From a virus (taxonomy: Duplodnaviria > Caudoviricetes): a DNA stretch of 62,486 bases. Positions 1-62,486 of this stretch are shown here, in pieces. Made by a program: the position numbers and the translations under genes. The notes below the pieces were generated by a model. That model had not been told where the DNA came from, made no database searches, and was given only the letters and a program-made list of their open reading frames with translations. The DNA lies in IMG/VR virus record IMGVR_UViG_3300045741_000082, positions 1 through 62,486 of that record. One strand, written 5' to 3'. Numbering within the stretch: the first letter of the stretch is position 1; each line of letters begins with the position of its first letter.

Positions 1-1
1 T

Positions 2-133
2 CTATATACGCTAGACTGTCTTAACCACGATAACAAGTTAATAAGTAAATATTCCCCTATAGAGTTGGATATGTATTGGGAGATAACTGGAGAATATGAC
101 AAAACTGTTAAAATACTATATGGTGCTAAATGA
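2..133 (+). CDS. Partial small protein (5' end outside the window) ending in the KxLY tag
   Basis: Frame open from position 2 (LYTLDCLNHD...DKTVKILYGAK*); its stop overlaps the next start (ATGA). Confidence 0.7.
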   Translation, partial: LYTLDCLNHDNKLISKYSPIELDMYWEITGEYDKTVKILYGAK

Positions 134-405
134 AATATGATTATAATACATTTAAAGAATTGTTTGATGCTCATATTCACTATGCTTATGAGGGTCAATA
201 TGGTTGCAGTTTGGATACTGAAGATCATGTTGTAGAGTGTGCGGCGTTCTATAAGCTCTACCTTAACTCTGACGGTACTGGACAATATAAGACTGAACAC
301 TTTACGTTTGACCCTAGACTGTGGCCTAAAGTAAAACTACTAGTAGAATTACTTACAGAAACACCAGCAGAAAAAATACTATTTAAGGAAATAAAAAAAG
401 GCTAG
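130..405 (+). CDS. Hypothetical protein with KILF tag variant
   Basis: 91 aa ORF coupled to the upstream gene; ends PAEKILFKEIKKG. Confidence 0.75.
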   Translation: MKYDYNTFKELFDAHIHYAYEGQYGCSLDTEDHVVECAAFYKLYLNSDGTGQYKTEHFTFDPRLWPKVKLLVELLTETPAEKILFKEIKKG

Positions 406-444
406 AATACCAACCTTCCGAGGAGAAGAGGTTAGCATCTAGCC

Positions 445-482
445 CAAAAACTCCCATCATAGGAGTTGTTTAATTATTTTTA
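445..482. terminator. Probable bidirectional intrinsic terminator between convergent gene blocks
   Basis: AACTCC-N7-GGAGTT hairpin with an A-run on the left and T-rich sequence on the right; a second hairpin GGCTAGA...TCTAGCC lies at about 400-444. Confidence 0.55.
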
Positions 483-483
483 C

Positions 484-1923
484 TTATATATTTTCTACTT
501 TAAACGGAATTACTAACTTATACTTACCAGAACCAGTAATACTTGTATCAATTACAGTTTGAGATCCATTAATAGCATCAGATACAGAAGCATTAACATC
601 GGTAGTTGTGAGTTTACCAGACATCTCTAGTTCAACTCTTCCAGTAGAATATTTATCTGGAGCTACTTGGAATGTTATGATTCTATCTTCTGCTTGATCT
701 TCATCATCTTGGTGATCTACTGTTCTTTTGGATTTATTTTCCAAATGTTTTGGACTTTTATCCTGAGAAACATCAATACCTGCATCGCACATTATTTGTA
801 ACATAGGGGTTACGTGTTCAAGATCTACGCTTAATACTTTAACTTTTCTATTGTTCTTGTCATATAAGCTAACTTTACAGTGAGCATCTGGATCTGAACT
901 AGATATTAGAGCAGTTAGGTCTAATTCTATATGAGTCAAAGCAGGAGTTACAACAGGTGTGGAAACAGAGAGCACTCCGCTGCCCACAGATGTTATGGTT
1001 ATGATTTGTGCTGGATTAGCATTAGGAGTAGTAGCTAAGAAGAAATAACGATTAGGGTTTCCTATAGGAGGAAGATTTCCTTGTGTGCCTGGTGGGAAGT
1101 CCTGCCTATAGTAGGTTGTGTTGGCGTTAAGGGGCGCTGGCAATGTTCCAGTACTAGTCAATTTAAGAGGAGTATTATTATCAAGACCTGCAGCAAAAAC
1201 TGGAGTATCCATCAATAACCATCCATGAGGAGTGATCTGATCTGGAGTTCCTACATATGAATAAACAGTATACCCGATAGAATCAGTCAAAGGACCATTA
1301 GTGTATCCTGACACTGACATGAATGGAGACCCTACATTTATTATAGAAGCTGCAATGTTGCTTTTACATCCCTGTAAAGTTAAAGTTACAGATGTGCTAG
1401 TGGTCGTAATAACTGGGGTACAAGAGATTCCAAATGCAGAAAAAGATTGTTGTAGAGTCAACAATTGATTGCCTACTCCTGGGTTCTCTGCAGCACCATT
1501 TTGTAGCCATGCCGCAAAATTATCAACAGTTCCTTGTATAGTATTCGCTGGAACTGGACCTTGTTTCGGAAGACCTGGATATGCTCCCCAAAAAGAAGCA
1601 AAAATACTGTACTGACTTGCTGGAACTTCCCCATTTTGAGTGATACCAAAGCGTAAAGCTACGGAAGTTGCTCCTCCTGATGTCGCAGGAGCAGTAAAAT
1701 TCCAAGTAATGGCTGGAGTAGTCGTTCCTAACACAGCGTCAGAATAAGATCCTACTGACACAGTATTTGAAGACTGAGTTAATTGATCCTTAACAACATC
1801 CTGCGTTCCACCATTTGACATACTAACTACGATATCTTGCTTACCAGATACTTGGGTAGTTGTAATACCTTTTATTGTTTCTGTAGCTTGTGATCCAAGT
1901 ACAGTTAATTTTTTTAATGACAT
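484..1923 (-). CDS. Hypothetical protein, probably virion-associated (Thr/Ser/Gly-rich, beta-rich)
   Basis: 479 aa with a GGAG Shine-Dalgarno (SD); last gene of the late block. Confidence 0.6.
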   Translation of the reverse strand: MSLKKLTVLGSQATETIKGITTTQVSGKQDIVVSMSNGGTQDVVKDQLTQSSNTVSVGSYSDAVLGTTTPAITWNFTAPATSGGATSVALRFGITQNGEVPASQYSIFASFWGAYPGLPKQGPVPANTIQGTVDNFAAWLQNGAAENPGVGNQLLTLQQSFSAFGISCTPVITTTSTSVTLTLQGCKSNIAASIINVGSPFMSVSGYTNGPLTDSIGYTVYSYVGTPDQITPHGWLLMDTPVFAAGLDNNTPLKLTSTGTLPAPLNANTTYYRQDFPPGTQGNLPPIGNPNRYFFLATTPNANPAQIITITSVGSGVLSVSTPVVTPALTHIELDLTALISSSDPDAHCKVSLYDKNNRKVKVLSVDLEHVTPMLQIMCDAGIDVSQDKSPKHLENKSKRTVDHQDDEDQAEDRIITFQVAPDKYSTGRVELEMSGKLTTTDVNASVSDAINGSQTVIDTSITGSGKYKLVIPFKVENI

Positions 1924-1935
1924 TGTAAAATCTCC

Positions 1936-2208
1936 TTATTCTAAGTTATTAATTGATTCTAAAAAATCTTTATCTAAACCAGCAACAGTATCAGCATCCA
2001 ATTTAGATGCTAATAATTTTACCATCTGTTTAAGCTTTTCATTCTTTTCGCTTAAAATGGTTAGAGCTTGAGAAGCCTCTTCATGGCTCATCTTGCTATC
2101 TATCTTAGAATTAAGTATATCCAATGCTGGAAATACTGTTTGAACTATATAATCCAGAACCTCTGAAGATTGCTCTGGATTATAACCACTTATAGGTTTT
2201 TTTGACAT
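1936..2208 (-). CDS. Small coiled-coil protein
   Basis: 90 aa with AGGAG SD; its C-terminal KLDADT motif resembles that of the upstream gene. Confidence 0.7.
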   Translation of the reverse strand: MSKKPISGYNPEQSSEVLDYIVQTVFPALDILNSKIDSKMSHEEASQALTILSEKNEKLKQMVKLLASKLDADTVAGLDKDFLESINNLE

Positions 2209-2217
2209 ATTATCTCC

Positions 2218-2421
2218 TTATTTAACGGAGTTTATAGTGGCTTGGTAATTAGTGTCAGTTACTCCAGTGTCGTTGTCTAACTTAGTAGTCAAAACTACTA
2301 CTTGTCTTTGAAGTCTCTCTACCTGGGCCAATAAGTCTGCCACCAAACCTGGGCTTGATACTTTTTTGAGCTTATTGGGTTTCAGATTTCTTTTCTTTAA
2401 TGCTGAATTTCCTACTGCCAT
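2218..2421 (-). CDS. Small coiled-coil protein
   Basis: 67 aa ending LTTKLDNDTGVTDTNY. Confidence 0.7.
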   Translation of the reverse strand: MAVGNSALKKRNLKPNKLKKVSSPGLVADLLAQVERLQRQVVVLTTKLDNDTGVTDTNYQATINSVK

Positions 2422-2432
2422 AAATACCTACC

Positions 2433-2927
2433 TTATTTGTATGATGCTTTAACATCTGAAATTTGAAAACGGCAGTGAATATTAGATTCTAGTGCCCCAA
2501 ATGTTGGAATATCTTCTAATCTTGCTACAGTAGAGCTAATAATAGCTGTTACTTTTAGGTACTTAGCTTTGGCTGAACCTGAGAGTACTCGAACTATATC
2601 GCCTGGTTGTAAACCAATGTCAGCGATGAGTCCAGCGGCCATAGTAAGCTTCATTCCGAAGTCTAATACTCCAAAATCAAATCTTTCTAGGCTTGTGGCC
2701 TTCATCCGTTTAGAGACTTTAGGCTCATAACGAATCATATCAATACCGAAGCTTCTATCCAATCTACGTTGAATCTTTCTTTCCAATTGATATGCTTTTG
2801 GGCTGCGAGCCATAGTTTCTTCACCACGACTCATCTTATCAAAACGATCAAACTCTTGCGTTGCGTGAGCTTTTACGTTCTTAGCTCTTCGATTTATTTT
2901 ATTAACTAATTTTAGGGCTTTTCCCAT
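2433..2927 (-). CDS. Hypothetical protein with a C-terminal beta-domain
   Basis: 164 aa with AAGGA SD; LQPGDIVRVLSG...KVTAII motif. Confidence 0.7.
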   Translation of the reverse strand: MGKALKLVNKINRRAKNVKAHATQEFDRFDKMSRGEETMARSPKAYQLERKIQRRLDRSFGIDMIRYEPKVSKRMKATSLERFDFGVLDFGMKLTMAAGLIADIGLQPGDIVRVLSGSAKAKYLKVTAIISSTVARLEDIPTFGALESNIHCRFQISDVKASYK

Positions 2928-3020
2928 ATTATTTTTCCTTTGTACCTTACTGTTGAAAACTCTACTAATTCTAGTAGTAGATTAAAGAATGCTAGGTAAA
3001 GCAGCTAGACTATTCTTTTA

Positions 3021-3425
3021 TTATGGTATAAAAAATCTATTTCCACTTTTAGGTGGAACTATTTGAAAATGAGTCCATCCCAGAGTATAATCTGGATGCT
3101 CTAACCAAAGTCCTATATCTTCAAGTAATTTAACATTATTCTGACACCAAGTATCTAATTCACCTTTAGGATCAGATATATCAACTGCTTGACCATATAA
3201 ATGCTTTGATTGCATAGGTATTCTGTTTTGATCAGTAATACCTTTTCTTTTATAAATATCTAAGTGTTCTTGTAAGGACCTATAACCAGAAGTAACAATC
3301 ATAGGTTTTCCATAAGCAATTCTAATTTTGTTTATTTTTTCTAATAAGATCATTAAGTTTCCTTGATGATCTGAAGGTAAGGAATTAAAATCCTTACCTC
3401 CAAGTAATTCTTTTAAATCTATCAC
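3021..3425 (-). CDS. Peptidase M15-family endolysin (Zn D-Ala-D-Ala or L-Ala-D-Glu peptidase)
   Basis: Motifs VTSGYRS, SKHLYGQAVD and WTHFQ; GTG start with GAGGAG SD. Confidence 0.85.
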   Translation of the reverse strand: MIDLKELLGGKDFNSLPSDHQGNLMILLEKINKIRIAYGKPMIVTSGYRSLQEHLDIYKRKGITDQNRIPMQSKHLYGQAVDISDPKGELDTWCQNNVKLLEDIGLWLEHPDYTLGWTHFQIVPPKSGNRFFIP

Positions 3426-3446
3426 ATATTCTCCTCGTATAAATTA

Positions 3447-5030
3447 TTAAACTATACTTGTGATAATTCCATTAGTTACTGTAACTGTTTTTGAATCAAC
3501 TGTTGTAAATGTACCTGAAGCACCATTTGCTGGCGTTACTGTAGCAGCAGACACGTCAGTTGTAACAACAACATTGTTGGCATACACATTGTTCCACTCT
3601 TGTCCAACATCACCTAAATTTTGAACATCATTGTCTAATGGCAATAAATGAACATGGGCTTGCATCGAGCCAGGACCCTGCCAATCTAAAGCCGTGCTTC
3701 CATCCGTAGCTCGAAGCTCTCTGTCTACCCAGCTTAATGCATCCACGTTAGATTGGTCTTTTAAATGCCTATTCTCCCAATTTATTGAATCTTGCCCAGT
3801 TGAATCAAGCATGGCTTTAGCATCCCAATTAAGAACGACGCTTTCTGTTTGCGATAGTAGGACTCGGTTTACCCAATCAACTGACTGCCTTGATGAGTTA
3901 TCAAGGGCTACCCTATTCTCCCAATCTATAGAAGGATTCGCTGATGAGTCGAGCGCAGATCTTGTCTGCCACTGCAATGAGACAACACCACCGGCATCGT
4001 AAAGTGTTCTCCCCGTAATTCCAGAATCATATTTTATAGACAGTGCGCCGCTTGAATCTTTAAGTGAAGACGTAAAACTTAATATTCCTGTTCCATCATT
4101 TTCTATTGTCTGACCTGACGTTCCAGTATCAGGCGGTAAAGTTAATGAATAAGAACCAGAAATGCTATTTAAGGTTTTTATTTCTATATCTCCACCTGAA
4201 GTGCGTAGTTTTAAAGAGCCTCTAACTCCTCCGCCATCTCCGACTACCAACGATTGACCAGGTGATGGAATAATAGTTATATCTGTTGCTGGGGAAACAT
4301 TACCAGCAGTAAGTAATTTTACAAAATTTAACCAACCTAATCCTTGAAGCTGCAAACCAGCAAACTTATTGTCAAACTTAAGCATACCATTACCAAAAAC
4401 ATCAGCAAGAATATGATTGTTCATATCTATGCCTATTTTAGTAGGGTCATAGTTAGATCGAAGTCCACGAGCATTAATAAATTTTGTTGGTAAATTTAAA
4501 TCTTCAGTAATATTAGTAGTAGTCAAATTGCTAAGTGAAGTATTAGCCCCACTTCCACCAGAGGCGGATATAGTAAGATTATTTCCAGAAGGAGTTACGC
4601 TTATTCCTGATCCAGCAACTATAGAAACTGATCCAGTTATGCTATTAACGTCACTTACTCCACCTGAACCACCAGCATTATTTATATCTACATCCAATAT
4701 TCTCCAACTATCATCTTCATAGCCCCAAAGTTCTCCAGCATGAGTACCTTGCTTTATAAATAAAGCGTCTCCTGGTGCTGCCATTCCATCAGAAATTAAA
4801 CCATCTACAGCTAACTCTAATTGTCCTTTATGAACTTTGTATACTCTGTTGTTTAATGATGAGTCTGATAAAGCTGTAAATAAGGCTCTATCTCCTTCTT
4901 CTAAAACAATAGCATCTACTGTTAAGTCTGTAGGTAGATCGCTACTATCAGAATCTAATACAACAACTGCCGCTCTATGATTATAAGAACCTATATCAGG
5001 ATTATTAAATATTCTATTTGATAATTTCAT
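3447..5030 (-). CDS. Fibre or spike-like virion protein with ~15-aa tandem repeats
   Basis: Fibre motifs VSDVNSITGSVSI and YSLTLPPDTGTSGQ; repeated LxDxxxxxSxxWxNR; C-terminal TVTVTNGIITSI. Confidence 0.7.
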   Translation of the reverse strand: MKLSNRIFNNPDIGSYNHRAAVVVLDSDSSDLPTDLTVDAIVLEEGDRALFTALSDSSLNNRVYKVHKGQLELAVDGLISDGMAAPGDALFIKQGTHAGELWGYEDDSWRILDVDINNAGGSGGVSDVNSITGSVSIVAGSGISVTPSGNNLTISASGGSGANTSLSNLTTTNITEDLNLPTKFINARGLRSNYDPTKIGIDMNNHILADVFGNGMLKFDNKFAGLQLQGLGWLNFVKLLTAGNVSPATDITIIPSPGQSLVVGDGGGVRGSLKLRTSGGDIEIKTLNSISGSYSLTLPPDTGTSGQTIENDGTGILSFTSSLKDSSGALSIKYDSGITGRTLYDAGGVVSLQWQTRSALDSSANPSIDWENRVALDNSSRQSVDWVNRVLLSQTESVVLNWDAKAMLDSTGQDSINWENRHLKDQSNVDALSWVDRELRATDGSTALDWQGPGSMQAHVHLLPLDNDVQNLGDVGQEWNNVYANNVVVTTDVSAATVTPANGASGTFTTVDSKTVTVTNGIITSIV

Positions 5031-5263
5031 TATTCTTCCCTTTCACTAGAAGTAGGTGTATGTTGTCTTTCATACTCACTATATGAATGTTGTGGATGAT
5101 CTAATCCAGTTTCATGCATACTATCGTCCTTAATTTTTTTAGTACCTAAACTTTCTCTTTTTTCTTGAGAAGCATTATCTTTATCTGGATTTCTTTGTTG
5201 GTCTGCACTAGGTTTTTTAGTACCTTTTTCTCCCAACTCTTCAGATTTCTTAGTAGCAGCCAT
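5030..5263 (-). CDS. Small highly charged, disordered protein
   Basis: 77 aa, K/E/S-rich, contains GLDHP. Confidence 0.65.
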   Translation of the reverse strand: MAATKKSEELGEKGTKKPSADQQRNPDKDNASQEKRESLGTKKIKDDSMHETGLDHPQHSYSEYERQHTPTSSEREE

Positions 5264-5265
5264 AA

Positions 5266-5592
5266 TTAACCTCTACGTTTATAGGAGTCATATCCTTTAT
5301 TCATAGGATGATCCATCCCGTCTTCGTGGTGTTCTTTCTTAGAACTTTCTTTAGACTCATGAGCAGCTTCTTCTCGTTGGTCAGAGAGATCGGCTTCACC
5401 CTCTTTTTTCTTTTTGGGGTCTGGTTGACCTTTGTGTTCTGAAGCTTCTTTTTTGGGGCTTTCAGTTTTCTCATGTTTCTTACTCTCTTTCTTATCTTCC
5501 GACTTGCCCTTCATAAAGGGTGGCATCTTCTTTTCAGATTTGTCTTCTTTTTTATCGGCCTTACTTTTTTCTTTCATTTCTGGTTTTTTCAT
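5266..5592 (-). CDS. Small highly charged, disordered protein
   Basis: 108 aa, K/E-rich, contains GMDHP; GGAG SD. Confidence 0.7.
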   Translation of the reverse strand: MKKPEMKEKSKADKKEDKSEKKMPPFMKGKSEDKKESKKHEKTESPKKEASEHKGQPDPKKKKEGEADLSDQREEAAHESKESSKKEHHEDGMDHPMNKGYDSYKRRG

Positions 5593-5741
5593 TAACTTCT
5601 CCTCTTGTATTCTTTCATTTCTAGCTCTTGTTTTTTAGCTTCTTCTAAATCGTCTTTATGACTGGGGCTTTTGAGTACTTTTACTAGATTTTTATGTTCT
5701 TTTAAAAGTTTCTTTTTAGACATCTTTATTGTATCAGACAT
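5592..5741 (-). CDS. Unlisted 49-aa charged protein
   Basis: MSDTIKMSKKKLLKEHKNLVKVLKSPSHKDDLEEAKKQELEMKEYKRRS* fills the gap between neighbours exactly. Confidence 0.6.
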   Translation of the reverse strand: MSDTIKMSKKKLLKEHKNLVKVLKSPSHKDDLEEAKKQELEMKEYKRRS

Positions 5742-5742
5742 A

Positions 5743-5988
5743 CTATTTATTCCATTTCTTTGTTGCTTCGCTCATATTAGCTCCACGACGAGATTGATTT
5801 GCCATGTGTTCATGGTCAGAACAATGAATGTCTGGACTACCTTTCTTTTCTTTAGGAACTTTTAGACCTTTCTCTCTAGCCTCACTAAGAGCTATAGCTA
5901 CTTTTTGGGCTTGAGGTCTATCTTCACCCTTCATTTTGTGCATCTTAGCACCAATAGCTTTTTCGGCTTTTTTACTATATTTAGACAT
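5743..5988 (-). CDS. Small basic protein, DUF6496-like
   Basis: QKVAIALSEAREKGLKVP resembles the DUF6496 motif QAIAIALSEAR. Confidence 0.55.
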   Translation of the reverse strand: MSKYSKKAEKAIGAKMHKMKGEDRPQAQKVAIALSEAREKGLKVPKEKKGSPDIHCSDHEHMANQSRRGANMSEATKKWNK

Positions 5989-5997
5989 TTCTACTCC

Positions 5998-6186
5998 TTA
6001 GTAAGGTTTGTCATAACTCGTTGGTATTTCTCCAGGTCTTCTTTTACATTGGGTGCAAAATAAAAGACCTTGGAGGTCATAAGTCCATTTGTGTAGTTTA
6101 CAAATTTTAGTACTTTGGCTCTTTTCCTCAAATTTGCCATAGGCAATTACTGCAAATAATATAAGTATTGATAAAAATAAGAACAT
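5998..6186 (-). CDS. Small membrane-anchored protein with Cys/His motif
   Basis: N-terminal hydrophobic helix; CxxHxW...CxxC. Confidence 0.55.
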   Translation of the reverse strand: MFLFLSILILFAVIAYGKFEEKSQSTKICKLHKWTYDLQGLLFCTQCKRRPGEIPTSYDKPY

Positions 6187-6198
6187 AAAAATTACTTT

Positions 6199-6576
6199 CT
6201 ATGTTGTGGGTTCAGTAGGCCATTGTATAGCAGATACATCTAAATTATCAAGGGATGCTGGATCTGTTTTATATGAATTGGTAATATCCAATAAAGCCTG
6301 TCTGTAAGCCTTAAGTTCATTTTTTTCTTGAGTAGTCCAAGAATTAAGATAGGCTAAATTACACAATATATCTGCTCTTTTTAACTTAGCTTCACGAGCA
6401 GCTCTTATTTCACTTAATTTATCGTTTCTAGAACTGTCTAGTTGCTTACTTGCTATGGTTGCTTGCGCAGCTTCCATTTCCTCTTCTGACACTTCTGTAT
6501 ACCCATTTGGTATAGATCCATCTACGGAGAAAAGAATAACAATGTCATTGTCGGAATTTTTAACTAATTTTTTCAT
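6199..6576 (-). CDS. Tail fibre assembly chaperone
   Basis: IRAAREAKLKRAD...YRQALLDIT...WPTEP signature; directly follows the fibre gene. Confidence 0.8.
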   Translation of the reverse strand: MKKLVKNSDNDIVILFSVDGSIPNGYTEVSEEEMEAAQATIASKQLDSSRNDKLSEIRAAREAKLKRADILCNLAYLNSWTTQEKNELKAYRQALLDITNSYKTDPASLDNLDVSAIQWPTEPTT

Positions 6577-9500
6577 TATCCTTCCTCCTCTTCATCAACA
6601 AGTTCACCAAATACTGCTAGGCTCCAATTTTTATCCGTATAGCCAGTGTCAGCGGCATTCCTAATAGCTAACGCAATACTATGATTTGTTTTTAAAGATA
6701 TATTGCCATTCTGACCAGCCCCAAATTGAGCGGAAACGTCATAAATAAATCCAGATATAGCATAATTACTTGAGGTAAAGGGTCTCCTAAAAAATACATC
6801 GTATTGACCAGTTGCTATTTTAACAACTGAAGCTATGTTATAAGATGCTAATACTATGGAATTAGTAGAATCAAACGTTACCCAAGCTTTGGCTTTTCCA
6901 AGATCAACGTTATCCTGTTCCCCTAATTTTGCAACCTCTATTGCGGGTTTAATAGACAAAGACCCATTTTTATAATCTGCAAAGTGAATAGGAGTTATAA
7001 CGTTCATGCCATAAAAAGCAAAAGTATCTGTGGCAGAACTTTTTATTACTTGTATAGTGTGTTGCCCTAATGGAAGTCCAGTTATTTGAAGAGATGATCC
7101 TGCCGTACCACCATCTAACCAAGTAGAAGTCCCTGGAGTCCAAGTAGGTACTGCTCCCCCATTGTATGATACTTGTGCCGCTCCAGTATAGAGTGTTCCA
7201 TCTATAGATATTTTTCTAGTATTAGGAGTTGTTGTATAAGAACTTATTATCTCTATGCCAGTACCAAAAAACGTATATGTTACAGCTTGGTTATTTGAAG
7301 TAGTACTAACATAAAATCCTCTAGTAGTGCTTACGTCCGCAACTTGTTGAACGGTCCAACCACTAGAATAAAAATTTTCTCTCATGGGACTTTTATATAA
7401 AATTCCTTGAGATAATGGAGTTCCTATGCTAGAATCTTGCGTTGTAGATCTAGAATAATCTGCCATTATAAAATATTCATCAATTTCTATTGATCCGATA
7501 GGTATAGACGGTTTTTTAGGTCCGTAAATAATAAAATCAGTTAATCCAAAATCTTGTAATACGGTCGCTGGAGCCGCAAATCTAACTGTATGAGTTCCAT
7601 AAGGAAGATTTGCAACTATTTTTTGTACTCTTTTATCCGCTGTTGCTGTCGTAGGAAGAACAGAGACATTAAGCACTCCATCTATATAAAGACCGACGTT
7701 AGGTATTGTACCTGTTCCTTGATCAGACCTAATTATATCTAATCCAGTACCAACAAAAACTATTGTTAAATTTCCTCCAGTTCCTGCTATAAAAAGAGAA
7801 TCGTTTGTGGTTCCAGAGGCAGCTACGTTATCTCCGATTAAAGTTGTCGTTCCATCATTTAACACAAAATATTTATCAGATGAACCTGTAGACAATCCAT
7901 TAAAATCTCTAGCTCCAGTAGTACCAAACTCCCTCCAATTAATAGTTCTAATTGGATCTTCTGAACTATGATCAGCACTGGCTAGATAAGTAGGGGCATT
8001 TGTTGATGTAGGTTGTAGAATTTTTTGTAAATTGGCTCCATCATAATATACTACTACTCTTCCACCTTTAGTTCCCAATGTTCCAGATATAAATCCAGAA
8101 TCATAAGGAGTTGTTTGTGTGGTTAATAAAGCGGCAGATAGACCATTAGCATAAGCTGTTCCTGGTGGAATAGTTATAGGGGAGCTAGCTTGTACGGTTG
8201 ATGTTTCGGTTATTATGTCAAAGCCATAAACCCCTAAAGGATTAATAGCGGTGTTATTAGTAATCTTTACTGTATTAGATCCTGAAGCTGAAAGTCCAGT
8301 AACAACGCTGGCTGAATTTGATACGCTTGCTATATTCTGAACCACATTTACTGAATACCCAAAACCTCCAATATTAGTATTACTACTGGAATCTGAGGTT
8401 GATGCTCCACCATTAGCGGAAACTAAAATACTATGAGATCCTAAGTGTAGCAGATCTAAAGCTGTACCATTAAACGTAATCTCTACGTATTCTCCTACTA
8501 CGGATGTCTGCGGATATGTTCCACTCGTAGTAGAGACTAGCGTCCAATTTGCTCCAACAAAACGAACTCTTTCATCATCAGATCTCCAAACTGGCTCTCC
8601 GTTAGGACCCTTTTCATTTGGAACTCTTCTGAGATTTTTAAAGCCAACTCTTTCTATTCCATATGCTGGTCTAACGGTTTGATTTGGGTCAAATGTGGTT
8701 CTTTTATTTCCGCTTAAATCTTGAACTGTAATGGCGGTATACGCCGTTCCAGAAGTCAAAGGATTAGGAGACTGAAATGGCTCTGCTACATTAGTCAATA
8801 TATTTTGTATTGCTTGAAGATTTGTACTTGCTCCAGTAGCAGATCCCAATCGAACAGTTTGATTAGGCTCGATAATTTGTTTATGTAATGGTATGTGCAA
8901 ATATCCAGAACCAGATACGTCTACCCTTCTAAATAAAACTATAACGTCTTTATTTGCTTGGGTTTGAGCAGGTATGGCCAAAGTTCCAGACTTATTTAAA
9001 GTCAGAGTTTCACTAGTAGAAGATCTATTGATAGATACCCAAGCACTTTCACCGTTAGATAAACTAATGGGACTATTAGCTATAGATATTGTATGCTGAG
9101 TAATAGTTCCAGATTTAGTGTTTATCACTTCTACAATTATGTTTCCTGGAAAACTTAAGCTAGATCCATCCCAAGTCACTGGATTATCTGATCGCAAATA
9201 CATGCTGCGGTCTTCTTGATTATCCCCAATTGCATCAGTTAACTGACCAGCCCTAGAAGTTAAGGATTCGTTTGCCGTCCCTCTTATACTGGAAGAATAA
9301 CTTGGTTGGCTAGAACTTGTGTCCGTAGCACCTACGTAAGTTAAATTCTGGTCTGACATCTGAGAGTACAAAGTAGATGATTGTCCAGATTTTAATCTAG
9401 TAGAACTAGATCCAACTATAACGTCAGTTCCCTCTCTTCGTGCTATTATTAAAGCATTAGTTGGGATAGTGGATAAAGATCCTACGCTGACAGTTAAGTT

Positions 9501-11507
9501 AGGTCCACCAGCAGTTAAATTAGGTATTACATATGCCGCTTGTAAACTTGAACTAAGAGTTATTGGACTCTGTGTGCTAAATTGAATAGTATTGTCCGTA
9601 TAAGACAGTCCTTTTATTTCTAGGTACATATCTGCTGTAAAAGTTAGTGTTGGTGAGGTCCAAGATACTGTACCGCCGCCTAAAATTTTAACTCCAGCCG
9701 CTGTAGCGGTTTTATATGTAGAATTTAACGTGGAATCTAAAGTGCTTATTGCTGCCACTAAAGAGTTACCGTCTACAACATAATAATTAGAGCTATAATT
9801 AGGGGAGCTATCAGTTTCTCCTGTAGAACCTATAAAAGTTATAAGTTGATCAGAAATCCCATCTCCTATTTCAGTGGTTTCTCCGTCTTGAAGCTCTAAC
9901 CCATTTAAATAAACTTTATTGCTTTTTCTTACTGCCAATACATATTTTTCTTTTGAAAGAGGTACTTTACCTGATCCAAAAGAATCATAATAAATAGTGG
10001 CTGAACCATTAGCAGTTAATGAAGGACTAGTAGTTATGGTGTTGTTCACATCATCTACAGCAGTAATGGTTGCTACAGTTCCTGAAGAGTCCTTCACTAC
10101 ATTTCCAACTAACACGTTACTTAGCGTTGCAGCACTTAAAGTACTAGTTGATCCAAATGCTGTAACGTTTACAGCTAAAGTCCCCTTCTGGATGGCACCT
10201 CCGCTTAAATTTATGTCATAAGCTAAAGAGCCGCCTTCAACTAAAGGAACAGAAGCCGAAGCTATAGTCATGTTTGATCCGTGCGGATTAATCAAAGTTA
10301 ATGCCGAGGACCAAGATAATATCTGAGAAGATAAAGTAAAACCTACAGTACCCCCATCAGTTAATCTTAAACTATGCTTATTATTTATAAATACTTCATA
10401 ATCTTTTAAAGAAGATACACTATTACGTAAATCTACAATACTTGACTCATGTGCTAATAAATTAGTTGAGTGCCAGTTAACTGTAGCTATATTCCAAAAT
10501 AGTTTTCCTTGGGGAGTACCAGTAACATTATCACTTACATACACATCTCTTTTTATAAGTGTATATGGTTTAGTGTTAATGATTTCAGGATTAGGTTGGT
10601 CTGGCTCCTTATCTATTCTAATTATTTCCTGAGTAGATGTTAGTCCAAGGAATATTTGATTTATATGGTAGGAATTTCCATTACTATCTATTAAAGTTCC
10701 ATCTTGAAAAGCTGCTTGCTCTGATGGACTTTTCGGAATTGGATTTCCTCCACCTAAAGAAATGTCATTAGTTATAGTTAATTCTAGATCTCTTCCATCT
10801 ATTTTTTCTGCGCCTGTTACGACACTCAATAAAACCATTTCCCCATTTCCACCTAATGTTGGAGTAATAGTTATTTGGTTAACTAAATTTGGTGAGGAAA
10901 AAGATCCAGTTGATGGAAAATTTGTTACAGATACACTTGCACCATTCTCATCTCTATAAGGAATTGGACTCTCTGTTTGAAGGGCGTCTGGAACTATATT
11001 TATTTTAAATTCTAATCTTATCTTTTGCGCTGTAGATTCTGTTATGTTGGCATTCTGTAAGAAAGGGTCTTCTACTTCAGTTATTAGTTCTTCTGAAGCA
11101 GAAATTACTACTCTGTATAGATTTGTAGGAGTAGTGAGCATATCATTAAATGTTATGATCTTTCCCAAACCACTAGTATCATCGTCTATAGACACACCAA
11201 CTGGTAAAATCCCAGTAGTAAGTATTGCTCCTGAAACTAATTGATCTTTTCCAGACCTCATTTGAAATGGAAGTCCCTTAAACCAAGCTTCTCCAGGCTT
11301 AATCAAAAGTTGATTATTGCTTAGTTTCTCTACTTTCCACGCATCTTCTACAGCTACGTCTCCAATAGTATCTTTAACCATTGTTCTAAGAGCATCTAAA
11401 ATTTCAAGCTCAATATCGGTAGCTTCAGAGGCTAAAAGGTATCTTCCCTCTACAAATTTAGATCTTAGATATCTATTTGCCCTAAATGTATTAAATCTCA
11501 ACGCCAT
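6576..11507 (-). CDS. Long tail fibre or receptor-binding protein
   Basis: 1643 aa; baseplate-attachment N-terminus (FVEGRYLLASE...PGEAWFKG), repeated FxGTGL/I beta-sandwich modules and C-terminal AKAWVTF...YNIASV fibre domain. Confidence 0.8.
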   Translation of the reverse strand: MALRFNTFRANRYLRSKFVEGRYLLASEATDIELEILDALRTMVKDTIGDVAVEDAWKVEKLSNNQLLIKPGEAWFKGLPFQMRSGKDQLVSGAILTTGILPVGVSIDDDTSGLGKIITFNDMLTTPTNLYRVVISASEELITEVEDPFLQNANITESTAQKIRLEFKINIVPDALQTESPIPYRDENGASVSVTNFPSTGSFSSPNLVNQITITPTLGGNGEMVLLSVVTGAEKIDGRDLELTITNDISLGGGNPIPKSPSEQAAFQDGTLIDSNGNSYHINQIFLGLTSTQEIIRIDKEPDQPNPEIINTKPYTLIKRDVYVSDNVTGTPQGKLFWNIATVNWHSTNLLAHESSIVDLRNSVSSLKDYEVFINNKHSLRLTDGGTVGFTLSSQILSWSSALTLINPHGSNMTIASASVPLVEGGSLAYDINLSGGAIQKGTLAVNVTAFGSTSTLSAATLSNVLVGNVVKDSSGTVATITAVDDVNNTITTSPSLTANGSATIYYDSFGSGKVPLSKEKYVLAVRKSNKVYLNGLELQDGETTEIGDGISDQLITFIGSTGETDSSPNYSSNYYVVDGNSLVAAISTLDSTLNSTYKTATAAGVKILGGGTVSWTSPTLTFTADMYLEIKGLSYTDNTIQFSTQSPITLSSSLQAAYVIPNLTAGGPNLTVSVGSLSTIPTNALIIARREGTDVIVGSSSTRLKSGQSSTLYSQMSDQNLTYVGATDTSSSQPSYSSSIRGTANESLTSRAGQLTDAIGDNQEDRSMYLRSDNPVTWDGSSLSFPGNIIVEVINTKSGTITQHTISIANSPISLSNGESAWVSINRSSTSETLTLNKSGTLAIPAQTQANKDVIVLFRRVDVSGSGYLHIPLHKQIIEPNQTVRLGSATGASTNLQAIQNILTNVAEPFQSPNPLTSGTAYTAITVQDLSGNKRTTFDPNQTVRPAYGIERVGFKNLRRVPNEKGPNGEPVWRSDDERVRFVGANWTLVSTTSGTYPQTSVVGEYVEITFNGTALDLLHLGSHSILVSANGGASTSDSSSNTNIGGFGYSVNVVQNIASVSNSASVVTGLSASGSNTVKITNNTAINPLGVYGFDIITETSTVQASSPITIPPGTAYANGLSAALLTTQTTPYDSGFISGTLGTKGGRVVVYYDGANLQKILQPTSTNAPTYLASADHSSEDPIRTINWREFGTTGARDFNGLSTGSSDKYFVLNDGTTTLIGDNVAASGTTNDSLFIAGTGGNLTIVFVGTGLDIIRSDQGTGTIPNVGLYIDGVLNVSVLPTTATADKRVQKIVANLPYGTHTVRFAAPATVLQDFGLTDFIIYGPKKPSIPIGSIEIDEYFIMADYSRSTTQDSSIGTPLSQGILYKSPMRENFYSSGWTVQQVADVSTTRGFYVSTTSNNQAVTYTFFGTGIEIISSYTTTPNTRKISIDGTLYTGAAQVSYNGGAVPTWTPGTSTWLDGGTAGSSLQITGLPLGQHTIQVIKSSATDTFAFYGMNVITPIHFADYKNGSLSIKPAIEVAKLGEQDNVDLGKAKAWVTFDSTNSIVLASYNIASVVKIATGQYDVFFRRPFTSSNYAISGFIYDVSAQFGAGQNGNISLKTNHSIALAIRNAADTGYTDKNWSLAVFGELVDEEEEG

Positions 11508-11518
11508 TTTTAATCCTC

Positions 11519-13240
11519 TTAAACTATTGTGAAAATAAATCCTGCTCTAGTACCAAATGGTATGTATTCAGGAAATAACTTGTTTAAAATAATGAATCTA
11601 TCCGCATTTAATGGAGAAAGGACTGCGTAGTCTCCTCCAGGATTTCTATTATTTATCGTTCCTTTTACTGTTATAGTAGTTGCTGTGTTAGACACAACTT
11701 CAAATATATCATTAACTTCTTCAACATTGGGCAACAAAAAAGTTCCAACTAGGCTATTAACTGCACCAAAATTAGCTGTTGAATCTGTCATGGTTGTTGT
11801 TCCACTAGACAAAGAAAATTGAGTACTGGTTCCTATATACAAAGCCACGTTTGGTAGCGTTATAGTAAATTCTCTAAAAGTAAAGAATCCAGGCACAACT
11901 ATTCCTGGAACAGCTTTTAAAAACCTTCCTCCAGTCACAAAGGGATCTTCTTGAACTAATCTTATGTTCAGAGGTCCTATATCTGGGTCTAGAAATCTTA
12001 ATGCGTCGGAATTAGCTAGGGAGTCTTGTATAGCGGAGGAATAATCTCCAGTTCCCTTGGTTATGTCCCAAGTAGTAATCTCTCTAATAAATAGTGCTAT
12101 ACCTTCTTTACTTCCTTTTAACTTCCAAAGCCATAATTGATTTCTGGCTACCCTTCTTAAGGTATCTATGCCTATAGAATATCCTATGGATGGTAAACCG
12201 TTTTGTTCAGATAGAGGCAAAAGAGCCGTAACTAAAATTTTATCTGAATCTTGCAAATTGTAAGTATTTACTAAGCTTTGCAGCTCATTAAACTGATGTC
12301 CAAAAACCTTCATCAAGTCTTGTAGATCTTCAGTAGAGTCTAACTCTCTGTATAGAGTTGGCCACAGATTATATAGTAATTCCCCAAAATTATAATCTTT
12401 AGTGCTTAAAGCCCAATTTTGAGTAGAGTCTGTACTATCAAAGTTAGAAAATTTTGCTTGAGCTACATTTGTTCCTACGGTTTTAGTAAAAATAGTGTAG
12501 TAATAAAATGTATCATCTTCTAGCTTAGTCCCAGATCTAGCTGTTGCTTCAGAAACGGTTCTGTAATTATCTATATATGGTAATGGCTGACTATTATAAT
12601 GGCTGTTCAAAATTGTCATTCCTGGACCTATAACTGGGGTTCCAGATTGCCAGAAGTATACCGTATCTGAAGTATTGCTTTTTATTATGAATTTAGTTCC
12701 TACAGAATCCCTAAATATTAGATTAGCAACTTCATCTTGAGAAAAATCCTTAACCACTAGACTATTGTTATCAATTACTACTAAGTTCTTTATAAATCCT
12801 GATCCAGAAGTAGTTCTTATATCATATTCATAGTTTTCTTGTGGTCTAGACTCTGCCGCAAAATCTGGAAGTACTGTAAAGAATCCAGCAGATGGTGTTG
12901 TATCTAGAGTCAGAGAAGTCGAGGTGTTGCTTAAGATTCTGTGAACTTGACTATTAGAATCCCTCAAAAGTCTTCCATTTAAATTTGGAGATGTGGGGAG
13001 TCCAGTTGGACTAAAAACATTAGTACCGACTATGGTGGCTCCCCTAAATATTTCTGTAGGTCTCACATCAGTAGCTCTGTTTGGAAAGCTACTGTTATAT
13101 AGTTCCTCTGGAAAATGACTAGTTGTTTTAGTAACTATCAGTTCATCAGAGGAGTTATTAAAGTCTAGTGGTGCCTTCCAATTAAGCCCAGTTTGATTTG
13201 GGAGTAATGATTGGGCGGTAAATTCTCTAGCAAGACTCAT
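11519..13240 (-). CDS. Baseplate wedge protein (P2 gpI / T4 gp7-like)
   Basis: LYNLWPTLYRELD, LLPLSEQNG, WKLKGSKEGI and YIPFGTR motifs; follows baseplate J. Confidence 0.75.
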   Translation of the reverse strand: MSLAREFTAQSLLPNQTGLNWKAPLDFNNSSDELIVTKTTSHFPEELYNSSFPNRATDVRPTEIFRGATIVGTNVFSPTGLPTSPNLNGRLLRDSNSQVHRILSNTSTSLTLDTTPSAGFFTVLPDFAAESRPQENYEYDIRTTSGSGFIKNLVVIDNNSLVVKDFSQDEVANLIFRDSVGTKFIIKSNTSDTVYFWQSGTPVIGPGMTILNSHYNSQPLPYIDNYRTVSEATARSGTKLEDDTFYYYTIFTKTVGTNVAQAKFSNFDSTDSTQNWALSTKDYNFGELLYNLWPTLYRELDSTEDLQDLMKVFGHQFNELQSLVNTYNLQDSDKILVTALLPLSEQNGLPSIGYSIGIDTLRRVARNQLWLWKLKGSKEGIALFIREITTWDITKGTGDYSSAIQDSLANSDALRFLDPDIGPLNIRLVQEDPFVTGGRFLKAVPGIVVPGFFTFREFTITLPNVALYIGTSTQFSLSSGTTTMTDSTANFGAVNSLVGTFLLPNVEEVNDIFEVVSNTATTITVKGTINNRNPGGDYAVLSPLNADRFIILNKLFPEYIPFGTRAGFIFTIV

Positions 13241-13250
13241 ATAAATTCCT

Positions 13251-16200
13251 TTAGTCTACTCCACCGTAGATTTTTATGTCTATATCTGATTCTTTTATTT
13301 GTGGTATTTCATTAAGTCTTATATTAACTATATCATCTGCATATCTTGATGATCGGAAAGTAAAGGTGTCTACTTGCTTATTAGGAATACTTGCTACGGT
13401 TCCTTTTCCTAAAGCAGTTACGTTTGAAGCTGATGTTGGGCTTCCATTAGTAATACCCAAAATAACCGACATCTCATTTTGATCATCGTAGTATCTAGTG
13501 CTTATAGTAGCTCCAGATCCTAAAACAGGAGTTAAGTTGCTCTGTAAAATTACTGATTTTGTACCTTCTACAGAAAATATAGCATCTATTCCATTACTAC
13601 CTGTATAATCAACTCCACCGCCAACAAACTGATTTGGTCCAGTAGTGTGATTAGACCAAGAACTAACTCCATCATATCTAGAGAAAGATCCGTTAGTGTA
13701 AGTTGGAGAACTGTTATCTATGCCTACTAATATCCTATCCCTAATTTCCACAGATCCATAATTTGATGAAGAGGGTGTAGGAGTTGCAGTTATAGCTACT
13801 GGAAAAGTTCCTGTAACTGGATCTTGAATAACTAAGGTATTATTTAAATCGTCTACTGCAGTTATTAAATAATATGTGGGGCTTGCATTTGCATCTCTAA
13901 AATAGTTTCCTGGAACTACTGATCCAAGGCTTACTGGTGATAGATAACTGACGGTTCCATTAATAGAGCTATAAGTAAATCCAACCAAACCTGTATTTGT
14001 AAATGCTATTCCTGTCTGCTCGCTACTTACGTAAGCTGCATCTGGAACTAAAACTAAATGATATTGAGTACCTGCTGAAAGAGTAGGCGGAGTATTAAAT
14101 CCAAAAGATATTTTATTATATCCAGAATATGTTACATTAGTTACCGAAGTAGCATTTGATGTAGCTACTACACTACTTAAATTAGGAAGCCCACCCAAAT
14201 CGTTTACTATCTTGGCAGTGAGGTTTCCTAGAATATTCCCTTCTCTTTTTAAATAAAAAGTAACTACTGCATATAAATCTGTAGTAGGTACTTTAAATCC
14301 TTGAGCTACTTGAGATCCAAGTCCAGAACCATTTAATTGAAACGTAGAACTAAAATTAACTTGATCATAAAATACTGAAGGTTTAGCTTCATTATCTACT
14401 CCAACAATATTTAATATTTGTCCACTAGAATCTATTAATACATACTCTGAATTTACTCCAGATAGATTTGGGGCAGCATTTAGTCTAGCTGTACCTGTAC
14501 CTACGTCATAGGATGATATATCTACGGCTACTCCAAGATTTCCTATAGAGGATTGTAATGAAGATATAGTAAAGTCATCTCCAATAGTACCTATTTGACT
14601 AAACTCACCACCTATAGAATAAACAGTGTTGTCACTGTTAAACTGTATACTAAACACAGTATCTCTAAAGGTAATTTGCTTTCCGCTCATTTTTCTTACT
14701 ATTTTATACTCTCCAGGAACTACTGTAGTAATTCCAGCATCGCTAACAGCAGAAACTGATACTTTTATTGTATTACTATCATTATGAACTATTTCCCAAA
14801 TATTTGTAGAAGCATCAACTAAATAGTATTGTCCAGTAGCATATTGGCCTGGAATAAAAACTTTTGAGTTATCTAATAGGATTCTAGAGCTTAACGCTAC
14901 AGAAGTTCCTTTATCTACGGATAGATCCAGGTTAGTATCTGTTATGCTATCTACAGCTAAATTTGTTGCCTTAGCCTTAATCTTCTTGAAACACTTAAAT
15001 GATTCATAGGTTGTGTTGCCGCTTCTTATTGATCCGTGGGCGCTGGTGGTCACTGTATTGTTTATGGTCAATCCAGAAGATATTGCTATGGTGTTATTAG
15101 TAGTGTTGACTGACAATATTGAAAAGTCTGTTCCAGTACCATCTCTGAATTGGTCTCCTGGAGCTACCGAAGTTAAATTAACTGGAAAAGAATAAGTTAC
15201 GACTCCAGTTCCTGAGTTATATGTAAATCCAACTAAAGACGTATTATCAAATAGTAGGATTCCTCCAGTTCTTGTCTGTACACTACTAGCTGCCAATAAC
15301 CACTCTGTTTCTGAAATATTCGGAAAGATAGTAACGTCGCTAGTTTTATATCTTGTTAAAAATCCTTTAACTCTCTGTTCGACTCTAGGTCTATAAGACA
15401 GTCTCTTTATCTCAAATCTCTCTATTCCAGAAATAGTTTCTATTATGTTATTTATATCTTTTAATAGTATTTGTTCTGAAAACTTTATTCCAGATCCCTT
15501 AGCTCCTCCAGTACTCAAACTGAAAAAATTAGTTATTGCTTTTATCAAAGAAGACTTAACTGTACTTTTACTTGCTGTATCTGAAATAAAAACTTCTAAG
15601 CCTATTAAAGTATCTATTCCAAAAGCATCTCTTATCTGAAATTGAACAGTTACTGTTTTCCTTCTATCTATAAAACTACTAAGTCTATTTTTTAATATAG
15701 GATTATCTGATATTTGTGGTATTCCAGAACCTTGAGGAACTACATATATATTTAGATCTACTCCAGGATCAGTATTGTTAATCTCTGTCGAAGCTGTGAA
15801 TACTTGACTAAAATTAGCTATTAATATGTCAGAATAGTCTTGTTCAGATACCGCTCTTTCTAATGTTCGTAAACTAGCTGGAATAAGTTCTCTAAGTTGG
15901 TCTATGGATTGTTGGTCTGCTCCCCCAGAAAACTCTGAGTTATTGGTAACAGCAGTAACTGCAGGCAAAGAACTAACTAAAGTTGTTAATGACTGCTTTG
16001 CTATATTACCAGCAGATCCTCCACCAGTTCTGTAAGTAATAGATATTACCTCTCCTGGTTGAAGCTTTCTACCAAAAATACCATCTCCAAAAGACACATA
16101 AGGAGTGTCGTCTGGTCTGGTTCCTACAGAAAATACTCTTCCTCCACCACCAATAACAACTCCTAAAGAGTCAAATACTGCTGGCATATCTGTACCATTA

Positions 16201-16826
16201 TTTTTTAGAAAACTATCTACTAAAGTGTATGAATTTCCGCTAACAGTTAGTTGAGGGGTTATATCTCCAGGAATTAAGTTGGTTAGATCCCTAATTACAT
16301 TAGGACCTCTCAAATCAAATTCCTCTGATTGTAGACCTTCAGCTACGAACTGCTCAGTTACTATTTCTCCTTGCAGTACACTGGCATTTATATCTCCAGC
16401 AGCAATAGCAGTAACAGCAGTAGTAACAAAAAACGGTTGTCCGTCTGAAGACTGTACTTTAAATCCTCTCGGAATAGTTACTGGGCCAGTTACAGTAAAT
16501 GTAGCTACACCAGAAGAACTGGTAGCTGTAGCTGGAACATAACCAAACTGTTTAGCTATCAATTCTATAGCACTTCTTGTAGAAGCAGTTTGTAAATATG
16601 ATTCTGTGGCTTGATTATCAAAATAAAAGAATAGAGAGTCTGCTATGTATGAAACTATTTCTAGCCAAGTTCTGCTAAAACTATCGGCGTTAAAATCTGT
16701 CCATAACCTGTTTGCACTAGTTCCTGGACCATAGTTCACATTAGCAAAGGCGATTATAGCATCAACAGTGCTGTTAAAGTCTTTTAAAATATAATCTATG
16801 TCTCTATTTGTAGTAATATTTGCCAT
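13251..16826 (-). CDS. Baseplate J / T4 gp6-like wedge protein with large insertions
   Basis: KDFNS, WTDFN, FGDGIFG, YRTGGGSAGN, GGADQQS and RAVSEQDY motifs. Confidence 0.9.
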   Translation of the reverse strand: MANITTNRDIDYILKDFNSTVDAIIAFANVNYGPGTSANRLWTDFNADSFSRTWLEIVSYIADSLFFYFDNQATESYLQTASTRSAIELIAKQFGYVPATATSSSGVATFTVTGPVTIPRGFKVQSSDGQPFFVTTAVTAIAAGDINASVLQGEIVTEQFVAEGLQSEEFDLRGPNVIRDLTNLIPGDITPQLTVSGNSYTLVDSFLKNNGTDMPAVFDSLGVVIGGGGRVFSVGTRPDDTPYVSFGDGIFGRKLQPGEVISITYRTGGGSAGNIAKQSLTTLVSSLPAVTAVTNNSEFSGGADQQSIDQLRELIPASLRTLERAVSEQDYSDILIANFSQVFTASTEINNTDPGVDLNIYVVPQGSGIPQISDNPILKNRLSSFIDRRKTVTVQFQIRDAFGIDTLIGLEVFISDTASKSTVKSSLIKAITNFFSLSTGGAKGSGIKFSEQILLKDINNIIETISGIERFEIKRLSYRPRVEQRVKGFLTRYKTSDVTIFPNISETEWLLAASSVQTRTGGILLFDNTSLVGFTYNSGTGVVTYSFPVNLTSVAPGDQFRDGTGTDFSILSVNTTNNTIAISSGLTINNTVTTSAHGSIRSGNTTYESFKCFKKIKAKATNLAVDSITDTNLDLSVDKGTSVALSSRILLDNSKVFIPGQYATGQYYLVDASTNIWEIVHNDSNTIKVSVSAVSDAGITTVVPGEYKIVRKMSGKQITFRDTVFSIQFNSDNTVYSIGGEFSQIGTIGDDFTISSLQSSIGNLGVAVDISSYDVGTGTARLNAAPNLSGVNSEYVLIDSSGQILNIVGVDNEAKPSVFYDQVNFSSTFQLNGSGLGSQVAQGFKVPTTDLYAVVTFYLKREGNILGNLTAKIVNDLGGLPNLSSVVATSNATSVTNVTYSGYNKISFGFNTPPTLSAGTQYHLVLVPDAAYVSSEQTGIAFTNTGLVGFTYSSINGTVSYLSPVSLGSVVPGNYFRDANASPTYYLITAVDDLNNTLVIQDPVTGTFPVAITATPTPSSSNYGSVEIRDRILVGIDNSSPTYTNGSFSRYDGVSSWSNHTTGPNQFVGGGVDYTGSNGIDAIFSVEGTKSVILQSNLTPVLGSGATISTRYYDDQNEMSVILGITNGSPTSASNVTALGKGTVASIPNKQVDTFTFRSSRYADDIVNIRLNEIPQIKESDIDIKIYGGVD

Positions 16827-16835
16827 TATTTCACC

Positions 16836-17249
16836 CTATGAAAAAGATAGTGAGGTTCCTGCTCTAAAAGGAAAAACCAAGTTTAAAGCCGTATCAGTAT
16901 TGTTTACTATAAATTGAATATTAAATGTTATCAATCCAGTATTTTCATTTACAGTACTATCTATGTTAGTTAAAGTTACTCTGGGTTCAAAATTCTCTAT
17001 AGCGGCTTGTATTGAAGCTTTTCCTGCTTCTGCCGCAACTTCTAAATTTTCCCACACTTGTTCTCTTAAATGACATCCAAAATCTGGTCTATTAACTCTT
17101 TCTCCAGGAATAGTAAGTAATAATTGTTGTATGTCCTGAAGTAATAGATTCAATCCAGATATTGGCTGGAATGTTCCATTTATGGGAAAACCTAAATCAG
17201 ATCCTAGTCTTTCATTTAAACTTTGAGTTGCAGATTTTAATTTAACCAT
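16836..17249 (-). CDS. gp25/GPW baseplate wedge protein
   Basis: LLTIPGERVNRPDFGC and IENFEPRV motifs. Confidence 0.92.
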   Translation of the reverse strand: MVKLKSATQSLNERLGSDLGFPINGTFQPISGLNLLLQDIQQLLLTIPGERVNRPDFGCHLREQVWENLEVAAEAGKASIQAAIENFEPRVTLTNIDSTVNENTGLITFNIQFIVNNTDTALNLVFPFRAGTSLSFS

Positions 17250-17845
17250 TATGATATTACTCCTACTCCTGCTCCAGATCCGCCAGAAGGAGTTCCAGAG
17301 GGAGATCCTACTATAACTACGGTTCCTGTAGCAGAGTTTAAAATTTCAGTAACTATACCTGTGGCTATTACATTACTTAAGACGGTCCTATTAGATCCTA
17401 CTGCTCCAGCAAGACTAAGTTGAGAGTCTATATTGTTTTTCATTTCTGTAATAGATACTGGTATTGATCCTATAACTATTGTTCCGACTCCAGCAAAAAC
17501 TGGAGTATGAGTTGATGTTAAAGTTGCTGAAGAACTTAGATGCGTAACTACAGCATTCATTATTGCCATTAAAAAATTGTTTGCATTTACTCCAACTGAA
17601 GGCATTATGGAAATTGAAGTAGAAGTCATATTAGTTGGGTTTAATCCAGTTAATCCTACTCCACTACCTGCCCCAAATCCAGGAACACTTCCTGCATCTA
17701 GAGTAGCAAAAGATTTTCCAGAAATGCTCATGACTATTCCTGCAGCTATAGCATTAGAGAATATGGTTCTGTTAGATCCATTAGCTCCATATCCAGCTAA
17801 ATTTGAATCTATTAATGAACCTAATGTGGGTGCAGAAAGAGACAT
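17249..17845 (-). CDS. Gly/Ala-rich baseplate-associated protein (possible spike tip)
   Basis: Lies between spike and gp25; internally repeated AIAAGIV / VIATGIV. Confidence 0.5.
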   Translation of the reverse strand: MSLSAPTLGSLIDSNLAGYGANGSNRTIFSNAIAAGIVMSISGKSFATLDAGSVPGFGAGSGVGLTGLNPTNMTSTSISIMPSVGVNANNFLMAIMNAVVTHLSSSATLTSTHTPVFAGVGTIVIGSIPVSITEMKNNIDSQLSLAGAVGSNRTVLSNVIATGIVTEILNSATGTVVIVGSPSGTPSGGSGAGVGVIS

Positions 17846-17848
17846 ATT

Positions 17849-18616
17849 TTATCCTGACTTTACTGTGGTCACTCCAGTTGTTGGGTATCCAAAAATACTG
17901 TCTATTACTGGATCAGTAGTAGTTGTTAAGACGTTTCCAGAAGAACCATTTAAAGTTATTTGTTGAGCAGATATTTTTGCATTTCCAGAACAAACAACAT
18001 TGCAGTCGGCTCCTGCCGTTACGTTAACTGTTTGTTTAGCATTTATTGTTATTTGGCCGCTGGAAGAATCTATCGTTATACTAGAGCCATCTCTAGATTC
18101 TATCAAAATCTTTTCTAATCCATGATCTGGATCATCCATTATATGTATTTTGTATGATTTGGTATCAGATTCATCATGTGGTGCTGTAGTAATTCTGATC
18201 CCTCTTCTCAAAGTAGTCAAATCAGTGTCTTTGGGTGAATTGGTTGGATTGGATATCCCATCATCCAATTCTATTAAATGTCCAGAAGGGGTATATAAAC
18301 CTCTATTTGTAGGAACATTTCTATCACTAAATGCTATAGGTATGTTTGCTTTTCCTGGATAACCTATAGTTAGATTTCCGTGTGCTATAGGAAACTCTGG
18401 CTCCCCACTATCACATTCTACGTAAACTATATCTCCTATAGAAGGTACGTCAAATTGTCCAGGAGAGTGCAGATAAGGAACCCACACTGTTTCTCCTAGT
18501 ATTGGATGATCTATTAATATTCTTCCTTTGTTAGCTGGGTCTCTGTTGTCAAGTACCTTAGCTTTAGATCTTTCAGAATACCTATGTCGTCCATAATTAT
18601 CTTTAGTTCTAAACAT
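17849..18616 (-). CDS. Baseplate spike (gpV / gp5 OB-fold)
   Basis: DNRDPANKGRI, VPSIGDIVYV and TPSGHLIELDD motifs. Confidence 0.88.
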   Translation of the reverse strand: MFRTKDNYGRHRYSERSKAKVLDNRDPANKGRILIDHPILGETVWVPYLHSPGQFDVPSIGDIVYVECDSGEPEFPIAHGNLTIGYPGKANIPIAFSDRNVPTNRGLYTPSGHLIELDDGISNPTNSPKDTDLTTLRRGIRITTAPHDESDTKSYKIHIMDDPDHGLEKILIESRDGSSITIDSSSGQITINAKQTVNVTAGADCNVVCSGNAKISAQQITLNGSSGNVLTTTTDPVIDSIFGYPTTGVTTVKSG

Positions 18617-18624
18617 AATAATAC

Positions 18625-20286
18625 CTACTTAGATTGTTTGGATTGCTTGAACTTATTGTCTTTATATTCATCCATTACTTTTGTTTGATCGTCTCCAAAT
18701 GTTGAGCTTGTTTTCTCTACATTTAAAACTCTTATAGCAACAAAGTCATCCCCACTTTGAGTTCCTGTAGGGAGTGCTACTCCGCCTGAAGCGACCATTT
18801 GTGACATTCCGCTACAACGACAAGAATACCCACTTGAGTCTATACTGTGAGTTACAGAAATAACTCTGTATTTTCCGCTATATCTTATTCCTATACCAGC
18901 AATCTCCATAACTCCAGGTATTAACTTAGTATATCCTATAGTGTTAAAATCTATGTGAATCATCTTGGCATTTTTTGCGGTTAACACTTTAGATCTATCT
19001 TCTATATTAGCTTGGGACGTTGCTGGACTGTTGTCTACTATTCCTGTTGTTCCTCCGTTGGCTACTTTTTCACTTATCCCTTTAGCGGCAGGATTTGCAT
19101 TATTTCCTGTAGGATCAGTAGGAACAGCCTGTTCTTTTTTATTTACAGAAGTGTTGTATTGGGTTAAAACCTCTCTACCAACTCCATCATCTACAGATTT
19201 CTCATTTCCGTTTTCATCTATAGTTTTATTTGATGTTCCTAACATACCACCAAAATCAGCATTAACGGTTATACTTTTTAATATGCTTCCAGGTCCTTTC
19301 CAGTGAAGTAATTCTTTATCGGATACTATTACGTTTTTCTCAAAATCAGCATATTTAATGAATATAATAGTTTCTTTTCCAGAAGTGGGATCTAAAAGTA
19401 TTTCGTAATAACATCCAGAGTTTGCAGCTAACTTTTTCATAAATTGATGAAAGCTCTCTCCAGCTAACCACATTTTTTGGTGTCCATCTATTACGTCATA
19501 AGGTAAATTAGTACTGACTATAGCTGCCATACCTGCATCTTTAGCTATCTTTTTAATTAAGGCATCTGTTTTTACATCCTTAAAATCTATAATAGAATCG
19601 TTAGCTTTAGAGGTTATCTTTCTTTCTCCGAACACTACAGCTTTTTTTGTAGCTGTTTGATCAGCTAAGGAAGTAAAAGATAATCCAGTAATTGTGGTTC
19701 TTGGCATACCTTCTTGTGGGAATTCAGTGTTGACGACTTGTATTATCATCATAACACTTCTTACAGAAGAGCGGTCTTCAAGATACCCCCAAGTTACTTT
19801 AATTTTATTCCTTTCTTGAAACAGGAATAGGGGTGCTTTATCTTCGTACTTATATTTTCTGGTTGTGTCGTTATTTACAACGTTTTTTTGTATAGTATTA
19901 TCTACTTTTCCTTCTTTCTTTTCTTTGTCAGTCAAGAAAGTTATTCCATGAGCGCCACTAAATCTTAAATCAGTTATTAATCCTGATCTATTAGTTAGCG
20001 ATCCAGCTATATCTAGATCTACTTTTTCTCCTTCATTTGGAACTTGGTATAATCCAGAAGTTCCTGCTCTATAATCTGGGGATGCTGGTTCTCTTGAACC
20101 TTCAACAAAAGTTATAGATATGCTAGATGGTGTTGTGTGGTCATCCACCATCATATTTTCTATTATTTCAACCTTTTCCACCAATCTTAATATATGATGG
20201 GGGAGTTTTGCTGTTCTCTTCCAAGAAGGGTCTCCTACTGTAATTTCATAGAATGGGGTCTTGAATTTACGATAGTCGGCGGCCAT
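18625..20286 (-). CDS. Baseplate hub (gpD / gp27 / VgrG-like)
   Basis: IKVTWGY, ESFHQFMKKLA and GIGIRYSGKYRVISVTHSIDSSGY motifs. Confidence 0.85.
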   Translation of the reverse strand: MAADYRKFKTPFYEITVGDPSWKRTAKLPHHILRLVEKVEIIENMMVDDHTTPSSISITFVEGSREPASPDYRAGTSGLYQVPNEGEKVDLDIAGSLTNRSGLITDLRFSGAHGITFLTDKEKKEGKVDNTIQKNVVNNDTTRKYKYEDKAPLFLFQERNKIKVTWGYLEDRSSVRSVMMIIQVVNTEFPQEGMPRTTITGLSFTSLADQTATKKAVVFGERKITSKANDSIIDFKDVKTDALIKKIAKDAGMAAIVSTNLPYDVIDGHQKMWLAGESFHQFMKKLAANSGCYYEILLDPTSGKETIIFIKYADFEKNVIVSDKELLHWKGPGSILKSITVNADFGGMLGTSNKTIDENGNEKSVDDGVGREVLTQYNTSVNKKEQAVPTDPTGNNANPAAKGISEKVANGGTTGIVDNSPATSQANIEDRSKVLTAKNAKMIHIDFNTIGYTKLIPGVMEIAGIGIRYSGKYRVISVTHSIDSSGYSCRCSGMSQMVASGGVALPTGTQSGDDFVAIRVLNVEKTSSTFGDDQTKVMDEYKDNKFKQSKQSK

Positions 20287-20288
20287 AT

Positions 20289-20606
20289 TTACTCCTGAAG
20301 ATCTTGTATAGCTTCTAAAACTCTATCCAAAGCTGGTATTCTTAATACTTGACCCAACTTTAAATCAAACAAAGGGTTTCTTATTCCATTAAATTCGTAT
20401 ATTACCCACCAATATTCTGGGTTTCCATAAAATGTTTGAGCTATCAGATCTGGTCTTTTTAGAACCTCTTGAGTTACCTCAAAAAATGTATCCCCTTGGT
20501 CTGGAGATAAATTTATTGGTCTTCTAAGTAGAATAAATTGCTTATTACTTCTGTTAGTAGTAACTATAGCCCTACTATATCTAGAGGTTTCTTTAAAATT
20601 AGCCAT
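20289..20606 (-). CDS. LysM-type baseplate wedge protein (gp53 / P2 gpX-like)
   Basis: RPDLIAQTFYGNPEYWWVIYEFNGI...GQVLRIP. Confidence 0.88.
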   Translation of the reverse strand: MANFKETSRYSRAIVTTNRSNKQFILLRRPINLSPDQGDTFFEVTQEVLKRPDLIAQTFYGNPEYWWVIYEFNGIRNPLFDLKLGQVLRIPALDRVLEAIQDLQE

Positions 20607-20608
20607 TA

Positions 20609-21373
20609 TTATTCCTCATTAGGATTAAACCTTAATCTATCAAAAGATCTTATATTATACTGTACGAGAGTAAATGTTACTGTAGCTTCCATAGGAGCTA
20701 AATTAGATAACTGCTTGGTTATACTTATCTTTAGATCCGTAAGGACCCAAACATCGTGCTTATTTGTTATCCTATTTCCATATCTCAGTTTAGCTACACC
20801 AGACCCAGCTAATAAAACTAGCAATGGTGGACTTGATTTTAATCTCTGAGGAACACCCTTCCCATTCGGATCTGAATATGTTGGATATAATAAAGATCTA
20901 TAGTAATCCAGTCTATTAGATATGTCTAATACTTCAGTATTTTTAACTAACTCTGAATTTCTTGGAGGGGGTATCTGAACTTTAAACAACTTTACTGCAA
21001 AGTCAGCAACAGCTTCTTTAACATTTTTAACTTTAGCTTTATCAGAGTTCTTTTCAGATTCTACTATTGTATAGTCTGATGTGTCCGTTGTAACTAGTGC
21101 ATCAAAGGTAAGTGTTCTTGCTCCTGAAGATATCCATTGAAATATTGGATCACTCTGACCTGGAACTTGGTTTTGTACCCAATTGGATGTTTTAGTTTCG
21201 TTCCAAGCAGATGGATTTAGAACAAATACTCCTAACGGATCACTTATTATATTTCCAGAGATATCTACTCTAAACAGTGCAGCTTTTTTCAACGCACTGT
21301 CCATGTCTGTTTGAGGATTTCCCAAATTTGACAAGTCTGCAGATTTTGACTTTGGAGTTTGCTTTACAGCCAT
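20609..21373 (-). CDS. Tail tube initiator (contractile injection system type)
   Basis: LNPSAWNETK...VPGQSDPIFQWISSGARTLTF...PPLL...PMEATVTFTL. Confidence 0.78.
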   Translation of the reverse strand: MAVKQTPKSKSADLSNLGNPQTDMDSALKKAALFRVDISGNIISDPLGVFVLNPSAWNETKTSNWVQNQVPGQSDPIFQWISSGARTLTFDALVTTDTSDYTIVESEKNSDKAKVKNVKEAVADFAVKLFKVQIPPPRNSELVKNTEVLDISNRLDYYRSLLYPTYSDPNGKGVPQRLKSSPPLLVLLAGSGVAKLRYGNRITNKHDVWVLTDLKISITKQLSNLAPMEATVTFTLVQYNIRSFDRLRFNPNEE

Positions 21374-21378
21374 ATTAT

Positions 21379-23685
21379 TTACCCTCTTTGACCTGCTCTT
21401 AGAGAAGTTTGTCTTCTTTTAGTTTCATTCACGAGTTCTTGTAAATTTTTAGATTCATCAAACGCTTTTGTTAGCATGTTTTGAAAGTTCATGAATTCTT
21501 CTGGACTTATTAATGATCCTCCAGAAGAGTCTGCTTTAAGGGCATTTTGAACAGCTTCTTGCATGTTAGCTCTGTCTGCTACATTCATGCTCTTCATTTG
21601 TTCGCCTAGAGTTTGTATTATTGCTTCTTGTTCGTCTGGGGTAGTTGGTACACTTACTGCTGTTTGTTTTCCGCCAGTATCTCTGCTATTTAGTTCATTT
21701 AGTTTATTTTGATTTTTAATGAAATTCGCTGACGTTTCTCCACCAACTAAATTATCCAGTTTAAAAAACATTCTTTCCAGTAATCCGCCCTCAAAACCTT
21801 CGTCAGTCTTTCCCATAAACGTGGGACCAAATTTATCTATTAAGGTTCCTATAGCATATCCTACTGCCCCAGCAGCTACTACAGCAGCGACTGGACCTAA
21901 TGCTGGACCTAGTGCTCTTATAAGAAGCGAAGAACCTGCTTCCATAGCGGAGGTTATTCCTCCATATAATAGCGATGCTCCACCCTTTAAAGCTTCATAT
22001 ATAGCTGTTCCAAGACCAAATATCTTTCCTTTTGGATTAGTAAATATTTCTGCTAAAAAACTACTCTTAAGAATAAAATCTTGTACTTTAGCTCCAAGTT
22101 TTTCTAGTAGAGGTTTAAAAAAACCTTCTACTCCTGGAATCTTACTCAAAATAGATCCTGCAGCTATCGTATATATAGGGTCTGTTGCACTACCTGTTGG
22201 ACCTGATCCTTTTCCTCCACCAAACATTCCACCAATAATAGGTATTTTTGATAGTAGTCCTCCAGCCATTCCAAATAGTTTTTTTCCTAGGAATATTCCT
22301 CCTAGTACTCCACCAAGAATTAATGCTGCTCTTTTTACCTTATCAAAATCACTAAGAGTATTTGTGGTCCACCAAGTAGTCCACTTTTTAACTCCCTTTA
22401 GACCGTCATTCATTGTGCCAAATAGTTTACCTACTACATTGTCTACCTTTACTGCTGCCCAACTGATAAAGTCTGCTATATCCTTAACAGTAGTCTTAAC
22501 TGTTACTATAGCCGCAGCTATAAAGTCCACAAATCCTAGAATTCCGTTATCAGCAAGCAGTTTCTGAGTAGCCGCACTTATCTTAGACATTCCTGTTTCT
22601 GGATCAAAGTTGCTTACTAATTCATATATACCCTTAAAAAAGGCTCCAAATATTCTTAGTTTAGCTAGTGGTCCTTCTGCCTTAGCAGACAATCCCACAA
22701 AAGCTGCGGTGACTGCAAGAATAGCTGTTGCCATCCCAGGAAATCCCAATGGAGTGAAACCTAGAAGCTTTACTAGCAATTTCATAGTTCCTAAAGAGGC
22801 GAAAACAGCACTAAAAGCTCCAGCTAAAGCTAAAATAGTTTTTACTAAAAAAACAGTTTCTTTATCTGTTCTAGTTATGTTATCAACAATCTTATTAAAA
22901 CTTTGAATTAGTGGTAACAGTTTCTCTAATAAAGGCCTTACAGCATTTCCTAATAATACTCCGATGTTTCGAGTCAAATTGTTATAAGCCTTTCCAGTGT
23001 AGTCTATGACTTCTCCTAGACTCATGAAAGCAAACATCTGTCCTTGTACTCTTTTGTTAATAGCTCCCATAACAACGGCCATAGCTTGTTGTTTAGCTAT
23101 AACTCCACCCATAGTACCACCAGCTTTGGCAGTAACGGCTTGTAGAGCCATGAATGCAGGATCAGATCTTCTCATGATCCCTAATTCTTCTAACTTCGCT
23201 ACGTTACCATCAGTAACTGCTTGGGTTAACCCCTCAATCACTTCTGTAGAGTCTTTGCCAGCCATTCTTCCAGCTACGGCAAATTTAGCTATTGTGTCTG
23301 CGGTGTCTTCTAAACTATGAGTAATACCTAAATTACTTAATTGAAGCCCAGACTTCATTGCAGTCATTTCATCAACGACTACGTTTGTGCTCCCCTCTAA
23401 AGCTTGTATAAACTTACTTTTAGGTCCAACTTGTCTTTCAAATTGAGTAGATACTTTATCCAGTTCTGCCCCAATCATTAGAGATTCTTTTAGTTTACTG
23501 AACCCCTTAGCAAATAGTCCTATAAAGGCAAACGTACTAAATAAAGTTTTATTAAATTGCCATATATCCGCAGTAGAATCTTTAGCTGCTTTACCAGTAT
23601 TTCTAATGCCTTTTTGAACATTATCTAATGGTTTTGTGGCTCCGTCTTTGACGGTAATAACAACTTGTATATTTGTACGTGCCAT
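21379..23685 (-). CDS. Tape measure protein
   Basis: 768 aa, helical and Ala/Gly-rich with hydrophobic segments; directly follows the chaperone. Confidence 0.85.
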   Translation of the reverse strand: MARTNIQVVITVKDGATKPLDNVQKGIRNTGKAAKDSTADIWQFNKTLFSTFAFIGLFAKGFSKLKESLMIGAELDKVSTQFERQVGPKSKFIQALEGSTNVVVDEMTAMKSGLQLSNLGITHSLEDTADTIAKFAVAGRMAGKDSTEVIEGLTQAVTDGNVAKLEELGIMRRSDPAFMALQAVTAKAGGTMGGVIAKQQAMAVVMGAINKRVQGQMFAFMSLGEVIDYTGKAYNNLTRNIGVLLGNAVRPLLEKLLPLIQSFNKIVDNITRTDKETVFLVKTILALAGAFSAVFASLGTMKLLVKLLGFTPLGFPGMATAILAVTAAFVGLSAKAEGPLAKLRIFGAFFKGIYELVSNFDPETGMSKISAATQKLLADNGILGFVDFIAAAIVTVKTTVKDIADFISWAAVKVDNVVGKLFGTMNDGLKGVKKWTTWWTTNTLSDFDKVKRAALILGGVLGGIFLGKKLFGMAGGLLSKIPIIGGMFGGGKGSGPTGSATDPIYTIAAGSILSKIPGVEGFFKPLLEKLGAKVQDFILKSSFLAEIFTNPKGKIFGLGTAIYEALKGGASLLYGGITSAMEAGSSLLIRALGPALGPVAAVVAAGAVGYAIGTLIDKFGPTFMGKTDEGFEGGLLERMFFKLDNLVGGETSANFIKNQNKLNELNSRDTGGKQTAVSVPTTPDEQEAIIQTLGEQMKSMNVADRANMQEAVQNALKADSSGGSLISPEEFMNFQNMLTKAFDESKNLQELVNETKRRQTSLRAGQRG

Positions 23686-23692
23686 AGTTTAT

Positions 23693-23884
23693 TTACTCTC
23701 TAATTTTATTTATTACGTTATCTTTATATGCCTGCTTGAGTAACTTTCTTTGTTGCCAACTTAGCCTATCTACTTCGCTAGGTGGCCATTGCCATATTTG
23801 ACCAAAAAAGGCATAATCCTCCAAGAGATCTTGGTCATGGCTTACGAAGAAGTACTCTTGAAGCCCTTGGTAGGGTAGAAAAAA
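23693..23884 (-). CDS. -1 frameshift extension of the tail assembly chaperone (gpGT / GpE'-like)
   Basis: Slippery U-UUU-UUC at 23884-23878; the -1 frame reads LPYQG...QIWQWPPSEVDRLSWQQRK...IRE* and stops just before the tape measure start. Confidence 0.8.
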   Translation of the reverse strand, partial: FFLPYQGLQEYFFVSHDQDLLEDYAFFGQIWQWPPSEVDRLSWQQRKLLKQAYKDNVINKIRE

Positions 23885-24609
23885 GAGGGATCATACACAT
23901 TAAGTTTATACTCAAATTCTTTTTTACAATTTGTGCATTCTGTTATAACGTCGGTGTCTATGCTTCCTTCTAGTTTAATATTTTCAGCAAAATTATTTAA
24001 ATCCATAATATCGGTTACTGGCATTTCTGATAAATCTGCAGAAGTAACCTTAGACTTATCTCCCATTCTCTTTATGGACAAGGCTAGAGTAGTGGTAACA
24101 AGTTCGTCTTGTTTTCCAGTGGCCATTTTTACAGCATCAAAAAGATCCTTTAAGTATAAAGGCTTTAACTCTACTTCTATCTTACTCTTTGTAAGCATTA
24201 TAGTTCTACTAGAGCTATTCATCATATCTGCTAAAGACATTACATCTAAATCTAGCTTATCTAAATCTATTCTAAGATCTTTATTCAGATGTTTACAGTG
24301 TGGGCATTCTGAGTCGTGGTAGTATTTTGGTCCAAATGTGTTTTCTCTGATTCTTAGTAAAATAGTTTCTAGGTCTCCTACTGGAAGTTTATTTATAGCT
24401 TCTTTTAGGTTTCCTTGCCAAGCTAGGCCATGCTCTGTTTCTAGAGATTTAACTAGATCTTCTAGAATTTTAGGAACGTGTCCTATATTCCCTATTACTA
24501 GTTCTTTGTTTGATAAATAGTTCTGTTGTTTTCCTCTAAGTTCATCGATGCGAGCCATATTAAAATGATCTCCGCCGTCTATTAACCCGTTAGGTAATTT
24601 GATAAGCAT
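23842..24609 (-). CDS. Tail assembly chaperone (T4 gp26-like, two CxxC motifs)
   Basis: DLETILLRIRENTFG, CPHC and CTNC; lies between the tubes and tape measure. Confidence 0.8.
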   Translation of the reverse strand: MLIKLPNGLIDGGDHFNMARIDELRGKQQNYLSNKELVIGNIGHVPKILEDLVKSLETEHGLAWQGNLKEAINKLPVGDLETILLRIRENTFGPKYYHDSECPHCKHLNKDLRIDLDKLDLDVMSLADMMNSSSRTIMLTKSKIEVELKPLYLKDLFDAVKMATGKQDELVTTTLALSIKRMGDKSKVTSADLSEMPVTDIMDLNNFAENIKLEGSIDTDVITECTNCKKEFEYKLNVYDPSFFYPTKGFKSTSS

Positions 24610-24632
24610 ATATTTCTCCTCTTTTTATGCTA

Positions 24633-25190
24633 TTAAAATCTTCTAATAAGCCGCTTGAGAATATCTGTAGGATCGAGAGGGTTTGTATCTGGGGTACTTG
24701 AAATTACCTCAAAACTCTCATAACTCAACACTAATCTTTCCATGCTCAGTGTATCGTCTGTATCCGAAGAAAAATCAGAAGCAGGTTTATATTCTGTGGG
24801 AAAAGCATTATATAAAATATAAGTTTTTACTGCTCTTCCTGCTCTATCTAAATGTTTTATAATAACCGTTTTTCTGTATTCAATTGGTGGTTGTGTTGGG
24901 AATCTTCCGTCATTAACAACTCTAAACCCTCTAATAAAATCAAAATAAGACATAGCCCATTTATGAAAATTTAGATCTGAAGTCACACCTCTCTGTAAAG
25001 TTACAGGTCGATACTCTACAGTATCAACTATATTTTTAGGGAACAGGTGATTTCCGCCTTCATGGTACTTATTGATGTTTAAAGATACAGAAGGAGTTTC
25101 ACAAGAAGAGAAACCTAATCTAGTGAAGCCATCTATCTCTACTGACCATCTGAATTTATCTAATGGGTCTTTGTTTGAGGGACGAGCCAT
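24633..25190 (-). CDS. Tail tube protein, paralogue 3 (T4 gp19 / Afp1-5 family)
   Basis: DPLDKFRW, VTLQRGVT, YNAFPTEY and ERLVLSYE motifs. Confidence 0.9.
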   Translation of the reverse strand: MARPSNKDPLDKFRWSVEIDGFTRLGFSSCETPSVSLNINKYHEGGNHLFPKNIVDTVEYRPVTLQRGVTSDLNFHKWAMSYFDFIRGFRVVNDGRFPTQPPIEYRKTVIIKHLDRAGRAVKTYILYNAFPTEYKPASDFSSDTDDTLSMERLVLSYESFEVISSTPDTNPLDPTDILKRLIRRF

Positions 25191-25199
25191 TTTTACTCC

Positions 25200-25862
25200 T
25201 TATCGACTGAATGGCAACTGTTCTGTAGCCAATTCTCCGATATTTTTTAGGATTTCTTTTCCAAAACCCTTTATTCCACCATCAAGTTCTAAAAATAGTT
25301 CATATGTTAAAGACAATTCTTCTATAAGCTTTTCTTCAGCCTGTGAATTTAAATCATCTCCTGGTTTATAAGAAGTAGGCCAAGAGTTAAATAGATACCA
25401 TCCTTTTACTGGATTTCCTTCTCTATCTAAAACTTCAATAACAACATCTTTTCTAAAGTTTTCACTTTGTCTTGGTCCTTTTCTAACGCTACCCGCCAAC
25501 TCATTAGCTACTCCTAGTAGAACTAACTCGTCATTTACAAGTCTTAACCAATCATATAAATCTCTATTTTGAGTTACTCCCCTTTTTAGGGTTATTGGTT
25601 CGTATCTAACTAATCCTGGTGTTTTTTGAAATCTGTAGCCATCAGTGTTTTCTCTATAAGGTATTTCCGAGATAGTAGTTCTTGGTAATCCAACTTCACT
25701 AAATCCCATTCTTACTAATACAGAAAAATTCTTTGCTACCGTATCGGCACTTGATAAAGCTCCAACTGTTTCTGCAATCCCATTTAAACTAGGACTTACA
25801 GCAATCACACTTATTCTAAATCTGAACTTTTCTAGTGGATCTTTTGATGAACTTCTTGCCAT
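25200..25862 (-). CDS. Tail tube protein, paralogue 2
   Basis: Likely start MARSSSKDPLEKFRF at 25862 with GAGG SD; ITLKRGVT and EELSLTYE motifs. Confidence 0.88.
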   Translation of the reverse strand: MARSSSKDPLEKFRFRISVIAVSPSLNGIAETVGALSSADTVAKNFSVLVRMGFSEVGLPRTTISEIPYRENTDGYRFQKTPGLVRYEPITLKRGVTQNRDLYDWLRLVNDELVLLGVANELAGSVRKGPRQSENFRKDVVIEVLDREGNPVKGWYLFNSWPTSYKPGDDLNSQAEEKLIEELSLTYELFLELDGGIKGFGKEILKNIGELATEQLPFSR

Positions 25863-25872
25863 AATACCTCTC

Positions 25873-25902
25873 AAAAGAAAGGAGAGGGTTTTATCCCCCT
25901 CC
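25873..25902 (-). terminator. Intrinsic terminator after the main tube gene
   Basis: GGAGGGGG-ATAAAA-CCCTCTCC followed by TTTCTTTT on the minus strand. Confidence 0.7.
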
Positions 25903-25910
25903 AATCAAAA

Positions 25911-26480
25911 TTAATAACCGCCTGAAACAGCTTTCTCAGCATTACCTGTAATAGCTTCTTCTTTAAAGTCTTCATAAGCCAAAGTCAATTGTTCCATTGA
26001 CTTATCTCCGTCCTCACCTGCGTTCAGGTCTGAACCTGGAACGAAGTGCATAGGAAATGCATTATAAAGAGTCCATTGACGAGCAGTGTTACCTTCTCGA
26101 TCAAGCAATTTAATTGTTACGTCTTTTTTATAGTTGTTTAGAGCAGCTTTACCACGAGCAGCTAAAGCCTCACGGCCAACATGTCCTGCTGTAGGTTTGT
26201 GAACTGCGCTTATCCACTTATAAAACTCTCCGTTTTTATCTTCTATGATGGTTCCTCGACTCATAACAACGTCTTCCATAGTGCTTAAACCAGCAGCTAC
26301 TTGACTGATGTCTGGATCAATACCTTCACGATAACTAATTTTAGTAGTAGCTCGTTTAGGCATCTGAATGTCGTGGAAACCTAGTCTTACCAAAGCGGTT
26401 ACTTCAGAACCGTTTCCAGCACTCCAACTAACAGAGAATCTAAATTTTTCTAATGGATCAACTTGTGAACTTCTTGCCAT
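25911..26480 (-). CDS. Major tail tube protein (paralogue 1)
   Basis: gp19-family motifs; directly after the sheath, AAGGAG SD, followed by a terminator. Confidence 0.9.
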   Translation of the reverse strand: MARSSQVDPLEKFRFSVSWSAGNGSEVTALVRLGFHDIQMPKRATTKISYREGIDPDISQVAAGLSTMEDVVMSRGTIIEDKNGEFYKWISAVHKPTAGHVGREALAARGKAALNNYKKDVTIKLLDREGNTARQWTLYNAFPMHFVPGSDLNAGEDGDKSMEQLTLAYEDFKEEAITGNAEKAVSGGY

Positions 26481-26498
26481 AAATTTATATCTCCTTTA

Positions 26499-27941
26499 TT
26501 ATGCGGTTGGAAGTGGGAATTCAAGGGCGACTTCGATAAATCGAACAGCTTTATTTGGCTTAATTTGAACTTTAACTTTTAAAAGACCCAAATCCAAGTC
26601 ACTTTGAGTGGCTTCTACTGATGCTACTCGAAACTGTTGAGCTTCTTGTAAACCAGCAGGAAATAAATGGATATTGTTTCTTAAAAACGCTTCAATAGCT
26701 CGTGAAACCTGTTCTTGAGTATCTGGAGAAAAGTTTTCCCAAAGGAAACTTCTTAGTCCAACTTCAAGAGAAGCTTTAATATACTGAACTGATCTCATAA
26801 CTTGAATAAGTTCTTCATCAGGAGTATAAATTGGGCTTGAACCAGATTCTGCTGTATATCCACCAAATATAACACTGCCTGCACCAGGAAATGATGTTAT
26901 TCTGTTGATATAATTTTTTCTTAATGGTTCTGCATCCAGTCTTTCTGAAATACTAATTTCTAGTCCAGAAATACCAGCTACTGCAGCAAACCTAATACCA
27001 GCAGGGGCATGAGATACTCCGCCAATTGCTATATTAGAATCTATTCTGCCCATAACTCCAGCTACGTGACCTACAGGGTCAACTGAAACCAAAGCTCCAG
27101 GTGCCGCCATAGAAGAGCGATCTAAAAGTACCAAATTGTTAAAGTACCAAGCTGCTACACGAGAAGGATTATTAATAACTTTCTCTTTATAAGTAACCGC
27201 TGATGGAACTTCAATAGTAATAGCATCTGATGCTGCTAATGTACCCAAACTAACTACGGTAATTTGATCTAAACCGTCATTTACTGCAGAAATAACTGCC
27301 TGAAATGCTCCAGCTTTCTTAACAATCATTCCAGCTTTTACTGCTGATAGATTAAGAGTTGGAAGTTGTAGTGTGTTTGTGCTAATAGACGTAATGGTTG
27401 TTGAAATCAATTGAACATCTTTATTAGCTTTCTTAATATCACGAGGAACAGCCATTAACGAGAATACTGTAGACAATGTTGCCCCAAATTCTGTTCTAAC
27501 TGTTTCGCTGTAATCGATCAACGCAGGTTGTACTAAATACGCAAGGTCTAAGGGTAATCCAGGAATACACACGAGATTTACATCATCTTGTGTATCCAAT
27601 GCTCGCAGACCAGAGCCTGCTGTAGCGTTACCAATGAAATTTAGCGCAGTAGAAGTACCAACATGCACTATAATTGCTGTTTTACCAGATCCACCGTTAT
27701 CAAAATAACCTTGGATTGCATAATATGCATCGTTTGCAATATCGTCTGGTCCACCAAAAATAGCTTCGAAGTCAGCAAGTGTCGTTACTCTTGTGGGAGT
27801 ATTGACAGGAGCACTCATAAAACTAGTACTGATTAAAAAAGCAGTAATAGAAGTAGATGCTCCAGGAACTTGGATGACGCCGATTGGTTGATCGAATACT
27901 TGAACCCTTTCGGGTCCTATAGTTGTATTCAATAATGACAT
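26499..27941 (-). CDS. Contractile tail sheath protein
   Basis: YFDNGG, LVCIPG, HVAGVMGRID...SHAPAG and KPNKAVRFIEV motifs. Confidence 0.93.
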   Translation of the reverse strand: MSLLNTTIGPERVQVFDQPIGVIQVPGASTSITAFLISTSFMSAPVNTPTRVTTLADFEAIFGGPDDIANDAYYAIQGYFDNGGSGKTAIIVHVGTSTALNFIGNATAGSGLRALDTQDDVNLVCIPGLPLDLAYLVQPALIDYSETVRTEFGATLSTVFSLMAVPRDIKKANKDVQLISTTITSISTNTLQLPTLNLSAVKAGMIVKKAGAFQAVISAVNDGLDQITVVSLGTLAASDAITIEVPSAVTYKEKVINNPSRVAAWYFNNLVLLDRSSMAAPGALVSVDPVGHVAGVMGRIDSNIAIGGVSHAPAGIRFAAVAGISGLEISISERLDAEPLRKNYINRITSFPGAGSVIFGGYTAESGSSPIYTPDEELIQVMRSVQYIKASLEVGLRSFLWENFSPDTQEQVSRAIEAFLRNNIHLFPAGLQEAQQFRVASVEATQSDLDLGLLKVKVQIKPNKAVRFIEVALEFPLPTA

Positions 27942-27955
27942 TTATTTATCTCCTT

Positions 27956-29401
27956 TTAATCGGATAATATATTTCCAGTATTTGTGTCTTCGATACCAAC
28001 GTTAATATCAGTAACTGCTGTAATTTCACGGGCTTCTTCAAGTCTATCGACCCAAAATTGTACCCAAAATGTAAACTCGTGAACCCAGTATTGAGATCCC
28101 TCAACATCTTTGGTTACGTGGTCAACGAAATTAAACATGAAGAGCTTAAACTCTGCATTACTGACTATTCTAGAGCAGTTAGAAATTTTGTACGTATCTG
28201 GAACTACGTCTTGTAAAACTAACTCATTTGTTGATATTTTGTCTTTTATCACAGATACAAATGGTCTTTCAAATCCTTCTCCATCAGGTCTTTTGGTGGG
28301 ATTTAAATCATCAAATATGAAAACATTGTCTCCGACATTGAAGTTTGAATTGTCGCCAACTTGTATCGTATTGCTTCCTCCGCTAGTAACATCAGCAGTT
28401 AATGTCTGGTCTGCACTCAATGCCGATCTAACTATAACTGGTAAGGCTGTTCTGGGAGGATTAAACTCTTCCCAAATCCTATTTATGATGTCTCTATGAT
28501 TCTGTCTTGTCTTAGAATCTATTCTTATGAGGTAATAGGCGTCTAGCGGTATAGCTGGACTTATTCCTGCATAAGAAGAGGAAGCTTGTGTGTTGCATTC
28601 CCCAGCAGTCAAAACTGGCTTTGAAGGGTCCATTACTATATATTTAACCAAACTTAGATCTGTATTTCTCAATACGTTTCCTGATCTGGTTATCATTGAT
28701 CCAGAGGCCGAACTCGGAGCAATGCTGCCGTCAATAGTAATTTTTCCTTGGGGTGCATTAACTGCAGTAATATTAAAAACATTACTTGCAGAATCTTTAA
28801 ATTGATCTCCAACTATTACTGTAGATAGATCAACTGCTGAACTGAACGTTATTTCTCTAGTATTAGAATCTATGTTAAAACTAGGCAAATTTTCTGCTAT
28901 TACGTTAGAAACGAATATTGAATGGTCGCCTAGTGGATCTATGGTAATAGAGGAAATCTTATAAGTTCCTTTATTATTACCTTCTAATAATCTAATTAGA
29001 TATCCTACTTGAACTTTTCTTATTTGAAATATTGTAGTAGTTATTGTGTTTCCAGGAGCGGAGATTAAAGCTCCTCCAGAAATAACTATTTCAAAGGCTT
29101 TAGGAGAGAATTTAACTGGGGTTACAACCCACTTTCCATATTCTGGAACAATTCTACCGCTAAATCTATCTTCACGAGTTTTCATCAATCTTATGAAAAA
29201 ATGGGGGTATTCTACTCCTCCAGCATCGGCACTAGAATCGTAATATTCTGCCTCTATTGTAGTTTTTACTAACTCTCCTGACAAAGGATCATAAGTCTCT
29301 TTTAAAACAGTTCTATCTAAGGTCCTGTTACTATGGGTAGTAATACGTCTTACTTCCCTAGATAAGGATTCTTCTATATCTTTAAAGATAGTTACTGACA
29401 T
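27956..29401 (-). CDS. Probable tail terminator or completion protein with inserted beta-domains
   Basis: Immediately upstream of the sheath; EYPHFFI and YLIRIDSKTRQ motifs. Confidence 0.5.
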   Translation of the reverse strand: MSVTIFKDIEESLSREVRRITTHSNRTLDRTVLKETYDPLSGELVKTTIEAEYYDSSADAGGVEYPHFFIRLMKTREDRFSGRIVPEYGKWVVTPVKFSPKAFEIVISGGALISAPGNTITTTIFQIRKVQVGYLIRLLEGNNKGTYKISSITIDPLGDHSIFVSNVIAENLPSFNIDSNTREITFSSAVDLSTVIVGDQFKDSASNVFNITAVNAPQGKITIDGSIAPSSASGSMITRSGNVLRNTDLSLVKYIVMDPSKPVLTAGECNTQASSSYAGISPAIPLDAYYLIRIDSKTRQNHRDIINRIWEEFNPPRTALPVIVRSALSADQTLTADVTSGGSNTIQVGDNSNFNVGDNVFIFDDLNPTKRPDGEGFERPFVSVIKDKISTNELVLQDVVPDTYKISNCSRIVSNAEFKLFMFNFVDHVTKDVEGSQYWVHEFTFWVQFWVDRLEEAREITAVTDINVGIEDTNTGNILSD

Positions 29402-29404
29402 GTA

Positions 29405-30487
29405 TTACCTCAAGCTTTTTTCAGCTAAATCTACTATAGAATCTACTAGAGTTTTTATCCAATCTTGTTCATTAGATATCTGCCAAAGATCTGCTTCTTC
29501 TTTTATCTTATCTTGAAAGTTAGCATAATCTTTAACTGTTTCATCATAAGTTGAAACTAATGTGTAAAATGTACTATCCTCTTTGATAGTTTTTTCTAGT
29601 TTTAAATTTCTTATAAGCTTAACTATATTGTTGTATGACTCTACTGTAGGTGATAAGTCTTTCTTTTGTTTTAGATCGTCTATCTTGTTGAATATCTCAT
29701 TTGATTGAGTATTGTTCTTACCAACCCTACTATATATGTGTTTAGCTTCGTCATAGTCACCTTCTTTTAGCTTTTCTATGACATCAGTTATATTTATAAA
29801 ATCTCTTTTTATTACGTCTAAACCTTCTTTTAAAAGGGTCCAATCTGCAAATCCACGCTTATCTCTATGACTATCCCATTTATCACTAGATTTAACTGTA
29901 TTTCCAGCTTCCCTACTACAAACTACCTTAACGAATCTGGACATATCTATTCCAGGATTAACATAGTAATTAGCTTTCCCATTATTGTCTATGAATACAA
30001 ACACAGCGTTATTATAGTAATTAAGGGCTTGGTTGTACTGAGATTCAAAGGAATCTGCTTCTCCTATAGGAAGTCTTAGATTAACTCCTGATGACATTCT
30101 GCTGGTTGGTGCGCCGTTTAACTGATCTATTTTACTGGCTCCATCAGTTACTCTATTCGATATAACTGCTAGTTTACCATCAGCTAAGGTATTATAGTCT
30201 TTAGTTTTAGATACCTTAGTTAAGTCTACTCCAGTTAAATGTTTTATAAGTTCTTCATCAGATTTTCTTACTTTAATTTGAGTGTCGGTTAAATTTTGAT
30301 TTTTAACCTCTAAAACAGATTTTTGATCATTATTTAGCATTACTAATAGTTTTTCTTTTAGATTAGCTAAATCTAGAGTTAATCTGGAATCCAAAGATTT
30401 ATCTATAATCTCTGGTTTCATTTTTTCTTTTATCTTTGTTATTCCTGCTAAAGCTTTTTCATAATCAACAGAAATTTTAATAGACAT
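29405..30487 (-). CDS. Hypothetical neck-region protein
   Basis: 360 aa ORF in the head-tail joining position. Confidence 0.55.
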   Translation of the reverse strand: MSIKISVDYEKALAGITKIKEKMKPEIIDKSLDSRLTLDLANLKEKLLVMLNNDQKSVLEVKNQNLTDTQIKVRKSDEELIKHLTGVDLTKVSKTKDYNTLADGKLAVISNRVTDGASKIDQLNGAPTSRMSSGVNLRLPIGEADSFESQYNQALNYYNNAVFVFIDNNGKANYYVNPGIDMSRFVKVVCSREAGNTVKSSDKWDSHRDKRGFADWTLLKEGLDVIKRDFINITDVIEKLKEGDYDEAKHIYSRVGKNNTQSNEIFNKIDDLKQKKDLSPTVESYNNIVKLIRNLKLEKTIKEDSTFYTLVSTYDETVKDYANFQDKIKEEADLWQISNEQDWIKTLVDSIVDLAEKSLR

Positions 30488-30496
30488 ATTATCTTC

Positions 30497-31084
30497 CTAC
30501 AAAATCTTATTGTATTTCTTCATATTGTCTTCTGCCCACAATGGTTGAAGGTTAGTATAATGGCAACACAATTTAAGATCTCTTTTATTAACTAAATTAA
30601 ATGAACTTAAAGGTTTTATATGATCTATATGCCATTTTCCATAGTTACTCCAAGACATACCTGATTGGAATTTAGATTCTAAGTATAATTTGAAGTTCTC
30701 TATTGAACATCCTAAATTATTAACAGCAGAGCCTTTTTTAGAACTATTTTTTAGGGCTTGTCTTAATCTAGATCTTAATATATGCTTTAAATAACTAAGT
30801 GTTCTATTTTTAATTTGTTTTTGTTCCCAAATTTTTCTTTTTTCTCTTATTTTATCTCTATTATTTCTATAATAAATCTTCTCACTGTTTTTTACTTTAC
30901 TCAGATTATCTAATCTATACTTTTTAGATCTAGAAATTTCTTTTTGTCTATTATCTTTATAATAGCTCTTCTTTTTTGTTAGAATTTTATTTCTATTTTT
31001 ATGGTGATATTCTTTATTATAACAGGTTTTACATTTTTTCTTACAAAAAATTGGTTTTAAACAAGAGCATATATTACTATCCAC
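30497..31084 (-). CDS. Free-standing HNH-type homing endonuclease (WHIDH family)
   Basis: LGCS...GMSWSNYGKWHIDHIKPL...HYTNLQPLWAEDN; likely GTG start at 31084 coupled to the upstream stop. Confidence 0.85.
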   Translation of the reverse strand: MDSNICSCLKPIFCKKKCKTCYNKEYHHKNRNKILTKKKSYYKDNRQKEISRSKKYRLDNLSKVKNSEKIYYRNNRDKIREKRKIWEQKQIKNRTLSYLKHILRSRLRQALKNSSKKGSAVNNLGCSIENFKLYLESKFQSGMSWSNYGKWHIDHIKPLSSFNLVNKRDLKLCCHYTNLQPLWAEDNMKKYNKIL

Positions 31085-31835
31085 GTCCCATTGGGATTCC
31101 TTGCATAACTCCTCTTCTTTTCTCAACTGCAAGAATTCTTTCATATTCATTTCTCCAAAAAAGTAGGTTCTGATCACTTACAGAACTTCCATCCTCTCCA
31201 CGACTAGCTAATAGGATAGTATATATAGTGTAGTAAACACAAAATAGTCTATTATTAGCAGTATTGCCTCTAACTTGACTAAGATTTAATTCTTCTCTTA
31301 GTCTGTGTGAAGCATCTCTTATATGATCTTCTATGATCAAATTTCTAGTCTCTATATCTTTTCTATAAGCTTCAGGAAGATAAGTATCAATATTAAATTT
31401 TTTCTTTCTTACGTCATCTACAGTTGCATAGGTAGAAGTTAATGTTCCGATCATCCCAGCCATAGGAATAACTGTAAACCATTCATCTCCAAAATTAAAT
31501 TGTTGTCCACCAAGAATTCCTTGATAACTTATGATATAATTATCTAATGGAGTCAGTCCAGCAGGTATGCTCCAAGTAAATTCGTACTCGAAATCTTGTC
31601 CTGGGACCAATGCTCCTGTTAAAGTAGCTATGGTCTCTGGAACTGGCGTATTTCCTGAATTCAAAAAGGCTGGTTGTAAAATCTTAGCATTTGGTACTGT
31701 TGCGGTATCGACCTGAGTAGGCCTACCGTCGTTAGTAAAAATTGTCTTAAATTTTACGGTCGTGCCTTTAACAAAGACATAGGAATCTTTTGGTTCAGTT
31801 CTTGTGCCTGCTACTGAACTTATAACTCTAGACAT
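31077..31835 (-). CDS. Head-tail adaptor with N-terminal Ig-like domain
   Basis: Beta-rich N-terminal half followed by YATVDDV, typical of gp15/gp36-type adaptors. Confidence 0.65.
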   Translation of the reverse strand: MSRVISSVAGTRTEPKDSYVFVKGTTVKFKTIFTNDGRPTQVDTATVPNAKILQPAFLNSGNTPVPETIATLTGALVPGQDFEYEFTWSIPAGLTPLDNYIISYQGILGGQQFNFGDEWFTVIPMAGMIGTLTSTYATVDDVRKKKFNIDTYLPEAYRKDIETRNLIIEDHIRDASHRLREELNLSQVRGNTANNRLFCVYYTIYTILLASRGEDGSSVSDQNLLFWRNEYERILAVEKRRGVMQGIPMGRG

Positions 31836-31838
31836 AGA

Positions 31839-32261
31839 TTACCTCTTCTTTTTTGGTTTATTCTTCTGTGGATATGATTTTTTATTTTTATCGTTAGACG
31901 ACCCTAGTTTTTCTAGAATCAAACTTACTATATCTTCTCCAGCTACTGTGCTAGCATTCTCTAATATAGACTTAAACTCTACCATTCCTACAACACCTGC
32001 AACTATTTTAGTTACGGGCAACAACCCATTTAAAATGTAGGTTTCTAACAAGAATCCACTAATCACAGTTAATTGATAAATTAACATCTTAGATATAGTT
32101 CTTCTCATTGCGGCGGAGTTTATATTTTCTCCTCTTTTAGAAGCTGCCCACATCCCAGTTATCATATCTATAAATACAAGTACGCCTACAGTAATTAACA
32201 CCATTTGTATTGGAGCCAAAGCTGCTACAGATGCTACTGCTAATCTTTTTACCCATTCCAT
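31839..32261 (-). CDS. Holin
   Basis: Hydrophobic helices; IDMITGMWAA, INSAAMRRTISK and EFKSILEN motifs; basic C-terminal tail. Confidence 0.85.
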   Translation of the reverse strand: MEWVKRLAVASVAALAPIQMVLITVGVLVFIDMITGMWAASKRGENINSAAMRRTISKMLIYQLTVISGFLLETYILNGLLPVTKIVAGVVGMVEFKSILENASTVAGEDIVSLILEKLGSSNDKNKKSYPQKNKPKKKR

Positions 32262-32394
32262 TTGTATTTCTCCAATAAAACCAGAATATACAACCCTATT
32301 ATAAGAGTCGTATTAATCCATAATAACCAGTTTATCCTCGGTTTTACTGGTAATTTATTCTTAGTATTTCTATCTAATCTTGCCATAAATATTC

Positions 32395-32883
32395 CTATAC
32401 TTTTGTCATCAAAAACGCATAAATATCTGAAGGATCTACTAAATTAGGATCTTTATCTGTCCATTTTCCATAAACTTCTGTTAGAATATCGTACATCCAC
32501 TCTGAACAAATTATGCCGCCTCTTATGGGGTTCTTTTTAATTTTTATTCCTATTTTAGACAGCACGTCAACCATAAATATGCCTAATAACTGAAAATAAC
32601 CATAATTAGCACCAGAATTATTGTGGCAGTTAGTGACTACTTCTAAAAATAACTCATCTGAAATTTGTAAAGGAAACTCTTTTACCACAGTACATTCGCT
32701 ATTAAATATATTCTCGCTCATGTATCCTAAGCCATGTCCTGTAGCTTGATGAATAGTTTGATCTTTATACCAAGGCTCTTGAAATTTGAGATATGTGTGG
32801 GAGAAAGGTTTTCTCATAAACCAAGAAATTAGTTTAGAACCTATTTTTCCGCTGCAAGAAAATCCTATGTATATTGTTTTCAT
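32395..32883 (-). CDS. Permuted papain-like (NlpC/P60, YiiX-like) protein
   Basis: PFSHTY (His) precedes ICSEW (Cys), with Y-x-Y in between. Confidence 0.7.
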   Translation of the reverse strand: MKTIYIGFSCSGKIGSKLISWFMRKPFSHTYLKFQEPWYKDQTIHQATGHGLGYMSENIFNSECTVVKEFPLQISDELFLEVVTNCHNNSGANYGYFQLLGIFMVDVLSKIGIKIKKNPIRGGIICSEWMYDILTEVYGKWTDKDPNLVDPSDIYAFLMTKV

Positions 32884-33308
32884 TAGTATAATGCCTTGTG
32901 TAACCTATAGTTTACTGCCACTTGAACATCCGTGTTCCCTACAGAGGCATAAATAACTCTAAGATACAAATTTGCTAGTATTTTTGCTGGATAGTATAAA
33001 TTTTCATCTAATTGCTGTTGAGCATCAGATCTCATGTACCAATCGGTTAAATAAGTCCCTAAAATCTTATTTTCTCCATATCCAAGTATGTTATCAATAT
33101 CTATCACTTGAAATGTAGCTTTATCGCCAAAAGTAGCGGCATCAGTTCTAAGTACACCTCCAGTAATAAAGCAGTCATCTGTCATCTTTAAATCTATACT
33201 AACCGTTGTTCCTGCTGGAACGGTCTGCATTTTTCCTCTTCCATTAGCGTTTACATTAGCTGAAGAGAATTGACTAATTTGAGTTAATTTAAGTTGAGAA
33301 TTTTGCAT
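32883..33308 (-). CDS. Hypothetical beta-sandwich virion protein
   Basis: 141 aa within the late operon. Confidence 0.6.
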   Translation of the reverse strand: MQNSQLKLTQISQFSSANVNANGRGKMQTVPAGTTVSIDLKMTDDCFITGGVLRTDAATFGDKATFQVIDIDNILGYGENKILGTYLTDWYMRSDAQQQLDENLYYPAKILANLYLRVIYASVGNTDVQVAVNYRLHKALY

Positions 33309-33309
33309 A

Positions 33310-36300
33310 TTATTCCTCAGTCCATTCTACTGATATGTTGAAGCTTCCACCAGTAATTGTTACTCCGTTTAAATTAACTGAAAGTACTTGAGATGTTCCT
33401 CTTAAAACGATTGCTTGAGAGTTTCTGACTCCAAAATCCGTTATAAATTCGTCTGAGTTTGCTACAGTAGATCCTACAAAAACTTTTCTTGCTTTCATGG
33501 TTCCTACCGTATTTCCTAATGTTGGATTTAGTGTGTAGGCTCTAATCGTGGCGCTTCCAGCAGCACTGTTTGAATCATGGGGTATTACTGTTGGTGATGT
33601 GCTTGTGCCTGATGAATTTGCTGTGCTTCTTTTAATTAAAGCCACGTCTATCTGTCCAGAGGTAGTTTGGGTTGCAGTGACAGTTATTCTTGATACTCTT
33701 ACGGTTTTGCTAGCAGAGCCTGTAATAGTGAATAAGTCTGTACATGACGCTACTGGAACTAATCCCACAATAGAAGCGGAGTATGTGGCTTTTAATCCGT
33801 CATTTAAAGATACTCCGAAATTTGGGCTTACCGCTACAACTAACGCTGGATCAGTAGTGGCTGGAGCAGTTGATGAAGCTTTTACAGCCGCTGTGTTGGT
33901 TCCGTCATTAATCTTAGTTGTCTGGGAACCAAGGGTAGTTTGGTTAGCAGAAGTTGCCGCACCTGTAGGTAACGGTAAAGAAGAAGCAGATACAGGCTGT
34001 GTAACTGCAGATCCGTCAACTTTTAAACTTCCAGAAGAGTTAATCTGCAAGTCTCCACGTTGACCAGTAGTAAATGTGGGGGCAGATGAATTGTATATTC
34101 CTCCAACTTTAACTGGAGCGCCTATATCAGTAGAGCCAGAAGGAACATTACCCATTGAAAGAGTGTAAGAGCCAGCATCTTTAGTATCAGCACTTAAATA
34201 GCATATATTTTGTCCAGAAGTAAAAGCACTTACTCTTACTCGTACAGCAAATGCTTGACTTGATGATCCAGATTGATCACCTAGAGAAACTATAAAAACA
34301 CCAGAAGTATTGGTCGATGTTCCAGCAGCACCAAGTTGAATGTTTCTAGTAAGATCAGTTGTGTAATTGCTAGTTACCCATGTTCCTCCATCACCAGACA
34401 CTTCAAATATTAATGTACCCACCAAAGGAGATCCTGTTGGTACAATAACTATTTTTACGCTGTTCATTCCAGCAACATTCATACTACCAGTAGCGTTTAG
34501 AGCATTCAAAGATCCAGCAGCATTCATTCCTTGAAAATTTACAAATGCTGCACCGACTTGATTTAATGCTAAGGGAAATGACTGTCCTTTAACAGCAGAA
34601 GGTGTAGTCCAATTTGAACCAGCGGCATAACCAACATAACCATTGGCTAAAGTTCTCATGTTACCGTTGGTATCTAAAGAGTATGGAGCTGTAGTTTGAT
34701 TTACATAAGTAGGCGCACCACTATTAACAGTTCCAAACGACATTACTCCTTTTGTAGTTCCAGAAACATAAGTGTCGCCTTGAACATGTTGCTCATTCCC
34801 ACCAAATGACGTAATTTGATTACCTGAACTATCATAAATTGCAACGTCGAGAACTTGATGATTTGCTCCGCTAGCAGTTGAAGTTACATCAGACGCCGTT
34901 GTAGTACCTTTAGCTCCACCACGAACCACTGACTTTTGTGTTCCATCTGTAAGTGAAGTTAATTTTGTATCGATACTAGATAAAGAAGTATTTCCTGTAG
35001 TCTGAAGAGCTGAAGTTGCTGCACCTGTTGGGAGAGAAACTGTACCGCTTATATTATTGATGTTCCATGTTCCGCTTTGTGAAACTGGAATTGCACTCTG
35101 ATCAGTAGGCAGTACGACTCTTAATGTTTGGGCAGTTGTTATTCCACTATTAAAATCTGCTACACCAGATGTGTTACCTATTTGAGAAGCAGTTCTCAAA
35201 GCACCAGTGGCAATACCATAATTATTGTTTAATTTTCCATCAATAGATGAAAGAGAGGTGTTTCCTGTAGTCTGAAGAGCTGAAGTTGAAGCTCCAGTAG
35301 GTAAACTAACTGTCCCAGAAATATTATTAATGTTAAGCTTACCAGTAGTATCAACTGAGATTGATTGGATATTAGTCCCATCATCTCCCATCATTAAATT
35401 ACCAGTAGCTGTTCCACGAGCAGCTCCATCAGCATACTGCTGACCGCCAGTTGATCCACCAGTTACGTTTACGTTTAATGAACCGCTAGTAGAAGTAATT
35501 GATGTACCAGAACCATCTTGCATCTTAGCAACTGTTCTTAAATCACCTGCAGTAGTTGTAGATAAAGGATTCGACGTTGCAGTAGTGTATGTTGGTGCAG
35601 CAGAAGTTGTAGCAGATAATATTAAATTACCTTTTTGTCCAGCAGTAGTTGAAGCTTGAGCTAAAGATAAATTATCTGTATTAGTCTTAATAGAGGCTAA
35701 GTTACCACCAGATTCAAGAGCGAGGAGGCTAGTATTGAGGTTTGTACCAGCATTTGCTGTTACTTGACCTATGGAGTTAGTTCCAGTTGGAAGTGCAGCA
35801 ACAATACGACTCACATCTACTAACAAACCGTTGGCAATCGATCCACGAGCACGATCCCAAGTAGTACCATTAAAACTATATAATTCTGATGCTGCTTTAA
35901 TTAATCCACTTGATCCTGTAGGGACAGTATCGGCATTATCTGCGTAAGGACCAATTACAGTACCGTTTATTCTTAATTCACCGACGGTAGTTAAACTAAG
36001 AGGACTAGTTTGGCCGCTGGTATAGATAGGAAAGCCTGTAGTTACCGCACCCTGCATCAAGGTTCCAGTTTGGCCAGCGGTTGTTGATGCTTGAGCTACG
36101 GCTGTAGCAGGAGAAATTTCTGTACCAGAAGAATCTCTTAAGTTAACATGCAGTCCACGTTGAGCCGTTAAGCGCAAAGCGCCAGTCGTACCTGCAGTCA
36201 AGGCTGGAGAGGTGTCTTGGTATACGCCGCCAACAGGTTGCTCAACGCTTGTGCCGTAAGTAAATGCAGATTTATCTGCGATACCTGTTTCAATTTGTAT

Positions 36301-38817
36301 CGAGTCGCCTTTAATATTTACATCAAGTGCTCCACCAGTAGAAGTGATCGCATTACCTGAGCCATCTTGATTCCTTACAGACCAGGTTCCAGATTGAGAG
36401 GCTGGAATAGCTGTTTGATCGGTTGGCAATACAACTCTTAGAGTCTGTGCATTAGTGGTTCCAGCATTAAAAGATGCTGCACCAGTAGCATTACCTATTT
36501 GTGCTGCTGTTCTGAGTGTATTAGTACCAACAGTACCATAATTGTTGTCATTAGATAAAGTTGCAGAAGTAGTAGTTATTAATCTACCACTTGAATCCAA
36601 CTGCAAAGAAGATTTCTGGCCATTTGTTAGTGTAGGTAAAGCAGTAGTATACACTCCTCCAACATTCCAGTTGTCTGCACTAGACTGTTTTACATATACA
36701 TAACTTTGAATACCAGTAATTAAAGAGGCATCTTCTACAGCAGACATATTTATAGTTGCTGAACCAGAAGTTATTGTATTAGCTCTAAGCCTTACTTCAG
36801 TAAATCCAGCTACGTTAGCTTGATATAAAGCATTGGTATCTAGAGGTGAATAGTTTTGTCCATCAGCTAAGAAAATATTTATGGCAGAAAAAGGTTCCCA
36901 TGTTCCACTATTTATTCTACCTTCCATTTGAATGTAGCCAGTCCAAGTACCAGTAACATCTATTAATAGAGTACTTTTACCATTAGTATTTAATACTAAA
37001 GTTCCAGAACCAGTTAAGCTCCCAGAAGTTGTTACTGCACTGCTTGACACTGTTAATGATGGTTGATCAGTAGGCAAAACTACTCTTAAAGTTTGTCCAG
37101 TAGTTACTCCAGATCCAAAATCCGCTGATCCAGATGCATTTCCCAATTGGGCAGCAGTTCTTAAAGCAGATGTTGCTGCACCAAAGTTATCTGCTAACTT
37201 CCCATCGATTGACGATAAAGAAGTATTTCCAGTCGTTTGTAGGGCAGAGGTTGAAGCTCCAGTAGGTAACGCAATTGTTCCAGATATGTTGTTTATGTTC
37301 CAAGTTCCAGATTGAGAAGCAGGGATTGCTGTTTGGTCTGTAGGAAGAACTACACGAAGAGTTTGAGAACTAGTAGTACCTGCACCAAATGAAGCTGCGC
37401 CTGTAGCGTTTCCTATCTGTGCCGCAGTTCTTAAAGTATTAACTCCAACAGTACCATAGTTATTATCATTAGATAGGATAGCTGATGTGGTTGTGATTAA
37501 ACGTCCACTAGAGTCAAGTTGTAATGCTGCTTGTTGGCCATTTGTTAAAGATGGTGCTAACGTGTTATATACACCTCCAGCTAAATCTGACTTAGAGGCT
37601 GCAGTACCTGCTCCAACAGAGCCTTGGGTATTTTTTACTGTATTATCTAAAGCTAAACCAGTTGTATTAGTAATTATAGAAGATAAACTACTGTTTGTAG
37701 TAGTTAATTTAGTATCTATACTTGATAGAGATGATATTTCTGTAGCTTGATTAGCGGCTGTTGCTGCTCCAGTAGGTAATGGTAAACTGGTAGCTGAAAC
37801 TGGTTGAGTAACAGCAGAACCATCAACTTTAATTCCATTAGCTGTAGTAGTAACTTTTGTGTTCAAAGCACTTAGAGTGGCTTCTGTAGCTACTCCTGCT
37901 ATAGTGCCTAGGTTAGCTGTTACAGTTCCAGATACTGGTACTGGAGTGGCCCTTAGTTGAGTGTCTGTTAACGGTCCAGTTACTGCTATTGGAGAGGTGA
38001 GTTTACTATCTATAGAAGCTAAACTAGAATTTGCAGTTATTTGATTTGCTGATGTAGCTAAACCAGTAGTGTTGGTAATCAATGTACCTAGATCTGTAAT
38101 CATAGTAGATTGATTTGACGCCGTAGCTGCATTTGTGGGCAAAGGAACTGTACCAACTATAGTAGTTTGTTGAGTTCCATTTGTTTGATTAGCTAAAATA
38201 GAGGATAGATCACTGTTAGTTGTAGTTAGCTTAGAATCAATACTAGATAGTGAGCTATTTGCTGTAGTTTGGTTTGCAGACGTTGCTGGTGATATTTCTG
38301 CACCAGAAGAGTCCCTTAAATTAACATGCAATCCACGATATTCAGTGAGTCTTAATGCTCCTGTAGTTCCTGGTGCTAAGTTCGGGGAGGTATCTTGATA
38401 TACTCCGCCGACAGGTTGTTGTACTCCAGCTCCATATGAAAAGCTAGACTCGTCAACTACTCCTGTGTCTATTTGAATAGAATCGCTCTTTATGTTAACG
38501 TCTAATGCTCCTCCAGTTGAGGTAATAGAATTACCAGAACCATCTTGCATTTTGGCCGCAGTTCTAAGATCTCCAGTTGTATTAAGAGATAAAGGGTCTG
38601 TTTGACCATTGACGTATGTTGGGGCTGAAGTTGTTACCGCACCTTGTACTAGTAATCCAGTTTGTCCAGAAGTGCTTGATCCTTGAGGAACTCCTACTGT
38701 GACTGGTGTTCCAGGACTTATTGCCACAACTAAAGCTGGATCTGTAGCTACGGCTGGAGTTGATGGTTGTTTAACCACCGCCAGTGTTGTATCTACTCCT
38801 GATTGAATAATTGCCAT
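33310..38817 (-). CDS. Large repetitive fibre or head-decoration protein
   Basis: 1835 aa, T/S/G/A-rich; shuffled repeats LPTGAATSAxQ, TLRVVLPTDQ and LQLDSSGRL. Confidence 0.7.
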   Translation of the reverse strand: MAIIQSGVDTTLAVVKQPSTPAVATDPALVVAISPGTPVTVGVPQGSSTSGQTGLLVQGAVTTSAPTYVNGQTDPLSLNTTGDLRTAAKMQDGSGNSITSTGGALDVNIKSDSIQIDTGVVDESSFSYGAGVQQPVGGVYQDTSPNLAPGTTGALRLTEYRGLHVNLRDSSGAEISPATSANQTTANSSLSSIDSKLTTTNSDLSSILANQTNGTQQTTIVGTVPLPTNAATASNQSTMITDLGTLITNTTGLATSANQITANSSLASIDSKLTSPIAVTGPLTDTQLRATPVPVSGTVTANLGTIAGVATEATLSALNTKVTTTANGIKVDGSAVTQPVSATSLPLPTGAATAANQATEISSLSSIDTKLTTTNSSLSSIITNTTGLALDNTVKNTQGSVGAGTAASKSDLAGGVYNTLAPSLTNGQQAALQLDSSGRLITTTSAILSNDNNYGTVGVNTLRTAAQIGNATGAASFGAGTTSSQTLRVVLPTDQTAIPASQSGTWNINNISGTIALPTGASTSALQTTGNTSLSSIDGKLADNFGAATSALRTAAQLGNASGSADFGSGVTTGQTLRVVLPTDQPSLTVSSSAVTTSGSLTGSGTLVLNTNGKSTLLIDVTGTWTGYIQMEGRINSGTWEPFSAINIFLADGQNYSPLDTNALYQANVAGFTEVRLRANTITSGSATINMSAVEDASLITGIQSYVYVKQSSADNWNVGGVYTTALPTLTNGQKSSLQLDSSGRLITTTSATLSNDNNYGTVGTNTLRTAAQIGNATGAASFNAGTTNAQTLRVVLPTDQTAIPASQSGTWSVRNQDGSGNAITSTGGALDVNIKGDSIQIETGIADKSAFTYGTSVEQPVGGVYQDTSPALTAGTTGALRLTAQRGLHVNLRDSSGTEISPATAVAQASTTAGQTGTLMQGAVTTGFPIYTSGQTSPLSLTTVGELRINGTVIGPYADNADTVPTGSSGLIKAASELYSFNGTTWDRARGSIANGLLVDVSRIVAALPTGTNSIGQVTANAGTNLNTSLLALESGGNLASIKTNTDNLSLAQASTTAGQKGNLILSATTSAAPTYTTATSNPLSTTTAGDLRTVAKMQDGSGTSITSTSGSLNVNVTGGSTGGQQYADGAARGTATGNLMMGDDGTNIQSISVDTTGKLNINNISGTVSLPTGASTSALQTTGNTSLSSIDGKLNNNYGIATGALRTASQIGNTSGVADFNSGITTAQTLRVVLPTDQSAIPVSQSGTWNINNISGTVSLPTGAATSALQTTGNTSLSSIDTKLTSLTDGTQKSVVRGGAKGTTTASDVTSTASGANHQVLDVAIYDSSGNQITSFGGNEQHVQGDTYVSGTTKGVMSFGTVNSGAPTYVNQTTAPYSLDTNGNMRTLANGYVGYAAGSNWTTPSAVKGQSFPLALNQVGAAFVNFQGMNAAGSLNALNATGSMNVAGMNSVKIVIVPTGSPLVGTLIFEVSGDGGTWVTSNYTTDLTRNIQLGAAGTSTNTSGVFIVSLGDQSGSSSQAFAVRVRVSAFTSGQNICYLSADTKDAGSYTLSMGNVPSGSTDIGAPVKVGGIYNSSAPTFTTGQRGDLQINSSGSLKVDGSAVTQPVSASSLPLPTGAATSANQTTLGSQTTKINDGTNTAAVKASSTAPATTDPALVVAVSPNFGVSLNDGLKATYSASIVGLVPVASCTDLFTITGSASKTVRVSRITVTATQTTSGQIDVALIKRSTANSSGTSTSPTVIPHDSNSAAGSATIRAYTLNPTLGNTVGTMKARKVFVGSTVANSDEFITDFGVRNSQAIVLRGTSQVLSVNLNGVTITGGSFNISVEWTEE

Positions 38818-38828
38818 GTAACTCTCCT

Positions 38829-39167
38829 CTATTGACCTATAAAATAATTAAACTTAAGATATCCAGAAATTGGGCCATTAAATGGTTGACATACCCAATA
38901 TGCTTGTATAGTAGTTGGATTTAAAACTATTGCTGTAACTGTAACTTGATCCATTTCGGCTTCATCCATTAACGTCCCTTTACCAGTATATGGACCTACA
39001 GCTTGCTGTATCATAACTGGTTTTCCAGGAACTAAATCTGTTCCACTTATCTGGAAGTGTCCAGAATATTGAGCAGGTTCCACACACACTAGAATTTCTA
39101 CCGTAGTTATTGGTATATTCTCTGCATCTGGTATATCTGATATTGGTGGAATTGGTATTCTAGCCAT
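38829..39167 (-). CDS. Hypothetical virion protein
   Basis: Likely start MARIPIPP at 39167, coupled to the upstream stop (TAATG). Confidence 0.6.
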   Translation of the reverse strand: MARIPIPPISDIPDAENIPITTVEILVCVEPAQYSGHFQISGTDLVPGKPVMIQQAVGPYTGKGTLMDEAEMDQVTVTAIVLNPTTIQAYWVCQPFNGPISGYLKFNYFIGQ

Positions 39168-40057
39168 TATGGAATCTCCCACAATATAACTTCATAATTA
39201 GTACCATTATTATTGGTATCTACTTTAAATGTATTAAAAACTCCAGCAAAATACCTAGAACTTCCACGAGGTATAGTAGTTTTCTTAGTGCCGCCATCTA
39301 TAGTAACATAAAGTACATCTGATGGATCATTCTGATTAGCTCCTCTATGAGGATTAAAAATAAATGCTAATTGAATTTTATTAGTTAAACTCAATGTATC
39401 TGGAGATCCTGCCGTAGCTACAGCACTTTCAAAATGAGTAGGAACTATATCTGGATCTGCATTAATAACTGGAAGAGGATTATTATTATCTATAGCTTTT
39501 CCATCACTATTATGAAGAGCTACATCTAACGCATGAACGTCATTGTCAGTTACAGAAGTTATCCTATTAGTTTGATTTGAATCAACTGGAGATGTACTTC
39601 TTGTGCTTCCTACTATTCCTATATTATCTGGTTTGGGATTTGTTGTGCCGTTGTAAACCCCATCAATATTAATTTGATCTACGTTTACATTTAGTGACCC
39701 ATTTGGATTTACAACTACTGTGTTGGTTCCATCACTTATTGCTATATTGTCACCATCAGCAGCATCTGACTCTATGTTTACATCTAAGGAGCCATCTGCA
39801 TTAACTTTCATCTTATTGCCAGTTGTGGCATCTACAAGATGAACAGAGTCTCCATTAGGATCTACTCCATTTAAATCTACATTTACTTCCCCTATAGTTG
39901 CAGAAACTTGTGCGTCTACAGCTAATCTTCTTACGCCATTTACATCTTCTATACAATCTATGGGATCACCAGTATGGTGACATACTAATGTGACTCCTTG
40001 AGTAACCCCTTTAGGATTAAACTGTGATCCAGATGATCTATGTGATTTTGTTCCCAT
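39167..40057 (-). CDS. Virion fibre or decoration-like protein
   Basis: VNADGSLDVN and VNPNGSLNVN repeats resemble those in 33310-38817. Confidence 0.6.
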   Translation of the reverse strand: MGTKSHRSSGSQFNPKGVTQGVTLVCHHTGDPIDCIEDVNGVRRLAVDAQVSATIGEVNVDLNGVDPNGDSVHLVDATTGNKMKVNADGSLDVNIESDAADGDNIAISDGTNTVVVNPNGSLNVNVDQINIDGVYNGTTNPKPDNIGIVGSTRSTSPVDSNQTNRITSVTDNDVHALDVALHNSDGKAIDNNNPLPVINADPDIVPTHFESAVATAGSPDTLSLTNKIQLAFIFNPHRGANQNDPSDVLYVTIDGGTKKTTIPRGSSRYFAGVFNTFKVDTNNNGTNYEVILWEIP

Positions 40058-40194
40058 AAACTAAGTCCCAAGTGCTATTACTAGCATATAAAATACTACT
40101 ATAGAAAAAATAAAAAAAAGCCCCATTTTAAGTTTAACTTTGTGATCTTTTTTACCACCTTGTATTAACCTAAGTTTTGGAGCTTGTTTATTCA

Positions 40195-40770
40195 TTAGAA
40201 TTTACCTTCTTTTTTTAATTTGGCTAGTTCTGCAGATACTTTTTGTTTCATTTCCCATTTTTCTTTTTTTGGTATAAATCTAGGAACATCTATTCCTAAT
40301 TCTAGAAGTTTGGGTTCTTCTAAAATGTGCCTCAAACAATACCCACTAGGGCTGTGCTCTAAAGCTTTTTCTTTGCAGAGATCGTTTCTTACAGTATTAT
40401 AGCTACACAATTTTTGTTCAACTATGTGCTTTATTTCTTCTTGAACTTTCTTTTCTTCCTTTTCCTTATGAAGTTCTTTTTCTAATTCTTTCATATAGTG
40501 AGTATATACTTCTACTCCATATACTATTTTAACATCATTGGGTTTAGTTATAAAAGATAGTTTTCTGAGAAATGTCAAAGGATATTCTTCCGATGCCTTT
40601 AATACTGGTATTCTTTTTAAATCCTTGTAAGTTTTGCTATTTTTTTCTACTACAGCATAACTGTTTCTAAATTTTATTCCGTTAATTGTGTAATTAACTC
40701 CACGAAGTGTGTGTTTTAATACTACAAAATCTCTGTCTCTACCAGATGATACTGTTGTCCAAACGCTCAT
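40195..40770 (-). CDS. Hypothetical protein with a Cys/His (C...C...CxxH) motif
   Basis: 191 aa with AGGAG SD, downstream of the capsid gene. Confidence 0.7.
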   Translation of the reverse strand: MSVWTTVSSGRDRDFVVLKHTLRGVNYTINGIKFRNSYAVVEKNSKTYKDLKRIPVLKASEEYPLTFLRKLSFITKPNDVKIVYGVEVYTHYMKELEKELHKEKEEKKVQEEIKHIVEQKLCSYNTVRNDLCKEKALEHSPSGYCLRHILEEPKLLELGIDVPRFIPKKEKWEMKQKVSAELAKLKKEGKF

Positions 40771-40771
40771 T

Positions 40772-41188
40772 TTAATCTCCTTTTAGCTCTTCTAAAATAG
40801 ATTCTATTCTATTATTAGTAATATTCTGTAAATATTCTCTATTTAATTTTTTTATGTCGGCTAATTTATGATGATTAGGACATAAAACTATTGCATTTTG
40901 TAATGTATTTTCTCCACCTTCCATAAATGGGATTATATGATGCACATCACAGGAAGCCTCTTGCCACCCACATAACATACATTTATTAGAAAATGTTTCT
41001 TTGACAGACAAAGACCAATTAGTACGATCTTTATAGTTAAAAGTAAAATTGCCTAATTTAAAATTGTTATTTTTCTTATATGTTTTATTAGTTTTTCTAT
41101 ATGAGGTATAATGAGTATTGCAAAACCCTTTAGCATGATGCTTATTTTTACACTCTTTATGATTGCAATGATCCTGAATAAATCTCAT
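40772..41188 (-). CDS. HNH endonuclease
   Basis: CMLCG...DVHHIIP...GGEN...NAIVLCPNHH plus N-terminal CxxxxC...AKGFCNTHY. Confidence 0.9.
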   Translation of the reverse strand: MRFIQDHCNHKECKNKHHAKGFCNTHYTSYRKTNKTYKKNNNFKLGNFTFNYKDRTNWSLSVKETFSNKCMLCGWQEASCDVHHIIPFMEGGENTLQNAIVLCPNHHKLADIKKLNREYLQNITNNRIESILEELKGD

Positions 41189-41200
41189 ATAAATCCTATA

Positions 41201-41234
41201 AAAAATAGTGGGGGGGTCTTTCGACCTCCCACTA
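41201..41234 (-). terminator. Intrinsic terminator after the major capsid gene
   Basis: TAGTGGGAGGTC-GAAA-GACCCCCCACTA followed by TTTTT. Confidence 0.9.
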
Positions 41235-41244
41235 AGTATTAAAA

Positions 41245-42576
41245 TTAGTTACCTAATCCTAAAACGTCACTCATGCGAGCTAGAGAAAGTCTATTGTAGA
41301 GATCAAATCCACAATACCACTTCATTCTATACTGATAAGCATTTTCGTTTTCACGAGGACCAACATACTCTAGTTTCAAACCAGCGTTGTTAGAGGAAGT
41401 AAATCCTACAACACCTTTCAATTCGCCCCAAGCACCACAATAGATGCTAGAACCATCGATACGCTCTGAAACCATAGCAGAAGCAACACCAGCAAAGTTG
41501 CCGCCATCAAGTGGCAAACGACTTTGTTGAGCATTGTTTTCTGGATCAAAGAAAGTACCAGAACTAGTTACAGTCAATGCGCCAGCAGTGTTGGCTGTGA
41601 TTGGATAACGGTACATAATACCATCAAGACCACGAATCAAAAGATTCTTGGCATTTCCTGTTCCAACAGTTGCTTCTGGGTCTGCAGACATTGTAATGGC
41701 TGAAGGACCTCCGATTGAAGAAACTGAAAGAGTAACTGAGTTAACTGGTTCTGCCTTAGAGATGAAGTCATTACGGAAAACCGCAATGTCTTGATACATA
41801 AGAGTTGGTTTAGCATTACCAAGACCCTGCATTTGGATCTGAGTAGCGTCCGTACCACCACCTGTGTTACGCAACAATGTGCGAAGTGTACGCAATTCAC
41901 GAGAGTTCATCATAATGAAGTCTGGTTTTGCGCCAGTAACACGGTCAATCATAGCATCTAGATCTTCAAGTGTATATACACGACCTGCAAGACCTTGGCG
42001 AGCAGAAGATGGATCATCTTCAACAAGAGCCTCAGTTTGAGTTGGTTGGCCACCATTGTAAAAAGGGTGGTTAACGTCATCAACGTTTCCTGATTCTGCA
42101 TCAAGGATATTCTTCATACCATTGAAACGATCAGCAATGCCGATAGGACCATTATTAGCTTGAGTGAGTGGGCCGCTCAAACGTTTAGCATTAACAACTG
42201 CATTCATATAAATACGAGCAATTTGTTTTGCTTTTGCAGAAATCTGAACTTGAAGTTGATCATTAGTTTCAGAAAACTGATCTTCGATTTGACCGTCAAT
42301 GATAATATCAGCGATAATAGCTGAAAGGTTTACGTTAACGGGTTCGAAGCTAGCTCCGCCTTGATATTTAGCTTGATTCAAATTTGAACCAGGTTGAGCA
42401 AAGTCTGCTTTAGCGAGGCGCTTCTCACGTGTAAATGTATAAGCCAAGCCTTCAAAAACTACGAATGGAAGGTATTTAAACCATTCATCAACAGTTACGA
42501 TGTCGGCTACGATGCCTTCTACCAACAAGTTGTTAGTTAGAACTGCGGCATCTGATAATGAAATTACTTGAGCCAT
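41245..42576 (-). CDS. Major capsid protein (HK97-type fold, with an insertion domain)
   Basis: LPFVVFEGLAYTFTRE, FNGM, LEDLDAMIDRV and YRMKWYCG motifs; follows the scaffold, strong SD, own terminator. Confidence 0.9.
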   Translation of the reverse strand: MAQVISLSDAAVLTNNLLVEGIVADIVTVDEWFKYLPFVVFEGLAYTFTREKRLAKADFAQPGSNLNQAKYQGGASFEPVNVNLSAIIADIIIDGQIEDQFSETNDQLQVQISAKAKQIARIYMNAVVNAKRLSGPLTQANNGPIGIADRFNGMKNILDAESGNVDDVNHPFYNGGQPTQTEALVEDDPSSARQGLAGRVYTLEDLDAMIDRVTGAKPDFIMMNSRELRTLRTLLRNTGGGTDATQIQMQGLGNAKPTLMYQDIAVFRNDFISKAEPVNSVTLSVSSIGGPSAITMSADPEATVGTGNAKNLLIRGLDGIMYRYPITANTAGALTVTSSGTFFDPENNAQQSRLPLDGGNFAGVASAMVSERIDGSSIYCGAWGELKGVVGFTSSNNAGLKLEYVGPRENENAYQYRMKWYCGFDLYNRLSLARMSDVLGLGN

Positions 42577-42593
42577 TTAAAAATTCTCCTTAA

Positions 42594-43538
42594 TTATTTT
42601 GTTCTGAATACATTGTTAGGAGTACCAGACTTAATCTGCTTGAGAGCTTCGCCTATTTTTTGTGAAGAGTTCATCTTCATTCGGCGATCCATCTCAGCTT
42701 CTTTGAGCCGCTCATTACTAGACCGAGCGCCGTCACTAGCACCTGGGACGCTATGATTAACAACCACAGTTTTGTCCTCAAACATGCCTCGTAACTTTGC
42801 TTCTTGTATAATTGTTAGAGCTTCTCGTGGGTCTTCTGCACCCTTTACTATGTATTTAGCCAAATCCTGATATGTTTCAGGAATTTTGCTTAGTTCTTCT
42901 TGGATTCGATTTTGATAAATCTGCTTTTGTGCTTCAACATCAGCTAAAAAACTACTCAATTTAGCATCTTTTTCGGCAAGTTGCTTTTGGTATTCTCTTT
43001 CTTTAGCTTCCGCAATAGCTTGAATTTCAGCTACCTTAGCTTCACGATGAGCTAGCCTTTCAGCTAAATCTCGTTTTTTATCTTCTTGTTCGGCTTTAAT
43101 CCGTTCAAGCTCTTTTTGGGCATTAGCCAATGGCTGCATGTCCTCTTGAAGTTTTTGTAACCTAACTTCGTTTTCACGAGCAAGTCTATCAATCTGTTCC
43201 TGATATTTTACTCTGTAAGCTTTATTTTCTTCTCTGAGTTTCTTGATTTCCTTCATTTTGGAATCATCAGTCCACTCTGAATTTTGACCTCCAGTAGGCT
43301 CTTCCATACTAGAAGCTGACTTTGGGGTTTGACCCGATTCAGCACTAGAAGTCGCAGTAGTTTCGGCAGAATTTTCCTGAGACTTTTTACCGCCAAGCTT
43401 GGCAAGTAAGTCGTCGCCTCTACCATGTTCGCCAGTAGAGGTTCCAGCACTTGCTGTAGCTTTTTGTGGTTCTGATGCATTACCAGCCCCTTCTACTGAA
43501 TTTGATTTCTTCCCCATTGTGTTCAATAAATCTGACAT
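42594..43538 (-). CDS. Capsid scaffolding protein
   Basis: Disordered N-terminus, IKKLREENKAYR coiled coil; immediately upstream of the capsid gene. Confidence 0.8.
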   Translation of the reverse strand: MSDLLNTMGKKSNSVEGAGNASEPQKATASAGTSTGEHGRGDDLLAKLGGKKSQENSAETTATSSAESGQTPKSASSMEEPTGGQNSEWTDDSKMKEIKKLREENKAYRVKYQEQIDRLARENEVRLQKLQEDMQPLANAQKELERIKAEQEDKKRDLAERLAHREAKVAEIQAIAEAKEREYQKQLAEKDAKLSSFLADVEAQKQIYQNRIQEELSKIPETYQDLAKYIVKGAEDPREALTIIQEAKLRGMFEDKTVVVNHSVPGASDGARSSNERLKEAEMDRRMKMNSSQKIGEALKQIKSGTPNNVFRTK

Positions 43539-43575
43539 TTTCTTCTCCTTGCTAGCTCTACTAGCTTAGAATTAT

Positions 43576-43932
43576 TTATCTATAGCCTCCGTCCAGAATA
43601 TCTGGAACGGTGCCAACGCCTTTAAGCGTGTTTGCTAATCCATCTCTCATCATTTTTTGTTGATAAGGATTATCATACTTTGACTCTTCTACCTGGATCA
43701 GTGGTCTAAGAGTTATTTCTTTTATAAGTCCTGGATCAAAAGCAGTAACTACTGGAGTGCTCATAGAAAACGGTACTTTTTCAGAAATACTTAATTTCCA
43801 TTCTCCAACTAGCTTTTTCCAACTTTCATAACATTTGTCGTAACTGTTTTCACTAATACAACGAATGTGTTGATCATCGTGCCTTAGAATCCAAACCTCA
43901 TAAATTTGTTTTTTCTCCTCGGTTTTCGACAT
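43576..43932 (-). CDS. Hypothetical protein
   Basis: 118 aa, coupled to the portal stop codon. Confidence 0.7.
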   Translation of the reverse strand: MSKTEEKKQIYEVWILRHDDQHIRCISENSYDKCYESWKKLVGEWKLSISEKVPFSMSTPVVTAFDPGLIKEITLRPLIQVEESKYDNPYQQKMMRDGLANTLKGVGTVPDILDGGYR

Positions 43933-45680
43933 TACTTCTCCTCTTCTTTCTTAGGATTCTTTGCCCTCTTATCCATATTTTTACCAGGCTGTTTAGAGCT
44001 TTCCTCTGAATGCTTGGCTTTATTATCGATTTTAGGTTTAGGAACATCTGCTCCTGAATTTTGAGGCGGTGGCGCTCCATTAGGACCTAATCCATGTTCC
44101 TGCAATGTAGCTCCAGTTTGTGCCTGCAATTCTGTATCAAATTCTGTTTTATCCTGTCTATCTTTTCTACGTTTTTTGATTAGCTTCTGAATTTCACTTT
44201 CGCTCATGTGTGGATACAATTTACCAATAATATGTGTATCTTCTGTATCCAAGAGCTTGGCTTCCATCATTAGATCTTCTTTTTTCGTTTTAGGATCTAC
44301 AGTAAAATCTGGAATTTTATAAGTAATATCTAATTCTGCATTTTCTGAAAATTGTCTATCTGCACCCTTATTGTGGTGGGTATTCCAAAGCTTTTTAATT
44401 ATTTGAAATAATTGTTGCTCTCTCTCTTTAAACAGTCTAGATCGTCTTACGTTATCTTCTATAACTCCGATCTTTTCCATCATTGCTGCAAAACCTGATG
44501 CTGCAGTCTGTTGCTCATATTTTGGCCTTAGTCCGTGATTTATTCTAACCATATCGGTAATAGAATGAATTGTCTTAACTAAACCTACAATATCCGCAGA
44601 AGGATGAGCAAATTTAAAATCTCCTTTTTCTCCAACAGCAACAGCAGTATCTGGACCAAGACTCATACCTAACATAGCTGCGTCAGCATTCCCATCTCTA
44701 AAGATACCAAATCCTGAATCAAACGTTCTGTATTGTCCTGAAGCTCCTATACCACTTACTCCACCTAATCCACCAAATCTAGACTGTGCTGCACCGCCTT
44801 TTAATTGATTATAGTCATCTACTGGTCTTCCTTGTCTCAGTGAGGTAGATCTCTCTACTCCCTTAACAACAGGTACTCCGAATGACTGAAATTTAGCAAT
44901 GTGATTCAAGTCAGTAATTCTCATATTAATTGCGTGATTAGCATATATGAGAGGTTCATTAATAGGTAAAAAGTAGTAATGTGCTGGATCGGAATTAAAG
45001 AATGGTACTGCTGGTATCATTCCATAAGGATTTTTTACTTTGAATCCATTTTGTTTCTCATCGACTATTACGTGAGAATCTGGACTCCAATAAATCCTGT
45101 TAACTCTTCCTAACTCAGTTACGGTCCCTACTTCATTATAAGTAAGGCCTTTACTGGCTCTGGCATCATTTAACCCGTAGTTAGAAGGGCTTGGTATTGA
45201 GGCGGCTACTCCACCTCCAGATATACTTCCACTTTCATGTGCCCATCCACCAAACTTTGTACCAAATCCTATTAATAGTTCGGTAATGTAGTAAGGAGAA
45301 GCTCCATGACGAATGTCATATACTCCACCATGCATAATGTCTAATTGTACTCTTCCGCCTTGATTATCTTTAACTAGCTGTCCAGTGTCTGGATCTACAA
45401 AACTGACTTTAACTAGAACTGTTCCTAATAGTCTCGTCCAACGATCCAGTTTATCCATAAGCATCAGATATCGACTACTTTGTTGAATTTCTTCCCAAAG
45501 TTCTTGGTCTTCTTTTAAAAGTTTTCCTTTTTCGTCTACAACTTGATATATTGGAGATTCTTGATATAAGATAGAAACTTCATCAATGATTTCTTTTGTA
45601 AAATTCATTGGTAAAATTTGTTGTTTTTCTGGATTTCGAAATTGCCTTACTAGGTCTAACCAAACAAATTCATCTTGTCG
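43932..45680 (-). CDS. Portal protein, exon 2 (spliced product 627 aa)
   Basis: In frame from CGA at 45680 (RQDEFVW...PMNFTKEIID); SPP1-like portal motifs NPYGMIPAVPF, SFGVPVVKG and ASGFA. Confidence 0.88.
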   Translation of the reverse strand, partial: RQDEFVWLDLVRQFRNPEKQQILPMNFTKEIIDEVSILYQESPIYQVVDEKGKLLKEDQELWEEIQQSSRYLMLMDKLDRWTRLLGTVLVKVSFVDPDTGQLVKDNQGGRVQLDIMHGGVYDIRHGASPYYITELLIGFGTKFGGWAHESGSISGGGVAASIPSPSNYGLNDARASKGLTYNEVGTVTELGRVNRIYWSPDSHVIVDEKQNGFKVKNPYGMIPAVPFFNSDPAHYYFLPINEPLIYANHAINMRITDLNHIAKFQSFGVPVVKGVERSTSLRQGRPVDDYNQLKGGAAQSRFGGLGGVSGIGASGQYRTFDSGFGIFRDGNADAAMLGMSLGPDTAVAVGEKGDFKFAHPSADIVGLVKTIHSITDMVRINHGLRPKYEQQTAASGFAAMMEKIGVIEDNVRRSRLFKEREQQLFQIIKKLWNTHHNKGADRQFSENAELDITYKIPDFTVDPKTKKEDLMMEAKLLDTEDTHIIGKLYPHMSESEIQKLIKKRRKDRQDKTEFDTELQAQTGATLQEHGLGPNGAPPPQNSGADVPKPKIDNKAKHSEESSKQPGKNMDKRAKNPKKEEEK

Positions 45681-46562
45681 CTTTTGTTGTGGACTATATC
45701 TTCAACTAAGTAACTAGTTGCTTCGCTTTCTCGATGAGGGCATCCATTCTATATTTTTCATATAGATTAGGATATCTAGTATCATATTTTAGGTCTATTT
45801 TATAGAGCATACAAGGTATTATGTAATCTTTTATAATTTCTCTAAATTTTGCAAAATTAGTGGAGTTAAATTCTATGTAGAACTTTTTTCCACCCTTTTT
45901 AAAGCAATTATAAATTTTTATATCTATATCCCATACTTCTTTAAAATATTGTTTAATTATAAGATGTTCTTCATAAGAAAAACTTAATGACCAGATTCTT
46001 GCTCTTCTACTTAAGTACTTAGATCTGTCTTTTGGAGATGTCTGTAAACATAGTTGACCATCGTCCATGTACCAAACAGCTAAACCTAATGGATTTAACT
46101 TGTTTAATAATTCTCTAGTTACTTTTTTAGTGCCATTTGGGTAAAATTTTTCTCTTAACTTGTCAAAGTAAACTAGACAATTTGTGTTTAATTGCCAATC
46201 TTCTCTAGGAGTTTGTCTTATATTTACAGTTACTGGGTGTATTTGGAGTAGTATTTTTTTCTTAAACTCTAACAATTCTTTCTGCTCGTTACAATGACTG
46301 CACTTAAAGTAAGCAGTATGAGTAACTTTTTTTTTAATTATTGACGAGTCTCCTAAAACAGTACCTACCACAAATGCATCTAACTCTGAACTTCTTAAAC
46401 TATTTATGTTCACTAAAGGTTTCCCTTTCTATTAATATGATATTAAACTCATTAGTCTCTGAACCTTATATAACATTTCTATTATATCTTGGCTGCTGAT
46501 TGTTGTCAATGGACAATTTCCAGCAATTAACGAAGTTTAAAGAGGGCCGATTTAATTGGTTA
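45681..46562 (-). ncRNA. Group I self-splicing intron (IA-like, 882 nt) in the portal gene
   Basis: P AAUUGCUGGAAA (46528-46517), Q AAUCAGCAGCC (46501-46491), R GUUCAGAGACUA (46464-46453), S AAGAUAUAGUCC (45702-45691). The internal guide UCGGCCCUC pairs with ligated exons GAGGGU|CGA; the 5' exon ends in U and the intron ends in G. Confidence 0.95.
45706..46413 (-). CDS. Intron-encoded LAGLIDADG homing endonuclease
   Basis: VVGTVLGDSSI and LAVWYMDDG motifs; FYPNGTKKV and MLYKI. Confidence 0.93.
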   Translation of the reverse strand: MNINSLRSSELDAFVVGTVLGDSSIIKKKVTHTAYFKCSHCNEQKELLEFKKKILLQIHPVTVNIRQTPREDWQLNTNCLVYFDKLREKFYPNGTKKVTRELLNKLNPLGLAVWYMDDGQLCLQTSPKDRSKYLSRRARIWSLSFSYEEHLIIKQYFKEVWDIDIKIYNCFKKGGKKFYIEFNSTNFAKFREIIKDYIIPCMLYKIDLKYDTRYPNLYEKYRMDALIEKAKQLVT

Positions 46563-46697
46563 ACCCTCATAAAATGCTAAAGCAATCTCTGTAATCCACT
46601 GCCTGTAATATACATCTTCGTAAAGATATACTCCTACAGAACTCAATCCTCCTAATCTGCTGATTGGGTGATTGGCGATTCCAAGATTAAAACTCAC
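46563..46697 (-). CDS. Portal protein, exon 1 (45 aa)
   Basis: GTG start with AAGGAGG SD; MSFNLG...IALAFYEG joins RQ of exon 2 to give a portal-type FYEGRQ. Confidence 0.88.
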
Positions 46698-46759
46698 TTA
46701 TTCCTCCTTATCCTCTAGATAATGGATCAACTAGCTCTTCTAGTTAATTAGATAAAAAA

Positions 46760-46912
46760 TGTGGGGTCAGTTTTCGTTCCACATACATCTTGCGATTGCG
46801 GGAACCCAACGTACGCCTAATACCGTACTGACCGTGTGGGGAGTAGTTATCAACAGAACTACAATTCCGTTTACTTAATAACTTAGGTCCATCACTGTTT
46901 GTAGCCACCACA
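46760..46912 (-). ncRNA. Candidate structured non-coding RNA upstream of the portal
   Basis: GC-rich intergenic island with several complementary segments, closed by UGUGG/CCACA and followed by U6. Confidence 0.5.
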
Positions 46913-46917
46913 AAAAA

Positions 46918-47190
46918 TTAAACTTCTGTTTCTCCAACTCCGCCGCTTTTTGGAAGAGTGTGCTCAGTTCCCTCATTTACACCTTTTACTCCAGGAGGAG
47001 CGTCTTGTGTAGGGAGAGCTTTTTTCTTAGTAGTGGGGGCTTTTGATTGCATTCCCTCTTCTTTAGAATAAGCTGGTTCTTTGTGTTGCATTGAAGGTTC
47101 TGTTTTTGGCGCATCAGATTGAGCGTCCTCATCTTGTTTATATGATCCAGGACGTGGTGCTTTCATACCTTTACTTTTATATGCCATCAT
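46918..47190 (-). CDS. Small disordered protein
   Basis: 90 aa, K/P/E/G-rich, AGGAG SD. Confidence 0.7.
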   Translation of the reverse strand: MMAYKSKGMKAPRPGSYKQDEDAQSDAPKTEPSMQHKEPAYSKEEGMQSKAPTTKKKALPTQDAPPGVKGVNEGTEHTLPKSGGVGETEV

Positions 47191-47202
47191 TTTAAATACT
47201 CC

Positions 47203-47484
47203 TTATTTTTTCTTTTTGCCTTTATATAACATTTCTCTATCTAATGCTGCTGTTGGTTTTAGTCCTTCTGAAGCAACATCTAAGAAGCTTGAGCTAGGAT
47301 TTTGTTCTTTTGCAGCCTTAAACCAATTTGCAGTAGCTTCTTTTACGGTCATAGCTGGTTTTCCATCTAACATATTAGATTTACCAGCTCCTTCTGGAGG
47401 AGCTACCTCTTTCATTTTATGTTGTTGACCAACAAGATTAGTAATCTCTTTTACAGTCAACTCTTTTTGCTTTTGTTTTTTCAT
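47203..47484 (-). CDS. Small basic protein
   Basis: Likely start MKKQKQ at 47484, coupled to the upstream stop. Confidence 0.65.
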   Translation of the reverse strand: MKKQKQKELTVKEITNLVGQQHKMKEVAPPEGAGKSNMLDGKPAMTVKEATANWFKAAKEQNPSSSFLDVASEGLKPTAALDREMLYKGKKKK

Positions 47485-47711
47485 TATAAAAGTCCTCTTT
47501 TTGTTAGCCAATCTACGGCAAACTCATTAACTTTTTCAAATCTCTCTAAATTAGACAAATCCTTATAATCTGAGTTGTACATGGCCCCAGAAAATTCTGA
47601 GTAGATGGCAGCATATAAAGCGGAAATAACATCAGTTGCCTGTGCTTCTGGCTTTAGTTTACTTTTATCTATACAGAACATCTTATTTTTTCTATATATC
47701 AATTTTTCCAT
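47484..47711 (-). CDS. Hypothetical protein
   Basis: 75 aa, coupled on both sides. Confidence 0.65.
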   Translation of the reverse strand: MEKLIYRKNKMFCIDKSKLKPEAQATDVISALYAAIYSEFSGAMYNSDYKDLSNLERFEKVNEFAVDWLTKRGLL

Positions 47712-48022
47712 TATAGTGCTACCAAATGTAGTCTTCCTGCTCCACCAGTTCTAGTAACTCTTACAACTCTAACCAAGTGAGTATTATAAGTTAGTGGCAC
47801 AGTAGCCGTGAAAGCAGTTGACCCATAAAAATCAGTACCATTTGTTGAAAATTCTACTGTACCAGCCAAAGTACCGTCTGATTGAATCGTTACCTTTTCT
47901 GATACGTTACTTAGTTCTATCACTTCACTTGTGTTTGACGCATTTAGCAAATCAGTCAGTTCTAAATCCCCTACTAATGTAGGTTGTCTTACTTTCCTTG
48001 CTTGAGCTTTAGAAATAGCCAT
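47711..48022 (-). CDS. Small beta-sandwich protein, probably virion-associated
   Basis: 103 aa; GTVEFSTNGTDF...VVRVTRT. Confidence 0.6.
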   Translation of the reverse strand: MAISKAQARKVRQPTLVGDLELTDLLNASNTSEVIELSNVSEKVTIQSDGTLAGTVEFSTNGTDFYGSTAFTATVPLTYNTHLVRVVRVTRTGGAGRLHLVAL

Positions 48023-49644
48023 TAAATAACTCCTTTTACGACACTAAAATGCTGACCAGTATCGTGAAATAAATAAACCATCAAGTATCTTAAGGCATCT
48101 AATAACCCTTCATACCCTTCTGGTGTTTCATCGTAATCTTCTTTAAGGCTTCCGTTCTTACCCCTTTTAAATACTGCAGTACTTAAAGCATAAATAGTAT
48201 TAACACAATTTCTTGTAATAAATAATTTAGGTCTTTTTATGTGCTGCTTATTTTCATCAGTAAGTGGTTTTCCTTTTTGATCAAATTGTGGAAATTCTAA
48301 CCACAACCTTATCATATTTGCTCCAGTTTCCCTGTCTTGCTTAAGTCCTACTGGCCTTCTATCTTTTCCTAAAACAGCTTCAAAATCATCCCAAGCTGTT
48401 CTACCATTTAATTGAACCTGATCTCCAGAAATATCTGCTATGATGTCATTGCACCTTATATGGTGTTGTTTAGATATCTCTTTTAATTCAGACTTCCAAA
48501 TACTTATTGCTTGCTTAGTTAAGTCTTTTTCTTTGTCTATTATCTGCTGTGCTTGCATGTAGCTTGAAGTGTGTGGCGTAAATCTTTCATCGAAAATCAC
48601 CACATCTCCATACTTATTAACTTGTGCAAATATTGTACTAGCTGGTTTAGCAAAGTTGTGATCACAAGCAGCATATACTGGTCCTTCATCAGGATGCCAT
48701 ATATAATCTATAACATTCGGAAATCTATTAAAATCTGTTTCTTCTACTAAAAATCCAGGAAAACAACTATCAGAAACCGCCTCAAAATCTGCAAGATATT
48801 CTTGCTTAAATTTAACCAGCTTTCCAGACAATGCCGCTCTTCTGTACGCCGAATCTATTTCTTCCTTTGATTTTTCTGCACTTGACGATAGTAATGGATT
48901 ATCATAACTTGTTCTTTGAAAGGAACTCCATTCTGTCATATCGTTACTTACTTGAGCTTCTTCATCGAAGGTAATAGATACTTTCCCTTCTCGCTGTTTT
49001 TTTCCAGTTTGCCCATACAAAAATAACTTGTAGAAACTATTTTTTCCTCGTGGAGTACTGATAAATATAGCACTACCACTTTTATCCATCAAAGTTGGAG
49101 TTAGCATTTGAGTCCAGATATCTTCAAGAGAGGGGTTTAATGCCGCCTCATCCACAATGACTAGATCGTTTGCTTCCCCTGCCAAGCTATCTACGTTCTC
49201 CATAGATTTAGCTTCCAGAACAGAACCCCAAGGAGTCTCTAAATAATAGTCTCCTTTTTGGTTACGTGCTCTTCCCCCTCCAGGTTTTCCTGGACGAATA
49301 ATCTTTAATTGAATAACTAAGATATGATATAGTTCTCTAAACACCTTTTCGCACAAACTATAGTCAGGGGCTACTATCCACACCCTTCTATTCATTTGCA
49401 TTAGTACAGCTAAAGCTATCAAGGAGGTTAGTAGAGTTTTTCCCCATCGTCTTCCACAAGCTAGAGTTTTAAATCTAGCTATGTCTTTGATGACTTCTAA
49501 GTGTCCTTCATGTAAAGGCTGTATAAGCTTTCCTTGACTAGTTCTTACCTTGTTGTCACACAAATATTTAGCCAAACCTTCTATATCCAATTCATGGATT
49601 CTTAGAGGTTTACCTTCTACGTTAAACTGTTCTATTTGTGACAT
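48022..49644 (-). CDS. terL: Terminase large subunit
   Basis: Walker A CGRRWGKT, Walker B VIVDEAA, STPRG, FKQEYLADF and nuclease DALRY. Confidence 0.95.
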   Translation of the reverse strand: MSQIEQFNVEGKPLRIHELDIEGLAKYLCDNKVRTSQGKLIQPLHEGHLEVIKDIARFKTLACGRRWGKTLLTSLIALAVLMQMNRRVWIVAPDYSLCEKVFRELYHILVIQLKIIRPGKPGGGRARNQKGDYYLETPWGSVLEAKSMENVDSLAGEANDLVIVDEAALNPSLEDIWTQMLTPTLMDKSGSAIFISTPRGKNSFYKLFLYGQTGKKQREGKVSITFDEEAQVSNDMTEWSSFQRTSYDNPLLSSSAEKSKEEIDSAYRRAALSGKLVKFKQEYLADFEAVSDSCFPGFLVEETDFNRFPNVIDYIWHPDEGPVYAACDHNFAKPASTIFAQVNKYGDVVIFDERFTPHTSSYMQAQQIIDKEKDLTKQAISIWKSELKEISKQHHIRCNDIIADISGDQVQLNGRTAWDDFEAVLGKDRRPVGLKQDRETGANMIRLWLEFPQFDQKGKPLTDENKQHIKRPKLFITRNCVNTIYALSTAVFKRGKNGSLKEDYDETPEGYEGLLDALRYLMVYLFHDTGQHFSVVKGVI

Positions 49645-49670
49645 ACTCTTGCTCTTCTCAAATGTGTCGA

Positions 49671-50264
49671 TTAAGATTCATTCTTCTTTTTGCCGTGAAG
49701 GATATTGTTAATCTCTCGATACACTTCAACAGACTTATTATCAACTTCCATTTTTTCTGAGTAATCTCCACTAAGAGTTAACCAGATTTTGGCAGCAGCA
49801 TCAGATTTATCTATGGCCCTTTCTCTCAAAGACTCGATAACCTTAGCTCGTTTCTGTGCAGTAAACAATCCGTCTGCTCTTACATATCCCCAAACAGCCT
49901 CATCCCAACCCTCTTTTTTAACCCATTCTCTAACAGACCTCATTGTAGGTATACTTTTTAAAAGTATATCTTTTGATACTTCATCATCTGTGTAGCGAGT
50001 TTCAATTAGTTGTTTCAACTCTTCTACCATCTCAGTTAATGGAGGTAAGCTCTTTGGGTTAACTATAGTGTGAGCAGCCATAATTTCTTGTAGCAACTCC
50101 TGAGTCAACGTCCAGTTAGAATTTTTATTCGAAAGTTTTTTAACATTGTGATAGGCTTCTACTTGGGCTGCAGATTTCTCTATAGCCTCATTTTTATATA
50201 GCCTTAAATGTTCTCCAGAACTATCTTTCTTTGTGCTTTGATCTTTTTTGTCGTCTTCGCTCAT
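49671..50264 (-). CDS. terS: Probable terminase small subunit
   Basis: Directly upstream of terL; HTH-like SVREWVK, then helical VIESLRERA...AAKIWLTLSG. Confidence 0.65.
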   Translation of the reverse strand: MSEDDKKDQSTKKDSSGEHLRLYKNEAIEKSAAQVEAYHNVKKLSNKNSNWTLTQELLQEIMAAHTIVNPKSLPPLTEMVEELKQLIETRYTDDEVSKDILLKSIPTMRSVREWVKKEGWDEAVWGYVRADGLFTAQKRAKVIESLRERAIDKSDAAAKIWLTLSGDYSEKMEVDNKSVEVYREINNILHGKKKNES

Positions 50265-50335
50265 ATTGATCTACCTTGCTAGTGTCAACAACTATCTTTG
50301 ATCTAAGTTTGTTGTTAGATAATACAGCAGCTTTC

Positions 50336-50563
50336 TTAAGAGTTACTGTCTTCTGTTTCATTCTTCTTAGCTTTCTTTTGAAATTTTTTATCTAAAACTT
50401 CTTCTTTTGGTACTTCCACAATCAAAGACTCTGGAGACTTTTGAAAACTAGTGTTGCATTTTTTGTTCATGCACCGCTTAGGTTTAAGGTCTGCCCATTC
50501 CTCTCTTATTGAAGTAGTCCACCCACAGTTCTTGCAAGTGTACTTAATCTTGTTTCCTACCAT
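50336..50563 (-). CDS. Zinc-ribbon protein
   Basis: CKNCG...CMNKKC; ATG at 50563 with GAGGAG SD. Confidence 0.7.
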   Translation of the reverse strand: MVGNKIKYTCKNCGWTTSIREEWADLKPKRCMNKKCNTSFQKSPESLIVEVPKEEVLDKKFQKKAKKNETEDSNS

Positions 50564-50686
50564 TTGTTTTCTCCTCAAAACGTAAGTAGGATATATCTAT
50601 TTTTGAAATAATTAATAAGCGTCTGTCCAAGTTTCCTTTTTTGTTATGTAAACAATTAATAAGGTTGAAAAACTACTGACTATAAC

Positions 50687-50998
50687 TTAATGTATTCCTT
50701 CATGAATATATCCTACTTTATTATTTTCTATACTCGTATAAACAACTGATCCATCTGGTAGGTCCATTCTATAAATAACCGATAAGCCTAAACGTGAACA
50801 CTCATTTTTTACGAGTGAGTACTGTTCTTTTGTTAAAGGTTGTCCGTGGTCAGTAAGAGTAGGTACTATCTCATACTTATCTGTTCCTGCCAGGATTTTA
50901 AAGAAATGGTCGTCAAACTGCTCGTTTTCTTCCACCAGCTTGTTAAATTGCTCTTCTGATAACTCTTCGGGTTTGTTGGGTTTTTTAGGTGTTGACAA
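50687..50998 (-). CDS. Hypothetical protein
   Basis: TTG start with GGAGAG SD, downstream of a copy of the repeated motif. Confidence 0.65.
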   Translation of the reverse strand: MSTPKKPNKPEELSEEQFNKLVEENEQFDDHFFKILAGTDKYEIVPTLTDHGQPLTKEQYSLVKNECSRLGLSVIYRMDLPDGSVVYTSIENNKVGYIHEGIH

Positions 50999-51019
50999 AG
51001 TTGCTCTCCCGTATATATC

Positions 51020-51041
51020 TATATGTATATACTAAGTAAAC
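51020..51041 (-). promoter_or_regulatory. Repeated motif GTTKACTTAGTATATACAYATA, copy 1
   Basis: Near-identical copies at 52087-52108 and 53893-53914, each heading a minus-strand gene group. Confidence 0.6.
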
Positions 51042-51042
51042 G

Positions 51043-51285
51043 TTAACCGTAAAGAATTTTCGTCATTTTTGTTATTTTTTCTTCTGGAATGATCTTTCCT
51101 AGCTGTTTTAGCCTATCTTTATGTATTGCCCTAATGTATTGGTGGTCCCATCTTCCATAATAGTCTACGTTAGCATCGTAACTCTTTATATCATAATATA
51201 TTCCAGTATCGTCTACATATACGTCTATGATTCTAAATAGTTGTTTTTGTTCAGTTAATAAGAAATCCCCTACATTAATTTCCAT
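51043..51285 (-). CDS. Small SH3/KOW-like protein with KxLY tag
   Basis: INVGDFL N-terminus; ends KMTKILYG*. Confidence 0.75.
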   Translation of the reverse strand: MEINVGDFLLTEQKQLFRIIDVYVDDTGIYYDIKSYDANVDYYGRWDHQYIRAIHKDRLKQLGKIIPEEKITKMTKILYG

Positions 51286-51601
51286 ACAATACCTTCATAG
51301 TTTTCTTATTAGCTTCAACCTTTTTTAGGAAATCTGGACTAATTTCTAACAGTACCTCATCTCCAATATAACCCACACGAGACACATATAACTTATTAGA
51401 GTTAAATAAAGACGGCCCAACAACCTCAAATAAGGACTTAAGGAAGGTACATCTAACTATCTCACCATCTGCAAAATCCTCTAATATGTTGCTAGTAGAC
51501 AACTTTTTATACATTTCTGGGCTTTTTCGTATATTAGCTTCTGCTATACTTATTACCATCTGATCGTCATCACTTATCGTCATTTCCTTTATCTTTCCCA
51601 T
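51275..51601 (-). CDS. Small protein with KxLY tag
   Basis: FADGEIVR; ends KTMKVLYGN*. Confidence 0.75.
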   Translation of the reverse strand: MGKIKEMTISDDDQMVISIAEANIRKSPEMYKKLSTSNILEDFADGEIVRCTFLKSLFEVVGPSLFNSNKLYVSRVGYIGDEVLLEISPDFLKKVEANKKTMKVLYGN

Positions 51602-51824
51602 ATAACACCTTTATAGCCTTTACAGAGGCTTCTGAGTTGTACTTGGCAAGAAGACCTTCCCTAACCATTAACTGCCTTGGGTAGGCCGTTTTATCGCCTT
51701 TTAGGACTATCCCACAAACGTAAGGGTCTGACGGTATCTGAGGATTTAGCATGTGTACTGTTTTTACCACATATATCCTATTTTCGTAGAATACAAGGTC
51801 TCCAATATCAAACTTACTATCCAT
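51570..51824 (-). CDS. Small SH3/KOW-like protein with KxLY tag
   Basis: KFDIGDLV; KAIKVLYG near the C-terminus. Confidence 0.75.
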   Translation of the reverse strand: MDSKFDIGDLVFYENRIYVVKTVHMLNPQIPSDPYVCGIVLKGDKTAYPRQLMVREGLLAKYNSEASVKAIKVLYGKDKGNDDK

Positions 51825-52047
51825 ATAGCACCAATAGGGTTAAAAGTCTTTTTTTATCAGTTATCTCTTTAGCTTTGTCTATTTCAATATTTATGGTATG
51901 TCTGTCTAAGATAAGCTCAAATAGGTTCAATCTATGCTTTCTTAAGGGTATACACTCAAAATATTCTTTACATTCGCTTAATTCGTTATAACCTATTCCA
52001 ACTACAATGTAGATGTCGCTTTGATATTCAATAAACCTAAATTTCAT
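51817..52047 (-). CDS. Small protein with a tag variant
   Basis: Ends LTLLVLYG*. Confidence 0.7.
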   Translation of the reverse strand: MKFRFIEYQSDIYIVVGIGYNELSECKEYFECIPLRKHRLNLFELILDRHTINIEIDKAKEITDKKRLLTLLVLYG

Positions 52048-52086
52048 ATAGTAATTTCAAGCTCTTATGAGAGCCTCCTACAATAC

Positions 52087-52108
52087 TATATGTATATACT
52101 AAGTCAAC
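52087..52108 (-). promoter_or_regulatory. Repeated motif, copy 2 (contains a TTGACT -35-like hexamer)
   Basis: GTTGACTTAGTATATACATATA, with TATTGT 16 nt after the hexamer. Confidence 0.6.
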
Positions 52109-52385
52109 GGTTATAAAGTATTTTGATCGTCTTTATTACGCTATTTAATTCGTTTCTGTGTATTTTAGTTAGGCACGGCTCAAATAGAAACGGGACCTTT
52201 ATAGGCGTTTTTGCCTCATAGCTTAGGCATTTTAGGGAATAGGTAGATTCTGATAAAGAAATTACTTCCCCCACCCAAACAGTAGGTATATTTTGAGCTG
52301 GTTTTAATTGGACTATTAATACGTCTCCAACCCTATGCCTAGCCTTTTTCGGCATGGGCCACCTAGCTCTTTTATTAGGTTTCAT
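52104..52385 (-). CDS. Small SH3/KOW-like protein with KxLY tag
   Basis: HRVGDVL; ends KTIKILYNR*. Confidence 0.72.
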   Translation of the reverse strand: MKPNKRARWPMPKKARHRVGDVLIVQLKPAQNIPTVWVGEVISLSESTYSLKCLSYEAKTPIKVPFLFEPCLTKIHRNELNSVIKTIKILYNR

Positions 52386-52683
52386 ATAGTAATTTCAATG
52401 CTTTAGAAGGTTCCAATATTTCTATTAAGTCCTTGTGAATCAAGTAATTAAATCTAAATATGGACAAATCCCCATTTACTACAATAGCCAAAGCCAACAT
52501 ACACGTCATGGCGTCTGAGATGCCACTTGAAGAGTTGTAGAAGTCTCTATCTACTACTTCAGCTAATGTTCCCTTCTCGATTTCTATGTGCTCGTTTGTA
52601 TAGTCGTGGGGGCCTCCGTAAAAAGAGTATTGCCTCTTAAACTTAACAATATCTCCTATTTTCGGTAGTTTAGCTAATTTCAT
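52375..52683 (-). CDS. Small SH3-like protein with KxLY tag
   Basis: Likely start MKLAKLPKIGDIV at 52683; ends KALKLLYET*. Confidence 0.72.
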   Translation of the reverse strand: MKLAKLPKIGDIVKFKRQYSFYGGPHDYTNEHIEIEKGTLAEVVDRDFYNSSSGISDAMTCMLALAIVVNGDLSIFRFNYLIHKDLIEILEPSKALKLLYET

Positions 52684-52903
52684 TAGGGTCCTTTTTAAAC
52701 AGGAGGTTAAAAGCATCTGTTTCTTCGTCCATCATAACTTCCACATCATCGACCTTCATGGGCAAACCGATCTTATCGACTCCTTTGTGTCCAGTACTGT
52801 GATTTACAGGCTTACATATTAGTAATTCTCCAATGATATTAACTACTTCGTAGATCTCATTGGTATTCTTAGCCCTTACTATGTTCTTTATCTTTACTTC
52901 CAT
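52670..52903 (-). CDS. Small SH3-like protein with tag variant
   Basis: KIKNIVR...IYEVV; DAFNLLFKK near the C-terminus. Confidence 0.7.
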   Translation of the reverse strand: MEVKIKNIVRAKNTNEIYEVVNIIGELLICKPVNHSTGHKGVDKIGLPMKVDDVEVMMDEETDAFNLLFKKDPNEIS

Positions 52904-53105
52904 AAAGTACTGTCCCTGCTAGGCATTTGGTCATTAAGTGACCTTGGTGGTGAGGTATTAATCCTGTATTAACTGATCCTATTATTTTGAATAGGATTCC
53001 TCTTTCTGTTATGTCCGTGACTATTGCCTTAATGTGTTGATATCTCTGGTCTATTGGCTCTATTACGTCTCCGACCTTATAGTTTATTGGTGGTATATCT
53101 TTCAT
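52869..53105 (-). CDS. Small SH3/KOW-like protein with tag
   Basis: YKVGDVI; LAGTVLYGSK near the C-terminus. Confidence 0.72.
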   Translation of the reverse strand: MKDIPPINYKVGDVIEPIDQRYQHIKAIVTDITERGILFKIIGSVNTGLIPHHQGHLMTKCLAGTVLYGSKDKEHSKG

Positions 53106-53108
53106 CGC

Positions 53109-53456
53109 CTACCGAGACACTTTCTTGCTACTATCGGGTAACGCTTCCAGTGAGCACTGGGCGCTTCGCTCCCCAGCTCGGTTAGAACTCATCAAATCCA
53201 TACTATTGTCTTTCTTATCATACAATACCTTAATGGCTGGATTACAAGGCTCATATCTACTATGAACTATACTTTGACCTAACCATATTGGACTATCAGT
53301 ATAACCATTACTAGTATTTCTAAGCCTATAATGTCTATAAGGATAACTTGTAAAGGATGATACTTCCTCTATTTCTATTATCTCATATATTGCAGTTGTA
53401 CTCAGTTTACGAATCTTATCGCCCATCTTATACTTAAACTTATCAAAATCAATCAT
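53109..53456 (-). CDS. Small SH3/KOW-like protein with KxLY tag
   Basis: KYKMGDKI; PAIKVLYDKK followed by a short tail. Confidence 0.72.
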   Translation of the reverse strand: MIDFDKFKYKMGDKIRKLSTTAIYEIIEIEEVSSFTSYPYRHYRLRNTSNGYTDSPIWLGQSIVHSRYEPCNPAIKVLYDKKDNSMDLMSSNRAGERSAQCSLEALPDSSKKVSR

Positions 53457-53461
53457 GATTG

Positions 53462-53689
53462 TTACTTTCTCTTCGAGAGTTCTTGTCGGTTTTGGTTAAA
53501 TAGGATTTTGGTAGCTTTTTTATTTTCTACTTTTACTAAGTCCTTACGATCATTCCTTAAAAATACGTCATATACTGATAACTCTTCTATTTTCTTAGTA
53601 TTTTTATTGATATACAGAGTTTTCTGTTCTAATAGGTCTGGTAGTATATTAGTCTCATCTATCACATATCTGCCTTCCTTTTTACTCAT
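53462..53689 (-). CDS. Small protein with KILF tag variant
   Basis: KATKILFNQ near the C-terminus. Confidence 0.7.
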   Translation of the reverse strand: MSKKEGRYVIDETNILPDLLEQKTLYINKNTKKIEELSVYDVFLRNDRKDLVKVENKKATKILFNQNRQELSKRK

Positions 53690-53892
53690 ATATAACCTAA
53701 ACCTTTACAATTGTCAAATATATCTACAGTTTTTTTCTGTTGGAGGGAGGGACTTTAGGGAGGGTGGTATACTACTATATAATCAACAGATTATAACTTC
53801 AGTATAGTATATCACCCTTTTCTATTGCGCTTAATTCTTTTTGAGAATTAAGCTTATATCACCTTATTATATAATACTGAATTCATATTCTT

Positions 53893-53914
53893 TATGTGTA
53901 TATACTAAGTAAAC
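53893..53914 (-). promoter_or_regulatory. Repeated motif, copy 3
   Basis: GTTTACTTAGTATATACACATA in the divergent intergenic region. Confidence 0.6.
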
Positions 53915-54089
53915 TTTAAACATAGTTCTTGATATTTTACTAAAAGTAGGTTACTATTTGAAATTATAGGGTTATTTCTTAAAATATTTATTTTTAGTCA
54001 TATCCTCTAGTATAACTGATACTTATAATAAGTGTAAGTTACTATAAATGTAAGTATGAGTTTATTAACTTTAAGTAGAGGTAAATCAA

Positions 54090-54299
54090 ATCAAATATAG
54101 TGGAGAGTATAAATTATATAAAGATTTGTACGTAGTCAATAAAAGAATCTGTAAAGTCTATTTGCCGCCTTTATTTATGGAAGGGGATAAGTATTACTGG
54201 ATTTATTATGTTGACAATGGGGACGTTTCTATAGTAAAAGAAAAAGATCTGAAGCTTCTAGATAAAAAGATTAGTAAGGTGTTGTATGGGAAGAAATGA
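54090..54299 (+). CDS. Unlisted Tudor-like small protein with KxLY tag (start uncertain)
   Basis: Open frame ...YWIYYVDNGDVSIVKEKDLKLLDKKISKVLYGKK*; AGAGGT SD precedes ATC at 54090, with TTG at 54126 as an alternative start. Confidence 0.65.
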   Translation: MKYSGEYKLYKDLYVVNKRICKVYLPPLFMEGDKYYWIYYVDNGDVSIVKEKDLKLLDKKISKVLYGKK

Positions 54300-54606
54300 T
54301 ATTAAAATAGGTGCTCTATTTATAGTAGAATATAATGATAGAAAGTATCTAATAGAGTTAATTGCTAGTGATGTATATACTCATAGTTACTATTGTTATG
54401 ATCATATAAATGATACTTACATTACTGCTCATATTAGTGATTTTGATGATCCTAATTTAAGATTACCTACTAAAGCTGAGTTATTGCTTTATAAGAATAA
54501 AGATAGACATAATGTTTATATGAAAGATGGATTTACTTATAGTTATGGCTATAGTCTTGATGGTTTTCCTTGTAATACTAAAAAAGATGGTAAAAATGAA
54601 GTATGA
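54286..54606 (+). CDS. Small SH3-like protein with tag variant
   Basis: IKIGALF; KAELLLYKNK. Confidence 0.7.
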   Translation: MGRNDIKIGALFIVEYNDRKYLIELIASDVYTHSYYCYDHINDTYITAHISDFDDPNLRLPTKAELLLYKNKDRHNVYMKDGFTYSYGYSLDGFPCNTKKDGKNEV

Positions 54607-54823
54607 GGTTGGAGATTATTTAAGGCTAGGAGTTGATACATACATATATTTTAAAGTAATTGAAGTTAAAGAAGATAGATATGTTCTTAAACGATGTATA
54701 TCTGACGGTAAAACTATAGTAGCATTATTTGTTACTATTGATAGATTAAGTACTATTTGTAAAGTTAGTAAAACTGAAGTGTTATTAAATAGTTTTAATA
54801 GGAGGTATAAATGGATGAGTTAG
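54596..54823 (+). CDS. Small SH3/KOW-like protein
   Basis: Likely start MKYEVGDYL at 54596; degenerate tag KTEVLLNS. Confidence 0.7.
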   Translation: MKYEVGDYLRLGVDTYIYFKVIEVKEDRYVLKRCISDGKTIVALFVTIDRLSTICKVSKTEVLLNSFNRRYKWMS

Positions 54824-55137
54824 AAGGTAAGGTATTAGTAGCTAAACCAGGTAAGCAAAAGGAGTTTGAAGAGGCTATGGCTAATACAGTCAAAATAGCT
54901 CAAGGTACTCTTGGCTGGAAAGGACAAGCTGAGATGATGTGGGAAATAGGTGCTGCTGAAGTTATGTTTGGTATTAAAACTAAAAGTAAGAAAAAGGGTG
55001 TAGTTCAATTAGAAGATATGATTAGACAAGCTTACTTACAAACTATAATGGATAATGCAGAATGGGTTCCTGAAGAGCAAGCTAAAGGTAGACATCAGGC
55101 CAATAAGATTCTGTTTGGTGAGAAAGACCAAAAATAA
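54811..55137 (+). CDS. Small protein with KILFG tag
   Basis: AGGAGG SD; QANKILFGEK near the C-terminus. Confidence 0.75.
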   Translation: MDELEGKVLVAKPGKQKEFEEAMANTVKIAQGTLGWKGQAEMMWEIGAAEVMFGIKTKSKKKGVVQLEDMIRQAYLQTIMDNAEWVPEEQAKGRHQANKILFGEKDQK

Positions 55138-55158
55138 ATTTTTTTTAAAATTTTTAGT

Positions 55159-55653
55159 TTAGCTATTATTTTTATTACTTTTTTTAAGGTTATCCCTTGC
55201 CCACTTTGGTTGTAAATTTGTATAGTGACAAGCTTTCTTAACCTCTTCTGGGTTATTAAGATCGAACCAAGATAAAGGAGTTTTGTGATCTATATGCCAT
55301 TGACCATAATTATCTAGAGTCATATCTGGTTCAAATAAGTTGGTAATATGTTTTAGAAATTCACTATAAGTGCAACCTAAGTATTTAATTGCAGAAACAT
55401 CACTTAATTGCTTTTTCCATATGCCTCTAGCCCGTCTTCTCAAATTATTTCTAATTCTTTGCTCAGGCCTTTTATTGCTCTTTGCTATAGATCTTCTATA
55501 GGATTCTGAGTTGGCGTATCTATTTGGTCTATGCCTTTTATTATCACAGGTTTTACACCTACTCTGTATTCCATTAGATCTAGAAGAACATCTATAAAAT
55601 TCTTCTTTGGATTTCTTTTCATTACATGTAAAACAAGTATATAAAGATTTCAT
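55159..55653 (-). CDS. Free-standing HNH-type endonuclease (WHIDH family), paralogue of 30497-31084
   Basis: CFTC...CKTC, LGCT, NYGQWHIDHKTPL and HYTNLQPKWARDN. Confidence 0.87.
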   Translation of the reverse strand: MKSLYTCFTCNEKKSKEEFYRCSSRSNGIQSRCKTCDNKRHRPNRYANSESYRRSIAKSNKRPEQRIRNNLRRRARGIWKKQLSDVSAIKYLGCTYSEFLKHITNLFEPDMTLDNYGQWHIDHKTPLSWFDLNNPEEVKKACHYTNLQPKWARDNLKKSNKNNS

Positions 55654-55659
55654 AAAGAA

Positions 55660-55688
55660 ATAATATCATCTGGTGGGGTTAGTGTCAA
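55660..55688 (-). promoter_or_regulatory. Sigma-70 promoter giving a leaderless HNH mRNA
   Basis: TTGACA-N17-TATTAT with extended -10 TGn; ATG follows 6 nt after the -10 box and there is no SD. Confidence 0.75.
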
Positions 55689-55892
55689 TCGATTTTAAAA
55701 TTTTTTTAAAAATTGAGAAAGAGGGTTAGTACCCCTGGAGGGGTTAGGGGAGGTGACGTTTTTTGACCGTATCCCCTTCTGCAACAATCGTGCCAATGTC
55801 TCATTTTGATACATAATACGGATGTCTCATAATGATAAAAAAGCCCCTGTACCAGAACGATACAGAGGCCAAAGACATGGGGGAATGTCTTA

Positions 55893-56090
55893 TTATGACA
55901 CAGATGGGGTTGTCTGTGCCAATTTGATACACTGTTCTAGTTCATTTACTTCAACCAATTTTGTGTTATATTGTGCCTTAAGTGTTTCAAGTTGCAATTG
56001 TGCTGTATTGAGACGTGCTTCAATTTGAGACAACTGAATTTTCTTAGTGTTTAATTTTGATACATTAAGTTCTACATTAAATTTTCTCAT
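55893..56090 (-). CDS. Small coiled-coil protein
   Basis: 65 aa, AGGAG SD, heptad pattern. Confidence 0.65.
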   Translation of the reverse strand: MRKFNVELNVSKLNTKKIQLSQIEARLNTAQLQLETLKAQYNTKLVEVNELEQCIKLAQTTPSVS

Positions 56091-56154
56091 AATGATACTC
56101 CTATTATTTTAAATTAAGGCTATACCACAATAGTATAGCCTATGTTATTATGTA

Positions 56155-56397
56155 TTATGCAGTTGTAACTTTGGATCGAATAACTGCTTTCTGCTTTCTG
56201 ATATATCGAGCCACTGTCTCAAATCGAGTATATTGACCTGTTAATGCTTGAATAATGCCTACTACTGATTGTGCATAATCATTTGATGCAGCATAACCCA
56301 ATGTGATAAGCCAAGTCTCACCACGAGTCTCAATATGAGACTTTACTACTTCTTTTACTTGAGTACCTATTGATTGTTTATTGTTTATGTTATACAT
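56155..56397 (-). CDS. Small protein, possibly HTH-like
   Basis: AGGGG SD; FETVARYIRK; lies downstream of the -24/-12 element at 56450. Confidence 0.7.
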   Translation of the reverse strand: MYNINNKQSIGTQVKEVVKSHIETRGETWLITLGYAASNDYAQSVVGIIQALTGQYTRFETVARYIRKQKAVIRSKVTTA

Positions 56398-56726
56398 TTT
56401 ATTTCCCCTTGTTATAACTCACTTAATTGTGAATCATACTTACTACTATTGCATTATGAATGCCAACAATAGCTCAGTGAATTCAATAGTCTCAGTATGA
56501 TATTATGTTGAACTTATATACACTATTATGAGATTTTCTACTTATATTAGTAGTTTCAATAGGTTAAGTCACTGTAGAACTATTAGTCACTTTACATAGG
56601 TTTGACATACCATAATGATACGTTATCCGGTGTTGAGTTATGGTCTATAGGTATATAATCCGGAAACTGTATTATATTGAGACTGGAATAGGATTTGCAC
56701 CTATACCAGCCTGTATTGAATTTAGA

Positions 56727-57404
56727 TTACTTGACTTTTGCCCAATTTGTATTGGTATAGGACTTTTGGCCATGATACACTAGACCTATTTTATTATTCG
56801 GTCCTAGTGCAGCTACTAGATCGTCATTAGTTGCATCGGTATAACCTGCAGCCAACAGGTCAGTCTCAGATGGAAACACTTTGGAGTGTCTATGATTGAT
56901 ACAATCAATAAGGTGATCTTGCTTGCCACCGAAACTATATATCAGTCTAAAGTTATTAGGTATATTGCCATTATAAGACAACTCATTAAAAATCTGTATC
57001 ATTTTGGTATAGGCATAGAATCTCACATCGAGACACTTCTCAATAATCTCAATCCAAGACATGGCATAATCTTTGCTATAGAAGTCACCAGAATCATGTA
57101 TCCTTATGAGACACTTATTATCTTTTACTTGGGATTTCATGTATTTAAGTCTTATTTCGGCCACCATCAAATCAACAAAATTCTCGTTTTGAGTCAACTT
57201 AAGTCTTTCTTCGTAGGCATTCACTACATTCCCAAAACGATACGTACCACTTCGAGCATAGCAGCCTGTAGCGCAAACCCCTGCCATTGGACACGTCTTA
57301 AGTCCTGTATTAGACAAGAATGCAGGTATACCGAAGTTATACACGTCTATTCCATTTTGAGACGATTTTTTCATTTTCCCGTTTTGGGTCAATATACTAC
57401 CCAT
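56727..57404 (-). CDS. Gp88-like phage protein (Cys cluster)
   Basis: TCPMAGVCATGCYA, RIHDSGDFY, FYAYTK and PNNFRLIYS motifs. Confidence 0.8.
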   Translation of the reverse strand: MGSILTQNGKMKKSSQNGIDVYNFGIPAFLSNTGLKTCPMAGVCATGCYARSGTYRFGNVVNAYEERLKLTQNENFVDLMVAEIRLKYMKSQVKDNKCLIRIHDSGDFYSKDYAMSWIEIIEKCLDVRFYAYTKMIQIFNELSYNGNIPNNFRLIYSFGGKQDHLIDCINHRHSKVFPSETDLLAAGYTDATNDDLVAALGPNNKIGLVYHGQKSYTNTNWAKVK

Positions 57405-57582
57405 ATATCACCTCAACTTCCGATTTTAAGTATAGTTCTTCACCAGTATCATAGGCCACTTCGAAGTGAGCTGATGATTCACCACAACATCCTATGCCAT
57501 TGGCAGGATGCATACAATAAGGACAAACTTCAATTTCCTCAATGATATCAGCTACATGTAGTTTAATCTTATTCTGTCTCAT
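57397..57582 (-). CDS. Small Cys-rich protein
   Basis: CPYC...CCGE..HF. Confidence 0.7.
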   Translation of the reverse strand: MRQNKIKLHVADIIEEIEVCPYCMHPANGIGCCGESSAHFEVAYDTGEELYLKSEVEVIYG

Positions 57583-57583
57583 A

Positions 57584-57775
57584 TTAAGCCACCTTTCTAT
57601 TATCGTTATTAAATTTAATAATTAGTAGTTCTATTATGCAATCTTTAATAGTAGACCTATGAACTGATAGTTGCCCCAATATTTTAAGACTAGCATTGGG
57701 TCCTCTTGCTAGTTCCTTCGCTGTAAGAGACTCGTTATACTTTAATAATTTGTCCAGTTCTATTAGTGTAAGCAT
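57584..57775 (-). CDS. Hypothetical protein
   Basis: GAGGGG SD; first gene downstream of the -24/-12 element at 57868. Confidence 0.65.
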   Translation of the reverse strand: MLTLIELDKLLKYNESLTAKELARGPNASLKILGQLSVHRSTIKDCIIELLIIKFNNDNRKVA

Positions 57776-58598
57776 TGTATTTCCCCTCGTTATATTATTA
57801 CTATACTCATCGGTTTATTATTAAATAACTTTAATTAATTATTTAATATTTACATAATTGTATGTTATGCAGTATAGGTGCCAATCTCATATTGATATTT
57901 GTATGTAATTTCAAGCAGTTATATAATGTTTCAATAGTAGAATTTGTATAACTTTTAGTCAATTTAAGCATTATTAGTAATATAGTAATAATATCATATA
58001 CTTGTAGGCTGTATGAGTTATATACGATTTGACAGTCATTTTGAGACATAATCCGTAAGCTGTATCATTTTAGGACTGGCACGGTCCTTGCATGGGGTAT
58101 TCTTAGTGTCAATTTGATACAAAATCCGGAAGTTGTATCATACTGAGATGGCATGCCTATTGCATCTGTACTGTATTGAGGCGGCCCACACTAATACGTC
58201 TCATAACGATATTGGCATGAATAATGCATATAGCAATATCTATGCCATGTCTCATATTGAAACGTCTCAATTTGAGATGTCTCATAATGGGGTTGTCTCA
58301 TAAAGGGACTAAAAGAGCTAAATTCCTATAGAAAAAATTATTACTATATGTAATATATGGAGTAAGTATGTGTTATTATTGGATTATTTGTATATTTATT
58401 GTTATAAATTGTGTAAATAGTAGTAATATTAGTGGTTTATGTGTTATTTTTAGTAATAATTGTAAATTTATTAGGAATAACAGGGGTTTGAGTGAAACCG
58501 TAGTTCTTTTAGACAATTGTAAAATGACCTTAATTCTCATTATTCCTCAATATATACAACAACTTACACAAAAACTATCCTACATACCATGTCAAATA

Positions 58599-58611
58599 TA
58601 TCAACACCTTA
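58599..58611 (+). promoter_or_regulatory. IHF-type site upstream of the -24/-12 element at 58636
   Basis: TATCAACACCTTA matches WATCAANNNNTTR exactly. Confidence 0.6.
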
Positions 58612-58704
58612 TATCGTGTATATTACTTATAAACATGGCACCAAATATGCATATAGTTTACCGTATGGAAAACAAGCCTATATTAAATCTAAGGGGGGTA
58701 TAAA

Positions 58705-58944
58705 ATGATCTTAATGGACTTAAATAAGAGAGAGTTAATAAAGAATAAGCTACACAAAGATAAACTACCTAAATACTACTTTAGCCTATACCTGTTATAT
58801 AGGCTTAACGACTCTATTTATGTTATAGGCTATAATGACATTGACATTATCATTAGGTTAGAGAGCATATTTAAAGCATCTAACAGAGAAACGGCAGTTA
58901 CTAGTAGCTATCCTTTTGAAGTAATGGATTGGAGTACAAAATAA
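58705..58944 (+). CDS. Hypothetical protein
   Basis: AGGGGGG SD; first gene downstream of the element at 58636. Confidence 0.6.
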   Translation: MILMDLNKRELIKNKLHKDKLPKYYFSLYLLYRLNDSIYVIGYNDIDIIIRLESIFKASNRETAVTSSYPFEVMDWSTK

Positions 58945-59059
58945 ACATATTAAACTTGTTAAACGAACACAATGCAGAACTAGGACTTAAACCCTTAGTA
59001 GTAGAACAGCCACCAGAACCTATTGAAACTATTAACGAAGAAGACCAAGAGGCAATAGA

Positions 59060-59275
59060 ATGATAATATCTAAGTACATAACCATCAACGATACCATAAT
59101 AGACACTACTAATATAACTAGTGTAACCTATATACCAGAAACAGGCCCTACTGATGAGTACGACTATAACAGTAGAATGTGCGTAGTATTCAATAACGGT
59201 TATACTGTATCTATCCACTGTACTGAGAAACAGTATAATGACCTACGAATACATCTAGGAGCTTTTTTTATATGA
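59060..59275 (+). CDS. Hypothetical protein
   Basis: 71 aa with GAGG SD. Confidence 0.65.
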   Translation: MIISKYITINDTIIDTTNITSVTYIPETGPTDEYDYNSRMCVVFNNGYTVSIHCTEKQYNDLRIHLGAFFI

Positions 59276-59405
59276 TTAACTCTATTAAGTACTTTCTATT
59301 CTGTTTACTTATGGCTACTGTTATGGTGTGTTTGGTGTGGCCGACTGTCATCTCGGATATATTGCTTTACAGATTTAAGGGTTACATTAACAAAGAGAAT
59401 AACTA

Positions 59406-59630
59406 ATGCTTAAAATAGGCCAGTTTCCAATAGGTTATCAATTTAAAGAGGAAATCTACCCTAAAGAAGTGATAATGACAGTTATTGGATACGATTCACT
59501 ACACCATTCGTACAGGATTAGGTGGGTAGAACATGATGGAAAAGTTGCTGTAGGTCCTTATTACTCACACGAATATATAGCTACCAAAGAGCCAGTTGAT
59601 AAGAACTATAAACTACTATATGGAGTTTAG
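59406..59630 (+). CDS. Small SH3-like protein with KxLY tag
   Basis: FPIGYQF; ends KNYKLLYGV*. Confidence 0.72.
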   Translation: MLKIGQFPIGYQFKEEIYPKEVIMTVIGYDSLHHSYRIRWVEHDGKVAVGPYYSHEYIATKEPVDKNYKLLYGV

Positions 59631-59632
59631 TT

Positions 59633-59872
59633 ATGAAAATAGTAACTGAAAGTCAAGCTTGGGATATGATAACTAGAAGCCTTATAGATACTAGTAGAGA
59701 GACATTAGTAAATATTATAATTGGTTATTTACGAGAATATGGTGATAGTACAACAGGTAAATTTACAGTATCGGGATTAGCTAATGTATTAGAAAGTCTT
59801 TTTGATGATAAGTTTAAAGTTGTGGCTGATTCTAGTGCAGCCCATATCTTATATAATGATAAGAAGAGTTAA
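59633..59872 (+). CDS. Small protein with tag variant
   Basis: SAAHILYNDK near the C-terminus. Confidence 0.7.
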   Translation: MKIVTESQAWDMITRSLIDTSRETLVNIIIGYLREYGDSTTGKFTVSGLANVLESLFDDKFKVVADSSAAHILYNDKKS

Positions 59873-59874
59873 CT

Positions 59875-60093
59875 GTGTATAAATTAGGTGATTGCTTTAG
59901 AAACAAACACACAGGCCATCTAGTTGAAATCATTGAGGTTCATACCACATTTGATGGCGTTAACTACTATACTGTAAAGAAGTTAAACAAACCCACTATA
60001 CAAACATTTCAAGTTAACTACTCGTTATTACAAAATAATTACGAAAAAAGCAACTTGGCACAGGTCTTGTATAGTAATAAGAGTAACAAGTGA
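59875..60093 (+). CDS. Small SH3/KOW-like protein with tag variant
   Basis: YKLGDCF; NLAQVLYSNK near the C-terminus. Confidence 0.72.
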   Translation: MYKLGDCFRNKHTGHLVEIIEVHTTFDGVNYYTVKKLNKPTIQTFQVNYSLLQNNYEKSNLAQVLYSNKSNK

Positions 60094-60100
60094 GGTTATT

Positions 60101-60334
60101 ATGAAAATCCAATTAAGTGCAAAATGTAGCGATCTATTTAGTTGCTCTGTAACTGATAATAAAGACAATCTATTAGTTGATGGTTATGATGGATATGTGC
60201 CAGCATTTATGCCAGATGAGCATTATGGCGACTACGTAATACTTGATATTGACGTTAAAACAGGTCAAATCCTTAATTGGAGAAAAGATGCTGAAAAGTT
60301 AGTAAGACAATTCATTAAAGAAGAGACTAAATAA
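60101..60334 (+). CDS. Hypothetical phage protein
   Basis: GAGG SD; AKCSD...YDGYVP..MP..HYGDYVILDID. Confidence 0.75.
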   Translation: MKIQLSAKCSDLFSCSVTDNKDNLLVDGYDGYVPAFMPDEHYGDYVILDIDVKTGQILNWRKDAEKLVRQFIKEETK

Positions 60335-60690
60335 GAGTTTATTATGAATATATTAATACAAACCACACTAACTCTATTACTATTAAGCTTATCTATATTT
60401 GCTATAGTGTTATTAATACCATATTTTCCCTTATTCATACTTATATGGGCTATAAGCCAATATGTAACAGGAGCACAGCACAAATGAATAGATTTAAAGT
60501 CAATTGTATTAAAATACAACTATATTTACAGTCTTATATGAATTTCTTACGTAAAAGAGATTCTTTATGATTAAAAGAGTATTCAATACGTTAGTTCTTA
60601 TTTTAGGGTGTTATTTGTTGTTGGTGGCGGTTTCTTTAACCATAAACTTAATATACTTATATTTTAAGTATTTGTTTTAAGAGGTATTTA

Positions 60691-60909
60691 ATGGGTTTTA
60701 TTAATAGTAATGATAGTTATGGTATTTGGTACGATAGAGATAACGTAAAGCATTATGGATTAATAGGACTATACGATAGTGATACTGATCTAGTAGAGTT
60801 TATTATGCTACCTGACTACAAACGAATTATTATATCAATTGACAGTATTGATTTAGTACAATGTCCAATAGAAAAGAAAGCAATTAAGGTATTATATGAA
60901 AGTAAGTAA
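60691..60909 (+). CDS. Small protein with KxLY tag
   Basis: GAGG SD; ends KAIKVLYESK*. Confidence 0.72.
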   Translation: MGFINSNDSYGIWYDRDNVKHYGLIGLYDSDTDLVEFIMLPDYKRIIISIDSIDLVQCPIEKKAIKVLYESK

Positions 60910-61339
60910 ATTATTAATACTATTGACTTTAATACAAACAGCTTGCACTCCGATTGGAAAACCATTAATGCCAAGAACAAATCCTTTGGTAGTACCTTAT
61001 GTTAAACAATGGGAAAATATAACTAATAGAAAGCAGCACACACCAATTATAATAGGTACAGTAAGTGATGAATTTTTTGGTATTTGTTATAAGTCTAGCG
61101 ACCCTTATTATAATATTATTATTCTTAATAAAAACTTTTTCTATGGTTTAGATAGTACTGAAAAATTAGAATTAGTTATGCATGAGTTAGGACACTGTGA
61201 TTTGGGTTATGAGCACAATAGTAAACCTGCATTAATAGATGGTTGTCCTTATAGTATAATGAATGCTTATCTATTTAATTCATCATGCTTTAATGCTGAT
61301 TATGATCATTATATAAGTGAATATTTAAATGAAGAGTAA
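60896..61339 (+). CDS. Lipoprotein zinc metallopeptidase (metzincin-like)
   Basis: Signal peptide with lipobox-like QTAC; HELGHCDLGYEH zinc motif; Met-turn SIM. Confidence 0.78.
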   Translation: MKVSKLLILLTLIQTACTPIGKPLMPRTNPLVVPYVKQWENITNRKQHTPIIIGTVSDEFFGICYKSSDPYYNIIILNKNFFYGLDSTEKLELVMHELGHCDLGYEHNSKPALIDGCPYSIMNAYLFNSSCFNADYDHYISEYLNEE

Positions 61340-61387
61340 AATGTTAAGAGTTACAATAAAACAAATAACCTATAAAGGAGAGTTATT

Positions 61388-62486
61388 ATGAAAAGAATGA
61401 TAATTAGTTTAGCGGTATTGGCTGCTATTGGATGTTCGCCAAAGAAGGAAAAGGTAAGAATAGTAAATGGCAAAGATGGTACAAATTGTTCTACCGAAGC
61501 TGCAGTAAATGGAGTTTCTATCAAATGTGGAGATAGTGAACCTTTAACAGTTACCAATGGTAAAGATGGTGCTAAAGGTGATCAAGGTCTTAAAGGAGAC
61601 AAAGGCGATAAAGGAGATCAAGGTTTTACAGGACTAACTGGTTCTGTAGGTGCCACTGGAGCACAAGGTATTCAAGGCGTAGCTGGTACTAATGGTAAAG
61701 ATGGAGTTAATGGTAAGAATGGACTAGATGGTAAAAATGGGTCTCATGTTTATTCAGCTAATAGAAATCCTTTAGTAACTGATTCTGGAGCTAATGATGA
61801 TGTGTTTATAAATACAGTTACGTTTGATTTTTATCAAATGGTGGCTGGAGTTTGGACACTTAAAGGAAACATGAAGGGTTCCAATGGTTTAAATGGTAAA
61901 GATGGAGCAACTATTTATAGTGCCAATAGGCCACCAGTAGACACAGAAGGTTCTAACAATGATCTATTTGTTGACAATACTACTTTTAACTTTTATCAGA
62001 AAGTAAATAATATGTGGGTACTTAAAGGAAATATCAAAGGCGCTAAAGGAGATACTGGTAGTCAGGGTATAGCTGGTACTAATGGTTCTAATGGATTAAC
62101 AGGTGCAACGGGAGCTAATGGGGCGGTAGGCCCTCAAGGTCCTAAAGGCGACACAGGTAGCGTTGGCCCAACTGGAGCTACTGGCCCTAAGGGTGCAACT
62201 GGAGATGTCGGTCCTCAAGGCCTTATTGGTCCTCAAGGCCCTGCAGGTACTAGTGGAGCAAACTTCACAGAATATACATTTGCTGCACAAAAAGTTTGTT
62301 ATAAAATCAATGATCTATATTTTTTGCAAGAAAGTACTTCTATTAAGGTATTTAGTGATAGTTTATGTAAGACTCAAGTTGCAGCACTTCAAGGTGATGA
62401 TGTGACTCTATATCATAATAAAGTACTGTATGTCGGAGATGAAATTGTTAATGATGTGAATTACTCTCAAGCAAAGATGGCTATTA
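61388..62486 (+). CDS. Collagen-like lipoprotein (runs off the window; absent from the ORF track)
   Basis: AAGGAG SD; MKRMIISLAVLAAIG-C lipobox; long G-X-Y tracts (GKDGAKGDQGLKGDKGDKG...) and two repeated globular modules. Confidence 0.85.
   Translation, partial: MKRMIISLAVLAAIGCSPKKEKVRIVNGKDGTNCSTEAAVNGVSIKCGDSEPLTVTNGKDGAKGDQGLKGDKGDKGDQGFTGLTGSVGATGAQGIQGVAGTNGKDGVNGKNGLDGKNGSHVYSANRNPLVTDSGANDDVFINTVTFDFYQMVAGVWTLKGNMKGSNGLNGKDGATIYSANRPPVDTEGSNNDLFVDNTTFNFYQKVNNMWVLKGNIKGAKGDTGSQGIAGTNGSNGLTGATGANGAVGPQGPKGDTGSVGPTGATGPKGATGDVGPQGLIGPQGPAGTSGANFTEYTFAAQKVCYKINDLYFLQESTSIKVFSDSLCKTQVAALQGDDVTLYHNKVLYVGDEIVNDVNYSQAKMAI

Follow-up and report, generated by a model that had tools for sequence, protein, structure and literature searches.

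The window analysed here is a 62,486-nt stretch of DNA covering about 54% of a myovirus genome of ~113 kb, and its gene order is syntenic with that of a 113-kb relative (C2). In this uncultured phage group, the same ten-residue C-terminal helix is found on about one quarter of the small accessory proteins. Within the window, the accessory genes carrying this tag lie in arrays, with sigma-70-like promoter elements at the array starts. The features are listed below, with the evidence for each tag in brackets (bits and "matrix" refer to the motif matrix described after the list).

2-133, plus strand: tag carrier KTVKILYGAK-stop, 5'-truncated ORF (matrix, 13.2 bits)
130-405, plus strand: tag carrier ETPAEKILFKE, 91 aa, predicted alpha/beta body, not SH3-like (30 homologues, AF2)
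51020-51041, minus strand: promoter-like element GTTTACTTAGTATATACATATA, 22 nt, copy 1, directly after a tag and before 50687-50998
51043-51285, minus strand: tag carrier KMTKILYG-stop, 80 aa; Tyr is TAC, hence no embedded start; a promoter-like element comes next (17.6 bits)
51275-51601, minus strand: tag carrier KTMKVLYGN-stop, 108 aa; tag includes the ATG of 51043-51285; not in C2 (20.4 bits)
51570-51824, minus strand: tag carrier KAIKVLYG plus 8 residues, 84 aa, predicted SH3-like barrel; tag includes the ATG of 51275-51601 (13 orthologues, AF2)
51817-52047, minus strand: tag carrier LTLLVLYG-stop, 76 aa; tag includes the ATG of 51570-51824 (8 orthologues, matrix)
52087-52108, minus strand: promoter-like element, copy 2 (TTGACT, 16 nt, TATTGT)
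52104-52385, minus strand: tag carrier KTIKILYNR-stop, 93 aa, no embedded start (matrix)
52375-52716, minus strand: tag carrier KALKLLYET-stop, 113 aa; tag includes the ATG of 52104-52385 (matrix)
52670-52903, minus strand: tag carrier DAFNLLFKK..., 77 aa (matrix)
52869-53105, minus strand: tag carrier LAGTVLYGS..., 78 aa; tag includes the ATG of 52670-52903 (matrix)
53109-53456, minus strand: tag carrier PAIKVLYDK, 115 aa, 36-aa tail past the tag; SD-like sequence and ATG open a 9-codon frame only, possibly a vestigial junction (18.0 bits)
53462-53689, minus strand: tag carrier KATKILFNQ..., 75 aa (matrix)
53893-53914, minus strand: promoter-like element, copy 3, heading the minus-strand array
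54126-54299, plus strand: tag carrier KISKVLYGKK-stop, 57 aa; tag includes the ATG of 54286-54606 (matrix)
54286-54606, plus strand: tag carrier KAELLLYKN, 106 aa, 37-aa tail (matrix)
54527-54823, plus strand: KTEVLLNS ORF, tag unsupported; VGD hairpin signature present (<3 bits)
54811-55137, plus strand: weak tag carrier QANKILFGE, 108 aa (6.6 bits)
59406-59630, plus strand: tag carrier KNYKLLYGV-stop, 74 aa (9.2 bits)
59633-59872, plus strand: tag carrier SAAHILYND..., 79 aa (8.3 bits)
59875-60093, plus strand: tag carrier NLAQVLYSN..., 72 aa, N-terminal LGD hairpin signature (matrix, orthologues)
60691-60909, plus strand: tag carrier KAIKVLYESK-stop, 72 aa; tag includes the ATG of 60896-61339 (19.6 bits)

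The original prediction had named about 20 tagged ORFs. All 19 quoted peptides and one called degenerate were found at their ORFs, and the phenomenon exceeds that claim. When all 242 six-frame ORFs of 40 aa or more (28,808 positions) were scored against an independent matrix built from 74 motif instances of other genomes only, the 16 top sites (at least 11 bits) were 16 of the ORFs already named, and 18 of the 19 reached at least 8.3 bits, the exception being 54811-55137. The low score of the degenerate KTEVLLNS leaves its tag status unsupported. Off-list sites scoring 8 bits or more were an antisense 48-aa ORF (1469-1615, 10.7 bits), an internal position of a 573-aa protein (8.5 bits) and ORF 62163-62405 (8.0 bits). 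Using a crude greedy gene set, which wrongly omits the true carriers 51570 and 51817 and retains some antisense ORFs, [VIL]L[YF] was found in the final 15 residues of 17 of 61 genes of up to 150 aa, compared with 0 of 31 larger genes. By comparison, 2000 residue shuffles gave a mean of 2.0 and a maximum of 8 small genes. Among the discarded other-frame ORFs of the window, 16 of 149 had such a tail.

In the sequences compared, the tag is kept throughout the phage clade and not just in the window. The motif is present on 37 of 142 non-structural genes of C2, compared with 1 of 56 structural genes, while 2000 shuffles gave 4.2 +/- 2.0 carriers (maximum 13), and LYG is the top tripeptide of C2 tails (18 tail occurrences versus 3 elsewhere). 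Placement in C2 proteins is almost always C-terminal: with a matrix trained without C2, a scan of 36,122 positions at a cut-off of at least 9 bits yielded 34 sites, of which 30 lay in the last 15 aa, 3 were 21-25 aa away from the end and 1 was internal. The majority of C2 carriers are located within or around the replication half.

Taking the aromatic residue as position 0, the consensus is small/Ala(-5), hydrophobic(-4), K/R/E(-3), V/I/L(-2), Leu(-1), Tyr/Phe(0) and usually Gly(+1), frequently with a Ser/Thr/Asp-Pro helix cap ahead of it and 0-11 polar disordered residues after it; across carriers, the variable stretch after the aromatic residue spans 0-37 residues. Lys flanks surround the helix in the window and C2, and another relative (L006) has acidic flanks (ELVKVLYEEKE, MLRLLYGEEE and LARILYAEDPE). 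Conservation at positions -2 to 0 among the 92 pooled instances is partly circular, because these were chosen by a regular expression fixing those positions, and ortholog alignments and cross-genome matrices escape this circularity only in part. In the 51570-51824 family, K72, V73, L74 and Y75 are invariant over 13 orthologues. In the 130-405 family, L75, E77, T78, A80, E81, K82 and L84 are invariant over 30 homologues and the tag is the best-conserved stretch. The synonymous codon variation and protein-level selection proposed originally were both recovered, with all six Leu codons, four Val and four Gly codons in use, and with 58 synonymous and 0 non-synonymous differences at Leu(-1) in 69 ortholog pairs.

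The tag also has a second function at the nucleotide level. In 43% of cases, the codons of K-V-L-Y-G (AAG-GTN-YTN-TAT-GGN) also supply the following gene with its SD-like sequence, spacer and ATG, and an RNA-level constraint contributes to the motif in this way. Of the 92 tags, 46 contain an ATG, which in 40 tags starts an ORF of 40 aa or more. The Lys codon ends in G in 28/40 embedded-start tags versus 19/52 others, and Tyr occupies position 0 in 40/40 versus 32/52. Among 41 gene starts called with confidence, 36 have an SD-like 4-mer, the background being 0.18. Because tag codons double as a start signal, Val, Tyr and Gly are in excess; the original prediction did not include this signal, which inflates the preference for these three residues. 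Where no start is embedded (52 instances), Ala(-5) is still found in 21, Lys(-3) in 24 and Gly(+1) in 17 cases. In two tags, a vestigial SD and ATG open just 9-codon frames. Gene 51275-51601, present in the window and missing from C2, lies precisely between two embedded-start junctions.

Two carrier bodies were modelled, and the tag is borne by at least two different predicted folds. The AF2 model of 51570-51824 is an SH3-like barrel with a conserved, low-confidence, unpacked tag helix; Foldseek matched the barrel to PWWP and chromo-barrel structures and to HspQ (5ycq, TM 0.52-0.56), none at E <= 0.001. The model of 130-405 has an alpha/beta body (mean pLDDT 84) without a match among PDB folds, and its tag helix (79-89) has a pLDDT of about 50. 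Over the two models, pLDDT is mostly about 83-95 in bodies, about 50-64 in tag helices and <50 in tails, although the alignments were shallow (13 and 30 rows) and the low helix confidence could stem from depth, not flexibility. Among the distant small homologues of the barrel carrier, 6 of 26 stop just short of the tag, which shows the tag to be separable, its loss being possible while the body stays.

The carriers had been described as unrelated bodies. This description agrees with the two predicted folds, but not with a sizeable SH3-like paralogue subset. An N-terminal phi-G-D-phi hairpin signature is present in 7/19 window carriers versus 1/12 untagged small ORFs, and in 9/43 C2 carriers versus 2/79 untagged proteins. 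When only the bodies were compared as profiles, the top hhalign probabilities were 56, 44 and 35 versus 7.9 in controls, and 13 of 78 family pairs scored E < 0.0064 versus 1 of 222 control pairs, weakly linking ~10 of 13 families. Many carriers therefore probably share an ancestor, which could account for part of the tag sharing. The C2 carriers of 156-199 aa constitute another family.

We propose, with somewhat more confidence than doubt, that the motif acts as a portable peptide tag at the C-terminus, through which numerous and diverse small accessory proteins of the ~113-kb myovirus clade dock to one shared partner. Docking to a common partner is the most likely function, as we infer from the anatomy of the tag alone. 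The helix would lie outside the folded body and fold upon binding, with residues -4, -2, -1 and 0 probably buried in a hydrophobic groove of the partner, and many variable bodies could thereby be recruited to one machine. Each gene would form a cassette from the embedded ATG to the next ATG, which may ease whole-gene gain and loss. The docking or targeting idea of the original prediction is partly supported: the tag is C-terminal, selected, present on different predicted folds and separable, as expected of a portable tag of this kind, but no hub was found.

Recognition of the helix by an AAA+ protease (host ClpXP, ClpAP or Lon, perhaps with a phage ClpP) is rather unlikely. As a degron, the tag would clear accessory proteins on schedule, and as an SspB-like tether, it would deliver whatever the body binds. 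SspB-type adaptors consist of a beta-barrel body, a flexible linker and a short C-terminal ClpX-binding tail, and the parallel layout of the carriers counts for this reading, as do the predicted exposure and hydrophobic/aromatic character of the C-terminal tag. In addition, C2 encodes ClpP (PF00574, 1.2e-23), a trypsin-like peptidase and a subtilase; ClpP homologues are also present on a 110,097-bp contig, and the longest contig with a 130-405 homologue is likewise 110,097 bp. HspQ, which the barrel model resembles, is a Lon specificity factor, but SH3-like barrels are ubiquitous and the HspQ-type matches miss the E-value threshold given above. ClpX C-motifs recognise a terminal residue with a free carboxylate. 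A Lon study (PMC11882793) describes such recognition for the Lon N-domain pocket as well, and its binding of C-terminal degrons of small heat-shock proteins; however, the tag aromatic is followed by up to 37 variable residues.

It is quite unlikely that the carriers are simply one highly diverged paralogue family, in which the helix of an ancestral barrel-plus-helix gene is the slowest-evolving element and no common partner is required. The tandem arrays sharing junction architecture, the body-only links and the hairpin signature fit this reading, and C-terminal helices do occur on chromo-barrel and PWWP folds. However, 130-405 is predicted to lack a barrel, the 156-199-aa C2 carriers are a separate family, the helix is the lowest-confidence part of both AF2 models, the 6 truncated barrel homologues lack it, and most carriers lack the signature.

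A capsid-loading address, which would attach the tail to coat, scaffold or portal inside the procapsid and so have the small proteins packaged and injected, is distinctly unlikely. The minus-strand array adjoins the terminase/head module and runs in the same orientation, but the window's scaffold-like protein (42594-43538) ends in ...IGEALKQIKSGTPNNVFRTK without a tag, and its capsid protein is ~28% identical to siphovirus proteins of Xanthomonas, Stenotrophomonas and Pseudomonas, not epsilon15-like. The location of most C2 carriers also speaks against it, as do the sigma-70-like elements heading the arrays, none of which was found ahead of structural operons.

The motif is very unlikely to be a mere by-product of gene packing, left by last codons that encode the next ribosome-binding site and ATG and inherited by inserted genes. 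A used ATG follows AAGGTR in 40 of 92 tags, the phage uses strong SD sequences, and both the vestigial frames and the presence/absence of 51275-51601 exactly between two junctions are consistent with this origin. However, the motif is kept in the 52 tags without an embedded start, the Leu(-1) codon varies freely while the amino acid never does, and the 130-405 family mostly has Phe at position 0, which cannot encode an ATG and yet belongs to a tag invariant in 30 homologues. Tag and ATG also always stand in the same frame relation, which RNA constraints alone do not demand. Since purifying selection on amino acids is seen in tags without downstream overlap, gene packing keeps only a minor role.

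A T4-type tool-belt, with the tails binding a phage or host sliding clamp, is highly improbable. The bacterial beta-clamp motif QL[SD]LF has hydrophobic and polar positions reversed relative to the tag, which counts against it. The T4 example of the original prediction is apt in pattern: the gp43 C-terminus EKASLDFLFG and the ligase LDFLF helix share phi(-4), charged(-3), phi(-2), Leu(-1), aromatic(0), Gly(+1) and the C-terminal position, and PMC6212786 gives that gp43 end and describes the gp45-binding LDFLF peptide as an amphipathic helix whose L231, F233, L234 and F235 enter a pocket. However, the C2 contig gave no match to a clamp of the gp45, beta or PCNA type (PF09116, PF02916, PF00712, PF02768, PF00705), nor did the window to PF09116. 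The C2 polymerase belongs to family A, and the tag is absent from the ends of the C2 polymerase, ligase, helicase, ERF, RecA-like, RuvC-like, exonuclease and sigma-like proteins. Finally, membrane targeting by a MinD/FtsA-type helix is extremely unlikely, because the short Lys-flanked amphipathic tail and its likeness to the MinD end ...LKRLFGG are outweighed by the acidic flanks of L006, ill-suited to anionic membranes, and by a Leu-aromatic-Gly invariance beyond the needs of a generic membrane helix.

Compared with known systems, the preferred docking tag is similar to the gp45-binding tails of T4 (gp43, the DNA ligase loop LDFLF, gp33 and gp55), which are short amphipathic helices located at the C-terminus or close to it and ordered hydrophobic-charged-hydrophobic-Leu-aromatic(-Gly). 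According to PMC6212786 and PMC9690074, several different T4 proteins share a tail that docks in one hydrophobic pocket. In contrast to T4, position -3 is mostly Lys instead of Asp, dozens of carriers per genome replace about five, and these are small uncharacterised proteins, not polymerase, ligase or sigma-like proteins. SspB-type adaptors and the Lon activators HspQ and LarA likewise combine a small barrel with an exposed C-terminal peptide that tethers them to a machine; for LarA, PMC11882793 describes docking on Lon by a degron at the C-terminus, but the Lon pocket requires the terminal residue and the phage tag has a variable tail after it. Scaffold-type capsid-docking tails (the 80alpha/CpmB helix-and-hook) differ in that the scaffold-like protein here is untagged and the carriers are accessory genes. 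Poxvirus ankyrin/PRANC F-box-like families also join variable target-binding bodies to one conserved C-terminal docking module in a viral multigene family, but they are eukaryotic, with a 40-50-residue domain and SCF as hub, compared with a 10-residue helix and a putative hub here. Lastly, PeSL regulatory cassettes reportedly flank small early genes of T4-type phages (Arbiol, Comeau and Krisch, 2010), and both cases have a repeated junction sequence between small, rapidly turned-over early genes. Unlike PeSL, the DNA identity of the tag is below the need of ordinary homologous recombination, and its junction falls within a coding region and is kept at the protein level.

The C-terminal tag, with the consensus K-[VIL]-L-[YF]-G, is a property of a clade and not of the window genome alone. 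Every peptide quoted in the original prediction was found in the window. So that the training data were independent of the sequence in which the motif had first been noticed, a position matrix was built from 74 instances in other genomes only, and 242 six-frame window ORFs (28,808 positions) were scanned with it. The top 16 window sites were all among the 19 carriers (small proteins bearing the tag) listed earlier, and 18 of the 19 reached at least 8.3 bits; the carrier 54811-55137 was weak (6.6 bits), and KTEVLLNS (54527-54823), which had been put forward as a degenerate tag, was unsupported by the scan. The enrichment over shuffled sequence was also seen in a cruder count, where 17 of 61 small window genes had the motif, compared with 2.0 expected (maximum of 8 in 2000 shuffles) and with 0 of 31 large genes. 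Two endings that resemble the tag by eye scored below 3 bits and were rejected, namely that of 57397-57582 (...EVIYG*) and that of 47203-47511 (minus strand), a head-module protein kept in all relatives and ending in ...EMLYKGKKKK / DREMLYKGKKKK.

The same distribution was found in C2, a 113,147-nt contig from a metagenome bin (loci L019-L024) which is in reverse synteny with window positions 2433-57396. There, [VIL]L[YF] falls within the last 15 residues of 37 of 142 non-structural proteins versus 1 of 56 structural ones (shuffles 4.2 +/- 2.0, maximum 13 of 2000), and the commonest tripeptide of the protein tails is LYG, with 18 occurrences versus 3 elsewhere. When the matrix was trained without C2, 34 sites of at least 9 bits were obtained in 36,122 positions of this contig, of which 30 lie at most 15 residues from the C-terminus, 3 are 21-25 residues away from it and 1 is internal; the C2 carriers are 65 to 199 aa long. 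The same ending was also observed in runs of small ORFs upstream of the terminase in contigs matched by this gene (L001-L013 at 66-91% identity and the distant L014 at 26%). Across an uncultured clade of ~113-kb phages, about a quarter of all non-structural genes bear this one peptide, and the functions of nearly all of these genes are dark. None of the 18 complete window carriers reached the Pfam cut-off, none of the 10 searched against PHROGs fell below E 0.1, and the ten larger C2 carriers gave nothing above the threshold of either database, except for an RNase_T exonuclease whose tag-like AKVLF, 15 aa from the end, is ambiguous. Cultured phages gave no match to nucleotides 51000-55200 or to the protein 51570-51824, and no description of the motif or of a comparable proteome-wide phage tag was found in full-text searches (listings and abstracts).

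In the window, the following genes were recognised.

Terminase, portal, head and tail sheath genes of the window
48022-49644, minus strand, terminase large subunit
43932-45608, minus strand, portal
41245-42576, minus strand, major head protein
26499-27941, minus strand, tail sheath

It further encodes an M15-type endolysin, a tail-fibre assembly protein, a GP88-family protein, and LAGLIDADG and HNH endonucleases, and no replication gene was seen in it, nor any tRNA gene in its 62,486 nt. The window, which spans the entire record for this genome, is linear and 54% complete according to CheckV; end repeats are absent and the frames at its ends do not join, so circular closure was not obtained. 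The replication half is seen in C2, which encodes a family A DNA polymerase, a DnaB-like helicase, a ligase, ERF, RecA-like and RuvC-like proteins and a ribonucleotide reductase. The full genome size is ~113 kb, about 54% of which is covered by the window. In addition, C2 encodes a sigma-70 region 4 protein as well as ClpP, a trypsin-like peptidase, a subtilase and a MoxR/VWA pair, a protease set that is unusually rich for a phage. The bin holding C2 (G001) is labelled Ignavibacteriaceae and was considered as a host clue, but its other contigs (C1, C3 and C4; L028-L030) have GC contents of 0.565, 0.495 and 0.436 versus ~0.35 for the phage, and because of this mixed base composition no host was assigned from the bin.

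Several other window genes can be described here. Next to the portal gene, directly upstream of it and towards the terminase, lies a LAGLIDADG homing endonuclease (45706-46413, minus). At the end of the plus-strand array there is an endonuclease VII/HNH-like gene (55159-55653, minus), and the relative has two more HNH/Srd-like paralogues. The 1835-aa protein of 33310-38817 (minus) has several internal direct repeats at 34959-38595 (76-280 nt, 69-78% identity). At 61388-62485 (plus, running off the window end), a lipoprotein-like protein contains recurring NGKDG units as well as long G-X-Y repeats of the collagen type, and beside it a small lipoprotein-like protein (60896-61339, plus) shows a weak phage-metallopeptidase match (E 9e-4).

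For the consensus, ORFs of at most 200 aa from the early regions of the window and its relatives were searched for [VILM]L[YF] within 45 residues of the C-terminus, with 134 hits. Requiring at least 17% charged residues reduced these to 110, and a further 18 were removed by hand (8 from the 50687-50998 family, in which the motif matches internally, and 10 that were taken to be internal matches or hydrophobic ORFs in another frame), leaving 92 instances. Positions -2 to 0, numbered from the aromatic residue as 0, are fixed in this set by the regular expression itself. At the unconstrained positions, Ala is found at -5 in 32, Lys at -3 in 44 and Gly at +1 in 45 of the 92 instances, and helix-start residues are frequent before them (Ser/Thr at -7, Asp at -8 and Pro at -9); the aromatic residue is Phe in 20. 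The tag also comes in sub-clade flavours, with I-[ST]-x-L-L-[YF] in L010 and acidic flanks in L006. The synonymous codon variation claimed for the motif was borne out, since Leu(-1) is spelled by all six codons, and among 69 ortholog pairs this Leu shows 58 synonymous and 0 non-synonymous differences, in a count from which about two matchless orthologues were dropped by the anchor. In the 13 orthologues of 51570-51824 (42-80% identical), K72, V73, L74 and Y75 are invariant while the linker before and the tail after them vary, and in the 30 homologues of 130-405 (49-86% identical), L75, E77, T78, A80, E81, K82 and L84 are invariant and followed by 2 to 30 unrelated residues. The codon pattern and the invariant tag residues in both families therefore show that selection acts on the peptide, as had been proposed.

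The tag codons also serve in many cases as the start site of the next gene. In 46 of the 92 tags, the TAT codon of Tyr and the following G form an ATG, which opens the next gene (an ORF of at least 40 aa) in 40 of them; 7 of 18 window tags have such an embedded start. The Lys-Val codons of the 40 are mostly AAG-GTN, so that an SD-like AAGG(T) precedes the ATG by six to seven bases, and strong SD sequences are usual in this phage (36 of 41 confident starts versus a background of 0.18). Compared with the other 52 tags, the 40 overlapping ones more frequently have G as the third base of Lys (28/40 versus 19/52), G as the first base of position -2 (23/40 versus 18/52), Tyr at 0 (40/40 versus 32/52) and Gly at +1 (28/40 versus 17/52). 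The excess of Val, Tyr and Gly in the tag is thus explained by dual coding. However, dual coding does not account for the motif itself, which is kept in the 52 tags that lack an embedded start and whose Phe-type version in the 130-405 family has no means of encoding ATG. In two window tags (53109-53456 and 59406-59630), the SD-like sequence and ATG open a frame of only 9 codons, possibly a relic of a lost downstream gene. Gene 51275-51601, present in the window and missing from C2, is bounded exactly by two embedded-start junctions, which fits cassette-like gain and loss. The shared use of these codons for tag and start site is a clear case of dual coding, and it suggests a route by which such arrays gain or lose members.

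The minus-strand array of the window also has three copies of a 22-nt element, GTT[TG]ACTTAGTATATACA[TC]ATA, at sites syntenic with those of its three copies in C2 (4993, 6682 and 7493).

Promoter-like elements of the minus-strand array
51020-51041, minus strand, promoter-like element
52087-52108, minus strand, promoter-like element
53893-53914, minus strand, promoter-like element

The element reads as a sigma-70-like -35 sequence (TTGACT), 16-17 nt and a -10-like hexamer, with an unusually conserved spacer, and when up to 5 mismatches were allowed, only one weak 5-mismatch site (window 56646-56667) was found elsewhere in the window or C2. These conserved sigma-70-like elements suggest that the arrays are transcribed by the host polymerase, probably early. 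After the element at 51020-51041, the third along the minus strand, lies a conserved 103-aa protein (50687-50998, minus) with a family in 9 relatives; its internal tag-like stretch (GLSVIY, GIKLLY or GLKVLY), followed by ~30 residues, was not scored as a tag.

The protein bodies had been regarded as unrelated. This holds in that at least two folds were obtained, but a group of barrel paralogues makes up a sizeable subset of the carriers. By BLAST, one pair of bodies matched at 2e-4 and the rest was noise. In profile-profile comparison of 13 ortholog families with the tag removed, the top probabilities were 56, 44, 35, 27 and 23, and 13 of 78 family pairs fell below E 0.0064, compared with 1 of 222 pairs with control families (top probability 7.9); an N-terminal hairpin underlies every one of these links. 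The corresponding phi-G-D-phi near the N-terminus occurs in 7 of 19 carriers versus 1 of 12 untagged small ORFs in the window, and in 9 of 43 versus 2 of 79 in C2 (shuffles 0.7). This looser pattern was adopted after a stricter hairpin expression had picked up no more than 4 of the 19 window carriers and 3 of the 43 in C2. Three C2 carriers of 156-180 aa form a further family.

Using AlphaFold2 with a 13-row alignment, 51570-51824 was modelled as a barrel (residues 1-60, pLDDT at least 90), a helix at 64-75 with pLDDT falling from 64 to 51, and a disordered tail. Foldseek matched the body to PWWP, the MRG15 chromo barrel, KapB and HspQ (probability 0.97-1.0, TM 0.4-0.56, none at E 0.001 or below), and the tentative assignment to the SH3-like or chromo-barrel fold, a small five-stranded barrel with an optional C-terminal helix, refers to this one modelled barrel. 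The body modelled for 130-405 (30-row alignment) is different, with five strands flanked by a helix on either side and pLDDT mostly 83-95; the terminal tag helix (79-89) is at ~50, and the model found no fold match in the PDB (best E 1.1). For 59633-59872, the ESM Atlas gave a poor model with no usable match. When 1.84 billion representatives were searched by HMMER, the barrel family matched 108 proteins, 28 of which are small full-length relatives; among 26 of these inspected, 20 retain the tag (some as GLY, ALY or VLH variants) and the other 6 stop just before it. The large repeat proteins, about 80 of the 108, match through the hairpin alone. Taken together, the models and relatives indicate that the tag stands on at least two folds, is unpacked in both models and can be lost. 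In large proteins, the hairpin F-x-x-G-D-x-V-x-Y-x-G-x-x-Y (proteins P0045-P0148) matches as many as 13 repeats, it also matches a chitin-binding module of a solved chitinase, and a PDB sequence search with the orthologue alignment of 51570-51824 matched only through this hairpin, to chitin-binding modules (E 0.33). The likeness to CBM5/12-type modules may reflect shared ancestry or convergence.

The tag is a capped amphipathic helix of ten residues, in which three hydrophobic residues follow one another and a Gly acts as the stop. It stays invariant while the sequence around it drifts, and it stands at the end of many different small proteins before a disordered tail. From this anatomy, we lean towards a shared docking tag with one putative reader, and such a docking peptide would fold upon binding its partner. 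Particular readers are ranked below this general view. A protease system could use the tag as a degron or an SspB-like tether, and ClpP is encoded within the clade; however, degrons read at a free end (the ssrA/ClpX C-motif or the Lon N-domain pocket) agree poorly with the 0-37 aa found after the aromatic residue, which is followed by exactly one residue in only 17 of 92 instances. If the procapsid were the reader, the tag would be a loading signal, but the scaffold-like protein of the window is untagged, and its capsid protein is not epsilon15-like.

A clamp as the reader was suggested by analogy with phage T4. As described in two papers, the LDFLF loop of T4 ligase forms an amphipathic helix, which inserts L231, F233, L234 and F235 into a gp45 clamp pocket; the clamp-binding motif is shared by gp33 and gp55 (PMC6212786, PMC9690074). 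The C-terminus of T4 gp43 is EKASLDFLFG. The T4 motif, phi-x-phi-L-[FY] at a C-terminus or in a loop, is matched by the consensus of the 92 instances at the pattern level only. The positional pattern of the analogy stands, but membership in the T4 type fails because no clamp is found on C2 and its recognisable DNA enzymes and sigma-like protein are without the tag: C2 gave no match to gp45-, PCNA- or beta-type clamps (PF00712, PF02768, PF09116, PF02916 and PF00705), and none of 22 annotated C2 proteins that were compared, enzymes and the sigma-like protein among them, ends in the tag. PF09116 also had no match in the window, which is 54% complete, and a 232-aa C2 protein considered as a clamp was not clamp-like in the ESM Atlas. 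The bacterial beta-clamp motif QL[SD]LF, with Gln at -4, Leu at -3, a variable residue at -2, Leu at -1 and Phe at 0, does not fit a tag that has a hydrophobic residue at -4, K/R/E at -3 and V/I/L at -2. The HbYX motif of proteasome activators, with a penultimate Tyr, does not fit either, since only 2 of 19 window carriers end in LYG* and 20 of 92 instances have Phe.

Returning to the shared docking tag, the identity of its reader would give dozens of dark-matter genes a common pathway at once and would show whether phages use libraries of adaptors, addresses for cargo loading or tags for timed degradation on the scale of a proteome; as a single peptide, the tag is also a simple pull-down handle. 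A speculative and rather improbable extension is that the arrays are a substrate-receptor library of the phage, in which fast-evolving bodies (SH3-like barrel or other fold) would grip different host or defence proteins and the common helix would tether all of them to one machine, most attractively an AAA+ protease with the phage ClpP. If so, one host machine would be redirected by the phage against dozens of targets, and tag codons doubling as the next start would render the receptors plug-and-play cassettes. Short docking peptides common to a few phage proteins are already known, and the clamp-binding tails of T4 are the closest documented case to the tag; a substrate-receptor library would be the bacterial-virus counterpart of the F-box or poxvirus PRANC families.

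What the first reader, a model, noticed from the sequence alone, without database searches (positions are those of the whole stretch)
55780..58651. Ten sigma-54 (-24/-12) promoter elements packed into 2.9 kb of a phage genome
Seen: TGGCACGATTGTTGCA (-,55780), TGGCATTCATAATGCA (-,56450), TGGAATAGGATTTGCA (+,56684), TGGCATAATCTTTGCT (+,57062), TGGCACCTATACTGCA (-,57868), TGGCACGGTCCTTGCA (+,58077), TGGCATGCCTATTGCA (+,58149), TGGCATGAATAATGCA (+,58213), TGGCATAGATATTGCT (-,58232) and TGGCACCAAATATGCA (+,58636). Established: the RpoN consensus is TGGCAC-N5-TTGCW with invariant GG-N10-GC, and it requires an AAA+ enhancer-binding protein. Three elements (56450, 57868, 58636) sit correctly upstream of SD-led genes. 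Inference: this phage region is transcribed by, or manipulates, host sigma-54 holoenzyme rather than the sigma-70 used by typical phage early genes, tying infection to a host physiological state.
Basis: partly seen in the sequence, partly recalled or inferred. Interest (0 to 1): 0.85.

Follow-up and report, generated by a model that had tools for sequence, protein, structure and literature searches.

The report
Sigma-54-type promoter hub in a phage
An uncultured tailed phage packs ten near-perfect copies of the bacterial sigma-54 promoter signature into its 2.9 kb control region, related and unrelated phages do the same, and none carries the activator protein such promoters normally need.

Summary
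TGGCAY-N6-TGCW occurs 9 times in the 62.5 kb contig, all within 55780-58651, against 0.37 expected. Only the N6 spacing is enriched. The tenth copy (56684, TGGAAT) is a degenerate repeat copy.

The motif (S) is conserved. Two relatives with 55% protein identity carry 17 and 18 copies, again clustered. Eight of the 18 in the complete relative lie 17-55 nt upstream of same-strand ORF starts. In 496 further phage copies the letters I did not select also follow the sigma-54 consensus. 19 of 29 Salmonella ChIP sites fit the same pattern.

58213(+)/58232(-) form a 35 bp symmetric pair, predicted to fire divergently about 18 bp apart. The pair occurs in at least 119 viral contigs but only 10 prokaryotic genome contigs.

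No phage examined encodes a recognisable sigma-54, an enhancer-binding ATPase, a sigma-70-family factor or a T7-type RNA polymerase.

Best reading (0.6): real host sigma-54 promoters with an unknown activator. A lineage-specific palindrome, TCTCA-N3-TGAGA, abuts them. There is no transcript or binding evidence, and the host is unknown. The scan noted sigma-54 promoters before in another marine phage.

The parts
55780..55795 (-). S1: TGGCACGATTGTTGCA, a perfect -24/-12 match. Predicted start about 55769. It lies 126 nt upstream of the HNH endonuclease gene.
56450..56465 (-). S2: TGGCATTCATAATGCA. Predicted start about 56439. It lies 52 nt upstream of the ATG at 56397 (80-aa ORF, then 65-aa ORF).
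56684..56699 (+). S3 variant: TGGAATAGGATTTGCA, with A for C in the -24 box. It is part of repeat D3 and points antisense into the GP88-family gene.
57062..57077 (+). S4: TGGCATAATCTTTGCT, inside and antisense to the GP88-family gene.
57868..57883 (-). S5: TGGCACCTATACTGCA. Predicted start about 57857. It lies 92 nt upstream of the ATG at 57775 (63-aa, 61-aa and GP88-family genes).
58077..58092 (+). S6: TGGCACGGTCCTTGCA, a perfect match. It is the first of three tandem rightward copies and lies in repeat D3.
58149..58164 (+). S7: TGGCATGCCTATTGCA, the second tandem rightward copy, in repeat D3.
58213..58247 (.). Symmetric 35-bp pair: S8 (58213-58228, +) and S9 (58232-58247, -), with 3 nt between the two -12 boxes. 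Predicted divergent starts are about 58239(+) and 58221(-), 18 bp apart. It sits at the junction of the leftward and rightward gene blocks.
   Evidence: the geometry is inferred from the -24/-12 convention
58636..58651 (+). S10: TGGCACCAAATATGCA. Predicted start about 58662. It lies 53 nt upstream of the ATG at 58705, the first gene of the rightward block of small ORFs.
55799..55811 (.). P palindrome copy (core TCTCA-N3-TGAxx). It abuts the 5' side of S1.
55825..55837 (.). P palindrome copy.
56085..56097 (.). P palindrome copy, at the start of the 65-aa ORF.
56328..56340 (.). P palindrome copy. This is the best palindrome, GTCTCAATATGAGAC, and lies inside the 80-aa ORF.
56490..56502 (.). P palindrome copy, 25 nt upstream of S2.
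57885..57897 (.). P palindrome copy. It abuts the 5' side of S5.
58136..58148 (.). P palindrome copy. It abuts the 5' side of S7.
58250..58277 (.). Two adjoining P copies (58250-58262 and 58265-77). The first abuts the 5' side of S9.
56655..56699 (+). Repeat D3, copy 1 (45 nt: ATAATCCGGAA..TGTAT.A..TGAGAC followed by an S box). The other copies are at 58048-58092 and 58121-58165.
57776..58704 (.). Non-coding hub of about 930 nt between the divergent gene blocks. It holds S5-S10, several P copies and an A+T-rich stretch at about 58300-58630. The ORFs listed inside it have no SD sequence, no family match, and odd composition.
56727..57404 (-). GP88-family gene (PF17338, E 3e-44). Together with the HNH gene it is the only protein of 52.9-62.5 kb conserved in the relatives (55% identity).
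57397..57775 (-). Two small ORFs downstream of S5: 63 aa (57584-57775) and 61 aa with a Cys cluster (57397-57582). Neither has a family match.
55893..56397 (-). Two small ORFs downstream of S2: 80 aa (56155-56397) and 65 aa (55893-56090). They are followed by a terminator-like hairpin at 55842-55870(-).
55159..55653 (-). HNH / endonuclease VII-like gene (phrog_1035, E 4e-19) with its own sigma-70-type promoter match, TTGACA-17-TATTAT, at 55688-55660(-).
58705..62485 (+). Rightward block of small ORFs that the rightward S copies point at. It includes a metallopeptidase-like lipoprotein (60896-61339) and a collagen-repeat lipoprotein that runs off the contig (61388-62485).

Best explanation
The ten elements (S) are genuine -24/-12 promoters read by the host's sigma-54 RNA polymerase holoenzyme. 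They form the control hub of an uncultured myovirus, at the point where a short leftward gene block (57775 down to 55159) and a rightward block of small genes (58705 onward) diverge.

The sequence directly shows three leftward promoters (57868, 56450, 55780), each in front of a short operon. It shows three tandem rightward promoters (58077, 58149, 58213) followed by an A+T-rich leader and a fourth (58636) just before the first rightward gene. It also shows two copies pointing antisense into the GP88-family gene.

58213(+) and 58232(-) form a 35-bp symmetric unit. By the -24/-12 convention it should start transcription in both directions about 18 bp apart, with the two -12 boxes between the starts. 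That makes it the sigma-54 counterpart of the symmetric bidirectional sigma-70 promoter.

The rest is inferred. Holoenzyme would sit in a closed complex until an activator opens it. Neither this phage nor its complete relative encodes a recognisable AAA+ enhancer-binding protein. The activator is therefore either a host enhancer-binding protein, acting from solution or from a site, or an unrecognised phage factor.

The lineage-specific palindrome TCTCA-N3-TGAGA (P) is centred 7-10 nt upstream of the TGGCA box at four promoters, about -33 to -36. It is the likely docking site of a dimeric regulator that switches these promoters on or off.
For: Cluster:
- 9 of 9 genome-wide matches fall in 2.9 kb, against 0.37 expected.
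- Only the N6 spacing is enriched: W 9, G1 16, G2 18, against 0-1 at the other spacings, except G2 with 5 at N7.

Conservation:
- Loci from two relatives found through the GP88-family protein (55% identity) have 11 and 13 matches against 0.10 expected.
- Across the whole records there are 17 matches (16 of them in the first 16 kb) and 18 matches (17 of them in 48.3-70.7 kb). The reversed-pattern controls give 0 and 1.

Promoter-like placement:
- In the complete relative, 8 of 18 copies lie 17-55 nt upstream of a same-strand ORF start.
- In W, 4 of 9 lie within 130 nt of a start, and 8 of 9 point at a co-directional gene with no opposing gene between.

Identity with sigma-54 sites:
- In 496 distinct copies from 119 other viral loci, the letters I did not select follow the sigma-54 consensus. 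T before TGGCA is 61%, the position after TGGCAY is G 57% or A 38%, the next is a purine in 74%, and T before TGC is 80%.
- In the Salmonella ChIP table of PMC3844500, by my count of the listed rows, 19 of 29 intergenic sigma-54 sites fit the same pattern. That paper reports at least 70 sites per genome (passages read).

No rival polymerase or factor was found in W, G1 or the complete G2. PF04552, PF04542 and PF00940 gave nothing, though the PF00940 control rang nowhere.

No protein family is shared by all 8 phage genomes compared (BLAST 1e-3). That argues for a universal host reader.

Precedents:
- Phage YuA has one sigma-54-like promoter with a mapped start (PMC10914365).
- A truncated activator without a DNA-binding domain activates diverse sigma-54 promoters (PMC3844500).
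Against: - There is no transcript, start-site or binding evidence. No RNA data set could be examined.
- The host is unknown, so the presence of rpoN in it is untested.
- Sigma-54 promoters are silent without an AAA+ activator. None was found in W, G1 or the complete G2. In 49 other records holding the pair there were only three weak partial hits.
- Relying on a host activator for a phage control hub is risky and unusual.
- In other phages the motif forms tandem arrays of identical 41-bp pair units (G8, six units). These look more like operators or iterons than promoters.
- In jumbo record G035 the symmetric pair precedes genes that all run one way. There the palindrome, not a directional promoter, seems to be the unit.
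- Two of the ten W copies point antisense into a gene.
- Of 10 prokaryotic bins that hold a pair-bearing contig, 3 show no rpoN. These are an archaeal bin, a Streptomyces genome and an incomplete Desulfovibrio bin.
- Ten cultured marine podoviruses related to one pair-bearing phage have no cluster.
Confidence: 0.6

Rival explanations
1. The sites do bind host sigma-54 or its holoenzyme, but mainly not to make phage mRNA. They act as a sink or roadblock. Stable closed complexes would titrate sigma-54 or core polymerase away from host genes, insulate neighbouring sigma-70 promoters, or hold polymerase at the entering DNA end.
For: - Sigma-54 holoenzyme forms stable closed complexes that stay silent without an activator (PMC3844500 background).
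- No activator gene was found in any phage examined.
- Some phages carry arrays of identical pair units: G8 has six 41-bp units and L014 has twelve copies in 300 bp.
- In W, three S copies sit directly downstream of sigma-70-like hexamer pairs inside a repeat.
Against: - In the W lineage most copies are single and directional, and they lie 17-55 nt before start codons. A sink does not need that placement.
- Ten sites are few for titration.
- The sigma-70-like hexamers are not conserved in the relatives, and such matches are not enriched in the region: 44 found against 43 expected.
Confidence: 0.12
2. S is read by a phage-specified protein, such as an unrecognised sigma-like factor, polymerase or transcription factor, whose specificity happens to copy the sigma-54 consensus. 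Host sigma-54 would not be involved.
For: - The symmetric pair is a phage feature: at least 119 viral contigs hold it, against 10 hits in 596 billion bases of prokaryotic genomes.
- Many phage proteins here have no family.
- Divergent phage sigma factors are known to escape profile searches (recalled, for example T4 gp55).
Against: - No protein family is shared by all 8 phage genomes compared.
- Among ORFs within 2.5 kb of the pair in 120 loci, the largest shared family covers only 23 loci.
- The carriers range from 32 to 65% G+C, from 43 kb polA-type phages to 335 kb jumbo phages. That fits one conserved host reader better than many convergent phage readers.
- Agreement with sigma-54 extends to four unselected positions.
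Confidence: 0.13
3. The symmetric pairs and arrays are binding sites of a dimeric DNA-binding protein with a non-promoter role, such as immunity operators, replication-origin iterons or partition sites. The single copies would then be half-sites or decayed copies.
For: - The pair has a 35-bp palindromic form.
- Palindromes in arrays are separated by 7-8 bp in several phages (back-to-back gaps of 7 and 8 seen 21 times).
- In six complete 43-61 kb phages the motif is confined to one hub per genome.
- In W the hub includes an A+T-rich stretch, as origins do.
- The centre of the pair, TTGCA-N2-4-TGCAA, resembles NtrC/LuxO-type activator sites (a lead from earlier scan notes, unverified).
Against: - In W, G1 and G2 only one pair exists per record, while 7 to 16 copies are single and oriented with genes.
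- The distance between the two halves varies: 2 nt in 48 cases, 3 nt in 70 and 4 nt in 15. The GG-N10-GC distance inside each half never varies. That fits two independent asymmetric readers, not a rigid dimer.
- No neighbouring protein is conserved across the loci.
Confidence: 0.1

Closest known systems
Bacterial enhancer-dependent sigma-54 promoters (for example glnK, pspA, hypA and rsr of Salmonella; PMC3844500, passages and Table 3 rows read)
   Same: The sequence signature is the same: TGGCAY, a purine-rich next two positions, and TTGCW, with the exact GG-N10-GC spacing. By my count 19 of 29 Salmonella intergenic ChIP sites fit the very pattern that finds the phage copies. Some sites are intragenic or antisense, which that paper also reports for Salmonella (41 of 70).
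   Different: Density differs: 9-10 sites in 2.9 kb against roughly 70 per bacterial genome. No cognate AAA+ activator gene lies nearby or anywhere in a complete relative. No enhancer sits at the usual 70-150 bp upstream; instead a palindrome abuts the -24 box. A symmetric face-sharing pair is present. Function here is not tested.
Sigma-54-like promoter P015 of Pseudomonas phage YuA (PMC10914365, passages read; it cites Ceyssens 2008, which I did not read)
   Same: It is a virulent phage without its own RNA polymerase, reported to depend on host sigma-70 and sigma-54, with a mapped start at a sigma-54-like promoter.
   Different: YuA has one such promoter. Its genome has no exact match to the pattern, and only 5 one-mismatch matches against 19 for the reversed control. 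It has no cluster and no symmetric pair. The supplementary tables that give the promoter sequences could not be seen.
Symmetric bidirectional sigma-70 promoters (Warman et al., bioRxiv 10.1101/2020.01.31.928960; passages read)
   Same: Two promoter elements lie on opposite strands and share the central melting region. [quoted passage not shown]
   Different: Those promoters are sigma-70 -10 elements, and sigma-54 is not mentioned in that text (0 occurrences). In the S pair each -24 box lies in the other promoter's early transcribed region. The starts at S pairs are predicted, not measured.
PeSL (promoter-early stem-loop) regulatory cassettes of T4-type phages
   Same: A terminator hairpin plus a promoter is repeated in front of successive small ORFs of a plastic early region. 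This is seen here in jumbo record G035, with 18 pair-bearing cassettes in 18 kb, and loosely in W.
   Different: PeSLs carry sigma-70 early promoters. These cassettes carry a symmetric sigma-54-type pair plus a second conserved block.

Membership tests
Sigma-54 (-24/-12) promoter | GG and GC dinucleotides exactly 10 nt apart, within TGGCAC and TTGCW boxes | tested here: met
   There are 9 exact matches to TGGCAYN6TGCW. Only N6 is enriched among N2-N10 in W, G1 and G2.
Sigma-54 (-24/-12) promoter | Extended consensus at positions outside the two core boxes (Y before TGG, G/A then purine after TGGCAY, T before TGC) | tested here: met
   In the 496 distinct phage copies: T 61%, G 57% or A 38%, purine 74%, T 80%. 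The 43 copies of the W lineage show the same trend more weakly. Compared with the Salmonella site list in PMC3844500.
Sigma-54 (-24/-12) promoter | Placed upstream of genes and oriented with them | tested here: met
   In W, 8 of 9 point at a co-directional gene. In G2, 8 of 18 lie 17-55 nt upstream of a same-strand ORF start. Exceptions are 57062 and 56684, which are antisense.
Sigma-54 (-24/-12) promoter | Transcription starts about 12 nt downstream of the GC | not testable with these tools
   No RNA data set could be examined. The start coordinates given are predictions.
Sigma-54 (-24/-12) promoter | Dependence on rpoN of the host | not testable with these tools
   The host is unknown and there is no cultured relative. 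Indirect only: 7 of 10 prokaryotic bins holding a pair-bearing contig encode an RpoN DNA-binding domain.
Sigma-54 (-24/-12) promoter | A cognate AAA+ enhancer-binding activator (PF00158) and an enhancer site | tested here: inconclusive
   Neither PF00158 nor PF14532 was found in W, G1 or the complete G2 at E up to 1 or 10. Only 3 of 49 other pair-bearing records gave hits, all weak and partial. A host-encoded activator cannot be tested. The P palindrome lies at about -35, not at the usual enhancer distance.
Symmetric bidirectional promoter | Promoter elements on opposite strands overlap, so that divergent starts lie at a preferred short distance (18 bp for sigma-70) | tested here: inconclusive
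   The geometry of 58213/58232 predicts starts 18 bp apart. Pair gaps are 2, 3 or 4 nt in 133 of 145 face-to-face neighbours, but those loci were selected for such a pair. No start sites have been measured.
Operator or iteron array of a dimeric DNA-binding protein | Fixed dyad geometry and a cognate binding-protein gene nearby | tested here: not met
   The spacing between halves varies from 2 to 4 nt. No ORF family is shared near the pair beyond 23 of 120 loci. Singles outnumber pairs in the W lineage.

The most novel reading that the evidence does not exclude
Many unrelated uncultured phages, from 43 kb polA-type phages to a 335 kb jumbo phage, run their control hubs on host sigma-54 holoenzyme through a compact symmetric -24/-12 pair, yet encode no AAA+ activator. 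If so, these phages either open sigma-54 complexes by a new route that needs no AAA+ protein, for example a small phage protein docked on the lineage-specific palindrome at about -35. Or they systematically wire their start-up to a host stress-activated enhancer-binding protein, making infection conditional on host state.
Probability: 0.2. Interest if true: 0.9.

Novelty: new variant of a known kind. Interest (0 to 1): 0.72.

Why it matters
Sigma-54 is the one bacterial sigma factor that cannot start transcription without an ATP-driven activator, and phages are usually described as using sigma-70 or their own polymerases. A phage control region built almost wholly from sigma-54 sites raises a direct question about what opens these promoters during infection. 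The same signature recurs in at least 119 other viral contigs with no activator gene in sight. The answer would be either a host-state gate on infection or a new way to activate sigma-54.

The practical consequences are as follows:
- The motif could help host prediction, pointing to rpoN-bearing hosts.
- The 35-bp symmetric unit is a ready-made compact bidirectional sigma-54 promoter to test.
- The predicted start sites make the question testable in vitro with standard reagents.

Tried and rejected
Chance or composition: rejected.

Sigma-70 reading of S (TTGGCA as a -35 box, or S as a 16-nt spacer):
- Only 57884-57857 (TTGGCA-16-TACAAT) and 58630-58657 (TAAACA-16-TATAGT) fit.
- The logo of 43 copies shows no -10 hexamer.
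- Sigma-70-like matches in 53.5-60.5 kb are not enriched: 44 found against 43.1 expected.

Known RNA families: none in 53000-62486. tRNAs: none in W or G2.

Searches against cultured phages gave nothing informative:
- DNA of 55000-59500: no match.
- TerL: best 29% identity, to Microbacterium phages.
- A pair-neighbour protein and a pair-rich locus: no match.
- Locus L034: tRNA matches only.

RNA evidence: no RNA holder listed. One DNA run from a sediment metagenome, probably the source, holds the stretch.

Host inference: the capsid protein in the Atlas returned only viral clusters.

GP88-family protein: no informative PDB match (best E 0.49) and no NCBIfam match. It occurs near the pair in only 8 of the loci searched, so it is not the common factor.

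Small ORFs next to the hub: no Pfam, PHROG or NCBIfam family and no tblastn match in G1 or G2. No candidate P-binding protein could be named.

P as a known operator (NifA TGT-N10-ACA, Fur, LexA, IHF): compared from memory only. None fits, and this was not tested.

Cultured relatives of pair-bearing phage G38 (SIO1, Lentibacter, Celeribacter, CRP and Pelagibacter phages): 10 records gave 2 isolated matches and no cluster.

Literature: seven searches found no description of dense sigma-54 promoter clusters or symmetric sigma-54 pairs in phages. Only the YuA case turned up. Subscription journals and supplementary files were not searchable.


Full report
WHAT THE WINDOW IS

The window is the whole held record: a linear IMG/VR viral contig of 62,486 bases, 35.6% G+C, estimated 54% complete. 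PHROG matches show a contractile-tailed phage. They include tail sheath (26499-27941), baseplate wedge (13251-16826), major head protein (41245-42576), portal (43932-45608) and large terminase (48022-49644). All lie on the minus strand from 484 to about 50.3 kb. From about 53.5 kb the contig holds only small ORFs, in alternating short blocks. No cultured phage is close.

THE OBSERVATION

TGGCAYNNNNNNTGCW has nine matches in the contig, on both strands, and all lie between 55780 and 58651. Dinucleotide shuffles give 0.37 on average and never more than 3. The spacing is exact. With 2 to 10 free bases between the boxes, W has 9 matches at six and 0-1 at every other spacing.

On its own it is not significant, since five other such variants lie elsewhere in the genome. 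It is, however, one of three copies of a 45-nt repeat whose other copies carry exact motifs. The three elements said to precede SD-led genes do so, at 52, 92 and 53 nt from the start codons.

ANATOMY OF THE REGION

I call the element S. On the minus strand:
- S at 57868 precedes a 63-aa ORF, a 61-aa Cys-cluster ORF and a GP88-family gene (PF17338, E 3e-44).
- S at 56450 precedes an 80-aa and a 65-aa ORF, followed by a terminator-like hairpin at 55870-55842.
- S at 55780 lies 126 nt before an HNH / endonuclease VII-like gene.

That HNH gene has its own TTGACA-17-TATTAT match, placed so that transcription would begin at the ATG itself.

On the plus strand, three S copies stand in tandem at 58077, 58149 and 58213. 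They are followed by about 330 nt of A+T-rich non-coding DNA and a fourth copy at 58636, 53 nt before the first rightward gene. Two copies (56684 and 57062) point antisense into the GP88-family gene.

S at 58213(+) and S at 58232(-) form a 35-bp near-palindrome, TGGCAT-N6-TGCA-TAT-AGCA-N6-ATGCCA. It sits exactly where the leftward and rightward blocks diverge.

A SECOND MOTIF

A palindrome with core TCTCA-N3-TGAGA (P; the best copy is GTCTCAATATGAGAC) occurs 16 times in the contig, nine of them between 55799 and 58277. Mononucleotide shuffles give about 8 for the whole contig, and only the 3-nt spacer is enriched.

At four promoters (55780, 57868, 58149, 58232) a P copy abuts the 5' side of S, with its centre 7-10 nt upstream of the T of TGGCA. 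That is about -33 to -36 relative to the predicted start. Three further S copies have a degenerate P or a TGAGAC half-site there.

RELATIVES

The GP88-family protein found two viral contigs at 55% identity. G001 is 86.9 kb and 53% complete. G002 is 175.8 kb, 100% complete, with 41% G+C.
- S is again strongly enriched and clustered. G001 has 17 copies, 16 of them in the first 16 kb. G002 has 18 copies, 17 of them in 48.3-70.7 kb. The reversed-pattern controls give 0 and 1.
- In G002, eight copies lie 17-55 nt upstream of a same-strand ORF start. One of these ORFs is a 694-aa protein with a weak GHKL-type ATPase (HATPase_c) match, E 2.7e-4, below the Pfam cut-off. Orientation follows the gene strand.
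- Each relative also has one symmetric pair (G001 3562/3580, G002 59133/59153) and a dense P cluster. G001 has 22 P copies in its first 4.2 kb, and G002 about 23 in 50.4-58.8 kb.

Apart from the GP88-family and HNH proteins, none of the small ORFs of 52.9-62.5 kb has a tblastn match in G001 or G002. The two DNA motifs are therefore better conserved than the genes around them.

IS IT THE SIGMA-54 SIGNATURE?

In the 43 copies of the W lineage, the only extra information outside the fixed letters is G/A after TGGCAY, T before TGC, and T/A after TGCA. There is no -10 or -35 hexamer.

In 496 distinct copies from 119 other viral loci, the unselected positions are clear:
- T before TGGCA: 61%.
- The position after TGGCAY: G 57% or A 38%.
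- The next position: purine 74%.
- T before TGC: 80%.

Together these read TTGGCAY-R-R-N3-TTGCW. That matches the sigma-54 consensus as I recall it (Barrios 1999, not looked up). It also matches the list of Salmonella sigma-54 ChIP sites in PMC3844500. By my count of the rows shown, 19 of the 29 intergenic sites fit the very pattern I used, with TGGCAT about as common as in the phages. That paper reports at least 70 sites in the whole Salmonella genome, 41 of them intragenic, some antisense. The phage has nine to ten in 2.9 kb.

WHAT COULD READ IT?

W, G001 and the complete G002 gave no match to any of the following:
- the sigma-54 DNA-binding domain;
- sigma-70 region 2;
- T7-type RNA polymerase (its control rang nowhere, so this negative is weak);
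- the sigma-54 activator AAA+ domains PF00158 and PF14532.

These phages therefore appear to depend on host polymerase, and they bring no recognisable activator.

THE SYMMETRIC PAIR IS WIDESPREAD IN PHAGES

It hit only 10 in 596 billion bases of prokaryotic genomes, mostly short contigs of metagenome bins. Seven of those 10 bins encode an RpoN DNA-binding domain. The other three are an archaeal bin, a Streptomyces genome and a 1.8 Mb Desulfovibrio bin.

The viral loci span 32-65% G+C and carry 2-17 S copies each. Across 49 of these records there are 465 S matches against 12 for the reversed control. Only three weak partial PF00158 hits turned up, although 15 of the records are at least 90% complete (50 loci given, 49 records searched).

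The carriers are not one family:
- ORFs within 2.5 kb of the pair in 120 loci share no family beyond 23 loci.
- Eight whole genomes share no family at BLAST 1e-3. The exception is a family A DNA polymerase in the six 43-61 kb phages.

In those six, S is confined to one hub of a few hundred bases. In G15, G38 and G50 that hub lies where leftward and rightward gene blocks meet, by my crude ORF calls. Record G8 has six identical 41-bp pair units in tandem. Jumbo record G035 (335 kb) has 18 pairs in 18 kb, most of them between ORFs. For ten I measured 62-105 nt to the next plus-strand ORF, and several follow a hairpin-like repeat. A second conserved block lies between the pair and the gene.

GEOMETRY OF THE PAIR

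This is an inference. With GC at -13/-12, the start lies about 12 nt downstream of the C. For two S boxes facing each other with 2-4 nt between TGCW and WGCA, the two starts fall 17-19 bp apart and point away from each other. The two -12 boxes lie between the starts, and each -24 box lies in the other's first transcribed bases.

In the loci examined the gap is 2 nt in 48 cases, 3 nt in 70 and 4 nt in 15, out of 145 face-to-face neighbours within 120 nt. Those loci were selected for holding one such pair, so this is biased.

The layout mirrors the symmetric bidirectional sigma-70 promoters of Warman et al. [quoted passage not shown] That text does not mention sigma-54.

The variable gap, together with the invariant GG-N10-GC distance, argues for two independent asymmetric readers rather than a rigid dimeric repressor.

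MECHANISM

My best reading, at 0.6, has these parts:
- Host sigma-54 holoenzyme binds each S.
- The hub fires leftward into three short operons.
- The hub fires rightward, from three tandem promoters plus a proximal one, into the block of small genes.
- The pair at 58213/58232 serves both directions.
- A regulator bound at P, next to the -24 box, modulates them.

The open step is activation. One option is a host enhancer-binding protein. PMC3844500 shows that an activator lacking its DNA-binding domain can activate diverse sigma-54 promoters from solution. The other option is an unrecognised phage factor.

I rate three rivals:
- a sigma-54 sink or roadblock function, 0.12;
- a phage-specified reader with the same specificity, 0.13;
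- operator, iteron or origin sites, 0.10.

The tandem arrays in G8 and L014, and the pairs in front of unidirectional genes in G035, are the main facts in favour of the rivals. The single, oriented, gene-proximal copies of the W lineage are the main facts against them.

WHAT IS KNOWN

Phage use of sigma-54 has a precedent. PMC10914365 states that Pseudomonas phage YuA depends on sigma-70 and sigma-54, and it maps a start at one sigma-54-like promoter. But YuA has no exact S match and no cluster.

Ten cultured marine podoviruses related to one pair-bearing phage have no cluster either.

Seven literature searches found no description of dense sigma-54 promoter hubs or symmetric sigma-54 pairs in phages. 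Subscription journals and supplementary files were not searchable.

This scan had already noted sigma-54 promoters in the control region of another uncultured marine phage (e1-6100932). That is an AI note on other DNA and is not independent evidence.

VERDICT

The sigma-54 reading is the best supported by sequence and comparison, but it rests on no transcript or binding data, and the host is unknown. It is a new variant of a known kind: known promoter chemistry used at unusual density, in a symmetric form, by phages that lack the obligatory activator.

Noticed in passing
window 55159-55688 (-): The HNH / endonuclease VII-like gene has a near-consensus sigma-70 promoter match, TTGACA-17-TATTAT at 55688-55660. 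The usual start, 7 nt after the -10 box, would be the A of its ATG at 55653, with no SD sequence, so the mRNA looks leaderless. The complete relative G002 has four tblastn matches to this protein, scattered through its genome. That fits a mobile homing-type gene carrying its own promoter.
   Followed up: partly
window 58077-58704: Three tandem rightward S promoters are followed by about 330 nt of A+T-rich non-coding DNA (58300-58630). This layout recalls promoter-primed phage replication origins, such as the T7 primary origin (recalled). It could be an origin as well as a leader.
   Followed up: no
window 56727-57404 (-); G001 2464-3135: The GP88-family gene (PF17338, function unknown, Cys cluster C-x6-C-x3-C) is the only well-conserved protein of the hub. 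It carries an antisense S inside its coding sequence in W (57062). In G001 the homologue carries both a sense S (2691) and an antisense S (2905), at non-homologous positions. A GP88 homologue also lies 0.9 kb downstream of an S in the unrelated polA-type phage G38.
   Followed up: partly
window 45706-46413 (-) and 30497-31177 (-): A LAGLIDADG homing endonuclease (phrog_11023, E 1e-16) lies downstream of the portal gene (43932-45608), on the terminase side. A second HNH/endonuclease VII-like ORF lies in the tail module, overlapping the next ORF by about 100 nt. The structural module is peppered with homing-type genes.
   Followed up: no
window 60896-62485 (+): Two predicted lipoproteins lie in the rightward block. 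One is a 147-aa metallopeptidase-like protein with an HELGH motif (weak PF18894 and phrog_87 hits). The other is a collagen-like G-x-y repeat protein of more than 366 aa that runs off the contig end.
   Followed up: no
G008 49383-49800 (loci L152, L115): Six identical 41-bp units, each a symmetric S pair, stand in tandem. They are followed directly by a second array of 25-bp repeats, about four or five copies (CACTGGCTGGCCCACTGAGCTCCTT). It looks like an iteron- or centromere-like block built from sigma-54-type boxes.
   Followed up: partly
L050 / L097 (records G024, G045): S pairs are flanked on one side by two CTGCCA-N3-TGGCAG palindromes. On the other side, about 35 nt away, lies a consensus sigma-70 promoter (TTGACA-17-TATCAT and similar). 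The whole module is repeated many times in 13 kb. Each lineage seems to pair S with its own 6-N3-6 palindrome.
   Followed up: no
G035 258.8-276.6 kb (locus L177): A 335 kb jumbo phage has 18 cassettes with a symmetric S pair, a conserved block (ACTCTAAAAAGATATCTTC.GAAGTAA), an SD sequence and a gene. Several also follow a hairpin-like repeat. This resembles the PeSL regulatory cassettes of T4-type phages (recalled).
   Followed up: partly
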